Shown piece after piece: positions 1 to 64,000 of a DNA stretch of 64,000 nt (position 1 is its first letter; every line of letters begins with the position of its first letter). Under the pieces are notes generated by a model. That model did not search any database and was not told the origin of the DNA. It was given only the letters and a program-made list of their open reading frames with translations. Origin of the DNA: Isurus oxyrinchus (lineage: Eukaryota); assembly GCA_026770705.1 (NCBI GenBank), contig JANJGN010000011.1, positions 78,244,001-78,308,000 on the forward strand, written 5' to 3'. Both the position numbers and the translations under genes were made by a program.

Positions 1-789
1 TTTAGCTTGGAAGTGTCTTGGCCAGGAGCCAAATTGACAAAGGTTGATAGTTATATTCATGCAAGGGCATTATTAATTAGAGATGTGCTCAGTGGAGACG
101 ATAATCTTTGCTTAGATTGCTTTAGACAGTCATCTTGACAAATGAATGGCATGACACTTAACAGCTTGCAAAAACTGGAGAAGAGAACCATTACTATTTG
201 GCCAAATGTTCACACTCTAACGTTAAACTTTGTGAATTATTAACAAAACATATAACAAAATAAGTAACATTGCAAAATGCTTCATGAAAATTGCAATCAC
301 TAGCAAAATAATAAATGATATTTCACTGCAATTGCAGTTTCCTGAATTTTTGAGTATAAGGTACATTTTATGAGACCCCCAAAGACTCGGCAAGAACTCT
401 CTCGCAACGGGTTCGGATCAGATAATCATGGATGCACTCATCGGGAGTGCATCTGCTGTGCTTGAACTCCCACTGTCAGTGCAGAACTTTGTAAAATATA
501 CCTTCAAGTGTTATAAACTTGTCGGACAAGGGATTTTAAAATGATTAATAGTTCACTCACTTACAATACTCCAAGACGAAACTTGCACAATAGAGCATGT
601 ATTTATTTTAAATCATTGTGATTGTGCTCCACGACATAATTGATGCAGAATGTTGAGGTACATCTGTTGCAGCTCTTGTATGTTTATCATAATTTTGAAC
701 ATTTTTACTTTAGATCTATCATGATTCTTTAAAGGATGAATATCCTATTGTCATTATTTTGATATTGAGCAGGGTGCAATGAGTATGTA

Positions 790-3098
790 GCAAGCTTAGA
801 CTGCAAAGGGACCCAATAGAAGAGGAGGGGGGAGGTGGGGAGTGGGAGTTTGGGGGGGAGGGTGGAGAGTTTGGCATACTGCTTGGCCCCTGGAAGAAAA
901 GTCAGTCCCCAAACAGCCAACTTTAAACAAGGCCCACCCGCAACCATAACATGTTCCAGCGGCCTTATCGAGGTGAGGACTGGACTTCCGCCCTTCAGGA
1001 ACAGGAAATTTTATCCTCAAGACCTGCGGGCTGACAGCTCTAATAGTACCTGCAGTGCCAGAACTCATTAGTGGGCACTGCTGGGACTGCAAGCATCTCC
1101 ATGATGAAATTTGATGGTGACTGGAGTAAGGTAAGTCCTAGGCTTTTAGGGCAGGAAGGGATTGGGCACCCTAAGTATGGAGTGAGAGGGGTGGTGGGGT
1201 GGGCTTTGGAAGCCAGGCAGGGAGGCACAAATGTGGGGAAAGCATCTCATTGGGGGTATGTAACCAACTTCCTTTCGACCTTTTGTTGTGTTAAGAAATT
1301 GAATTCTCATTCTCGCTTACCTGCCAATGCCCAGCAGTCTTTTGAGCAGCCAGTTAAAGTAAGTTAACAAATCAAGGGACAAATTAAAAGACAGCCCCCT
1401 AAAGGGATACTGTAAAAATAAAGATAAAAATTTTCAAGGAAACTTACGAAACTCAACTTAAAACATGATTAAGGGGGTCAATAATGCACCTGTTCCTACG
1501 GTGCCCACTGGGCACAGAAGGCTTCGATCGTGCCAGCGGACACCGCATGCTCCCTGTCCAAGGACACCCAGCTGCGAACGTAGCTGCGAATGTGGGGCAG
1601 ACAGTCAGGCCAGACAACACCCTCAATCGCCCGCTGTCTGGACCTGTTAATGGCCAGCTTAGCCAGGAGCAGGTTCACGAGGATGTCCTCCCTCCCCACT
1701 CCTCCCCACACCAGGTGCCCAAAGATCAGGAGTGTGGGGCTGAAGTGCAAGTAAAACAGAAGCAAAAGGTTTTTCAGATAATTGATAAGATGGCGCAGCC
1801 TACAACACCCTATATATATGCATGGTACACAGGGTCCACAAGATTGCAAAACACTCAGGCATCTTAGGAGTCCGTGAACCGACACATCCTGCAGTTGTAT
1901 GGGACTGCCGTGTGCAACACCCTCCACCCCAGATCCTGATGGAAAGAGGGAGGACTCGCATGTAGGGAGCCCTTCACTGGGGACATTCACCATCAAACAG
2001 CAACAGGGTACGTCAGGGCATGACCGGATGGCGAATGAGGATAAAGAATGAGGATGAAGGGTGTGCAGCAGCTCATACAGGAAACCCCTCCTCGCCGAGC
2101 TATAAGGTACGGAGGGCATTTCCACAAGGCAGCTTAGGTTGCGGGGCCTCGGCTTCTGATGGGAGGGTTCGGGGCTTGGGACCAATGTGAAATTCTGCCT
2201 AAGCAGGGGTACACTCAGACAGACTGCACGCCTGAGCCTCCTTGAAACCATGTATGACATCGGGGTCGAGCACAACCGTTCTAAGGTCATGGATGGCATT
2301 GGCTGCGAGCTGGACTTCCACCGACGCACAATGTGCCAATTCCTGTGGATTCATCCAGCCCACTCATCCGCCATCCAGTAAGCCCCCGATTCTGGTCACC
2401 CCAGCCCCCAGCTGTCACGTTAGCTCCCTAACGATAGCCGCTACTCCCGATGGTGAGCAAGGTGACCCTGCTCTGGACTTTGATCAGGTCTAGATAAAAT
2501 ATGGGCAACACCTGCAAGGAGCCATGAAGGCACCTCAGGTCTATAAAAAGGAGCTGCACGTGATAATTCAGCCCGTGTACCTGCCGGAAGAAATACGTCG
2601 CCAGGACACACCACCTAGGAGGAGACTTTACATAAAGGTATCGCTGCAGGGCCTGAAGGAAGAAGGTCACCACCTGGGTGCATAGGCACACTAGCGCCTG
2701 ACTACCCTCCCTTAGAGGGAGACTCAGAACCTCAGCAGCGACCCAGTGCAGCCTTTTGTCCCAGAAGAAATAGACAAGGGCCCTCTGGATTTTTGTGACA
2801 AACTCTGGGGAAGGGGTCAAAGTGACCAACCGGTACTCCAACATGACAGCAATCAGGTGGTTTATGCCCAGCATTTTATGGCAGTGGACGCAGATTGAGG
2901 GTCTTAAATAGGCAATAATCAGCCACTTAAGGGCCTCAATAGGCTTAAGAGTGGGCACCCTATTGGGTGCCTTACCCACCCACCACATTATGGTGACTGA
3001 GTCGGGGGTGGGTGGGAAGGTGGTGACCACCTGACATATTTTACCTTCCCTCCCCACACCGAAAACATGCCTGGCAGGGAGAGCTGTAAAATCTAGCC
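790..3098. mobile_element. Non-autonomous Harbinger-type DNA element (MITE-like), interrupted by a Tx1 LINE
   Basis: The right end CTGTAAAATCTAGCCC matches the GGGC..ATTTT TIR style seen across the window. 890-1140 is homologous to 26770-27010. The left end is unclear. Confidence 0.55.
1362..2873 (-). mobile_element. Tx1-clade (L1 group) non-LTR retrotransposon, 3' part of ORF2 plus 3' UTR, degraded
   Basis: ORFs 2428-3057 and 1496-2329 give KIQRALVYFFWDKRLHWVAAEVLSLPLREG, a zf-RVT-like region, and LLLAKLAINRSRQRA...EAFCAQWAP. These are typical of the Tx1 ORF2 C-terminus. The 3' UTR is T-rich. Confidence 0.85.
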
Positions 3099-3729
3099 TA
3101 TGTTCTCAAGGTCAATGAACAACTAATGCTGGCCTTGCCAGCACACCCGCCTCCCATGAAAGAATGAAAAGGAAAGCAGGATAAACATCATCTAGACCAT
3201 TTTTCCAGAGTTTCCATGGCTCATCTTCTTCCTTAAGTTTGAGAATGGTGTGTGCGATGCACATGCACATTTCTGACAGGAAGTACTCAGGATGTCGTAC
3301 TTGTAAAGGAGTCTTCATGTGCCCACCTAATAACTGCCTGCAGCATGCAGAGCAGGCAGATGATGACATTACCCAGTGTTCAATGCTAATTTAATGCCAG
3401 CCTGTCATTTTTAATCTCCACACTCCAGCATATGTCATCTCTTAACTTTGCACAGTTGAACATAACCTTTAAAATGTCATGAAGAACCCCCCACTAGCAC
3501 TATTTAAAGGGGTCATAAACTACTTAAGGGTTAGTTGCAGGGTTATTTTTTCTTTCTGGCTGTTGGTGCAATTCTACCTGTTCTGGGAGTTTTTGTGTAA
3601 CTTGTCTAATTTTTACTCTTCTTTAGGGAGTGGTATTTTTTTGGTGACTTAAATAGTTGTGTTGAAACCGGTTGCTTGCTGACATGGGTGGCCTAGTGGG
3701 CCTTCCTCTTAGAATTGAACATGACTGAA

Positions 3730-4087
3730 ATTTAGAAAGTTGCGTGGTGATTTGATTGAGGTTTTCAGGATGTTAAGGGGAAATGATGCGGGAGATCGGA
3801 AGAAACTAATTCCACTGGCTGGGGAGTCTGGGACTAGGTGGCATAGTCAAGAGTGAAAATAGGAAACACTTCTACACACAAAAGATGATAGCAGTTTGGA
3901 ACTTTGTTCCACAACAGGCGAATAATGCTCAATGAATTGTCAATTTTAAATTTGAGATTGATGGATATTTGTTAAACAAAGGCATTAACGGATATGGGAC
4001 AAAATATGAAGCCAAGTTGAAGATCAGGGTTTTCCTCAGTGGAACAGGCTCAAAGGACTAAATGGTTACCTCCTGTACTTATGTTCC
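3730..4087 (+). mobile_element. CR1 LINE 3' fragment
   Basis: LRGDLIEVFRML-type ORF2 C-terminal coding sequence and the CR1 3' tail (AATGG..ACCTCCTGTACTTATGTTCC). Confidence 0.85.
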
Positions 4088-4174
4088 AAGAATGAAGACA
4101 GACCACACAGCTTAGACAAGCTGTTGGAAGAGGGAGGAGGAGTAAAACGCTCTCAGCAGGAGGCTATATGTGAG

Positions 4175-4790
4175 AGATCTAAGTCATTGATGTAAATCAT
4201 AAAAAGCTGAGGCCCCAGCACAGACCCCTGTGGGAGTCCACTCATCACATCCTGCCAATCAAAAAAAGCCCATTTATGCATACTTCCTGCTTTCTGCCAG
4301 CCAGTCAATCTTCTGTCCATGCTAATATGTTACCCATTACACCATGCACTTTTATTGTCCGTAATACTCTTTGATGTGGCACTTTATCAAATGCCTTCTG
4401 GAAATCCAAGTACAGTATGTCTATAGAATCCCCTTTATCCACTGCACATGTTACTCCTTCAAGAAAACTCCAATAAATTGGTTAAACATGATTTTCCTTT
4501 CACAAAACCATGCTAACTCTTCCCTATTACCTTGAGCTCTCCTCCTTAAAGATCGATTCTAATAACTTCCTCAAGACAGATGCCAAGCTAACTGGCCTAT
4601 AGTTTCCTGTTTTCTGCCTCCCTCCCTTCTTGAATAAAGGGGTTATATTTGCTACTTTCCAGAATCTAGCGAATTTTAGAAAATTAACACCAGGGCATCA
4701 ACTCCCTGATTAACCACCTCTTTTAAGACCCTAGGATGTAATCCATTGAGACCTGGAGACTTGCCAGCCTGCAGCTCCATCAATTTGCCA
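4175..4790 (-). mobile_element. CR1 LINE reverse-transcriptase fragment
   Basis: KSPGLNGLHPRVLKEV, NYRPVSL, YLDFQKAFDKV and PQGSVLGP motifs on the minus strand. Confidence 0.9.
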
Positions 4791-5675
4791 GCTTCATGCT
4801 CTACCAAGCTTGGCCTGGATAGCAGCAGTCTGAGCTGGCTCGCAATAGCAAGGGCATTGGCAGGAATGGGAAGGATAATGCTGTTATCCTGAAAAAGGAC
4901 AATAGATTTATATTCCATGGAGCCAGTGCCACTCTCCAGGGCAGTGCCTCAGCAATCCAGTCATCGGTTGGAGAACAAATTGCTGAAATTCTGTAACATC
5001 CTGGAAGCTCCTTGTAGCATATTGTACAGCTACCACTAAATAAAGTTCATCCAACAGTAGCTGCTTGCCCTGAATCCACTTTGTGAGCCTTTTCTTAATG
5101 CAGGACATAACAGAAAGATGGCAACGAAGCTAGGATAGAATTCTTTTTTAAATTTCATTTGAGAAATTAAGGACTGAAGGGAATTGTGACACACTTTGGA
5201 ACTCCTAAAGCTGATTTGGAGGAAGTTTAAGCAATTTGAAAGATTGTTCTGGGCACACATTGTGTTCTTGTACAGCTCAGGGTGAGATAAGGTTTCGACC
5301 AGTGATTTAAAAAAAACTTTTAAAATTAATTTTTAACATGTCTCTGCTCATGCGACAGAGTCACATAAGGGGACATATTTTCCTTATTTTTTAATTCTTT
5401 ATTTTTAATGTTAAAAATCTTCAGCTCCCTGAGGCAGCTCTGTGCCTTCAGGGAGCTTTCACTGCGCACATCCCCCGCGCATGCGCACACTTCAGCGCTC
5501 ATGCTCCTCCCGCCCCCACACAGCAGCGTTAAGGCTCCCATTGCGTGTTTCACATTGGCTGGCCGTTAATTGCCCAGCCAGCATGAAATTGCGGTCGGGG
5601 CCTGATCACGGGAGGGGGTCAGTTTTGCGGCCACTCCCAGGCCCACCCACCCACCGTACCCGCTCAATGAGGTAG

Positions 5676-6312
5676 ACAACCTTAGGAAGGCAAATGCAAT
5701 GTTGGCATTTATTTCAAGAGGACTAGAATATAAAAGCAGGGATGTGCTGCTGAGGCTTTATAAGGCTCTGGTCAGACCACATTTAGAATATTGTGAGTAA
5801 TTTTGGCCCCGTATCTCAGGAAGGATGTGCTGGCCCTGGAGAGAGTCCAGAGGAGGTTCATGAGAATGATCCCAGGAATGAAAGGCTTAACATATGAGGA
5901 ACATTTGAGGACTCTAGGTCTATACTTGATGGAGTTTAGAAGGATGAGGGGGGATCTGATTGAAACTTACAGAATACTTAAAGGCCTGGATAGAGTGGAC
6001 GTGGGGAAGATGTTTCCATTAGTAGGATGGATTGGACCCGAGGGCACAGTCTCAAAGTAAAGGGAAGACCTTTTAGCACAGAGATGAGGAGAAATGTCTT
6101 TAGCCAGAGAGTGGTGAATCTATGGAATTCATTGCCACAGAGGGCTGTGGAGGCCAGGTCATTGAGTGTATTTAAGACCGAGATAGATAGGTTCTTGATT
6201 AGTAAGGGGATCAAAGATTATGGGGAGAAGGTGGGAGAATGGGGTTGAGAAACTCATCAGCCATGATTGAATGACGGAGCAGACCTGATGGGCCGAATGG
6301 CCTAATTTCTGA
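5676..6312 (+). mobile_element. CR1 LINE 3' fragment
   Basis: LERVQRRFMRMIPGMKGLTYEE...RGDLIETYRIL and TRGHSLKV...FSQRVVNLWNSLP, followed by the GGGCCGAATGGCCT tail. Confidence 0.95.
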
Positions 6313-6314
6313 TC

Positions 6315-7730
6315 CAACCAGGCTTACAGAAACTCATGGATTTCCGTATGCCATATTCTCTTGTATATTTTCAATTTCAGCAATTTCACTGGACTTGTCT
6401 GACATCATTGGAGATTGTAGCACTTTATATCCAGGGGGTTCATATCCTAATAATAAAACCAACACCATTAATAGCAACTTCAACACAATTTCCACAACTA
6501 TAGTAATGGAAGTCAAACCACATTCAAATTAAGATAAAAGCAAAACACTGCGGATGCTGGAAATCTGAAATAAAAACAGAAAATGCTGGAAAAACTCAGC
6601 AGGTCTGACAGCATCTGTGGAGACAGAAACAAAGTTAACATTTCGAGTCCGCATGACTCTTCAAGTCCGTATGACAAAGCTGCTTGAGTTTTTTCCAGCA
6701 TTTTCTGTTTTTATTTTGCATTATGCAGCAGAGAGGTTAAACAACCTCCTTTAATATCCTTAATCCATACATTCTTAAATAGCGTGCATTCTAGAGGGGG
6801 TTTCCCTTCACCTGTACCATCAGCAATTGAGCTGACCCCATATCTCTTAGAATATTATTTGTTTGCCTGCTTTACCGGACAAAAAGGTTGAGACTTCACC
6901 CTTGAAATCAAAGTTCTTATAATGCTCTATGCTCTGGTCTTAACCGATAGTAAATACATTCAAAGCTACTGATTTGTCACAAGCACCACCTACTGGTACA
7001 ATATTTTATACAGTTTTAGCTTTCAATTTGCAACAATCTGCCTTCAGATGTCCTCTCTTATGACAAAAATGACATGTTTGTCCCCTTGAATCATACTTAT
7101 CCCCGATACTGTCTGTTTTCCTATCTGAAGAGTATCTGCCTTTTCATTTCTGTTATCTTCCTCACTGTAACCAATATTCTGTTCATTATTAGATCTCTTA
7201 TCTCTCCAGTTTCTGTGTGGGTTTGCAAACTATGGTCTGCTGCTGCTCACATGTTTCTGAGACAATTCATAGTCAGCAGCCATTATAGCAGCTGTTCTTT
7301 TCTTAGAAAATTTATGGTCTTCTAGTGGGGTCCTTATTCCTAAAGGTACACTATTTTAAAACATCTCCATTAACATTACCTCTCTAAGGTTCCTGTTATT
7401 CCCAGTATAGGCATTAGATATTACAATTTTTTTAAGCCACATTTTTAAAGACTGCAAAAGATGATATCTGGGGATCACCAAGCTTCTCTTGTCGATTGAA
7501 ACTACTCTGTCTCCAGAGAGAACAAAAGAATACATCATTGACTGACGTAACTCATCGTGGGTCAGATTAAAAGTTAAACAAAATCCTTTGACACCTCCTT
7601 GAAATATGGTGGTCTGCTTTTCAAACACAAAAGCCTTTGGTTGTCTGAAACCACAGGTGTGAAAAGCCACAGTTCAGAATGCTTATCAAATTGATACACC
7701 AGCTTGTTTGGACAATGACTCGGCACTTAA
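6315..7730 (-). mobile_element. Gypsy (Gmr1-like) LTR retrotransposon gag-protease remnant
   Basis: Frameshifted translation gives capsid C-terminus LREVMLMEMF*NSVPLGIRTPLED..AAIMAADYEL, zinc knuckle CHFCHKRGHLKADC (about 7030-7073), and protease motif ILRDMGSAQLL (about 6820-6856). The protease C-terminus continues in 6334-6525. Confidence 0.85.
6531..6717. mobile_element. Short foldback Penelope-terminus derivative
   Basis: Penelope end sequence (CTGCGGATGCTGGAAATCTG...CTCAGCAGGTCTGACAGCATCTG) with inverted arms at 6568-6602 and 6681-6717. Confidence 0.8.
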
Positions 7731-7734
7731 TTTG

Positions 7735-8703
7735 AGATCACATGGTTAAGGTGGCCATCCTTGCTCCCTGCTTGACAGCTGATTGGGAGATTCCACATAG
7801 ATCTCCCACTGAGCCCTGGAAAGAGCCAGAGGCATTGAAGTTGAGGGTCATTGTGACCTTCAGAGCCACTGGCACAGGGTGTCCAACCACACAGTCGGAG
7901 CTGATCTCAGGCCCAATCATCTAACAAATGGAGTTCACAGCCTTCCTTGAGAGGTGGAGCCTCCTTCAGCGTCGCACCCTAGATGTATTGAGGTAGCTGC
8001 ATCGCTGCCTGTAAACCCTGGCAGCAGGATAGTGGCGTATTCTTCCGCCCCTACCGCCTTGAACTGCCAGCTGGCCTGTGCCCCCTGTGCCTGCGTCTTT
8101 CCTCCCACAGGTCCCTCCCCTGGAAGCTGCCTCCTCTCCCTTCTGCCCATCTTTTCCTCCTCAGGGGAGGTGCCACCAGCGGAGACCACAATCCCCACTG
8201 CCAGAGTAACAGAAGGCTGTCTGATACCTGGAAGGGTCCACATGATCTGAATCATCCGGGGACATTGGAGACACCAAGGAGTCCTGAAATAAAGCCCGGA
8301 AATGCTAAGAATGAAGCCGCAAACAGAAATGAAGCTGCCAAATACCAATAAGTCACCAGCCGCAAACTATCTACCAAACTGCTCACTACTCCACTGACAA
8401 AGCTGCTGACCTTTCTCATCCTGCCCGTGGATGAGGTTTTTGAAATTGTCAACTGGCCGCCTTCCCATTTTACCCATGTGATGAGTGCAAAATCACACAG
8501 GCAACGAAAAATCAGTGTCAATCGACTTTTAAATAGCCTTATGTGGCTTCTTAATTAATGGCAGGCGCAGTTCCGGCGCCCGCTGACCAAAATATCGTGC
8601 ATGTGAGCAATGACATCAGGAGGCTCACCCAACGTCATCGCGCACTATTTTACACTCGAGTGTGTTGGGCGCGCACCCGCATGCCGAGCAAAAAATTCTG
8701 CCC
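7735..8703 (-). mobile_element. Harbinger transposon end with HARBI1-type transposase N-terminal pseudogene
   Basis: RVYRQRCSYL...[52 protein letters not shown] ends at 8703. Confidence 0.88.
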
Positions 8704-9361
8704 TAATATAGAGAAGTGTGAAGCAATGCACTTTAGAAGAAATTATAAGGACCGACAATGTAAATTAGGGTACAGGTTAATTTAATGTCACTTCTTTGCT
8801 ATCCAGCACTTTCTGTTTTACCGAAGACTTAATAATGCTTTAATTACAGTCAGCTTCCTGGTGAATCAGCAGACATTTCGTTATTTAAGGCTCTGCATTA
8901 ACATTAGTCATTCTTCAGAGAATGTGAAAAAAGTTAAGTTTACAAAACGTAAGCTCTTTTTCATAAGGGTACCAACAAAATGAATAACATAAACCAGTAA
9001 CAGGAACATGCTTTACATCTGTAAAATAAGGCAAAAGGCTTAAAGATGCCACTACCCTTTAGAAACTCCTCAAAGAGATTCTCTTATGCACTCTCCAGAT
9101 GGGAGAATTCAGTACCAATTCTATCCCATTTTAAACAGATGGGAAATGAAGTTAGGCTTTATTTTCATGCAGAGAAGTATTTTAATGGAGCAAGTGTTAT
9201 TTTTGGCAAGACTACATTAGAACTGACTAAAACACTTGGCAGATTATCATGCTCAATGCTAAGTGATGCAGATCCAGTTATATGGACTGGAGCCAGACCT
9301 TTCAGTTTCCTTTACTTCCACACTTCTGCTCCTGTTTCACTGGTCTGAAATAAGTAAAAAG

Positions 9362-9700
9362 ATGTCAACCTTGGCTCAATCGTAGCTCTCTTGCTCTTGA
9401 GTCAGAATGTTGTGAGCTCGAGTCCCACTCCAGTAACTTAAAACACATTATCCAACCCAGTGCAATACTGAGGGAGTGCTATATTACACTGTCTTCCTGG
9501 AGAGATGTTAAACTAAGATTCCATCTGCTAAGTAGATGCAAAAGATTCCAAGGGACAATTTGAAGAAATAGTCATGTACTCTTGTGTAATGGCTAACATC
9601 CTGTGGAATTTTGCAATGTGCAGATTAACTGTCACATAAGGTTAAAAGGTTCCATTGGTTATAAAGCTGGGATGTGGTAAGAATCTACATAAATTTATGT
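9362..9700 (+). mobile_element. tRNA-headed SINE with Deu-like domain (SacSINE1/DeuSINE-like), old
   Basis: Box A-like TGGCTCAATCGTAG and box B-like GCTCGAGTCCC, then CAGTGCAATACTGAGGGAGTGCT...GAGATGTTAAAC resembling the Deu domain. Confidence 0.7.
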
Positions 9701-10889
9701 CCTATCCTTAACTCTTAGATAACTTGTATATGATATATACCTGTCATTACACAAGAATGTGTTATGATAACTGCATACTATGTATTAAGCTACTTATGGC
9801 AATGATATTACATTTACAGCCTGTTGTACAAAACTAAATTGATAAGAATGATATTTTCCTGTGTAATATACATCAAATATGAAAGCAAATTACATTTTTG
9901 TGGTTTGGCTTGAGTCAAAGTTTTAAATATTCACACTTATTCCTTCACTCGTTGCTGCAATAAGTAATAATTAGCTGAGAAAACCAGCAAGTGTAATACT
10001 TAATGCACATTTATGGAACGCCAAAATAAAACGCAGTCACCTTTACAGTGAGATATTTTACATAAAATAAGAAGGATTAAAATATTATCCAACTTTGTAA
10101 TAATCACAATTAAAATTAATAATAAAAGCACAATTACATTTTTCCTGTAAATCTAGTAGAAACAGTTTAGATCCAGAACATTCAATTCTTAACACTAACT
10201 GGTTGATGTCCTCAGTCAAAGTAATTACTTTGTGAGAAAGAACTAGTATTAGCCTTACTACAAGTGTTGTAATGAAGAAATAAAGACATAGGTACAAATG
10301 CAATAGATTCATTTAATAGGATTGCTGACTCCCTCACATAGTACAGCATGTACGATCAAAGTTAATGGTGTGTGACACTAATCAACTGAATTTTAAAAGC
10401 AAAGTAGCCATTTTGTGAAATTGTACATTTAGGTCAGTTAAGGAGTCATGAGCTATCACAAACCAAATTACATAAGCCATAGGTTTTATGCGGAAAAAAC
10501 TCAGTGCTTTGAAACTGATTACAGTGACTAATAGATTATACTATCTGGTGATCATATAAAACACATTGTGAGACCCTACATCACAGTACAGATCTGCTGT
10601 GAGATCTTCCATTGCACTTCAGATGCTTTGTGAGCTAAGAGACCATAATTCCAACAGTTTAGTAAGTTTACAGAACATAAGAGATCAGAATTTGGCTATC
10701 CTGGATTTTATGCCCTTTTTAGATGTGCACTATTTTTGGGCTGGATAAGAGGGAGAATGTAAGATAAGTCCATCCTAGCTGAGGAACAACTACATAAGTT
10801 CTTGTTTCAGACCAGGATGGTATCATAGGGTGAATCCCTCTCTAGATTAGTCCATGTGGATTCTATCACATAGTTACTGTTGCAATATC

Positions 10890-11640
10890 GGCCTGAATTT
10901 TTTGGATGGCTGCATCTCACTTTCTGCCATCCGAAGAATCAGCGGGGAACACATCCCCACCGACTCCGAGTGCCCCGCAGACATATCACATTCAAATGAG
11001 CATTAAGTGGCTGCAGGCAGGACTTCTATCCCTCACTCAGGAGCTGCAGTGGACTGAAGAGGAATTGCATGAGGAAGCCTGAGACTAGGTACTGGCACCA
11101 GAGGCCAAGGTAAGTTCAAGGAGTCCCAGAGCAGGGAAGGTAGGGAAGACCTGGGGGGTTTTGAAGGGGGTGGTTGGGGTCTCACGAGGAAGGCCAGGAT
11201 GGGGGGGAGGGAGAGGGAGGTCCGGAGGCCACCTGACCTTAAGGGGAAGGGGCGCCTGACTTCAGAAGGGGCTTCTGATAGAGGCGCTCTCCCCAATCTT
11301 CCCACCTGAGATCTAAGTCAGTTGAATTTCAGGCTTGCCCCTCGCATGGTCAATCTTCCCACCAGCCTAAAAACTGAGGCTGGGCAGGAAACGACACTTA
11401 AATGGCCAAGTAAGGCCTTCAACTGGGGCAAGGGTGGGCTTCCCATCTGGGGCCTTGCCCACTCCAGCATAAATCACTGCAGTCGGAGTAGGCAGGAACC
11501 CAGAGCACGTCCCGCCCTTTTAATTTCACATTCTTTCCACCCCCACCCCCACCACCCACTGCTGAGCAATCTTCTTCCACCATGGCCCCCCAACCCACAA
11601 CTCCCTACCTCCCACCCTCACCCTGGAGTAATTTTATTCC
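10890..11640. mobile_element. Non-autonomous Harbinger-type MITE
   Basis: Starts GGCCTGAATTTTT. It carries the same subterminal motifs (ATTAAGTGG, GGACTTC) as other copies and has no coding remnant. Confidence 0.55.
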
Positions 11641-11976
11641 ACCCAACCCAAACTTTCAGAAGTCAAACTTTGAGCCAACATAAGGCCATATTAGGTCATA
11701 TGACTAAAAGTTTGGCTAAAAGGTTGAGTTTGAAAGATTTAGAGAAAATCACCGATCACTTTCCTCACAGTGCGGGCTTCTGACCCCTATTTAACTCTGA
11801 CATCGGGATCTTAAAGCCTGTGGGAAAATTCTGAAATGGAGGCTGAGATTTTCCAGTCCTGCCAGCTGCAGGGCCCGTCACTAGCGGGACTGCATTAACC
11901 TATCAGAAAGGTCTTGCAGTCCTTTGCATTTACCTTGATAAGTGTAAATATTCAAACCAATAATAAATGCCCCATT

Positions 11977-12782
11977 CCCTAGCCCCAGATTTCAGCAGTT
12001 CTCTACCTCCCTCCCCAACACCCCTCTCTCTTTCTCTCTCTTCCCTTCTCTCTCCCCTCCCACCACCACCCCCCACACCCCTCTTACTCCCCTCCTCCAC
12101 TGCCCTTATTCCCTTAATCCTCCCCTCTTTCCCCCTCTTCCCCCTCCTCTTTCTTCCCCCTCAAACGTTTGGAGGGGGAGGAGGTGGAGAGAGTTCTGGG
12201 GGGGGGGGTGAGAGAGTTTGGCAGGGAGGCCAGGGTTGTCCAATGAGCTCATGGTGGGTTCCAGAGAACTGGTGGAGAGAGTGTTTGGGAAGGCCTATAG
12301 TTCAGCGGCATCAGTAGGCCCTGGAACATTGGTGAAGTCTGCAGGATCAGCAAGTTCTAGAATTCGGCAGCATCAGCAATGCCCAAAGCCTAGAGTCTGA
12401 AGGGAGAGAGAGATGGAGGGGTGAGAGTTTGGACACTGGAGGGATAGAAGGGGAGAGTTTGGAGACTGGAGTGAGAGGGGAGAGTTTGGAAACTGGAGGG
12501 AGAGAAGGGGAGAGTTTGGAGACTGGAGTGAGAGGGGAGAGTTTGGAAACTGGAGGGAGAGGGACGGAAGAGTTTGCAGGTTGCTGAGCGTATTTGATAG
12601 CTTTGAACACACTGGGAAGTTTTATGTGCACTGGATATAGCTTATAGTGCACTGGATAGCTTGAGCGCACTGTCAAATTTGACGTCAAATTCATTCCAAA
12701 TTAGAACTTTTGATGTCAAATTGTAACTGAACTCATTGAGCACGCTTGAATGCAAAAATTATGTTAAAATTTTCGGGTAGGG
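11977..12782. mobile_element. Unclassified putative DNA element with imperfect CCCTA...TAGGG termini
   Basis: The left end CCCTAGCCCCAGATTT partially inverts the right end AAAATTTTCGGGTAGGG. It contains internal palindromes and a minisatellite. Confidence 0.35.
12423..12576. repeat. Minisatellite of alternating 30-bp and 27-bp units (57-bp period)
   Basis: GAGAGTTTGGA(C/A)ACTGGAGGGA(T/G)AGAAGGG alternates with GAGAGTTTGGAGACTGGAGTGAGAGGG, about 5 units. Confidence 0.9.
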
Positions 12783-12930
12783 CTGTCTTTGGTATGTCTT
12801 TGGAAAATGGCAACCTTTTTTATAATCTGAATTCTCATGGATTGAAGATAATCTGATCCAACCTCTGTACACTTCTTCCTGAGCTATGGACTTTCAAATG
12901 TTCTGAGAGCTCTAGTTTTTGGGTGAAGCA

Positions 12931-15320
12931 TGGTCAGAATTTTCCGGCCTCATTAGTGTTGGGTGTTATGGCGGGCAGAGGAAGACAATATGGCCAGAAG
13001 ACCAAAAATGAGTTTTATGCTGTCATGAAATCAGATTGCAATCATCTGCTCCACCTGCCAATGGAGGGCCGCGTTTCCCAATGCCGCACATTGGGAACAT
13101 CATTTGAATATATTTGCACCTAATTATAAGCCCTGTTCGGCGGAATCATCTCCCACGTCAAATTTACCGCCTGCGTCAGCGTGACTTCACAATGGTGTGC
13201 TTCACAACTGCGTTTAAAAGGTGTGCACCTGGTGTCCTGAACTTCAAGGGGAACTCGGGGGTGAGTGCACACAACCTTGCGCAGCGCTCACAAGCATCAC
13301 CTGAAGGACATCAACGAAGAGGCGCTGAGCATTTGTGGGAGGCTCAGGCAAGTTGCTTTTTCCCAACTGGCTTTCAATGTGGTGCCGGGGCAAGGGCTCC
13401 AGTGTGGGTCAGGCTGCGGGTGGGGGGCAGGAGTGGCAAGATAGCGCAGACTGAAGGAAATACTTAAGCATATGCCAGGGCGGTGGGGTGAGAGGGGATG
13501 AGGGAAGCTCACTTGGAAAAGCTTGTCAAAAGTGAGCATTCTTCTGCAGCTGAGACCGTTCAGTTGCAGCTCCATTGATATGCTTGGAGTTGGGACTCTG
13601 AAGCTCTTCTGCCCACTCAAGAAACACAAAAGCATGAAACTGCCACCAAATGCTCCAGAACTTTTCACACCTCGAGTGCAGGCTGCAAATTAATGTGCGT
13701 TTTATGGGGCAGCGGAACAATTGGCCAATATCTTGCAAGATGTGACCATGGCTCAGTGATTGGCAGAGGTACTCACAGCCCCTTGCAATGTCTTTATTAA
13801 GGTTTGGACAGTATCCACTATGGCTCAAGCTAACAGCACAGCCTTGCAGTGTGGCTTAGGAGAATGTCTGCGCCTGAGCTGACATCACAACATGCAGTCC
13901 AATGACCGAAGCCGCCACCAATTGGTCAAGTGGAGTGAGGCGGAGGTGGGTGGGGTTTCGGACAGCCAATGAGCACACTACACACTGGCCATCCAAGTGG
14001 TGTGTGTGAAGAGGCCTTCAGACTTAACCATGAGAGGTTCTTAGTACACCCATGCTAACCCACGCATCTCTCTCTATGATCTGGAGGGGAACATCAGGAT
14101 TATAGAGCCTGGTCATTAAGCGATATGCTTCATGGGTTACAGACACCAGGGAAGAAGAATAGAGTGGCAGAGGCACCTGGTTCGGCAAAAGGAGGAGCAC
14201 CTCCCTCAGGATGAAGGGGCTGCAGGGCCTGCTGCACACAGGGCTGAAGATCCACAGTGAGCCATCACTCATAGCACCTCGCTAGGCCCAGGGTCTATAG
14301 ACCGTGCCTGACATTCCTGAAGATGACCAAAAATGAGTGTCGCCGAAGATCACGCATGTCTAGGGACCTGGTTGATCACATATGGCACATGCTGCAGGAT
14401 TTGATGCCACAGGGACGTGGAGGGCATCTACTGCCAGTTGCCGTGAAAGTGACCGCAGTGCTCAATTTTTATGTCAGCTTTCCAAAGTCTGTATGGACCA
14501 TGATGTCAGGCATTCTTCCACCAGTCTGCAACCTCTCCCTTTTGATGTGTGCCAGCTTGTCCCGCATGAATACAGGTGGAGAGAGTGTAAACAGGGCCCC
14601 TGCCAGGCCATTTGATAAGGATGTCTGGCGTGTGTGGGTGGTGAGTGGTGATCATGAATGGGATGAGGACACAATCCACAGGGCAGATGAAGGTATGTGT
14701 GAGAGAGTGAATGGTGATGTCCCTTGAGCTGGCAATGAGTGAGATCCCTGTGGATATGTGATAGGTTTGTGAGTGTGAGAGTTGAGAGTGATGAGAAGTT
14801 TGAATTACCCTAGAGGAACGGAGGAGACCATTCATCCTCTTTCGACACTGGGAGGCTGTCCTCTTTTGCAGGACATTGGTGTTGACCATCGCTGCCACCG
14901 TGCTGGCTCCCATGTTGGACTGGTGACCTTGCTTGCTGGTCTTCATCCAGACCAGGGTAGAAAACTTCACAGTGGGCCTCAACAGCATCCAGTAGGCACC
15001 CAAGGGAGGTGTCACTAAATTTGGGGGCAGCATGTTTCCTCCCTTTGGCAGCTATGATTTTGCAGCAACTTCCAGTTGCCTTAGAGAGCACTAGCACTGT
15101 GAATATGGTTCCCGGATTACTGAAAGCCTGAGGTGATGGCGGGGTAGGTGAATCAGAGGCTGCCCCACCAGTGACCCAGCATGTTTCCTGGGAATGCATT
15201 AGAAATAAGGTGAGATGCATCAGGAATTGGACGATATGGTGCAAAAAGCCGCCATTGCGACTGATGGTTAAAATGTCCTTTTTCCCACCAGTCACTGCAC
15301 TTTGTGCAAACCTGGGATGA
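12931..15320. mobile_element. Internally deleted Harbinger with convergent transposase (+) and Myb/SANT (-) remnants
   Basis: TIR TGGTCAGAATTTTCC. Plus strand 14290-14480 gives RVYRPCLTFLKMTKNECRRRSRMSRD...LPVAVKVTAVLNFY. Minus strand 14805-15060 gives AAPKFSDTSLGCLLDAVEAH...RTASQCRKRMNGLLRS, then a GT donor. Confidence 0.85.
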
Positions 15321-15411
15321 CCTGTCTTTATATTGTTTTGCTGTATTTTTTTTGCACTGTCCCAACCCAGGACTTAATGGTCAAGGAAGCTGCATTCATA
15401 ATTTAACCAAG

Positions 15412-15752
15412 CATCTTCATCCTTTCATGGGATGTGGGCATCACTGGCAAGGCCAGCATTTGTTGCCCATCCCTGATTGCCCTTGAACTGAGGGCAGTTA
15501 AGTGTCAACCGCATTGCTGTGGGTTTGGAGGCCACACCAGGTAAGGATAGCAGACTTCCCCTAAAGTGAACCAAATAGATCTATACAACAATCAATGCTA
15601 GTTATCATGGTAACCATTACTTTATAATCCAGATTTAGTAATTGAATTTAAATTCCACCAATTGCCATGGTTGGATTTGAAACTATGTCTCCAGAGATAT
15701 TTGCTGGGCCTCTGAGTTACTATTCAACTGACGTTACCACTACGCCACTATC
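15412..15752 (-). mobile_element. tRNA-headed SINE sharing its 5' head and 3' tail with the LINE at 30700-33876
   Basis: The reverse complement starts GTGGCGTAGTGGTAACGTC...GTTTCAAATCC and ends TCAGGGATGGGCAACAAATGCTGGCCTTGCCAG...CACATCCCATGAA. Confidence 0.8.
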
Positions 15753-16131
15753 ATCCTCTGAAAGTTAAGTATGTGAAAGTGCATGTTGCCACAGCAACTC
15801 AGACTCCCTGAGTGAATTGTAACACACAATCAATGTAAGAGAAGGGAGTGCCTGGCATCTTGTTAGGGGACCTCCTTGGTTTGCAGGAGGAATGGAAGAA
15901 GGCAATGAAGCCAGTCAGAAGAGCTCCAGCTGATTGAGTGGGAGTCCTGACACTGTCCAGTCAAATGCCTAATTGGACTTGAATAGTGTCTGTCCTCCAA
16001 ACAGTAGGCAGAATCGCCAGTTGCACAAACTAAAGTCCGCCCAAAGTTTCTGTTGACCTTCTACTAATTGGGAGAGCCCCCTGCCAACCCAGGGAATTCC
16101 TGGTGAAAATAAATTGCTGTTGGTGGATTAG

Positions 16132-17640
16132 AAATATAGAAACTAGGAGCAGGAGTAGGCCATTTGGCCCTTCGAGCCTACTCTGCCATTCATTATGATC
16201 ATGGCTGATCATCTAACTCAATAGCCTGCCCCACTTTCTCCCTATACCCTTTGATCCCTTTCACCCCAAAAGCTATATCTAACCCCTTCTTGAAAACATA
16301 CAATGTTTTGGTCTCAACTACTTTCTGTGGTAGCGAATTCCACAGGCTCACCACTCTCTGGGTGAAAAAATTTCTCCTCGTCTCAGTCCTAAATGGTCCA
16401 CCCCACATCCTCAGACTGTGACCCCTGGTTCTGGACTCTCCCACCATCAGGAACATCCTTTCTGCATCTACCCTGTCTAGTCCTGTTAGAATTTTATAGG
16501 TTTTTATGAGATCCTCCCTCATTCTTCTGAGCTCCAGCGAATATAATCCTAATCGACTCAATCTCTCCTCATATGTCAGTCGTGCCATCTCAGTAATCAG
16601 TCAGGTTAATCTTCACTAGCACTCCCTCTATAGCAAGTACATCCTTCCTCAGATAAGGAGACCAAAACTGCACACAACATTCCAGGTGTGGTCTCACCAA
16701 GGCCCTGTACAATTGCAGCAAGACATCCCTGTTCCTGTACTCGAATCCTCTGGCTTTGAAGGCCAACGTACCATTTGCCTTCTTTACCGCCTGCTGCACC
16801 TGCATGCTTACCTTCAGCGACTGGCATACAAGGACATCCAGGTCTCATTGCACATTCCCCTCTCTCAATTTATAGCCATTCAGATAATCTGCCTTCCTGA
16901 TTTTGCTACCAAAATGGATAACCTCACATTTATCCACATTATACTGCATCTGTCATGCATTTGCCCACTCACTCAGCTTGTCCAAATCACACTGAAGCAT
17001 CTCTGCATCCTCCTCACAGCTCACCCTCCCACCCAGCTTTGTGTCATCTGCAAACTTAGAGATATTACATTTAATTCCTTCATTTAAATCATTAATATAT
17101 ATTGTGAATAACTGGGATCCCTGCACCGATTCCTGTGGTATCCCACTAGTCACTGCCTGCCATTCAGAAAAAGACCTGTTTATTCCTACTCTTTGTTTCC
17201 TGTCTGCCAACCAGTTTTCTATCCATCTCAATACACTAACCCCAATCCCATGCACTTTAATTTTATACACCAATCTCTTATGTGGGACTTTGTCAAAAGC
17301 CTTCTGAAAGTCCAAATAAACCACATCCACTGGCTCCCCCTCTAACTCTACTAGTTACATCATCGAAAAATTCCAGTAGATTTGTCAAGCATGATTTCCC
17401 TTTCATAAATTCATGCTGTCTTGTCCAATTCTGCCGCTGTTTTCCAAATGCTTAGCTATTAAGTCTTTTATAATGGACTCTAGAATTTTCCCCATTACCG
17501 ACGTCAGGCTGACTGGTCTATAATTCCCTGTTTTCTCTCTGCCTCCCTTTTTAAATAGTGGGGTTACATTAGCTCCCCTCCAACCTGTAGGAACTGTTCG
17601 AGTCTATAGAATCTCGGAAGATGACCACCAATGCATCCAT
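16132..17640 (-). mobile_element. CR1 LINE, 5'-truncated (RT domain to 3' tail)
   Basis: DVVYLDFQKAFDKVPH, GIPQESVQG, SKFADDTKLGG and LVRPHLECCVQFWSP. The tail starts at TAGAAACTAGGAGCAGGAGTAGGCC. Confidence 0.95.
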
Positions 17641-18289
17641 TTAACGGAAGTAAAATGATCTTTCGATTCAGCTGCTGAACAAGCCACTTGAGCTTCACTC
17701 TTGTGGTTCATGAAATAATCTGAACCTCTCAATTCAATTACTGCTATAGATGCATTGCCATTCATCCGGTACCTTCTAGATTTTTCATCTGTTTTTATCA
17801 AACTCATTCCCAAAGGATCTTTCAGTCAGTAGCCATTAGTAGGAAATGGAAGATAAACTGCTCTCTGCTTGATTCTGGTAGCACTTGGCAATATTTTATC
17901 TATTTGATCTTTATGCCAATGAGATTCAACCATGGTTTATAGTGAGGAGCAAATTATAGGAAAAATTGGACAAACCCTGTAGGAGGAAGGGGACAGAGAT
18001 TATTAGAAAATGAGTTCAAAGCTGTAACCCTATAAATTGGCATTTGCCCTGAGTGAGCACCACAAGCAAAATAGAATTTCAGAGATTAACACCAGAAATG
18101 CTCTTCAGCCTTGCCTATTTTTAATGTAATACTTTGTTATCTAGTAGCAATTCGATACTTGTGTTTAATTATATAATTAGGAAAATCAATTTTAATTACA
18201 GGCAAAATACACATTCAGAAAATTGAGTCAGATAAGAAAGTTCCAGAAGATCAAAATCTGGCATTTTTGAATAGATCTCTTGCTCTAAA

Positions 18290-21200
18290 TAGGAACATAA
18301 CAACAGGAGTAGGCCATTCAGCACATCGAGCCTGCTCCACCATTCAATACAACCATGGCTGATCATCCATTTCAATGCCTTTTTCTCACATTGACCCCAT
18401 ATCCCTTTATGTCACTGGTATTTAGAAATTTTCAATCTCCACTTAAAAGGTAATCAATGATTGAGCTTCCATAGCCCTTTGGGGTAGAGAATTCCAAAGA
18501 TTCACAACCCTTTGAGTAAAAAAAAATTTTCCTCTTCTCCATCCTAAAGTGGCTGACCCCTTATTTTGAAATTGTACACCTGGTTCCAGACTCACTAACC
18601 AGGGGAAACATCCTCCCTTCAATCACCCTGTCTATTCTTTTATAGGTTTCAATGAAATCACCCATCATTCTTCGAAACTCTGGAGAATATGGCCCAGTAG
18701 TTTCCCTAATCTCTCTCCATAAGGCATCCCGGGGACAAGTCTGGTAAACCTTCCTAGCGTTCCCTCAATGGCAATAATATCGTTCCTAAGGTAAGGGGAC
18801 CAAATCAGCACACAGTACTCCACGTGCAATCTAACCAAGGTTTTACACAATTGAAGCAAGACTTTGCTACTGCTGCACTCAAATCCTCTTGTAACAAAGA
18901 CTAACATACTATTAGCCTTCTTAATTGTTTGCTAGACCTGAATGTTAGCTTTCAGTGACATATTGATGAGGACACCAAGGTCCCTTTGTACATCTACACT
19001 TTCTAATCTCTTACCATTTAAGAAAATCTCTGCACATCTGTTCCTCCCACCAAAGTGGATAACCTTACATTTTCCACATTATATTCCATCTGCCATGTCC
19101 TTGCCCACTCATTGTGCCCAAATCCCCTTGAAGCCACTTTGCATCTTCCTCACAATATAAATTCCCACCTAGCTTTATGCTCTAGAAAACCATCCCAAAC
19201 ACACTCCAGGAACTCATTCTCCACAGCATTAGTACTCATTAAGTTTACCCAGTTTATATGCAGATTGAAGTCACCTATGATAACTGTATTATCTATGTTA
19301 CATGCTTCTCTAATCTCCTGATTAATACCATACCCCACACTACCACAACCGTTTATGGCCTATAAACAACTCCTATCAATGTTTGCTGCCGCTTGTTATT
19401 TCTTAGCTCCACCCAAGTAGATTCCACATTTTGTTCTTCTGATCTGAGATCCTTCCTTACTAATGTACTAATTCCATTCCTTATTATCAGCACAACACTA
19501 CTTCCTTTTCCTTTTTCCTGTCCTTTCTAAATGTTGAGTATCCTCAAATATTCAGCTCCAAGTCTTGGTCACCCTGCAGCCGTGTTTCCATATGGCAATT
19601 AGATCATACCCATTAATTTCTATTTGTGCCTTTAAATCATCTTGTTGTAAATGGTGTGCATTCAGGCTGAGTGCCCTTAACTTTTCCTTTTTAACTTTAT
19701 TCTACATTCTAAGCCTAGCTGATGCTCATCTTTGTTTTTGCCTGCCTTCTAATTTCACTTGCTACTTTTCCACTTCCGGTTACTAGCTTACTCCCCGCAA
19801 ATTTGCACTACCACTCAGGTTCTCATCCCCCTGACAAGCTAATTTAAACCCTCCCCAATTGCGCTAGCAAATCCTGGTCCTGTTATGGTGTAACCTGTCC
19901 ATCTTGTATAGGTTCCACCTGCCCGAGAACTGGTCCCAATGCCTCAGAAATCTGATGCCCTCCCTCCTACACCAATTTTCCAGCCATGCGTTCAATCACT
20001 CAGTCCTTCTATTCCTATTGATCGGTTTCTATGACATGGAAAGAAACCCACCGATATATATTTAAAAACAATTTCCTTATTGCTATCTATTTTTAGAACT
20101 GGTCTTTTTTCTGCTGAACAAAGAAAATTAAGATAGTTGCAACAAGTCACCTTACCACAAAAGTTGACCCTCTGTCTGTGAGCGATCACCAGAAGTTTCA
20201 AGGACAAAATAATTATTTTCTCTGTTTCTGGAATATCACACCTTGTTGGGCCAAGAGAGCGACTAACAGACTCACACCATGCCTGGGACTGTTCAATCTA
20301 ATTGCAAAGAGAACTACAGAGATGTCATTTGCATTTGGTAAGCCAACCTTGCAAGTAGAGTCAGTGGGTCTGCTAAGACAATGGCCTCCCAAACAGTAGA
20401 CACTCAACATAAATGGCACCCCTTTCAAGGACTAATGACTGAGACATTAATAGTCCTGAAACAAAACCCAAATCCAGACACTGGGTAAACAGCCCTTTTG
20501 AAGTCATTGTGGAGAAGGAAGATCACATGACCCAAGCCTCTGGCCTACTGGACAGTTTAATATTACATATTTGGTTTCCATAGCCAATCTGCTGTTTAAC
20601 ATCTCCCTGGTAAGACACATAGAAGCAGGCTCCTCCAGGCAGAACAAACTACCCATTGAACCTGACTCTGTAGGAAATTTTGTTCCATCGCCTACAAAAC
20701 CAATGCAATCTCTGCGTGCCTACCTCACCTTGCGACATCAGCACCAACAGAAAAGTGAATCCTACAATGCCGCCTTTCAGCTGACCAAACTCAAATGCTT
20801 ACATAAAAGAATTCCTCATTAGGTTCTGACTTTGGACTCAGAAACTCACGTGAACCAATATTGATTTTTCTGTGGTCCTTGTACTGTAAAACTCATTTTG
20901 TCTATCCCTACCTTTACAGTCTGAATGCAGGGTTGGATGTTGTGGATACTCCTTTTGCAATTTTGAATGTGTAAAATAAGTTTTGAGTTGAAGAGTTTGA
21001 AATCTGAGTTAAACCTAGCTCAAGTTTGCTGTGGATTATTTGTGCCTTTAAGATTCTGTGATTCTATTAGTAAAATTGGGTCACAAAAATCGAGGGGCTG
21101 GGAAAACACACCATCGCCTATTCTTTAAAAAAACAATTCGTAATATCTTCCGCTTACAGACAGGTGGTAACAGGAAATCAGTGCAGTTTGAACTGTCTCT

Positions 21201-22180
21201 TCTGTCCGTAACATTCTGCTCACAAGCACAAGACACTGGGAGTAAGCCTGAGATTACCGCTTTTGAGGGCCTGCTTTTTAATTTCATTCCTAACTCCCTA
21301 ACATCTGCTTTCAGGATCTTATCCCTCTTCTTACATATGTCATTGGTACCAATGTGGACCACAACCTCTGGCATCTCCCAGAAGGATGCCTGGCAGCTGC
21401 TCCATGACATCCTTGGCCTTGGCACCAGGAGGCAACTCACCGTCCTAGAGTCATGTTTACAGCTGCAGAAACACCTATCTGATCCCTTGACTATCGCATT
21501 CCCATCACTATTGCTCTTCCACTCTTCTTCCTACCCAAATGTGCAGCTGAGCCACCCACAGTGCCATGGACTTGGTTCTGGTTGCGCTCCCCTGAGGAAA
21601 CATCACCCTCACCAGTATCCAAAATGGAAAACTGATTAACAGGCATGATAGACTCAGGGGACTCCTGTACTACCTGCCTGGTTCTTGTAGACTGCCTGGC
21701 AGTCACCCATTCCCTCTCTACTTGCACACCCCTACCCTCCGGTGTGACCACATCCCTAATTTTGCTATCCACATAGTTCTCTGCCTCATTGATACACCAC
21801 AGTGATTCCAGCCACTGCTTGAGCTCTGAAACCCAGGGACGCTTCCCACTGGTGTGTTCATTTAGGCCACATGGCGCATCGCATGACCTCCCACATACCA
21901 CAGGATGCACGTTCCACTCAGCTGAGTTGATCTGCCATACCATAACTTTAAAAACTATTTATTACAATTAGAACAGGTAGAATAACTTACCAGTTACTCA
22001 CCAATCAGCTTCTTCCCCTGTACTGAAGTAAGAGCCTATCATTGGAATCTGTAAAAGGTTGAAAAAAATTAACACCTCCCTCACCGAACTCTCTCACTCA
22101 CCAAACTCCCAGCTTGACAATCTGTGCACTTAAAGCAGCACTCAGTCAGACCAACAGCACTGACAAACCCCTGCTTTTAA
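18290..22180 (-). mobile_element. Near full-span CR1 LINE (ORF1 esterase, endonuclease, RT C-terminus) with an internal deletion and a nested solo LTR
   Basis: ORF1 zinc-finger/zipper and SGNH esterase motifs (AIVMGD, VVVHIGTNDI) at 21220-21900. APE motif VIIGDFNLHINW at about 19270. ORF2 C-terminus and tail at 18290-19170. Confidence 0.9.
20016..21213 (+). mobile_element. Solo LTR (about 1.2 kb) inserted in CR1 ORF1
   Basis: Ends TCCGTAACA and starts with degenerate TATTGATCGG. Flanks TTCC (20012-20015) and TTCT (21214-21217) fit a 4-bp TSD. CR1 sequence resumes on both sides. Confidence 0.7.
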
Positions 22181-22483
22181 ATTATCGGACTCAGGAACTC
22201 TTAGTGTAGACCCATACTTCATTTGTATTCACTTGCAAATTCTTATACCCGCCACTTATAGATATAGCACAAATTCCTCATGGAGATTGATTTTACCTCT
22301 CACTTACCAGTATATACCATCAGTATGGACTGCTCTGATAAAAGACTGTTCTGTGTTTTGAAAATGCACGGCCTTCGCACTCATCAGAACAACTGAATAA
22401 GTAGAGTAATCCTTTCAACAGAGATTTTTTCTGGAACCTGCTTTCAAGAGAGATTTTATTTATGTGGGAATCAAAAGCACCAT

Positions 22484-25085
22484 GGGCTGGAAATTTGATG
22501 GCCTCATTTTTTGGATGTGGGAATTGTACTTTGAACTTGCTGCCTGCATCAATCCCAAATCAGGTGGGCAGCACATAAAATTGGTGCACCACCCCATATC
22601 CATGATTGTAGTATAGCCTTGAGTGAATCCCATGCTAAATGCTCTCTGTAGCATTGCCGATGGCCTCTGCACAGCTCTGCATAAAGCGCTTGCTGCAGCT
22701 GGCTTTCTCTTTTTTAAGGCATAGTGACCATGAAAGGGATGTTACAATAATGTACTGCAAGCTGCTGGATAATCACTATAGAACACACAGGGTCAAGGAA
22801 GTTGTCCAGCCACAGAGTTCCCTGCTTCAGTGATATCACCTGGAGTTAGGGGGGTGGGGTTGGGGGGGCGCAAGGAAGGCTTCGAGGCAGATCCTAAGAA
22901 GGGAGGATCAATTAATGCCCAGCGTGTTGCCCTCCAGGACATTGTAGCAGTGCAGAAAGAAATTCAATGACCTCACTCGGGTAGTCAAGGTGAGTGAATG
23001 CATCTGCACATGATATCTCCATGGCATCACGCAACTCACACTGCTCAATGCACCACATCTCCATCGCTCACAAAGCAGCACACCCTGGCACTCACAACTC
23101 AGCCCTAAGATCCTTACACTACACCACACCAACACAAACTTTCAAATCTTAACAGCCAGACACACAGCACGGACATATTTGGTGGCATGAGACAATATGG
23201 CGAGAAGTCCAAAAATCAGTTTAATGATGTGAAACCAGTTTGCAATCATTCACTCTGCCTGTCAATGGTGGGCCACATTTCCCACTGCCACAAATCAGGA
23301 ATTACATTGCAATAAACCTGCGCATCATTATAAACCCAGCTCACCAGAATCATCGCTGAATCATCCAGCACAACTGTATATAAGCAACGTGCACCTGGTG
23401 AGCTACACTTCACTCGGGACTTCGAGGTTTGTTTGTCTACCTTGCTTCATGGTCATCAGCGCCAGGCTTTGCAGACAGCACAACATTACTTTCAGGATGG
23501 CTCACAGGTAGGTCTCTGCCTACTAGAGCATCCATAGGGCCGGGATGGCTTTTCAATGGCTGTAGGGCAAGGGCTTGCTTGGGGAAGGGGAGAAGTGGCC
23601 TCAGTCAAGGGAACAGGCTGCAGGGCGAGGGCTGTACTGGGGAAGGAGGGTATCCCAGGGTGTCTGTGGGGGCACATGTTGATCTGTGTAAGTGGCCTCA
23701 AGTGGCCTCAAGATGGTGAGGGTTGAGGAGGCAGTCTCCAGGGGGGATGAGGCCAGATGGAGATGTGAGAGTGTGTATGAGAGAATGGGTGGTGATGTCA
23801 CTTGAGCTGGCAGTGAGAGTGATGGCAGTGAATGTGTGATGGACTTGTGAGTGTGTGAGTTCAGAGTGATGAGATGGTTGCCTTACCCTGGTGGCACAGA
23901 TGAGATCATTCATCCTTTTTCTGCACTGGATGGTCAACTTCTCCTCAGAATCACAGAATCTTTATAGTGCAGAAGGAGGCCATTCGGCCCATCGAGTCAA
24001 CACTGGCTCACTGAAAGAGCATTCTACCTAACCACACCACTGCCTTATTCCTGTAACCTTGCACATTCTTTCTTTTCAAATATCAATCCAAATTCCTTTT
24101 GAATACCTCGATTGAACCTGCCTCCACCACCCTTTCAGAAAGTTCATTCCAGACTCCAAACATTGTCTGGGTGAAAAAATATTTCCTTGCATCACTTCTC
24201 CTTTTGCTCATTATTTTGAATCTGTGCCCTCTAGTTCTTGATGTATGCTTGAGAGGGAACTGTTTCTCACTAGTTACCCTGTCCATGCCCCTTAGGATCA
24301 TGAATACCTCTATCAAGTCTCCTTTCAGCCTTCTTTTCTCCAAGGAAAACAGACTCAACCTCTCTAATCTATCCTCATAACCACATTTGTTCATCCCTGG
24401 AATCATTCTTGTGAATCTCCTCTGTACTCTCTCCCTTGCCCACACATTCTTCTTCAAGTATGGCTCCCAGAACTGGATCCAGTACTGCGGATGAGGCCTG
24501 ACTAGTGTCTTACAAGCATAACATGAATTCCTTACACTTGTACTTAATACCCCTATTAATAAAACCTGGGACACCATATGCTTTTTTAACTGCTCTCAAC
24601 ATGCCCTGCCACCTTCAATGACTTCTGTGCAGCATTGACACTGATCACCACTGCCATCGCCTACCAAACTGGTGTGGTGAGATTGCTGGGCCTCCTGTGG
24701 CCAGAGCAGGTGTACAGGACATCACAGTGGGCTTCCATGGCATCCAAAAGGCACTCAAGGGATGTGTCACTGAACTGGGGTGCTGCAGTCTTCTTGTCTT
24801 TCAGGCTCATGTCTTCTGCGCAACTGTCCTGGGCTAGAAGCACCGAGAGCTGTGCACATGGCTGCACTTTAAGTATGACACACAGTGTGAGGAGGTGAGG
24901 AGACAGCATGATGGGTAAATGATCGCTTGCCCACCATCAAGATGGCATGTTTCCTGGGAATGTATGATTAATAAGGCAGGATTGGGACAAAACAGTGTGA
25001 AAAGCCGCCATTGCAGCCAGTGGGTAAAATGCTTTTTTACCTGCCTGCTACCACACATAGTGCAAATCTGAGACGATTCCATCCA
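22484..25085 (-). mobile_element. Harbinger non-autonomous element(s) with Myb/SANT exon 1, split by a CR1
   Basis: TIR GGGCTGGAAATTT. MSLKDKKTAAPQFSDTSLECLLDAMEAH (24661-24810) rejoins LTIQCRKRMNDLICATR|GTAAG (about 23886-23940). 23170-23520 is homologous to 12960-13330. Confidence 0.8.
23943..24620 (-). mobile_element. CR1 LINE 3' fragment
   Basis: LVRPHPQYWIQFWEP...RERVQRRFTRMIPG...TRGHRFKI, with a CAGAATCACAGAATC tail. ACTTCT is repeated at both junctions. Confidence 0.93.
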
Positions 25086-25402
25086 CAGTCTGCACACTTT
25101 CACAAACCTACAGCTATTCAGCCATGGCAGGCACAACACCCAACCATAGTACCACACAATCACTGACATCCTACACTTCCTATTGCAGAATGTGGTACAA
25201 AAAGTGGGAAAGTCAGAGGAATGGTGGAAGACCTGGATGCCTGCAACTACTCAGCACCCTGGAGGAGATGATCCAACAATTCATGGGGACTAGTGCCACA
25301 GAGCCAGCGACACCTGGCATCAAGGCAAATCAGAGTCAACTTTCCAACCAGTCAGAACCCTATTCTCCTGTGGTTTTAATTGTTTGAATTTTGGCATTCT
25401 TG

Positions 25403-25445
25403 TGTTTGTCCTGATGAGTGCAAGATGAAAAACTTTGATAACGGG
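25403..25445 (+). ncRNA. Degenerate minimal hammerhead ribozyme within a short (about 25373-25478) Penelope-type terminal fragment
   Basis: TTTGTC-CTGATGA-GTGCAAGAT-GAAA-AACTT-TGATAAC shows the CUGAUGA and GAAA core boxes, a short stem II and an imperfect stem I. Confidence 0.6.
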
Positions 25446-25479
25446 TCTCTTTTATTCAGCAATACTCAAGTTCTGTACA

Positions 25480-26330
25480 ATGAGGGCAGCTTTTTCACCA
25501 AGCAGCCTTCTTGCAATGTGCCTTGGTGGCCAGAAGATGGTAGGTATTACAGACTGACAATCACACACCATGGATGCTGCCAGGTTAACGGACATTCATG
25601 GAGATACATTTCTTGGGGTGGTCATACACTGCACGTTTAGAGAATGGCAGAACTTGCAATTCCTGTATGCATGAAGTTAATATAAGAGAACCTCAGAGCC
25701 AAATTTGTGCAATCAATGGCATCCTGCACTATTCGGAAGCCCACTATCCAGATGAATTCACGTGCCCCCTAATCCTGTTGTTCCCTCGCCTCAATGAGAA
25801 GAGGATGGAGTACCTTTTTCTTGCACATAGTGCCTCTGTGACCTCCCTGATGCATTTATTCATGACAAACTGTGATATGTTACTAATATCACCTGCTCCT
25901 ACCTGACAGGATCCACTGGATAGAATGATGACCATTACTGCCTTCTTTGAGGTTCCAGTTCTGTGTATAGGGGCTAACATATCTCTGTGATGACCAACTT
26001 TGTGAATTGTAGCCTCCTCAGGCACTGCTATTAACTCATTGCTTAGTAGGAATGGTGATCCACTTGCAGACCAAGTGGTGCCACAACAACAATGCCCCCC
26101 ATACCTGTGTAAGGTATTGGTCTTTCCACCCTTCCTGTGTGCAGCAAAAAATCCAAATTGCTCCAGCACTCATCACAGTGATTCCACAAACATTGCCTTA
26201 AAAAAAGTAAATCAAAAGCACATCAGCTGCAATTTGTTGACTGACCCTTTAAATAGTCCCAGAACAGGGCCCAACTTGCTTGATAACCATTGTTCTTACA
26301 GGAATGATCAACACAAGGCAACCAAATTTA
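25480..26330 (-). pseudogene. HARBI1-type Harbinger transposase fragment
   Basis: SGSCQVGAGDISNISQFVMNKCIREVTEALCAR, followed by a frameshifted GF..VQDAIDCT motif. Confidence 0.8.
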
Positions 26331-26367
26331 GTATCCTGCTATTGTATCAGCCTGTTCAGATCACTGT

Positions 26368-26492
26368 TGGCTTACGGGGAGAAGACAGGGGATTAGCATT
26401 AGATGAGTTGCTCATTCAGAGAGCCAGTTCAGACACAATTGGTCAGATGGCCTCCTTGTGCACTGTAATAATTCTGCGATTCTGTAATATCA
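26368..26492 (+). mobile_element. CR1/HE1-type 3' tail fragment
   Basis: GAGCCAG..CAGACAC..GGTCAGATGGCCTCCTTGTGCACTGTAATAATTCTGCGATTCTG. Confidence 0.7.
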
Positions 26493-28079
26493 TATAGCAT
26501 GATAGTGTCCATTCAAGGTCTTCAGGCCCGCGGTGGAAACATACCTCCACAGGCACTGCAATCCAAAACAGTGCCTGGGTTGTGCAGGAAGTGGCCAGTG
26601 ACCAGCAACACATTGTGTTCAACTGAACCTGAGGGAGGCACGTAGAGCACCAGCAGGAGCAGAGCTATACAACTGAATTTTTCACCAAACTTTTCAGAGG
26701 TCATGGGTTGTATTTCACTGGGGCTCGCCCGCACCACCCCACTCCCTGCCCCCAACCACCACTCCCCAGAAGAAAAGTCAGCTGGAAGCCGACTCGGTCC
26801 ATGCCAGTCTGCTCTGCAGCCATAACACACTGAGAATGGGCCATATTGATGGAGAGTGAGACTTCTGCCCTCACTCGGGAGCTGCCAGCCAATCCGATTG
26901 ACCGGCAGCTCCAGTAGCCCCAGCAGCACCAAGAGCTCATTAGTGGGTACTGCCGGGATTGCAACCAGTCCTAAGATTAAGGCCCAAATGATCCCGGAGT
27001 GAGGTAGGCCCAAAATATTAGGCAAAGAAGGTTTCACCAGCTTATGGATGTGGTTGGGAGTGTTTTGGAGAGCAGGCAGGTAGGAAGAAAGGGGAGATAC
27101 AATCTCAGAGGGGCTGCAAAGGGGAGGGGAGCAGGAGAAGCTGGTCTGTCCAGTAGCAGAAAGGATGGTGGGGGAGATAGGGGGAGGGTGGTGTTGGTTG
27201 GTTTACCAAACAGCAATACAGCAAGGCACTGGCACGTTTGGGAACAAGGTGTGGAGGTGTCTGAAGAGAGCCAGGCTCTGCCCTATGAGGTAGGTCCATC
27301 GTTACAGACATCTACCTGATCTTATGTGTCCAAAGGAGGCAGCAGTTGCACACATGACAGGTCAACGGTCAGGGTAAGAATATCAAGCAGGGCAGGTCCA
27401 GCTGGAGAGAGAATAGCTTAAGGGTCTCTGAGGGAGGGTTGAGAGCTGCCAAGAGCAGGCCAAGGATAATGGAAGGAGGCTCCGGGATGACAGTAGGGAG
27501 GTCGAAGGTGAGGAGGGAGGGTTGATGGTAAGAGATGGAAGTTCAAGGGTCACTGGCTCGGGACAAGATTGATGGTTGGAGGCTCCAGTATGATGGGGGA
27601 AGGGGAAGGGAGATGATGGGTCAAGGGTATGGAAGGAAGCTCGAGGGTGACAGAGAGAGAGGGCGGAGGTGGATGGGCTGCAGCTGCAGGGTCTCAGTGT
27701 TAGTGTCCATCGACATGGCTGGTAAGAAAACTTGAGCTGGCAGGGGATCAGGTTTTTGTGGGTGCAGGGCACTGTGGGATGGGAGGAGCCCTGTGTTTAG
27801 CCTATAAGTCAACTGCAACTGCTCGAGGAATAGAGGCTATGTAAACAGAGGTGCTCATATATTTGCCTGCCTTCTTCACACAGTTCACTTTGCAGATTCA
27901 CAATAGTTCTCAGGCACCCAATCTTTTTGCCACCTCGGGTGGTGGACGAGAGGGCTCGCCAGATGAGGGCCTTGGTCACACAACATAGGTGACAAGAACA
28001 TTAGCTGGCACCAGCTAATTGGGAGGGAGGTCAGGAGGAAGGCAACGAAGGCCGTCATCATCTCCAAAGAGCATTGTTG

Positions 28080-28930
28080 CATAGTGTGTGTTCAGAATGC
28101 ACACCAATAACCTTCAGAGGTCTGAAAGGCAATGTCAGAGATGGCTAAGGCTTTCCCGGGAGGCAGTCACCGACCTCTGTGTGCACTCCTACATCAAGAT
28201 CTCTAATCCCGTGGATTTGGAAGGAACCTGATGCCAGTCATCCTCAAGGCGACTGCAGCCCAGCAACCCATTCCAGGGGTCCATGCAGGGACACGTGTGG
28301 CATCTCCCAGTCTGAAACACATGGATAAATAAGGGAGGGGACAGTTCAGAAGGGCCAGCAAATTCATTTGATTCACAACAGATATTGATAGCAAGGCCGG
28401 AAGAGCAGTTGGCTTCAGGGCCATCACACGGTTCCCACAAGTACATAGTGTCATCGACTGTATTCACGTGGCCATGGGAACAGCCAGCTGCATTTGTAAA
28501 TCAGAAGATGTTTCACTCCCTTAACATTCAACTAGTCTGTGGCCACCAGAACAGAATTATGCAGGTATGATCGTTCCCCAGGGATCTCTCAAGATTCATA
28601 CTTTTTGCACAACTCCCAGCTGCCAGAGATATTCAATGACCCTGTCCATGCGTAGAGTTGGATCCTGAGTGACAAGGACTATCCCCTGAGAACATGGCTC
28701 ATGACACCAGTGTATCATCCCCACAGCCCTGCAGAGGAGCATTATAATGCAGGGCAGAATTCAACCAAGGCAATCATAAAGCAGCCCATAGGATTGCTCA
28801 AAATACACTTCTGCGGCCTTGACCACTTAAATAGTACATTACAATTCACACCATGGTGGGTGTCCAGGATTGTCATAGTCTGATGTGCCGTGCACAACAT
28901 CGCATTGCAATGGAGAGAGGAATTGCAATG
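28080..28930 (+). pseudogene. HARBI1-like DDE transposase pseudogene, nearly full catalytic domain
   Basis: Across frameshifts: FPQVHSVIDCIHVA, FVNQKMFHSLNIQLVC, WILSDKDYPLRTWLMTP, EEHYN, IGLLKIHF and RIVIV*CAVHNIA. Confidence 0.9.
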
Positions 28931-29074
28931 TTAGGGCTTGGGCAAGCTGCTCCCATCCTCAGAAGATGATGATGGAAAGGAATATGAGAAGGGGGTCGGG
29001 GATTTAGTGGCAGCTCTCCCAGATGCCAGGGCCATGGAGAAACATGCCAGGGCTGTCAAAGGCAGCTCCATTTT

Positions 29075-29292
29075 CAATTGTCTTCTATCCAGCTTCACCT
29101 GTTCCACCTCCCTTAAACAGTATATATTTCACCAGATTTCTACTTCCCTTTAGCTCTAAAGAAGAGTCGTACCGACTTGAAATGTTAACTCTGTCTTTCT
29201 CTCCACAGACGCTGTCAGACCTGCTGAGTTTTTCCAGCATGTTTTCTTTTTGTTTCAGATTTCCAGCATCCACAGTATTTTGTCTTTATCCA
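29075..29292 (+). mobile_element. Penelope 3'/pseudo-LTR fragment with a decayed hammerhead
   Basis: CTAAAGAAGAGTCGTACCGACTTGAAATGTTAACT...CTGTCAGACCTGCTGAGTTTTTCCAGC...TTCCAGCATCCACAG. Confidence 0.85.
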
Positions 29293-30699
29293 TTTTGAAT
29301 TGTTTTGTCCAGGAATGAAGCACCCACCTGACCATCATTTCCTCATCTGCAAATCTTTGCGTACTCTGAATGTGCACCCACATCTACCAGCCTCCACCCG
29401 GGACTCTACCCCCTTGAAGACCAAGGGAAGCAGACTTTTATCACACTTGATGAAAAGAGATGCCTTCCCCCGAGGATACTGACTTCACAATGGCACATGA
29501 GACTCTGAAACTATTACAAGTCATCTTTCTGTTCCTTTTCCACAATGACAGGGCCATGAGTGCACGAGCAGCACATCAGTTCTTTCGCGGGTATAGAGGC
29601 AACCTCCTTGGCCCCCCACCCACCCCTTACTGGAGGCCCTGGAATCACCATCAAAGGGGATGAGGAATTGCCATTCACTCTGGGAGTGCCCGGAAAGGAC
29701 GCTTTAAGGTAGCCAGCTGGTGCTCTCCCTCCCTCTCAGTGTGCAATGGCATCTCGTTGTATCCCTGAGGAGAAGGGGCACCTGGAGGGAAGTCCAGGTG
29801 CCTCGCTCCCATCTCGCCTAGACACAGCTGTACTGAGCCTGTGGCCAGAGCGATAGAATGCAGGTCCTCGCACATATGGAATGTATGATAAACCTGGTTC
29901 TCCATGGCAGTAACCATGGAGGAAGCCATGCACTCGCATGCCGGACCCATGGTCAGAAGTCAACCTGACTTCTGGATGGACTCCTCCACCATCTATGCAA
30001 GAATTCACATAGTATCTGGCACCTCCATCAGATTTTCCCCTACCTGTCTCTGCATTTCCAGCAGGTTTATTGTGGTCAAGACCAGAAGCCCATCATCATC
30101 CTGGGACTCAACTGAGGCCTGATCCCCACCAGGCCTCCGAATGTCAGGGACTTTGGTTGACACAGTCTCCCTCTATCACTGGAACTTGGCTGTGAAGTGA
30201 TCACTAGCATGTGCCCCTAGTTCTACACAGGAACCCTTTGAGACCTGTGTGGGTGTAACTGAGCTGCTGGGAGAGACAGATGGCAGTGCATTGTCTGAGT
30301 GTCAGAGATGGATTTGTTGGTTTCCTCAATGGGCTTTGGCCTTTCCAGCCTATGGTAATGACCTTCAGTAGGCTACAACAAGAAAGACATTAAGGAGAAG
30401 CTCAGCCTGTCAGCAAACCACAGTTTCACATGTCTCGAATGTGCCCATGTCGCAACACCAGCTTGGAGGCATTCTCAGTCTGTTGCCTAGCTAATCCAGC
30501 CTTGCCAACTGCAAATGACTGGTTGCCCTGCTCACCCACAACCTCCATGGCTTCCTCCTCACATGCTGTTAGAACTTTCAGGTCAGGCATTCCTCCTCCA
30601 GATATGGCCCTCTCCCTAGCATTGAACGTTTCCTTCTCCTGTACGACAAATTGGAGACTTAGTGACATATTAAGAGACAACTAACTCCCATGTCCAGAT

Positions 30700-33600
30700 G
30701 CGGGAGGTGGTGGTGTAGTATTGTCACTGGAATAGTAATCCACAGGCCCTGGGTAATGTTCCGGGGACCCAGGTTCGAATCCCATCACGGCAGATGGTAA
30801 AATTTGAATTTAATGAAAATCTAGAATTAAAAGTCTAATGATGATCATGAAACCATTGTTGATTGTTGTAAAAACCCATCTGGTTCATTAATGTCCTTTA
30901 TGGAAGGAAATCTGCCATACTTACCCAGTTTGGCCTGCATGTGACTCCAGACCCACAGCAATATGGTTGACCCTTAAACGCCCTCAGTTGTATCAAACTG
31001 CTAACAAGTCTAAAAGAAATGAAACCGGACAGACCATCTGGCATCGACCTAGGCACCGGAAACAGCAATGGCAAATTCAGCCATGTCAACCATGCAAAGT
31101 CCTCCTTACTAATGCCTGGGGGCTTGCCCCACAGACTAGTCAAGCAACAGCCTGACATAGTCATACTCACGGAATAATACCTTACAGATAATGTACCAGA
31201 CATCAGCACCACCATTCCTGTGTATGTCTTATATCACCGACAGGACAGACCCAGCAAAGGTGGCAGCCCTGCGGCACAGTGGTATACAAGCAGGAGGGAG
31301 TTGTACTGGGAGTCCTCAACATTGACTCCGGACGCCATGAAGTCCCACGGCACCAGGTCAAGCACAGGGAACGAAACCTTCTGTTGATTGCAACATACCG
31401 TCCATCCTCAGCTGATGAATCAGTGCTCCTCCATGTTGACCACCATTTGGAGGAAGCAGTTAGGGTGGCAAGGGTGCAGAATGTACTCTGGGTGGGGGAC
31501 TTCAAAGCCCATCACCAAGAGTGGCTCGGTAGCATCACTATGGACCAAGCTGGTTGAGGCCTAAAGGACATAGCTTCTAGACTGGGTCTGCGGTAGGTGA
31601 TGAGGGAACCAACAGGGAAAAACATACTTGACCTCATGCTCACAAACATGCCTGCTGCAGATGCATCTGTCCATTAGGGTATTGGTAGGAGTTACAACCG
31701 CACAGTCCTTGTGGAGATGAAGTCCTGCCTTCACATTGGAAATACCCTCCGTTTTGTTGTGTGACACTATCAGTGTGCTAAATGGAATAGATTTCGAATA
31801 GGTCAAGCAAATCAAGACTGGGCAACCATGAGTCGCTGTGGCCTATCAGCAACAGCAGAATTGTAGTCAACCACACTCTGTAACTTCATGGCCTGGCATA
31901 TGTCCTACTGTACCATTACCATCAAGCCAGGGGATCAGCACTGGTTCAAATAAGAGTGCAGGAGAGCATGGCAGGAGCAGCACCTGGCATACCTAAAAAT
32001 GAGGTGTCAGCCTCATGAAGCTACAACACAGGACTACTTGCATGCCAAACAGCATTCGCAGCAAGTGATAGACAGAGCTAAGTGATTCCATATGCAATGG
32101 ATCAGATCTAAGCTCTGCAGTCATGCTGCATGCAGCCATAAATGGTGGTGGACAATTAAACAGCTCACTGGAGGAGGAGGCTCCACAAATATCCCCATCC
32201 TCGCAGGAAGGGGTGCCCAGCACATTAGTGCAAGCATTTGCTGCAATCTTCAGCCAGAATCTCGATCCACCTCGGCCTCCTCCAGAGATCCCCAGCATCA
32301 CAGATCAGCCAATTCAGTTCACTCCATGTGATATCAAGAAATGGCTGAAGGCACTGGATAGTGCAAAGGCTATGGGCCCTGACAATATTCCAACAACAGA
32401 AGACTTGTGCTCCAGAGCTTGCCGTGTCCCCAGCCAAGCTGTTCCAGTACAACTACAACACTGGCATCTACCCAGCATTGAAGAAAATTGCCCAGGTATG
32501 TCCTGTACACAAAAAGCAGGACACATCATACCCAGACAATTACCTTCCCATAAGTCTAGCCTTGATCATAGTAAAGTGATGGAACAGGTCATCAATAGTG
32601 CTATCAAATGGCACTTGCTTAGCAATAACCTTTTCACTGATGCTCAGTTTGAGATCCATCAAGGCCACTCAACTCCTGATCTCATTACAGCTTTGGTTCA
32701 AACATGGACAAAACAGCTGAACTCCAGAGGTGAGGGGAAAGTGACTGCTCTTGACATCAAGGCTGTATTTGACTGAGTGTGGCATCAAGGAGCCTTAGCA
32801 AAACTGGAATCAATGGAAAACAGGGGAAAACTCTCCGCTGGTTTGAATCATACCTACCAGATGGTTGTGGTTTTGGAAGTCAATCATCTCAGTTCCAGGA
32901 CATCACCGCAGGAGTTCCTTAGGATAGTGTCCTAGACCCAACCATCTTCAGCTGCTTCATCAATGACCTTCCTTCTATCATAATGTCACAAGTGGGGATG
33001 TTTGCTGATGATTGCACAATGTTCAGCACCATTCACATCTCGTCAGCTACTGAAGCAATCCGTGTCCAAATGCAGCAAGACCTGGACAATATCCAGGCTT
33101 GGACTGACAAGTGGCAAGTAACATTCAAGACACATAAGTGCCATTCAGTGACCTTCTCCAACAAGAGAGAATCTAACCATCGCCCCTTGACATTCAATGG
33201 CATACTGTCACTGAATCCCCCATCCTTGGGGTTACCATTGAGCAGAAACTGAACTGAACTAGCTAATAAATACTGTAGCTACAAGAGCAGGCCAGAGCCT
33301 AGGAATCCTGCAGTGAGTAACTCACCTCCTGACTCACACAATCTCTAAGGCACAAGTCAGGAGTGTGATGGAATACCCTCCCCTTGCCTGGATGCGTGCA
33401 GCTCCAACAACACTCAAGAAGATTGACACCATCCAGGACAAAGGCCATTTGATTGGCACCCCATCTGCCACTTTAAACATTCACTTCCTCCACCACTGAA
33501 CACAAGGGCAGCAGTGTGTACCATCTACAAGATGCACTGCAGAAACTCACCAGGCTCCTTAGGCACCACCTTCCAAAACCAAAACCACTACCATTTAGAA

Positions 33601-33876
33601 AACAAGGGCAGCAGATAGATGGGAACACCACTAACTGGAAGTTCTCCTCCAAGCCACTCACCATCCTGACTTGGAAATATGTCGTCATTTCTTCACTGTC
33701 ACTGGGTTAAAATTCTGGAACTCCCTGCCTAACAGCACTGTGGGTGTACCTATACCATATGAACTGCACTGGTTCAAGAAGGCAGCTCACTACCTCCTTC
33801 TCAATGGCATTTAGGGATGGGCAATAAATGCTGGCCTTGCCAGCAAATCCCACATCCCATGGGTGCATTAAAAAAA
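30700..33876 (+). mobile_element. Full-length single-ORF CR1-group LINE with a tRNA-like 5' head (degraded)
   Basis: Box B GGTTCGAATCCC at 30772-30783. APE motifs QPDIVILTE, YRPSS, VGDFKAHH and LDLMLTN. RT motifs ALDIKAVFD, FINDL and MFADDC. A-rich tail. Candidate TSD TCCCATG(T)CCA at 30686 and 33878. Confidence 0.88.
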
Positions 33877-35109
33877 TTCCCATGCCACATACTGAGCACA
33901 CTTTCCAACTAGTGCCCAATTGCTTTGTTATGCACAACTGTGGAGCATGTTCGCCTTTTTGACCATGTAGTTCTGATGATCACCATGCATTTTCCGCCTG
34001 TACTCTGTCCCCATTTGCAAAGGCCCTTGATACCCCCATGAGAGACCCTTTGATGCAAAGCCACATTGCCACTTACCCTGGCAGACCACAGTAGGTCAAT
34101 CACCCTTTTGCTATGCTTTGCCCATGTTTGTGACCCCACAGCTGCTCACCTCCTCCACGGTCAAGCAGGGCAGTCATCTATTTCCATCCCTGGGGAAAAG
34201 CACCTACTGCTTTTCATGAACGGCCTCAAGGGGTGTCTGCAGGGAGGCATCGCTAAACCACGGGGCCATTCTTCCTGAATCCAGACATGGCAGAATGGGA
34301 GTGGTGGGAGCAATGAATGGTGGGTCCAAGAAGATGCTTTGGCAGAGGAAAGGATTGCATAATGGGGGTAACTTCCTGAAAGCTGTCAATAGGGATAGAA
34401 GCTATGAATCTCAAAAAAAAATGTTTAATGGCCCTACACATAGAGGACCTTGCTGCAAACTTGTTTCCATTTCTCCCTTCCACCAGAGACTGGGTGCTGA
34501 CAGAGGTGGGCCTTTTAAAGCCTGTTCTGACCTGGAATTGAGACAGCTGAAGGCAGGGATGGACACTTCCTGCTGACACAGTAACAAGAATACTACTAAC
34601 TGTGCCACAGCTACACTTAATATCCATGTAATGCATACAACATACACAGCTTGTGTTGGTGGATTTTTCAGCAACTGTTGTTTTGGTGCTTAAGGAATTT
34701 CAATGAAAATCAAGGCATTTTATGATTTAGTTTGCTGCATTCCATATTCTTAAGAGACATTATTTTCCATTAAAATCCTGTTTAAGTAAGTATATAATTA
34801 TATTAAAGTAGAACAAAAAAGAGTTTTGATGGGAACTAAAAATAGTACAATGGAAAATGAAACGTATTCTAAATTGAATTCATTTGATTGTTACTCACAG
34901 GACTGATACATTTCGCTGTTTGAGTGTCTGAAATGCTGAATAAACAAAGGGTTGTATCTTACTCAGCTTTTCCACCATATCAAGGGAGTTGGGGGTGAGG
35001 TGGGGTGGGGGGAGTAAGAAATTGGATATTGAAATCTGCCACCATGTTGCGAGATACCCGTACCTTCTGCCAGTGTTTGTCGGTGGCGGAGGGAGTGAAT
35101 TTGTTTTTT

Positions 35110-38085
35110 AATTCATTCATGGGATTTGGGCGTCCCTGGCTAGGCTACCATTTATTGCCCATCCCTAATTGCCCTTAAGAAGGTAGTCGTGAGCTGCCTC
35201 TTTGAACCACTGCAGTCCATGTTAGGGAGGGCGTTCCAGGATTCTGCCACAACAACAGTGAAGGAATGGCGATATGTTTCCAAGTCAAGATTATTAGGAA
35301 ACAGAGACAGTTTAAGTAAGTTATATTGGTATTTGTGGGTGTTAGGAATGAGTTTTAGCTTTAATGTTTGATTTGTATTTCTGTGCTTGTGTGTTAGGAA
35401 AAGGTCAAATTGCATTTTAGTTTCACTTTAAAAGGGTGCTTGCATTTCTAATGAGGTTTTTACGACTTCTAAGGAGAAGTTAAACAAACACAACAGTAAA
35501 CAACTGGCTGTTGCCTAGCAATGGGGGCACAGAGAATCAGGTTCTTCCCACAGACACACACAAGAGAAACAGCAGTTTGATTTTGGAAGCTCTTTGAGTC
35601 CAATTGGTTGAAAGACAACTGTGAAGCAGAAGCAACCTAGAAGAGGACAGATAGCAAGTCTCAAGCTAAGGAAAAAACTCCAAAAACCCAGGCAAATAAA
35701 CATGGGAAAGCCCCAAGCAGACCTTCTAGTCAGAGGAAGGACAGGAACCTGGAAGAGATGCTGTTAAGTGAAGTTAAGAGTGAGGGGCAGAGATAAAGGC
35801 TCCAAGCTTCAGATTTAAAGTGCCAAAAGCTACAGAAAGCAGATTTAAAGCAAGAACAGCTTTCAAGAGGCAAGACATTCCAAGAAGACAACTGAAGGCC
35901 TGTAACTCTTTGCTATGGGCATGTGATGCAGTCGTGGACTCTTAACATTGAGTCAGTGAGAGAGAATGCGTGGAAGACAGCTTGAATGCTTGTGGTGACC
36001 CAGGGAAGAGAAATAAAGGAAGGAGAGCTTAAAACCCTGGAGGTAAACCCTTGTGGAAGGCATCTGAGAGAAAGCATCAGTTTAGGAAAATATTCCAAGG
36101 TGGGTTCTTGGAGAGTGGAGACTGGAAACCCTGGTGTGAAAGATGGGTGCAGTGAGACCGGTTGGCTCATGGTGTGATAAGCGTCTTGGGGGAGTTGAGG
36201 AAAGATCTATAGCATCTGGTTGAGGTGGTGTCTGTCACTTAGTTTCAGAGCGTTGGGTGTCTGACCGCAGGGTGCCTATTGGTACACGTACTGTGTACTT
36301 ACTGTGGACATTAGAGTATAAGATAGCTTTTGTAACTCGTGTTATCCTTACAAATCTGTATATGTTGGTGAAGGTATAAGTGTGGGTGAAGGTATATTGT
36401 AATATAGTTATTTTCTTGTTGAATAAATGTTTTATCCTTTTGTTAAAAGTTCATCAGCTGACTCCTCTGACTCTGTTCAGCAGCTACTCTCCACATATCT
36501 AAACAAACAAATAAAACTTAGGATCTATCAAGGTGGGTTCCAATCTGGGAACAGGCTTATACAGGAGTAACTTCAGCTGGGATCGTAACAAAACGGGGGC
36601 TCACCCAGGATTTGAAACGCGGACAGCGGTTGGTTGGACATGGAATAATAATTAGCTCAAGATTATTGATTATAAAGTGTGATTGGAAATCCTTGAACAT
36701 TGGTGGGATCTGTGAATCTTTTTTAATGAGTATGTGGAGGTAAAGAGGTACTGAACATAGGAATTGGAGTTGCTGTGAGGTATCATACAGGTTGCAATTC
36801 AAAATGGCTTTGGAGGTGCTAAGAGTCTTTTACAGATGGAAAATGTGACCCTGACTGGTTTACAGAAACTAACCAAAGGTAAGATAATGAATTTGGTAGA
36901 TTAGCTGCAGTTAGAATTACCCGAAGGGGTGAGGAAAGTAGACATAGTTGAGATAATAGCACAGCATTTAAAACTGGAAGGGACAAGAGAGGCCACATTT
37001 TCCATGGGATGAGCTAATTGAGTTAGCTAAGATCCAGTTGCAAATGATGCAACTTAAACAAGCAAAGGAACTGAAAAATCTTCAATTAGAGGCAAAAGAA
37101 AAAGAAAAAAGAAAGGGCATATCAAAGGGACCAAGTGGAAAGGCAGGAGAAAGAAAGAAAGGAAACTAGAACTGTAATTTCAGGCAAGGGAGAAGGATAA
37201 AGAAAGAACAGCAAGGGAAGGAGAGAAGGGACGAGAAAGGGAAAACCGGGTAAAAGGCTGGACCTTAAAATAGAGATCTCAGATGCTGAGGAAAGTTCTG
37301 ATGATGAGAAAACATTCAATCCAAAACCCAGTGGGGAGATGTTTAAGTTTGTGCAAGCTCTTCCACATTTTGAGGAAAGGGATGTAGAGGCATTCTTTAT
37401 CTTGTCTGAGAAGGTACAAAGAGATTACTGAACATCTGTGACCCTTTACTATGGGCATGTGAAGCAGTGGTACTGTTCTCGGCTGACAACAGCTGGAACA
37501 CAGCTTGAATGCATGTGGTGACCCAGGGAACAGGAACATTGGAAAGACAGTTTGAAACCTTGGAGGCAAATCCTTGCAGAAGGCATCTGAGAGAAAAGTT
37601 TGATTTGGGAGAATATTCCAAAGAACAGTTCGGAGAGTGCAGATTGGAAACCCTCATGTGAAAAATGGAGTGCAGTGAGACCGGTCGGCTCATGGTGTAA
37701 ATTTGTTCAGTGACTATTCTGCATGTATCTAAACAAACAAATTAAAAGTTAGGATCCATCAGGCTGGGTTCCACTCTGGGATCAGGCTTGTCCAGGAGTA
37801 ACCTCAGCTGGGATTGTAACAGGATGGTGAGTGGCTTGGAAGGGAACTTCCAGGTGGAGGTGTTTACATGTGTCTGCTGTCCTTCTAGATGGTTCAATCA
37901 TGGGTTTGGAAGGTGATGTTGAAGAAGCCTTGGTGAATTCCTGCAGTGCATCTTGCAGATGGTATGCACTGCTGCTACTGTGCGTCGGTGGCGGAGGGAG
38001 TGAATGTTTGCGGATGTGTGTCCCCAGAGCATTACCCTGGGTCTCTGGAATACTAATCCAGTGACAATACCACTATTCCACTGCC
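35110..38085 (-). mobile_element. Head-plus-tail derivative of the tRNA-headed LINE, split by an LTR element
   Basis: The tail at 35110-35291 continues at 37822-38015 and is joined to the tRNA-like head at 38017-38085. Confidence 0.7.
35292..37821 (+). mobile_element. Internally deleted Gypsy (Gmr1-like) LTR retrotransposon: 5' LTR, PBS(Pro), gag N-terminus, partial 3' LTR
   Basis: The 5' LTR (35292-36590) ends GATCGTAACA, followed by PBS GGGGGCTCACCCAGGAT. gag from 36804 reads LQKLTKGKIMNLV..KVDIVEIIAQHL and VQALPHFEERDVEAFF. The 3' LTR (37413-37821) ends TGTAACA. TSD is AGAT/GGAT. Confidence 0.9.
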
Positions 38086-38582
38086 TATCCCTTGTCAGGT
38101 AGATGCCAGTGTTATAACTATACAAGAACAGCTTGGCTAGGGTTGCGGAAAGTTCTGTAGCATAAGTCTTTCATACTATTGCCAGAATATCATCAGAGTC
38201 CATATCCTTTACAGTATCTAGTGTCTTCAGCCATTTCTTGATATCACATAGAGTGAATCAAGTTGGCTGAAGACTGGCATCTGTGATGCTGTGGACCTCT
38301 GGAGGAGGCCGAGATGGATCATCCACTCGGCACTTCTGGCTGAAGATTGTAGCAAATGCTTCAGCCTTATCTTTTGCACTGAAGTGCTGGGCTCCCCCAT
38401 CATTGAGGATAGGGATATTTGGTAGAGCCTCTTCTTCTAGTAAGTTAATTAATTGTCCACCACCACTCACAACTGGATGTGGCAAGACTGCAGAGCTTAG
38501 ATCTGATCTATTGGCATTGTTGCTTCTGCTGTTTGGCATGCAAGTAGTCCTGTATTTTAACTTCACCAGGTTGACACCTTTT
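38086..38582 (-). mobile_element. Internal fragment of the same CR1-group LINE family
   Basis: NIPILNDGGAQHFSAKDKAEAFATIFSQKCRVDD, homologous to 32000-32475. Confidence 0.88.
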
Positions 38583-39029
38583 TGTGGTAAAAACAACCAC
38601 TCCGAATCTGTGTATTTTAAATAAGTAGTCTTTATTTCAAACATAAACTGGAGAGAGAGAACCTCAGCCTGCCAAGGAATCTCTCTCAATGACACAGGGC
38701 TGCAGCACATATTTATAGTTCTTATCTCCCTACTTTTCATTATAATGTTTCTCATTAAGTTCTTAACTAACCATACCATTCTTTCAGTAGATATTCCCAC
38801 TATCTCACCCCTCAGCCTTGTGTATGATCTTCAGTTCCCCTTTGCCTCCTTCTTCTGTATAACAATGAATCATCTGGTAATGCAAACTGTTAAGTCAGTA
38901 ATTACTACTACCATAGTCACTTTGGTCAAGTATCCCATCATGCTTAGAAAGAGCATTGGTCTATTCTAAAGCTATTAATGCATTTTTTCATATCAATTTT
39001 CATAAAATCATTTTGGTTATCCCACCTCA
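38583..39029 (-). mobile_element. Retrovirus-like 3' LTR (447 bp)
   Basis: The minus strand reads TGAGGT...ACCACA with imperfect inverted termini. It is preceded by PPT AAAAGGAGGGAC (39030-39041), with TATAAAT at about 38711-38717 and AATAAA at 38631-38636. Confidence 0.8.
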
Positions 39030-39229
39030 GTCCCTCCTTTTGGACCCTTGATCAGGCTTTACTTGGCCCAGGCAGGACATTTCCAAGATCTTCCAACCAC
39101 CAGTAGCTCTGGGGTGGGTTTCAGATCTTTTATCTTACTCTCCTCTTATAGCTTCACCAAAGTTCTAGTGACCGAGGCTAGGTCCGGAACCACCATCTCA
39201 TTAGATAGCAAAATCTTCATAAATGTTTC

Positions 39230-41000
39230 CAATCTTCCTATTCTCTGGGAGGGGAAATTTGGTTGTAGCGGATACCGAGATATATCCCTTATTAGCCAAC
39301 ATTACTGTCTGCACCACTTGAGATATCATCAGTCGCTGGTAAAAGCAAATACAGAGACTAACCCAATGGGATGGCAATGGACACAACAGCTGCTGCCATC
39401 CTCCTTACTTCCTACCAGTTATACTGCATTATTGCCATCTTGGCTCTATTATTGGCTGAGTCCTCCAAGCCTTTCCTAGCCTTTCCTGTCGCTAGATTCA
39501 CCTGCATCCTTCCCCTCATGATGGCTTTGTTCTATAACCCTCCTGGTAGTGGTTAGGGCCCTTTCCATTACTACTCAAGCCATTCGGCCTGGGGCGCTGT
39601 CAATATTTAATGTACCATTCCATCATGGACTGAATACATAATCAATAAGGGCCCCGCCCGCAAGATGAAAGTCCTCCACATGAAAAGAGTTGGTGATCTG
39701 TAAGCAGTAGGTATGGTTATTTTCACACTCCATATATGAATCTCGTCCTGTGTGTCAGAAAGCACACTGTCGGGAGGTTTGGACTGCCTTAAAGGCCCCT
39801 TCAAGAGGATTAACCGACACGACAATGGCAGAACTGTTACTAATGGATTCCAGGGTATTACAGGAGCACATGATGTAATGCTGAGATTCTGTACAACATT
39901 CTCGCATTGTCATCAAGCCCAGAACCAGATATCCCCAGGATCCTACCTGGTGCACCTAAGCACTTTTTTCCACTCCCAGGGATTCACATTTATTTCCCAT
40001 CCAGTATTTTCCATTAGTGTGTTCCTGCAATATATTCGTCAGAAATTTTATCGAATCCTCCACTCCCCCTGCTACAGGCCATGTAACAATTAATTCCTGT
40101 CATTCTCCCTGTAAATTGATAATGTCTAATTTCTTCAGAGCCTGATATATGCATTGAGGCACTGTGCCAAATCTTATGTCTGACCTAACATTATCTATCA
40201 GGTCCAGAGCCAACATGTCACATGCCCTCCTCTTAGACCGTGAATCCATTGCATTAATGTGGTCCGGGATAATAGTTTATCCTCTACTACACCTTCCCTC
40301 TGAACCTATATACTTGTAAGTGCATATTTAGTTCCCAGGCTGTGAATCACATTCCTCCTGCAGTCTCCTTGGCTACGCAGGATGCCTAACCATTTGTATC
40401 AGAGACTTGTAGTGAATTCAGGGCTGAAAATAGCACTGTAACTTCATTTCTCCCAATTGGTGGGCTCAGCATGGCCGCCACAATCAGCTAATAAGGTCAA
40501 GGTGAGATTGGTCAAATTGTCGGTCACGTCTAGGGTAACCATTGTAACATCATGTAATGTCACTTTGGGTCTCCCAATTCTAATTATCGCATCTGGGGGT
40601 GGTGACATGGTGGCTGGGCACTTCGTGGGTTTCTGATACCCGTAAGTTGACAAATTAAAGCATCTCATATTGCTACAACCAAATCAAATAACAGCATTTA
40701 TACATTTCTCTTGACAACATTGTCCCTCCAATCCTTGTTCCTAGACAAATGGGGCAGATTAGTCTATCCTGCCATAATGTTCACTCTTGTGTTGGACACC
40801 CTCAAGATGTCCCCACCAGTAGATGCTGAACATAGACACCAGAATTGCCCCATGCCTGAGCTAGTGATGTACATTCCCTTTATGTCCACATTTTCAACTT
40901 TGTCATTAGTGTAAAAGGTCGGGGCAATGTTACCTGAATCAGATTGTCCCGCTTTGATAATATAACCTGAATGATCTGATGATTAACGGCAGTGACTCTA
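39230..41000 (-). pseudogene. env: Env-like viral glycoprotein pseudogene
   Basis: Long near-continuous frames with few stops. They show Cys clusters, several N-x-S/T sequons (NLS, NLT, NLT, NSS, NHT, NGT), a basic site followed by RRNVIHSLGTKYAL, ECCTESQHYIMCSCNTL, a helical stretch, then hydrophobic AAAVVSIAIPLG. It lies between integrase and PPT/LTR. Confidence 0.72.
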
Positions 41001-41161
41001 TGAGAAATTCAAACACTCGGTTTTCTTATGCACCCTCGGCTCCCTCCTTTAGGCAGCTGCATGTATTGTCCTAGATGCAGACAAGTGGTTTTATTGATGT
41101 TCACAGTGGTCGCCTCCCATGCTGCTTTAATTGTTAAGTGGTTGACCACTGCTGCTTCTGT

Positions 41162-43904
41162 CCTTCGGACAGCCGTGTATTCACTATACCCCCTGACCTT
41201 CCCCTCTCTGACACTGAACGTTCAGTGCTTAGCAAAGGACTTACTTTCATACCCTTACACCCTCATCTCAATAAATTTTGGGCTCGACACGATGCTGAAC
41301 TCTTCACCCGCCATCTTCGTGTCCGTGCTTACTTCTTTGGCAGGAGTCCTCTCCCCGTTCAACGGATCCTTTTACCCATCTCCAATATTCTCCCTCCACC
41401 TGGACCCCTCCCTCTGGATTTTTACTTTCTCTTGATCTTTTCATTGAGAATTGTCGCCGCGACATTAGTCGTCCCAATTTCTCTGCTCCTCTCACCCATT
41501 CTAATCTGTCTCTTTCTGAACTTTCTGCACTCCGTTCTCTCAGGTCCAACCCTGACATTGTCATCAAACCCGCTGACAAGGGTCGTGCTGTTGTCTGGCG
41601 CAGTGACCTCTACATCGCGGAGGCTGAGCGTCAACTCGCAGACACTTCCTCCTACCTCTCCCTGGACCATGACCCCACCACTGAACATCAAGCCATTGTT
41701 TCCAGGACTGTCACTGACCTCATCTCCTCTGGGGATCTTCCTCCCACAGCTTCCAACCTGATAGTCGCCCAACCTCGGACGACCCGCTTCTACCTCCTAC
41801 CCAAAATCCACAAACAGAACTGTCCCGGTAGACCGATCGTGTCAGCTTGCTCCTGCCCACGGAACTTATTTCTCGTTATCTTGACTCCCTAACTCTCTCC
41901 CCTTGTCCAGTCCCTTCCCACCTACATCCGTGATTCCTCTGACACCTTACGTCACATCAACAATTTCCAGTTCCCTGGCTCAACTCTTCACTATGGACAT
42001 CCAATCCCTCTGCACCTCCATCCCCCACCAGGATGGTCTGAGGGCCCTTAGCTCCTTTCTCGAACAGAGGCCTGGACAATCACCATCCACCACTACTCTC
42101 CTCCGTCTGTCTGAACTTGTTCTCACACTGAACAATTTCTCCTTCAACTCCTCTCACTTCCTCCAAATAAAAGGTATGGCTATGGATATCCGCATAGGCC
42201 CCAGCTATGCCTGTCTCTTTAAGGGGTATGTGGAACATTCCTTGTTCCAATCCTACTCCGGACCCCTTCCACAACTCTTTCTTCAGTACATCGATGATTG
42301 CTTTGGTGCTGCTTCATGCTGTCGTCGGGACTTGGAAAAATTTATTAATTTTGCTTCCAATCTCCACCCCTCCATCATTTTCACATGGACCATTCTGACA
42401 CGTCCCTTCCCTTCCTTGACCTCTCTGTCTCAATCTCTGGTGATAGACTGTCCACCAATATCCATTACAAGCCTACTGACTCCCACAGCTACCTCGGCTA
42501 CAGCTCCTCACACCCCGCTTCCTGTAAGGACTCCATCCCATTCTCTCAGTTCCTTCGCCTCCGTCGCATCTGTTCTGATGATGCTACCTTCAAAAACAGT
42601 TCCTTTGACGTGTCCTCCTTCTTCCTTAACCGAGATTTTCCAACCACGGTCATTGACAGGGCCCTCAATCGTGTCCAACTCAGCTCCCGCGCATCCGCCC
42701 TCACGCCTCCTCCTCCCTCCCAGAAACATGATAGGGTCCCCCTTGTTCTCACTTATCACCCCACCAGCTTCCGCATTCAAAGGATCATCCTCCGCCATTT
42801 CCGCCAACTCCAGCATGATGCCACCACCAAACACATCTTCCCTTCACCACCACCCCCGTCGGCATTCCATAGGGATCGTTCCCTCCGGAACACCCTGGTC
42901 CACTCCTCCATCACCCCCTACTCTTCAATCCCCATCTATGGCACCTCCCGATGCCCACGCAAAAGATGTAACACCTGCCCCTTCACTTCCTCTCTCCTCA
43001 CCGTCCAAGGGCCCAAACTCTCCTTTCAAGTGAAGCAGCATTTCACTTGCATTTCCCCCAACTTAATCTACTGTATTCGTTGCTCCCAATGTGGTCTCCT
43101 CTACATTGGAGAGACCAGACGTAAACTGGGCGACCGCTTTGCAGAACACCTGCGGTCTGTCCGTCTGTCTGCAAGAATGACCCAAACCTGTCGCTTTCCA
43201 TTTTAACACTCCACCCTGCTCTCTTGCCCACACATCTGTCCTTGGCTTGCTGCATTGTTCCAGTGAAGCCCAACGCAAACTGGAGGAACAGCACCTCATC
43301 TTCCGACTAGGCACTTTACAACCTTCCAGACTGAATATTGAATTCAACAACTTTAGGTCTTGAACTCCCTCCTCCATCCCCACCCGCTTTCTGTTTCTTC
43401 CCCCTTCCTTTTGTTTTTTCCAATAATTTATATAGATTTTTCTTTTCCCACCTATTTCCATTATTTTTAAATCTATGTCTTTTATGCCGTGTTAGTCTTT
43501 CCACCCCACCCCCACTAGCACTGTACCTTGAGTGTCTTGCCATTCATTCTTAATTAGCACATTCGTTTTGATAATATCACCAACTTCAACACCTCTGTGT
43601 TCTTTTGTTCTTTTGTCTGTGCCATCTTTTAATTATCTGCTCCTATCACTGCTTGCTTGTCCCTACAACCACATCCCCCCTCCACTTCTCTCCCCCCACC
43701 CAACCCCCCCCACCCCCCACCCCCTACCTTATACCAGCTTATATTTCACCCCTCTCCTTGGATTCACCTAGTTCTGTTGAAGGGTGATGAGGACTCGAAA
43801 CATCAACTCTTTTCTTCTCCGCCGATGCTGCCAGACCTGCTGAGTTTTTCCAGGTAATTCTGTTTTCTTTTTGGATTTCCAGCATCCGCAGTTTTTTGTT
43901 ATTA
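41162..43904 (+). mobile_element. Penelope-like retroelement (Neptune-like), 5'-truncated, RT plus GIY-YIG endonuclease plus pseudo-LTR; frameshifted
   Basis: IKPADKG, FYLLPKIHK, TMDIQSL, YIDD, LPFLDL, linker CPRKRCNTC and NLIYCIRCSQCGLLYIGET...RFAEH. TCTGT is repeated at 41157-41161 and 43905-43909. Confidence 0.95.
43770..43808 (+). ncRNA. Penelope minimal hammerhead ribozyme, CUGUUGA core variant
   Basis: AGTT-CTGTTGA-AGGGTGATGAGGACTC-GAAA-CATC-AACT, with stem I AGTT/AACT. Confidence 0.65.
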
Positions 43905-44565
43905 TCTGTTTAAGGTCCTTGCCATTGTGGGTCAAATCCTGGTTGCCCCAGTGCCCCCTTAACCATTATCTTATCCTTTACATCTGGCATGTCCTAGGAG
44001 AACTGCTCCCCCTCTCTTCTGTCCCAGTCCACTACTTTCTGATGCTGTCTCACCTCAGACCTCAATTACATAAGCTGTCTACACAACTCCACAATGCACC
44101 TGCTTCTCCGATCTTTCAATGGCCCAATATCTTCACTTCCAGTGGCGGTGCCCTTTGGGAGCACCCAACTCTGCCTTTCATCATGGTGTTAATCCTGTGG
44201 TCCTACTTGGTGTAGCTCACAGGTGCATTAATATGGTCAGTAGTACATCCACACGTCCTTTTTCCAGCTCTCCTTTTACTTATATCCATCTTGTGGATTA
44301 TTTCTCCTTACCCTTCAATTGTCTCAACCAAAGAGTTCTTGTATTTTTACTTTATTTTTTTTAACTCCCTCTGACCATGATCATCTTAAGATTCTCTTAA
44401 AGTCAATTTCCCTATGCTTTGATCGTTTAAAAATGTGTTCTTACTCTTTAGGCCATATTAACCATTTCATGTAGAAAGGGGTCTCCTATGTCTCTGGTGT
44501 TGGCCAGGTTATCAAATTTAGTTCTCTTAAAAATTTTGTACATTTTGTCCCTTTTCCCTAACATT

Positions 44566-47013
44566 GGGTGGAATTGTCTCAGGTTTGCATTAAGTGCAGT
44601 AGCAGGCGGAAAAAAAACTTTTTACCCAGCAGCTGCAATGGCAGCTTCTCACACTGTACCATCGCAATCACACCACTTCCAGCCCATGACTCTGCTGCAT
44701 GAAAGGCATGGCCCGGGAAGGCAAAAACACTGCAGCCCCCAGGTTCAATGATGCGTCCCCTGAGTGCCCTTTGGAGGCGGGGAGGCTCACCATGATGTCC
44801 TCTACGCCTGCTTTTGCTGCAGGATGGGCAGCAACCTCACTAATCTGGCTTGGGAGGCGGTGGCAGTGGTGGTCAGCATCAATGCTCTGCAAAAGTGGAC
44901 AGTCACTCAGTGCCACTTGATGATGATCTCCTCCGTTCCACTAGGGTAAGTCACTCTTCTCATCACTCTCAATTCACAGACTCACGAGCCCATCACACAT
45001 CCACAGGGATCTCACACTTCAAGACCACTAACTCACACACACAATCACATCTCCATCAGGTTCATATTCTCTGGAGCTCGCATCCTGATCCCGTCCATGG
45101 CTTCGCTCACCATACAAATATTCCATGCAGTGCCATCTGTTTCCATGCAGGAGAAGCCTGCTCACATCAGCAGGGAGAGGTCCCAGGCCAGGGGTAAGAC
45201 GGCCCATATTAGGTCCCTCACTCATTCTGAGGAGCCATGCCAAAGTCATCAGAGGCAACAGGACCAACTATTGCACAGGCTGTCTCTACCCCTGCTGCAG
45301 ATGTTGGGGCAGCAACTAGAAATCTAAGGCATTCAAAAGTTAAGAAATTCTGATCATAGTTGGTTGCATGGGTGAACACATTTTGTCACTTTACAATCTA
45401 GATATATATTCACCTTCACAGCATAATGTGTAATGGGTGTCTTTCAGCTTCATTGACAGACTTCGCGAGTCCTCCCACTGCATGCCCCACCACTAGCAGT
45501 CAGCAGCATGCAGCCAGTCCGGAAGTGATTCTGGAGGGAGAAGTGTGGACAGGGCCTTTCAGAGCCTCGTGTAAGCACTTTCCCACACATCTTTCACCTA
45601 CCACACTCATCTCAATGTCCTGAGAATTTTCAATGCCGCCAGCTGGGGTTTGCTTTCAGTTGTCCATCTGAGCTGACCTGCATCTCTGCCCACCCAATGA
45701 TCACACTCCCATGCAGCACCTGATCTCACCCAGCACAATTCTCATTTCACTTTTGATTTAACCAGCATGGTGTTAATACGAGGTTTTGTTTCACTCCCCT
45801 GTTCTTTCCCCTCCCCCAGTCACCCATTTAATTTCCGCATCACTGTTGACCACCCCCCCCGGCATCACCTTCTACCTCTCCTCCGTGACCTACCAGCCAC
45901 AATCCTTTTCTTTTTGGGAATATCCAGGTGAACATGCAGGTTCCCAAAAATTCCATCCCCATTGACAGTAACCTCCCTGACATCCTCCTTCCCACCCCCA
46001 GGGTCCATGTCTGCTCCCGAGTCCCCACCAACCACCTTATTGTCCCTTCTACCGAAACCGTTGAACCCTCACCCTCCCACCCTACCACCTCACTCTGCCC
46101 TCGGTCATTCTCACCATTCCCTCCTAACACGCTCGCCCTCAGTTTGCTCCCCAGGGGGCAGTCATGGACTCATCAGAGCCCTCCCTTGCACGTTCACCTG
46201 GACTTCCTCCCTCCGGATTCCTTCCCCGCTTTAAACTCCTTCCTCCCTGGAACTCCTCCCCCTCATCCCCGGACTCCCCCCTCAGTCCTTCTCCCTTCCT
46301 AACTCCTTCAGACACTCTTACTTCTTCCTCCACCCTTACTCCCTCCTCTCTCCACACTTCTTCCTTTCCCCCAGACTCCTTTCTCCCACCGGACTCCCTA
46401 CCCTCTCCACGCTCCTTCCCCGCCTCCCCCCCCAAACTCCTTCCCTTACACCTTCCACCCCCCCTTACACCTACTTTCCCAGCTGCCATCTTCTCCCCCG
46501 TTACCTCCTCCTCCCCCTGCAGTCTCTCCCACTCCCAACCTCCCTGACACCTTCATTCCCCCCCTCCCAACCTCATCCGCCCAACACCTTCATTCCTCCC
46601 CTCTCAACCTCACCCCCCTGATAGCTTCATTCCCGCCCTCTCAACCTCACCCGACCCTGACACCTCTTCCTTTCCAACTCGACCCTGGGCCTTCCTCCCC
46701 CACCCTCCTGGTACATCTTTCTCTCCCAAACACAGCTGGATCTTCACCCCCTCGACCATCATCCATTATGAGCAGACCCTCAACGTTGACTTTCCACCTT
46801 CCATGGGGTGATCCAGTTGAGGGGGGGGTGTATAATTCTGGCAGGCTCATCTTATAATGATATGTTGATGTATTACGGCCTGCCATCGACAGCTAAGCGG
46901 TCAATTGCAAACTGGTTTCATGACATCGTGAAGCCAATTTTTGGCCTTCTCGCCATATTTCCACTCACGCTGTCAAACACACCCGAAGCCAGTGGGCACG
47001 GAAAATTCAGCCC
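44566..47013 (+). mobile_element. Non-autonomous Harbinger with Myb/SANT exons, both TIRs present
   Basis: TIRs GGGTGGAATTGTC and GAAAATTCAGCCC with flanks ATT/TTT. MAREGKNTAAPRFNDASPECPLEA...AWEAVAVVVSINALQK, donor GGTAAG at about 44945, acceptor GCAG|GAGAAG at about 45150. Confidence 0.85.
46140..46720. repeat. Pyrimidine-rich low-complexity tract with about three tandem 36-38-bp units
   Basis: C/T-rich, with CTTCATTCC..CCCTC(T/C)CAACCTCA repeated at about 46535-46665. Confidence 0.75.
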
Positions 47014-48426
47014 TTTATCTCCTACCTTTAATCATTTCCTCACACTGTCTTACACATGCAATACTTACTGTCTTATCTCGTTCCGTTTGTCTAGAGAGAC
47101 TTTACAGTCCAATAAAATACTCTCATAATATCTTTAAAGCAGAAATCAAACACTTCTATTTAATTCCAGGCAATAACATGTTTTACTTCTTCACCATCTT
47201 TCCCTTCGACAACATTTTCTTTTCTCAAAAGTAACCATTACATTGGGCCTGACTCTTTTCATTTTAAAAGTATCCCAAATTCAGGTAGCAGTATTGTTGA
47301 GCCGACAGGTTTTGTTATTCCTCAATTTATTTCTCCCATAAACAAAAGTCTTCCTGTGACTCTGCCACAAATTGGATTTCTGCCAAACTCCTTCAAGACT
47401 TCAGGCTTATCTTTATATTTTGCAAACAGATTTACAAGTGCATATTAAACTCCTTTTTTTCAACACAGAAGCTTGCAGCATTTTGAATTGGAGTCAATTG
47501 CTGTCAAACCTTTGAAAATAAAAATTCCCTTTCCTCTTTGAGAACCTTATCAGGAGCCAAGCATCAAATCTTTAAACTTTGTAACAATTGCAATTTACAC
47601 TATCAAAATTAAAATTACCCCTTTCTCATGTGTGCGAATTTGTATCCAGGTTAAATGTCCCGCATGTTTGTCAACACATATTCTTTGTCTTAGATGATAT
47701 CATAGTTTTTCCAAAAGTAACTGGTTAAAAACCTGATGCTCATTGGTAACAATTGGCCTAAATAGGATAAGTCTTTTTTTTTAAAAAAGGTGGAGTAGAG
47801 CCTCAAATAAATTCTCGGATTCCTAAAGTTGCTAGAAATCTTGTTATATTTGCGGTTATCTCAAAATAAAAGAACAAGGGTCCATTCTGCTTCAGGCAGA
47901 ATGGATTAATTTAGCAGTCTAAAAGCTCAAGCTGCAATCAGAAAGAGTTAACTCCCTACTAGACTGCAGGAGTACATTTGAATTGTGATCTTTGGCCAGA
48001 AACCTCAACTTGAACTTCATAATTTAAAACATCGGTTTGAATTGTTTAATTATACTTTCCTTTAATTCAACTCATAATCCTTATTGTAAGGCTTTTAATT
48101 CAAAGTGCTGAAACTCCACACACAAATGACAATTTAGGGAAGAAAACACATTCAGCTCCCACACAAATTTGTCGTTGCATGCAAATACACACACATATAT
48201 AAAGATATGTATATTTCCATTTTTTGACATTTATCTTAACAGTTTAAAACTTTCATACTCTAAATGAAACTTCAAGTGGCGATGGGATGGAAAGGGATCT
48301 TCGAGACTCCACCTACAGGGACAGTCCAAACAACCAAAACGTAGGCTTCCTTTGTTCCTGAGTGTCACTGTCCACTAACCATCCTCACCCACCCCCCATC
48401 TCCCCTTACAAATAGCCTTTTCTCTC

Positions 48427-50517
48427 ACAGAATCACAGAATTACACAGCGCAGTAGAGGCCCTTCGGCCCATCGAGTCTGCAGTGACACGTGAGAAACAC
48501 CTGACCTACCTACCTAATCCCATTTACCAGCACTTGGGCCATAGCCTTTAAAGTTATGACATGCCAAGTGCTCATCCAGGTACTTTTTAAAGGATGTGAG
48601 GCAACCCGCCTCCACCAGCCTCCCAGGCAGCGCATTCCAGACCGTCACCACCCTCTGGGTAAAAAAGTATTTCCTCACATCCCCCATAAACCTCCTGCCC
48701 CTCATATGAATTTGTGTCCCCTCGTGACTGACCCTTCAACTAAGGGGAACAGCTGCTCCCTATCCACCCTGTCCATGCCCCTCATAATCTTGTATACCTC
48801 AATCAGGTCGCCCCTCAGTCTTCTCTGCTCCAACGAAAACAACCCAAGTCTTTCCAACCTCTCTTTATAACTTAAATTTTTCATCCCAGGCAACATCCTG
48901 GTGAATCTCCTCTGCACCCCCTCCAGTGTAACACGTCCTTCCTATAATGTGGCGACCAGAACTGAACACAGCTGTTGGCCTCACCAAGGTTCTATGCAAC
49001 TCCAACATGACCTCCCTACTTTTGTAATCTATGCCTCGATTGATAAAGGCAAGTGTCCCAAATGCCTTTTCCACCACCCCACTAGCATGCCCCTCTGCTT
49101 TCAGAGATCTATGGACACACACACACCAAAGTCCCTTTGTTCCTCAGAATTTACCAGTGTCATGCCGTTTATTAAATACTTCCTTGTTAAGTTACTCCTT
49201 CCTTTATCACCTCACACTTTTCAGGGTTAAATTCCATCTGCCACTTACCAGCCCATTTTACCATCCCGTCTATATCTTCCTGTAGCTCAAGACACTCAAC
49301 CTCACTGTTAGCCACCCAGCCAATCTTTGTGTCATCCGCAAACTTACTAATCCTACCCCCCACATAATTATTTATGTTGTTTATATAAATGATGAATAAA
49401 AGGGGACCCAGCAGAGATTCCTGTACTATGCCACTGGACACGGGCTTCCAGTCACTAAAGCAGCCTTCTGTCATCACCCTCTGTCTCCTACAACTAAGCC
49501 AATTTTGAATCCACCTTATCAAATTACCCTGCATCCCATGTGCATTTGCCTTCTTTATAAGTCTCTCATGTGGGACCTTGTCAAAGGCTTTGCTGAAATT
49601 CATATAAACTACATCAACTGCACTACCCTCATCTACACACCTGGTCACTTCCTCAAAAAATTCAATCAAATTTCTTAGGCATGACCTCCCTGACAAAGCC
49701 ATGCTGACTATCCCTGATCAAACCTTGTCTCTCCAAGTGGAGATAGATTCTCTCCGCTTCAGAATTTTCTCCAATAGTTTCCCTACCACTGACGTGAGAC
49801 TCTTTGGCCTGTAGTTCCCTGGCTTATCTCTACAACCCTTCTTAAATAGAGAAACCACATTAGCTGTTCTCCAGTCCTCTGGCACCTCCCCCGTGGCCAG
49901 AGAGGAATTAAAAATTTGTGTCAGAGCCCCTGCAATCTCCTCCCTTGCCTCCCTCAGCAGTCTGGGACACAAATCATCTGGACCTGGAGATTTGTCTGCT
50001 TTTGAGCCTGCCAGCACCTCCAATACCTTGTCACTCCCTATATCAATTTGTTCAAGAACCTTGCAGTCTCTCTCCCCGAGTTCCATACCTTCATCCTCAA
50101 TCTCTTGGGTGAAGACAGATGTGAAGTATTCGTTCAACACACTACCAATGTTCCCTGGCTCCACCTATAGATTGCCCCCTTGGTCCCTAATGGGCGCTAC
50201 TCTTTCCCTGGTTATCCTCTTCCCATTGATATACTTATAGAATATCTTGGGATTTTCCCTACTTTTACCAGCCAGAGCTTTCTCATATCCCCTCTCTGCT
50301 CTCTGAATTGCTTTCTTAAGCTCCACCCTGTACTTTCTGTATGCCACTAATGTCTCCATTGATTTGCTCCCCTTGTACCTGCTAAAAGCCTCTCTTTTCC
50401 TTCTCATCATATCCTGAATATCTCTGGTGTTCCATGGTTCTCTGGGCTTGTTACTCCTTCCTATCACCCTAGAGGGAACATGTTGAGCCTGTACCCTCCT
50501 CATTTCCATTCTGAACG
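48427..50517 (-). mobile_element. CR1 LINE, 5'-truncated ORF2
   Basis: KSPGPDDLCPRLLRE, VDVVYMNFSKAFDKVPH, SKFADDTKIG and QRRLRGDLIEVYKIM, with an ACAGAATCACAGAAT tail. Confidence 0.96.
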
Positions 50518-51574
50518 CCGCCGCTGACCAATCAGATTGGCTGGCAGCTCTCTAAGGCGGGACTTCCTACCAAGTGAAGCGTGAAATGGCTGCGCAGCAT
50601 TTGGATTTGACAGGGATGTGTTCCCTGCCAACTCTTCGGATGGTGGGGAGCAAGACCCCGCCATCCAAAAAATTCAGGCCATTGTCTTTGTTTGCTGGTC
50701 AGTAAGCTCAAAATCCCCATAGTGTAACTGGTGCATTGCTCATATTTGCATTCTCAGTTTCATGATTTCATTTTTAATATGCAAAGATATAGATCACAAA
50801 GAAAACATTGGGTGGGATTGCCCCCTCCTGCCATGAGCAGGATTCATGGGGGGGGGGCGGCGTGGTGGTGGTGCGGGGGCAGGGACGGAAAATAAGGCAA
50901 GGAGCAAAAATATCGGTGTCCTGACTTCAAGAAACCAGATCGGGATCATCCCCTCCCGATATTCATGGCGGACTGACGGTGGGTCTGGCCTCCTGCTGAA
51001 GCTTGGCAGGAACCCATTTTGCATCTCATGCATGCTCATTAAAATCCCAACAGACCAGGATCGTGCACCCCTGCCAGCAGGAACGTATGCGAGCTTTTTG
51101 ATTTGCAAATCCTCACTGTCTGTTGATGACCACACGGCAGCAGACGTGGCCCAGAGGATTCTCACAATGAGATCCCAGCAAGGTATAGAGTTGCCATTCA
51201 CTCTGAGCCATTCGCCATTCACTCAAGACAGAGTTAGGGAAGAAGTGGGGAATGGAGGAAGGGGGAGTCTATAAAGGGCATCATGCAGGTGAATGGCAGT
51301 CAAGTCTCAATTGCAAACCTCCATTTTCTAGGGAGAATGACAAGGGCCCATGCGGTTAGTCTTTCCATTCTGCCAAGGTCTATCCATAGAAGGCAGTGCA
51401 GGCAAACTGAGTAGTGTGAGTGGGAGGCTTTCCTCTCCCATTTTCTCTCTCTCCCTCCTGTTGTGGGCCACCTTCTCCTGCATAAAGACATACAGGTGAT
51501 CATGAGTACATATAATGAAAGAGCAGGTCACAGGCTGCTAATTCCATGGCTGCTAACTGACCTCATGACTTTTC

Positions 51575-52058
51575 AAAAACCAACCACCATATGCTTGGCA
51601 TAAGTGAGGAGTGAGACGGAATAGTCTCCAGTTGCCTGAACGAATGCAGCTCTGAGAACACTCAGGCAGCTGAACAATATTGAAGATAAAGCAGCCTGCT
51701 TAACTGACACCCTATCCAGAATCCTCAACATCCACCAAAGTAGAGTGACAGCAGTGTGTACCATGTACAAGATGCACTGCAAAAGTCACCAAGGCTCCTG
51801 GAGCAGCAACCTCCAACCCTGTGAGCTCTACCAGCTAGAAGGACAAGAGCAGCCGATGCATGGGAGCAGCAGCACCTGCACTTTGCCCTGCACTCCACCC
51901 TTCAGTGTGGCTAGGCGCAAACCCTACAGTTGCCTCGCTAATAGCACAGCACATGGACTGCAGGGGTTCAATAAGGCAGCATCCCACCACCTTGTCAAGG
52001 CCATTTCGGGATAGGCAAGAGAAATGCTGGCCTTGCCTGTGAAGCCCCGGTCCCATGA
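51575..52058 (+). mobile_element. Old CR1-group LINE 3' fragment
   Basis: Homologous to 33345-33865 (GCAGTGTGTACCAT.TACAAGATGCACTGC...AAATGCTGGCCTTGCC). Confidence 0.85.
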
Positions 52059-52378
52059 GACAAATACAAATGAGTAGTGAGGTGGGTTGGAAGGGTAGAA
52101 GGTTCACTTACCCTAGCGGCGTGAATAGATCGTTGACCCTTTTCCCAACCTGCAGGGCGATCCTCCTCTGCAACCCATGGGTGCTGACTGCCCTGACTAC
52201 CTCTTCCCAGGCCGCAGTGATCAGTTGGGATGGCCTCTTACAGCCATCCATGGGGAAGAAGACATCCCATCTTTCTTGAACTGCATCCAGGAAATGCACC
52301 AGGCATGCATCACTGCTGCCTTTGCCTACTCATCATTCTTCCTGCTAGTGAAGGCCTGTCCGACTGCCTTCTAAACAT

Positions 52379-54264
52379 TAAGACAAAAGCAAAAAACTGT
52401 GGATGCTGGAAATCCAAAGCAAAAACTAAAATACCTGGAAAAACTGAGCGGGTCTGACAGCATCTGCAGAGTGGAACACAGTTAACGTTTCAAGTCCGAA
52501 TGACCCTTCAACAGAACTAAGTAAAAGTAGAAGAGAGGTGAAACATAAGCTGGTTTAAGGGGGGTGGGGGGGGGGACAAGTAGAGCTGGATAGAGGGTCA
52601 GTGATGGGTGGAGATAACCAAAATATGTCATAGACAAAAGGACAAAGAGGTGTTGAAGGTGGTGATATTATCTAAGGAATGTGCTAATTAAGGGTAGAAA
52701 GCAGGACAAGCAAGGTACAGATAGCCCTAGTGTGGGTGGGGTGGGGTGAAGGAATCGAAAAAGGCTAAAAGGTAGAGATAAAACAATGGATGGAAATACA
52801 TTTAAAAATAATGGAAATAGGTGGGAAAAGAAAAATCTATATAAACTATTGGAAAAAAAAGGGGGGGGGTCAGAAAGGGGGTGGGGATGGAGGAGAGAGT
52901 TCATGATCTAAAATTGTTGAATTCAATATTCAGTCCGGAAGGCTGTAAGGTGCCTAGTCGGAGGATGAGGTAATGTTCCTCCAGTTTGCATTGAGCTTCA
53001 CTGGAACATTGCAGCAAGCCAAGGACAGACATGAGAGCATGAGAGCAGGGTGGAGTGTTGAAATAGCCAGCAACAGGAAGATCTGGGTAATGCCTGCGGA
53101 CAGACCAAAGGTGTTCTGCAAAGCGGTCACCCAGAATGCGTTTGGTCTCTCCAATCTAGAGGAAACCGCATTGGGAGCAACGAATGCAGTAGACTAAATT
53201 GAGGAAAGTGCAAGTGAAATGCTGCTTCACTTGAAAGGAGTGTTTGGGCCCTTGGACGGTGAGGAGAGGGGAAGTAAAGGGGCAGGTGTTGCATGGGAAG
53301 GTGCCGTGGGAGGGGGTTGAGGTGTAGGGGGTGATGGAGGAGTTGACCAGGGTGTCCCGGAGGGAACAATCCCTGCAGAATGCCGCTGGGTGGGTGAATG
53401 GAAGATGTGTTTAGTGGTGGCATCATGCTGGAGTTGGGGAAATGGCGGAGGATGATCCTTTGAATGCGGAGGCTGGTGGGGTGATAAGTGAGGGCAAGGG
53501 GGACCCTTTCATGAAACCAATGCATTTCCTCTACATTGGAAAGACAAAACGCAGTCTAGGTGACTGCTTTGCAGAACACCTGCAGTCTGACCACAAGCAT
53601 TACCCAGACCTCCCTGTTGCTGGCCATTTCAACACTCCACCCTGCTCTCATGCCCACATGTCTGTCCTTGGCCTGCTGCATTCTTCCAGTGAAGCTCAAT
53701 GCAAACTGGAGGAACAGCACCTCATCTTCCGACTAGGCACTTTACAGCCTTCCAGACTGAATACTGAGTTCAACAATTTTAGATCATGAACTCTCTCCTC
53801 CATCCCCACCCACTTTCCAACCCCCCCGTTTTTCCAATAATTATTATAGATTTTTCTTTTCCCACCTATTTCCATTATTTTTAAATGTATTTCCATCTAT
53901 TGTTTTATCTCTACTTTTTAGCCTTTTTCGATTCCTTCACCCCATCTCACCCCCATTAGGGCTATCTGTACATTGCTCGTCCTGCTTTCTACCCTTAATT
54001 AGCACATTCCTTAGATAATATCACCACCTTCAACACCTCTTTGTCCTTTTGTCTGTGACATTTTTTGGTTATCTCCACCTATCACTGGTCCTCTATCCAG
54101 CTCTACCCGTCCCACCCCGCTCCCCGCCCCCCTTATATTTCACCTCTCTTCTATTTTTACTTAGTCCTGTTGAAGGGTCATTCGGACTCGAAGCGTTAAC
54201 TGTGTTCCTCTCCGCAGATGCTGTCAGACCTGCTGAGTTTTTCCAGGTATTTTTGTTTTTGTTT
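52379..54264. mobile_element. Penelope insertion with inverted structure (tail-out arms of about 750 bp)
   Basis: 52379-53510 is a minus copy and 53511-54264 a plus copy of the GIY-YIG C-terminus plus pseudo-LTR. A 14-bp TSD TGCCTT(C/T)TAAA(C/T)AT lies at 52365-52378 and 54265-54278. Confidence 0.92.
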
Positions 54265-55002
54265 TGCCTTTTAAATATGGTGCCCAGACATGCACCCCAC
54301 TTCCTGTCCGTGCTGCCGTGAGGCTTGGTGTGGAACGCGCATGTGCATAACTAATGAGATGGGGAGCGGTTGGTTGCGTTTAAAAGCCCACCCGTTCCGG
54401 GAATCTCTTCGACTTTCTCATTTCACCATGGAACTTATGGCAGGACGCGAAGATTCTACGCATTATATTTGAAAATCAAATCTTTTGGGGAAATATTTTT
54501 GATAATTATTTAACTTTGCCCTGAATTATACTTTCACTGGGCTGCTAGACAATTCCACAGGAACTAGGCTACCATATCAACGGTCCTTACGGAGAAAGCA
54601 ACATATTCTCACAAACCCACTGAAGTCTTAGAGACTCCTACATCTCCATCCCAAACTGCCAGACAAGAGCCGATGCCAATTATTGCTATTGCTTCCCCTT
54701 CTTTGGCTTTTAAATGTCATAAGTTGACAGGCCTTCCAGCTTGGCAATATGTGCTATCTTCTTCTGTAGGAGGAATGCATAAATTTAATTGGATACTGTA
54801 ATCTCCAGATCCAACAATTATAATCTATCAGGATACTTGGAGTGGTTGGTACTAAGGGTAGGTGTAAAGTAGCAATGACCTAGAAAGGGAAACCACAGTG
54901 TGCTAGTGGCTATCACAGGATAGGAGACAATCGATAAATTCTATCATATGGTTTTGTTTCTGAAGCAGGAAACAGGGTGTCATGTGAAACCCAAAAGACA
55001 TT

Positions 55003-55715
55003 CATAGAATCTTGCAAAATCTTAGAGCACAGAAGGCACATTTGGCCAGTTGTATGTACACCAACTCTTTGAAAGATTATTCAATTAGTTTCATCACCCT
55101 GCTCTTTTCCCAGCGTCCAGCAATTTACTCCCCTTCAAGTACTTATCCAATTTCCTTTTGAAAGTTATTATTGAATCTGATTCTGCCACACTTTCAGCAG
55201 TGCACTCCAAATCATAACAATGCATTGCATTAAAAAATTGTCATCACATTTCTAGCTCTTTAAGCTAATTACTTTATAACTATGTTCTCTGGTTACTGAT
55301 CCTTCAATCACTGGAAACAGTTTCTTCTTATTCACTGTATCAAAATCCTTCATGATTTTGAACATCTCTGTTAGGCCTCCCCTTTACCTTAACAAAAACA
55401 AAAACAGAATTACCTTTACCTTCTCTGCTTTCAAGAGAACAATCCCAGCTTCTCTAATCTCTCCACGAAACTTAAGTCCCTTATCCGCAAATCCCCCCCA
55501 TGTATCCCCTCCAAGGCCTTGGTATCCTTTCTAAAGTGTGGTGTCCAGAATTGGATATAATATTCGATTTGAGGCCTAATCAGTAGTTTATAAAGATTTA
55601 GTATAACGTCCTTGCTTCAATACACCTTACCTCTATTTGCAAAGGCCAAGATACTGTACGCTCTTTCTTAACAACCTTATCAAATTGTCCTGCTACCTTC
55701 AAAGATTTGTGTATT
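55003..55715 (-). mobile_element. Old CR1 LINE 3' fragment
   Basis: CATAGAATC tail. The reverse complement encodes LIRPQIEYYIQFWTPHFRKD. Confidence 0.85.
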
Positions 55716-55821
55716 AAATATGTAATCCACATATTAGATTTTTCAGACCTTTACTTGAATCTTTTTTTTCTCCAATTTTCTTCCTGCTATTTACCTTCTC
55801 CCAAGCTGATGACTGATGATG

Positions 55822-56250
55822 GCCGTTGTTTTCCTTGGAGCAGAGAAGGCTGAGGGGGGACTTGATTGAGGTGTACAAATTATGAGGGACATAGATAGAG
55901 TTAGATAGGAATAAACTTTTCCTCTTAGTAGAGGGTCAATGACCAGAGGGCATAGATTTAAGGTAAGGGCAGAAGGTTTAGAGGGGATTTGAGGAAAAAC
56001 ATTTTCATCCAGATGTGGGGGGGGGGGGGGGGGGGGTCAGTATCTGGAACTCACTGCCAGAAAGGGTGGTAGAGGTGGGAACCCTCACAACATTTAAGAA
56101 GTATTTAGGTGAACATTTTAAATGCCATCGCATACAAGGCTACGGGAGAAGTGCTGGAAAATGGGATTAGAGTAGATATGGGCTTGATGACCAGCACAGA
56201 CACGATGGGCCAAATGGCCTCTTTCTGTGCTATAAACTCTATGACACTAT
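55822..56250 (+). mobile_element. CR1 LINE 3' fragment with an internal G20 run
   Basis: FSLEQRRLRGDLIEVYK and TRGHRFKV, with tail GGGCCAAATGGCCTCTTTCTGTGCTATAAACTCTATGAC. Confidence 0.92.
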
Positions 56251-57074
56251 GACTGTCATTGGGCCTCCTCTGCAACCTCAGTTCCATTTTAAATAAACAT
56301 TGACCATTAGGAAGTTCTGTTGAATTATCCCAAGAAAGTCAATCTAATGGTAGGTGTAAATTTCTAAAAGAAAACAATGATAAAGTTTGCGCAATTTGTC
56401 CTGGTAACTGAAACAATGCCACACCGAACCTTTTCTGCCTTTTCCTCTTCTGTTACTCACTGATATGAAAAAACATGCTGCCTTGCTACGAACAATGCCT
56501 GCAGCTAAACACAAATGTTGTTACTATAATTTTATTTAATAAATAATTTATTTCAGTGGGAGTAAGAAAAGAATCCACATAAAGCTAAAGCCTGTCCATA
56601 GACTACCAATGCCATCTGCTGGAAAGGTAAAACACATGGATGATATAAACTCATGGGATTGGTTTCATTTGAACAACCTCAATCTCATTGCTATGTGAAC
56701 ATTGTATCATTGCTATGTCTAGCCCAAGGTAGATTGCTAGGTTCTCTTATTAAATTATTTAACTAGTAGGAATTAAATACAGCGTAGCAGACATGGCTGA
56801 CATTATTCTGGTCAGATTACTGCTGATTAAATATGCAGCACCATGGTTTCTGCGGTATCCCATACCAATGTGGCTTTCGTCCACTGCCAATAAATCTCAG
56901 TCTAAGTGCCCTGACCTGAAGTTCCAGTGTCTGAGATACTGTTCTTCAGGTGATATGTCAAACTGAGGTGCTGTCTGCATTTAGGGTGCATATTACTGAA
57001 GGAAAACAGAGCTCTTTTCTGTGAACACTCCACTCTCAAAACAATACAATCAAAAAAAAAAAATTCACTGGCCA

Positions 57075-58860
57075 CACTTGAACATTGCTGCCACAGAAAG
57101 GCATTTGGCTGCCAAGCAACATCGCTCAATTGTCTCCTTTAGATGATATGTGTATTGTGTACTGACCCAAATAGCATGCATGATACTACATTTATCTGAA
57201 TGAGATGCCATTTGCCAATGTGTAACCCATTTTCCTAGTGCATCCAAACTTGTGCCCAACCCAAACAAGCGTAAGATGATGCGCAATGACATCAGGCAAG
57301 CATCCTGATGTCATCGTGCACTCGCACGATATATCGGTTGGCAGGCATGCGCAGGAGTCGCAGTGCGCCCACCAACAATTAACAGGCCTATTAATGCCAT
57401 TAAAGTACTATTTGAATTGAATTTTTCATTGTCTATCCAACCTTATGGTAGGAGGGCATACGAAAAGGCCAAGCCGCCTTTCGACTTTTTGCAAAACCTC
57501 ATCCACGGGCACAATAAGTTTTTGTTCAGTTGTTAAAAAAACTAAAGTTTTTCAACTAATTTCTAACATGTCCCTGCTCATGTGACAGAATCATATTTTT
57601 AAATTCTTTATTTTTATTGTTCAAAATCTTCATCTCCCCGAGGTGGCTCTGTGCCTCAGGGAGCTTTTCTTGCACGCATGTGTGAACTTGCACGCTCGCC
57701 CTTCTCGCCCCCCCATTTTCCTAGTCATCCAAACTTGTGCATTTGATTGCACTCTTATACTGCCTTAACCCTTGCACAGATTTTGGTGTCTTCTGTGAAC
57801 TTGCTTACCATACTCCCAATACTGTTATCCAGGTCATTGATAACAGCAATGGGCCTAGGACCAATACCATAGTCGACAACACTAGTAACATGTCTCCAAA
57901 CTGAACTACATCTACTAACTCCAACTTTTGGAGCCAATTCCTAATCTAGCATTTCAAATTTCTATTGATAACACAATATTTCATCTTATGAAGTAACATC
58001 AAATCAAATACCGTATTAAAAATTTTCTGAAAGTCTAGATAAACAATGTTGACTGGATTTCCTTCATCTATTACCCTATCTCTATCAAAATTGTGAGACA
58101 TTGCCTATTCTTCCAGTTGCCATTTTGTGGATTTTCCACTTCCCTTCCCTCTACCAGTGATCATAAAGGGCATCTCATAGGATCCCTTCAAACATCCTCT
58201 CAGTAATGGATGTCAGACTGATAGATGTTCCATAGGTCTGATTTGTACCCGTTTTTGAAAACAGGAATTTTATGAACTAGCTTCCAGTCCTGATTCTGGT
58301 GAACTATTAAGTAAATGGACAAGGGGCTCACTGAGACCTCATCCATTTCTTATATATTATCCAGATCTCGAGCCCTATGAATTTTGGGCTTTCCTAATCT
58401 ATCCAAAATTACATTTCTATCTATTTTAATATGAATGATGCTCCACAATATGAAGCATCTTTCATTTGAAGCATAAACAACATCTACAGGCATATGGGCC
58501 AATGTGAAATAGTCATTCAGCATCTCTGAGAATCAGTTTGAATCTGGCCTGCATTATTCTTCAGTGGTCCTAAAAGATTCTTTGTGGCCTTTTGACTTTT
58601 GATATAGGTTAAAAAAAAAGCTTTTGCTAGCAGTAACACAATTACACTCCAACTTCTTTTCCAAAGATCTCTTGGCTAATCTTAATCTTTTTGTCTTCTT
58701 TAATTACATGCAGTGCTTTTCCCTGTTCTCTTGTGAGTTAAATACTCTATGTATTTAACTATATAGGGTTAAATACCTATATTTAAGGTATTTAGAGTGT
58801 GTCGAGTGCCTCATATTCATCTCTACATTCCTTGTCAGCCATAATGATGTTGTTTTACCA
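57075..58860 (-). mobile_element. Ancient CR1-type LINE RT fragment
   Basis: INDLDNSIGSMVSKFTEDTKIC, YLDFQKIF, and KWVTHWQMASHSDKCSIMH. Confidence 0.8.
57256..57711. mobile_element. TIR-less Harbinger-MITE fragment flanked by a 29-30-bp direct repeat
   Basis: Homologous to 5285-5520 and, inverted, to about 8540-8670. The flanking duplication lies at 57226-57255 and 57712-57740. Confidence 0.8.
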
Positions 58861-59009
58861 TATGAAATTATAAGGAAAAGGTATGATGGGGCAAATTACT
58901 ATTTGTATAAATGCTACTTCAGTGTTAACGTCAGTGCCAACTAGAGAGAACCAGCTTTGCTTGCAACAGAGGCACAATAATAACAGTAGCAGGCAGTTGG
59001 TGACTGAAG

Positions 59010-59340
59010 CATACTATTTACTATGTGACAGTGGCTATTCACCTCATCAAAGATCAACTGCCTTCTGGTGTTAGCATTAAATATCACCTCGATGGAAAGC
59101 TCTTTAACCTTAGTCATCTCCATGCCAAAACTAAACTGACCACCATAGACATACATGATCTACTGTTTGCCAATGACTACAGTGTTCTTGCCCACTCCAC
59201 ACCAGATTTGCAATCACTCCTGATCTCTTCAATTTTGCTTATAAGAAACTCAGCCTGTCCTTGAATGTTACCAAAACAAAACTCATATATCAACTCACAC
59301 CTGGTCAGCCAAATATCCCACCTCCCATATATGTTCTCCT
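59010..59340 (+). mobile_element. RTE-clade LINE RT fragment
   Basis: GVSIKYHLDGKLFNLSHLHAKTK...DLLFANDYSVLAHSTPDLQSLL matches the RTE pattern DGxLFNLxRLxAKTK...LLFADD. Confidence 0.85.
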
Positions 59341-59784
59341 ACTCTTTCCATGCTTCTATGTGCAAGGGTGACCAGGGTGACCTCTTCCAAGTGAGTCAAG
59401 GGCTTAGGATTTTTGAACTTTCCTCCATGTTTGTCTTTTCTTTTGTATTTTATGACACCTTGGCAAACAAACAGAGAAATATACATGCTTAATTGTAAAT
59501 TGAATAAGCACATGCAGAACAGCAGATTTGCAGCACATTTTGGGTGTCAGTAAGTGGTCAAGTATCAAGCAATTAGGTTGTGTGACAATGACTTGATAAT
59601 GTGAAACCCTTGGCAGATGTTGATGTGACAAGGTTTTCAGTTGCAGCTTGAATATGTGCCCCTGCTGAATATATGAGATGTAATGAAGCAAATATAGACA
59701 ATAAACATGGAGCAAGCAACCCTTTGGAGGGATATAATCTTGGACCACTTACTTGACACATGGTACAGCTTGCTGAGCTAGTCT

Positions 59785-60000
59785 TACCTTGTACAGATTT
59801 CTTAGTGTGCTGTCTTCTCCCACATCAGTATTGAGCCTGGCTACCACTTCCTGCCATGTCAGATTCATTGCTGTACTCTGGGAAAGGTGTCCTGAGTGTC
59901 AAGCAGGACGACCTTCCTAGTGCTCACCTCATACAGCAGCACATCAATTTTCTTAGTGATAAACCAGAGTCGAATATAAGGCTGCTTCTCCACTTGCTCA
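59785..60000 (-). pseudogene. Old Myb/SANT-like (Harbinger accessory gene) exon remnant
   Basis: FITKKIDVLLYEVSTRKVVLL...TWQEVVARLN, ending at AAG|GTAAGA. Confidence 0.6.
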
Positions 60001-60042
60001 CAGGCTCAGTTTCATTCCTGAATATTGAGTTTGTTTTTCCTT

Positions 60043-60167
60043 GGCCAGGATTTTACGCCCCTCCCACCCGGTGGGATATTACAGTCCGGCCGAACTGAAT
60101 GGACATTTAAACGGCTCGGTGCATTGCTGGGGGTGACACATGGCGGTGGGGCCATAAAATCCTGTCC
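60043..60167. mobile_element. 125-bp Harbinger/Tourist-like MITE
   Basis: TIRs GGCCAGGATTTTACGCCC and GGGCCATAAAATCCTGTCC, with a 3-bp CTT on both flanks. Confidence 0.8.
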
Positions 60168-62681
60168 CTTGTCTTTTGCCTGACAATTTTTTCCCCTTAC
60201 ATAGCCTTTGAAAAGATTGTAAACATTTCTCCCTTTATAATGGCTCTATTTCTCCCTCACACCCAATTAGCCGCTCATTTTTAAATGAGTGCATTCCTTT
60301 AATTTTTTCCAGAGTCTGTTCAATATCTATGTATTCCATCCACGCTTGAAATATATTCCCTTTGCCTGCTCCAATTTGCAAAGGAAAAGTGATCAATGTA
60401 TTTAAATGAGATGATTTTGCATGAGTTGTTGAGGTCAGTTCTCTGTGCAACTTGGACACAATGCATTTGATGTCTTTCAGTCCTGCTGACACTGAGTTGG
60501 AATTGGATTATCAGTCTGAAGATATTAAATTCTGTTCACTATCAGTTATAAACTACCATGTGGTCCAATTTATTGACATATTGAGCATTTCAGACAGGTA
60601 TCTATTTTCTGAAATATACAAACTTTACTTCATTGCTGTAACGTCCTGAACTGACAAACACATTTTATTTTTTCATGACCCATCACACCAAGAGTCTAGC
60701 TCGTAACTCTTCAGTAATTTCATTTTGCCTTGAGACAGGTTACAGCCAATTTATCTCAGGTTTATGAACTTGCTGTACATAGGCTGTATTTATTTCCATA
60801 AAATTACAAACAAGCTTCCCCCTCTATTTTCCATAATCATATGAATATTTCACTGAAACAAAAACTAAACTTCTTTTTATATGTTATAATCTCCATGAGG
60901 GTACTTGGGGGACCCACACATTTAAGCTTGGCAGGAGCTGCGTGGATGGGAGGTAAACCATTTAGGTCTCTACGGCATGCAGCCTAAGAGATTTTAGTTC
61001 CTGAGCCTTGGCCATCGGTCTCCTGCCCAAGCTGGGTCAGAAACCTGGCTGGCTGGAAGTCAAGCGCAGGAGTTTAGATAGCAGGAGAATGGTCTCAAGC
61101 AATCAGTTAAGTGCATCGGTCAGTGGGTTGAACGGATGTTGTGGTCTTGTGTGTGGCAGGAAGGGGGCGAGTAGTGGGTAATTTCTTGAGTAGATGAGGA
61201 TCAAGGTTTTTTTTGTGGGTCCTTGTCCTCCTGCCCCATAACAAAACCAAAGAAAGAAAAAATAACTTAGCTTCCTGCAGGGTCCCTTCTGGCCACAGCT
61301 CCTCATCTCCTGGTTGGCCGAGGTGCACAAAAACTTCATGGCTTTCCCCACATGGGTTTCAAGTGAAAAATTGTCAGGCCCCATTGTCTTCCAGAAGGTA
61401 TTCGTCAGGCCTGTTAAAAACAGAAGATTAAAATGACATCCCATGAGAACGCAGCAGCAGAAAGCGTAGGGATAAGTCACTGCCCAAGTGGGTCCCACAG
61501 AACAGGCTGGATTTGGAATCGCTCTGAAGGTAAAATTCTATTCATTACATATTTCACAAATCTAACTTTTACTATGTTTTTGGTGAAGAGTAATAGCTTT
61601 GGGCTGGGACTGAGCTTGTAAAACCTTCCAAATATCTAGCTATCCATACGATTCTGTCTTCGCCATTCTCTGCAAGAGGATACTTATTCCTATTAGGAAC
61701 TTCCATTCCCAGAATTTGTAGTGTAAAAATGAATGGCTTGAATATTTACTGGGGTGGGTTACATAGGCAGAGCCGGGGTGGGGGGGGAACAGCGGTTGGT
61801 GTGAGCAGTGGTAACAGGCTTTCAGATAGGGTATGCCGTGGAGTTTTAAATCATGTGACTTGGGATTTTTAATTTATATAATTTATAACTCAAAATAACT
61901 CTTGTGGAAACCAGAGGATCCATAAGCATTGATAATGCAAATTCAGTTGCATAAAATAGTCTGAATACACAGTTAATTCTTTGTGTTTAGTGTGAAATCA
62001 TGTGCAATGCAGCAATCAAACAACAGGGGACCATTGAAACACCAGCTGCCATAACCATGTTTAAAGCATTAAGCAGCCAGTTTAGCTTTAAAATATATCA
62101 ATTTACCTCAGCATATTATAGCTGTTTCCTAAGTAATCTTACTGCAGGAATAGGCATTGGAAGCCCTGTTTTGATGGTCAAGTGCTTGATGCATTGATCC
62201 AGGGAGTGAATGAAATGAGAGACGCAATCAATGGGGCAGAATGCCCCAACCCACAAATGTTGGTTCAACTGGTTTGGAGAGTAAAATTGCTGTGTGAGTG
62301 AGCATTGCTTTTTAAACTAAAGGAACAACAGACTAGAAGGATGTCAAGAAGATGGTAAAAGTGGAAAAGTCTACTCTCAGTAAGTTAGTAAGATTACCAC
62401 GCACAGTACACCATCTGCAATAAATAGATATGAAAGAAAGTCAGATCTGACATGTATCACATTCAGAGCTGCTTCTCCGTGAAAACCAAAACCATAGGCA
62501 TTAACCCGTCTACCGTAACAGCTGATTGACGTGAATGGGAAGAGTCTTGTGTAGATAAGATGCTTTTCTGGAATGAATAAGTATGTTAATATGCTGGGAT
62601 CCCACACAGCAAAAATTCCAAGAGGCCAATTAAACAGCAAATTCTTGGGACAGACCTTAAGAGGGTGATAACAATTTTCTT

Positions 62682-64000
62682 GGGCGGAATTATCTGCTCC
62701 TGTCAGCAACGGAAATTGTGATGGGCATGGGCACTTAATTTGAGGGGCAAAAAATTCTGTTTCCCAACAGCGGGATAAACTGTTAAAATTTTGTTCTCCT
62801 GACTTTCAAGGCTTGTCAAACTTCCCGACAAACAATATCGGGAACACTGTTTTCATGCATTAGAATCTCATACATGCTCATTAAAAGGCCACCTCGCCAG
62901 AATTAGGCTCCCATTCCAAGTTCATTTCCCCACCATCGAGAATTTAGAATGTTTAGTTTTACGGCTGGATGTAAGTGGCATTCACCTGGCAAGCTATATC
63001 TTTTTCACAACTTTGAGGTCTGTAGATGTTGCATTCTCCTTCTTCAAGACCTTGCATAACTTCACTCATATTGAGTGCTGTTAGCACGCACTGCACCAAG
63101 GCTGGACAAGGGAGGCAGGCAAAGGCTGGAAGGGGGTGGTAGGGTGGAAGGGTGGACTGAAGGCTGGACAGGGGAGGCATGCCTACGGAGAAGTTTGGGT
63201 GAGAATGTCTGGGTAAGGTGGGAGCGGGCGCAAGTGTCTTAGAGGGCAGGATCAGCGGTGTTGACAGTGGGATCCTGGGGGGGAAGCTCAGGGTACTGGT
63301 GATAGGAGGGAATTGTCAGAGTCAGTGGTAGGAGTGGGATGTGGTAGGCTGGCAGGTCCAGGGTGAGAGTCTGGTAAGTGAAGGTCTCATCGGGTGGGTC
63401 ATGGAGAGGGACAAGACAGGTGGCTCGGATAACAGGATAGGGCCAGGTCAGGGTGAGCATGGAGACGGTGACAGGTGTCAGTTCTGAGGGGAGGAAAGGC
63501 ATTTGGAGGTGTATTGTTATAGGGTGCAGGGTAATGGGGGAAGGTTCAAGGGTGACAGAAAGGAGAGGAATGATGATATTGGATGGTTCTATGGTGATGG
63601 GGGGAAGTTGGTGGGTGATAAGGGGAGGAAATAAGGTGATGGAGAAAGTTTGAAAGGTGACACACACCATTTTTCCAAACTAACCTTGACCACCCAGTTA
63701 GTCAGTCAGTAAAATCCCTCGAGGTGGGAGGAGGGTCTTTTCAGGTGGGTGGAGTTCAAGATCAGCACATGTGGCTGACTAAAGGGTCGTTCTAATAATT
63801 ATGTGGCAACTGGATGTCAACCATTCTCAGTTGTATCTCCTCTCTATGGTGAAGCCCACATTGCAGCAGGTTCGTGACTCATGGGTCTCATAACATCAGT
63901 ATCCCAGTAAGGTGTGGAGCTGCCATACATTCAGTGCCATTTGGCATCGGCTGCAGTCAGAGACAGGGGTGGAGGGAGGGAGGAAGGGATGGAGGCGGAT
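62682..64000. mobile_element. Harbinger-type element running off the window end
   Basis: Starts GGGCGGAATTATC and shares the subterminal motif CATGCTCATTAAAA with about 51030. The interior is purine-rich. Confidence 0.55.

Follow-up and report, generated by a model that had tools for sequence, protein, structure and literature searches.

Several described systems come close to parts of the locus reported here. VL30 is a non-autonomous endogenous retrovirus (ERV) that has kept LTRs, primer site, polypurine tract (PPT) and leader, carries non-coding DNA in place of pol and needs a helper, and snakehead retrovirus (SnRV) uses tRNA-Arg as its primer. The SnRV-like clade (clade Huo) includes CmiERV lineage I of the elephant shark (PMC4422223, PMC6001957, PMC4977317, PMC12193657), and SnRV-like ERVs are already known from sharks. 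Lokiretroviruses (PMC7947760) combine dual RNase H with an envelope protein (Env) that resembles the F proteins of Mononegavirales. In a 2024 structure paper (PMC11468914), orthoretrovirus Env is assigned to class Ia, and foamy Env and F proteins form a second class. According to a preprint (bioRxiv 2021.11.05.467493), the Env of the walleye epsilonretroviruses WEHV-1 and WDSV also lies outside the gamma and beta Env classes.

The window analysed here is a stretch of 64,000 nucleotides from the shark Isurus oxyrinchus (GCA_026770705.1, contig JANJGN010000011.1, positions 78,244,001 to 78,308,000 of the forward strand). It holds a minus-strand provirus copy that runs from 48385 to 38583, is interrupted by two nested repeats and lacks its 5' LTR. 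With a probability of roughly 0.74, it is a dead member, truncated at its 5' end, of a pol-deleted and hence non-autonomous family of what is likely an SnRV-like ERV with a predicted F-type (class Ib) Env. Its parts and boundaries are as follows:

38583..39029, minus strand: 3' LTR of 447 bp, beginning with TG, with TATAAA near 38717 and AATAAA near 38636
39030..39043, minus strand: PPT, kept ahead of the 3' LTR in family copies
39150..41164, minus strand: broken env with many stops and frameshifts
40420..40450 (approximate), minus strand: site of two deletions in env (84 nt and 26 nt), from DNA alignment with four sister copies
41165..43899, plus strand: nested Penelope-like retroelement (RT and GIY-YIG; GIY-YIG E 9e-5)
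43900..44562, minus strand: integrase remnant and the non-coding DNA upstream of it (tblastn, tblastx)
44563..47013, no strand given: second nested repeat, with no relation to the provirus; sister copies lack it here
47014..48385, minus strand: AT-rich (31-35% GC) non-coding family segment at the gag-pol position, shared with family loci
48386..49800, minus strand: LINE that we take from its motifs to be CR1-like, forming the 5' boundary of the element

The identification as a fossil ERV holds. LTR and env are repeated jointly elsewhere in the genome and the PPT is conserved, so the element is not a chance assembly; the recurrent pairing also ties the LTR, with 48 genome matches among 40 scored candidates, to this internal sequence. 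The parts named in a preliminary description were recovered, namely the integrase core end (ATPSRTTGLTP, 44216-44184) and GPY-type tail (43948-43913), three quoted env peptides (40353-40318, 40225-40148 and 39901-39851), a hydrophobic TM stretch near 39399-39361, the PPT and the LTR with its two signals. Its limit at 44560 proved too short, since 47014-48385, beyond the second nested repeat, also belongs to the element. It had further proposed a single glycoprotein frame of about 1.8 kb; the glycoprotein stands, but the single frame gives way to about 2.0 kb over three frames, which are interrupted by 26, 41 and 45 stops and in which no run longer than 100 codons stays open.

The window copy retains IN tail, env, PPT and 3' LTR. 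The window contains no RT or RNase H belonging to this provirus, neither primer site nor gag start was found at its 5' side, and a search of the 50 kb upstream (44001-64000 and the next 30 kb) revealed no 5' LTR. The integrase core end and C-terminal tail occupy 43913-44246 and match the IN of a pol-bearing relative at 40-66% (tblastn); this region is also matched by tblastx to pol-bearing family copies. The Penelope-like insert, at whose insertion point the first env codons are gone, is younger than the provirus; it is about 90% identical to other copies and is matched in 53 of 172 loci. The second nested repeat (matched in 9 of 172) has no fitting Pfam match and may contain the start of a Harbinger-like Myb ORF.

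The provirus belongs to an old multi-copy family comprising dozens of copies at 68-79% DNA identity. Most fetched copies have no pol, and a non-coding AT-rich stretch of 1.4 kb with an integrase tail stands in its place: among 28 fetched family-A env loci, 17 have the AT-rich segment, 3 a pol core and 8 neither within the fetched stretch. Fuller copies read LTR, tRNA-Ser primer site, gag start, AT-rich non-coding stretch, integrase tail, env, PPT and LTR. The primer site was found at 11 distinct element loci, and its complementary 20-mer has 82 exact genome matches, three of the four checked being tRNA-Ser. A captured gene was considered for the AT-rich segment and rejected, given its lack of codon periodicity (lag-3 ratio 0.985 vs 1.24 in env) and of any tblastn match to gag or pol. 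The family resembles VL30 in the retained LTRs, primer site, PPT and leader, in the non-coding DNA that replaces pol and in its apparent dependence on a helper, but it has kept env, and the same non-coding module occurs with two different env subfamilies. LTR pairs diverge by 14-26% in five family-A loci and by 4-9% in four sister-family loci, two pairs with alignments of about 50 nt having been left out. Under the two substitution rates quoted in PMC4422223, the pairs would be about 35-75 or 350-750 My old; no insertion date is claimed because these rates differ tenfold.

Leader and env are shared by a few relatives that also possess gag-pro-pol, including tether and RNase H. In L100, L104, L141/142 and L144, LTR, PBS, gag-pro-pol-env order and PPT are all present, and L141/142 is 70-77% (leader) and 69-75% (env) identical to the family at the DNA level. 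Their pol matches RT_RNaseH_2 (E 4e-13), RNase_H (E 1e-17) and rve (E 1e-11) in Pfam, and L104 has the tether plus a second RNase H. Their Gag has a weak CCHC knuckle (zf-CCHC, E 0.003), and Gag_p30 and MLVIN_C are matched weakly. By hand count in the printed alignment, which covered half of the RT, the L100 RT is identical to SnRV at 44 of 95 positions (about 46%) and to Loki-Pma at 34 of 95. The RT block QYTWT..PQ.FH.SP.IFH, also counted by hand, agrees at 16 of 19 positions with SnRV, 9 with lokiretroviruses and 11 with WDSV, and its SnRV-type form recurs in L141 (family A) and L144. A motif scan of L111-L146 returned seven SnRV-type, no loki-type and no epsilon-type matches, in a set recruited with this lineage's own RT and thus biased against loki matches.

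RNase H of the relatives matches MLV/XMRV best (68-94 bits), with no foamy chain among its 17 PDB matches at E<=0.001. PDB scores for the RT are divided, the N-terminal half favouring foamy virus (68 bits vs 57 for MLV) and the C-terminal half with tether favouring MLV (125 vs 54 for foamy). IMG/VR returned no relative of the RT stretch. From motifs, hand counts and PDB scores rather than a reference tree, the pol-bearing relatives are likely SnRV-like. They share with that clade the RT signature blocks, the level of RT identity given above, group III (MLV-type) RNase H and aquatic hosts, cartilaginous fish among them; they differ in the tRNA-Ser primer, in that most copies are pol-less, and in an Env tail of about 55 aa vs 136 aa in SnRV, and no accessory ORFs were noticed. 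Spumaretrovirinae were rejected on the MLV-type RNase H, the zf-CCHC of Gag and the short cleavable signal peptide of Env.

Env in this family is 700-750 aa long and comprises signal peptide, R-x-K-R, fusion peptide, coiled coil and TM, with about 325 aa preceding the cleavage site. The window env retains, in order, an SU remnant, an F2-like strand and helix, a heptad region, a cysteine-rich beta region, a membrane-proximal helix, a TM (about 39399-39330) and a short tail. The preliminary description had located cleavage at an early basic site followed by NVIHSLGTKYAL; this assignment fails, as that peptide is part of the first heptad region, past a frameshift, and the site itself is mostly deleted. 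The four sister copies retain the furin site and the fusion-peptide start, and alignment with them indicates that the two deletions took most of the former and the beginning of the latter. The nearest named Env fragments come from Carcharodon (74% over one third of the query) and Scyliorhinus, in keeping with the proposed cartilaginous-fish host. Intact relatives occur in many teleosts and one turtle, and P0082 suggests that such env loci belong to proviruses of the same RT type. The window Env stretch aligns with the teleost protein P0018 at 27% over 222 aa (pairwise E 1e-16), and sister copy L080 at 28% over 482 aa (E 1e-65); against proteins of 546-2000 aa, the window stretch matched 0 of 2686 candidates. 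In a tree built with no outgroup and with teleost rows P0047 and P0059 left out for want of the cut motif, the four family-A rows form one group (99/99) and the ten teleost rows another (100/100), and the deep order is not settled.

That this Env is not gamma-type was borne out. ISD (LQNRxxLD) and CX6CC occur in none of the 26 long Env homologues, and 25 shark loci yielded no ISD and seven CX6CC strings, six on the opposite strand and one across a stop. Pfam gave no Env family match for 12 window or family stretches, 9 sister ORFs and 8 database homologues; PF00523 and PF12259 were unmatched in every Env run, PF00523 having no match at E<=10 in the 8 homologues. When Env profiles A1 and A5 were run against PDB sequences, nothing fell below E 0.02. 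SnRV Env is not named among the Env homologues or the best 50 BFVD rows, 3-4 of which are unnamed.

An F-like Env, as suggested earlier, is predicted for the family by structural comparison of the teleost homologue, not of the shark copy. Atlas, which uses language-model features, placed P0005 at 0.93 to Gypsy env, Fusion_gly F0 and Baculo_F clusters (197-204 shared features). The 45 rows listed by Foldseek against the PDB consist entirely of foamy Env, RSV and paramyxovirus F entries, with RSV, NDV, hPIV3 and Nipah F among them; the best E is 3e-5. In VIA, NDV F ranked first of 48,161 chains (Z 7.5, rmsd 21.6, 278 aligned) and prefusion foamy Env (8rm0) second (Z 6.5, rmsd 3.4, 117 aligned). 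BFVD gave 18 matches at E<=0.001. The preliminary description held that a best match to an ordinary gamma or epsilon Env would speak against it: WEHV-1 Env does head this list (2e-8), and nearly all the remainder are F-type and related class I fusogens. The resemblance could instead reflect long helices and a poor model, a reading we regard as quite unlikely. Mean pLDDT is 41 for the shark copy and 45.5 for the teleost homologue, Foldseek TM-scores are 0.1-0.27, VIA Z stays below 8, a range compatible with a merely common arrangement, and neither Pfam nor PDB sequence searches matched Env; with the shark sequence, VIA returned coiled coils only and Atlas bacterial peptidases below 0.9, no lead. 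Yet three methods that start from different inputs converge on one family in large libraries, the foamy match spans the strand-helix core, and the order of strand, helix, cleavage, long helix, cysteine beta region, long helix and TM is that of F. A core shared with foamy Env and with paramyxovirus and pneumovirus F (class Ib; PMC11468914) is predicted. Foamy Env differs in its long leader peptide with a second TM, and here the Env stands beside orthoretrovirus-like RNase H and Gag with the weak CCHC knuckle. In the literature searched, mostly open-access, no description of an F-type Env in SnRV-like ERVs was found.

Other placements of the lineage were weighed against the SnRV-like one. The preliminary description had favoured a lokiretrovirus-like lineage, which would be the first in cartilaginous fish. 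Dual RNase H, the shared Env architecture from signal peptide through R-x-K-R to TM with its predicted F likeness, and the RT block WPV.K....RLTIDY common to both speak for it. Against this, the pol-bearing relatives have the SnRV RT signature and lack that of lokiretroviruses (RCPFGY.NSP block, IYVDD), the RCPFGY.NSP block has no matches in the motif scan, and their RNase H is closest to MLV/XMRV (94 bits), whereas that of lokiretroviruses groups with foamy viruses. SU is three times longer here, as Loki-Str has only about 95 aa past the signal; the fusion peptide differs, PF00523 is unmatched in Env, and lokiretroviruses were found in 0 of 3 chondrichthyan genomes (PMC7947760). We consider this placement very improbable; the description's other option, a lineage that bears env and diverges in some other way, fits.

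An epsilon-like (clade Mu) shark ERV with a walleye-type Env is unlikely, even though WEHV-1 and WDSV Env rank first and third in BFVD (E 2e-8 and 4e-7), RNase H and tether are MLV/WDSV-like, the Gag_p30 and MLVIN_C matches point the same way, and of three ERV lineages in the elephant shark two are epsilon-like. The walleye Envs are much longer (1159-1317 aa) and only 12-13% identical, the RT has LTIDY and NGFWSI as in SnRV rather than the MIHDLR and NAFFSV of WDSV, and both the conserved RT block and the motif scan favour SnRV over epsilon types. A separate fish-shark-turtle lineage, near but outside the SnRV clade and with its own Env family, would accommodate the limited RT identity, the different primer tRNA and Env tail, and the absence of a named viral member among 91 + 15 + 2 Env matches. 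It too is improbable, as 46% RT identity with shared blocks is compatible with a broad SnRV-like clade spanning zebrafish, reptiles and elephant shark.

Under the SnRV-like reading, pol-less RNA would be packaged by proteins of pol-bearing helpers, reverse-transcribed from tRNA-Ser and integrated by helper proteins, with env kept. The ancestral Env may have carried a signal peptide and an N-terminal extension of about 250 residues, likely receptor-binding, followed by the F2-like strand and helix. Furin would then cleave at R-x-K/R-R ahead of a fusion peptide with the pattern S/D-[IFL]-L-x-x-I-x-G-L-F-G-S-x-N-S. A six-helix bundle would form as the first heptad refolds together with the long membrane-proximal helix, and after the TM the protein would end in a tail of about 55 residues. 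The window copy is incapable of these fusion or mobility steps because cleavage site, fusion-peptide start and reading frames are lost and two insertions interrupt it.

The locus itself is a dead repeat, and its value lies in the entry it gives to an unannotated Env family that has no Pfam match, occurs widely across fish genomes and is often intact there. If the predicted fold is true, an F-type fusogen occurs in a lineage with MLV-type RNase H and SnRV-like RT, and probably in epsilonretroviruses too. A broader scenario can be offered tentatively, at somewhat less than an even chance. In it, F-type (class Ib) Env would extend to SnRV-like ERVs of sharks, many teleosts and a turtle as well as to walleye epsilonretroviruses, the F fold would be ancestral, the gamma/beta hairpin Env would later have replaced it within orthoretroviruses, and a pol-less parasite module would have been swapped between two env subfamilies in this shark. 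The predicted fold, if true, would bear on which envelope the first retroviruses had, a question testable with natural, intact fish proteins.

The window element is a dead, non-autonomous copy of a shark endogenous retrovirus (ERV) that is likely related to snakehead retrovirus (SnRV) and carries a predicted F-type Env. The preliminary description had proposed a fossil ERV here, and that feature is real. Its inventory of integrase end and tail, three Env peptides, a transmembrane (TM) stretch, PPT and 447-bp LTR was re-found on the minus strand. The upstream limit it had set at 44560 is too short, since comparison of larger stretches identifies 47014-48385 as element DNA as well.

Features of the window element
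47014-48385, minus strand: element DNA, upstream part
44563-47013: second nested repeat, separating 47014-48385 from the rest of the element
44216-44184, minus strand: end of the integrase core
43948-43913, minus strand: integrase tail
41165-43899: nested Penelope-like element between integrase tail and env (GIY-YIG, E 9e-5)
39043-39030, minus strand: PPT
39029-38583, minus strand: 447-bp LTR with TATAAA and AATAAA

The window copy is inert. An env is present, as described earlier, but it covers about 2.0 kb over three frames, each broken by 26-45 stops, instead of one 1.8-kb frame. Through two deletions, of 84 nt and 26 nt, the copy has lost most of its basic site and the beginning of its fusion peptide; the supposed cleavage site is therefore a frameshift junction in the first heptad region. 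A 5' LTR is absent within the 50 kb searched upstream. The Penelope-like insert is about 90% identical to its other copies. Two further Penelope-like pieces lie in inverted orientation at 52381-54304 of the window (83-95% like the insert). Inside a sister provirus, a further Penelope-like element, young and with an open frame of 752 codons, sits beside an inverted partial copy (L102:3-2258 and 2497-3600).

Because the window lacks a reverse transcriptase (RT), its lineage was read from pol-bearing relatives. One of these (L141/142) shares 70-77% DNA identity with the window's family in the leader and 69-75% in env. The pol of the relatives encodes a tether with RNase H and an rve integrase, which identifies the element as a retrovirus. 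In the first half of the RT of locus L100, 44/95 residues are identical to SnRV versus 34/95 to the lokiretrovirus Loki-Pma. In the block before the active site, identities are 16/19 to SnRV, 9/19 to Loki-Pma and 11/19 to the walleye epsilonretrovirus WDSV (all hand counts against alignments printed in the accessible part of the PMC7947760 supplement). Among loci gathered with this lineage's own RT, seven carry the SnRV-type block and none a block of loki or epsilon type. The SnRV-type block is also visible in L141 and L144. The RNase H of the relatives is MLV-type. According to the accessible text of PMC7947760, from which lokiretrovirus features were taken, loki RNase H clusters with that of foamy viruses, and the Loki-Str Env differs from the Env family here in its short SU and its fusion peptide. 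Judged from these RT, RNase H and Env sequences, the element is not a lokiretrovirus, one of the readings first proposed. PDB scores for the RT were divided between foamy virus and MLV, as expected for a lineage without a solved member. In one teleost protein an integrase is fused to an Env homologue, and this integrase matches the shark one at 48% identity over 113 aa. Separately, a first look at genome G000 gave 3373 candidates for RT of this type, and the SnRV-type block also appears in other RT families (L121, L127, L128, L130, L136, L139).

The Env family itself extends well beyond the window. A protein search with 150 scored candidates gave 151 matches, some of them to younger sister families about 45-50% identical. 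Sister-family Envs begin with a signal peptide and about 330 residues, followed by an R-x-K/R-R site and the fusion peptide S[IF]LGD[IV]GGLFGSANS. Beyond it, the protein runs on through an extended helical region and a beta region whose cysteines are conserved. A long membrane-proximal helix, the TM segment and a tail of about 55 residues complete it. Named relatives are shark fragments from Carcharodon and Scyliorhinus. Searching 1.84 billion representatives gave 15 hits, and a profile search gave 91; these added unannotated intact proteins from many teleosts and one turtle. The teleost proteins (the P0005 cluster and P0046-P0077) span 600-780 aa, with 444 members in one 90% cluster, and come from cyprinids, loaches, eels, clupeiforms, mormyrids and smelt. 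More distant homologues occur in the sea turtle Caretta caretta (P0010) and in a second goldfish lineage (Carassius, P0032). Over 222 aa, the window Env stretch shares 27% of its residues with teleost P0018 (pairwise E 1e-16); for a sister-copy Env the figure is 28% over 482 aa. Pfam gave no match for the Env. As the preliminary description had noted, gamma-type motifs are lacking: ISD or CX6CC is found in 0/26 long homologues, and the seven CX6CC strings that do occur in shark loci either lie off-strand or run across a stop.

An F-type fold is likely, as three methods agree on the teleost homologues and the order of predicted secondary elements matches. In the language-model comparison (Atlas), P0005 scored 0.93 with Gypsy env, Fusion glycoprotein F0 and Baculo_F clusters. 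A model of the shark Env copy gave no informative result, and fold comparisons used a model of P0018 (pLDDT 45.5). Against the PDB, all matches listed belong to RSV, paramyxovirus F or foamy Env (best E 3e-5). Against BFVD, they included WEHV-1 Env (2e-8), a fish virus glycoprotein, WDSV Env, baculovirus F and many F-type proteins. Structure comparison by VIA over 48,161 chains ranked NDV F first (Z 7.5) and prefusion foamy Env second (Z 6.5, rmsd 3.4 over 117 residues). Individually, these results are weak (TM <0.3, Z <8). Their agreement is in keeping with the possibly F-protein-like envelope suggested at the outset. In BFVD, the walleye epsilonretrovirus Envs and a filovirus-labelled fish glycoprotein (A0A2P1GML9) are placed ahead of the F proteins; there is a hint that these, too, may be F-type.

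As far as the accessible text of the following sources goes, an SnRV-like clade has already been described (PMC6001957, PMC4977317, PMC12193657), and elephant shark has SnRV-like ERVs (PMC4422223). An anamniote Env survey was limited to gamma- and beta-type (bioRxiv 2021.11.23.469661), and another study leaves epsilon Env outside the Env classes (bioRxiv 2021.11.05.467493). PMC11468914 assigns orthoretrovirus Env to class Ia and places foamy Env with F. In PMC13524379, lokiretroviruses are the only vertebrate carriers of an F-like Env to be named, and the treatment of vertebrate ERVs is deferred. The accessible parts of PMC12583693, PMC11521997 and bioRxiv 2024.03.17.585361 do not describe this Env family. 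Within the openly accessible paper texts, the literature search found no report of F-type Env in SnRV-like ERVs.

Genome queries returned 90 matches from 40 scored candidates for env (long matches 68-79% identical) and 48 from 40 for the LTR. Fuller copies run LTR, primer site, gag start, AT-rich segment, integrase tail, env, PPT and LTR, with an interior of only about 5 kb. The AT-rich segment is present in 17 of the 28 family loci fetched and a pol core in three (L141/142, L146, L150); eight have neither within the fetched stretch. The AT-rich segment is non-coding, because its inter-subfamily mismatches lack 3-base periodicity (0.985; shuffles 1.00 +/- 0.02), unlike those of env (1.24). The primer site, present at 11 distinct element loci, complements the tRNA-Ser 3' end (82 exact matches; of four checked, three were Ser and one Phe). 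LTR pairs diverge by 14-26% in the window's family versus 4-9% in the younger sister family. Within 0.7 Mb of contig C88 lie five family copies that are nearly identical (L068, L070-L073), probably through segmental duplication. At L052 and L152, family LTR pairs stand 8.5 kb and 1.5 kb apart around DNA without a match to the window's interior, which can be read as other internal families or deletions.

Seven of the ten sister-family (B/C) loci fetched are chimeras (L091, L093, L096, L097, L101/102, L106, L108). Each has a B-type gag start, after which come the AT-rich segment and integrase tail of the window family; the second integrase fragment and the env that follow are both B-type. The recurrence of this module with two integrase fragments beside a sister env points to recombination between co-packaged genomes. 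The non-coding module has moved between two helper lineages and may serve as a cis-acting element for packaging or export. The two-LTR copy L097 is flanked by a 5-bp target-site duplication, which is not clear in the other copies inspected. A Thr/Glu/Ser-rich open frame of 1243 codons, probably a host exon, lies a few kb upstream of another sister provirus (L107:5707-9435).

Architecture, primer and broken state are direct observations. Pol-bearing helpers would have copied and integrated the pol-less RNA in trans, with env kept, and the ancestral Env would have undergone furin cleavage and then F-like refolding. The locus itself is ordinary; the Env family and its bearing on the ancestral retroviral envelope are not.
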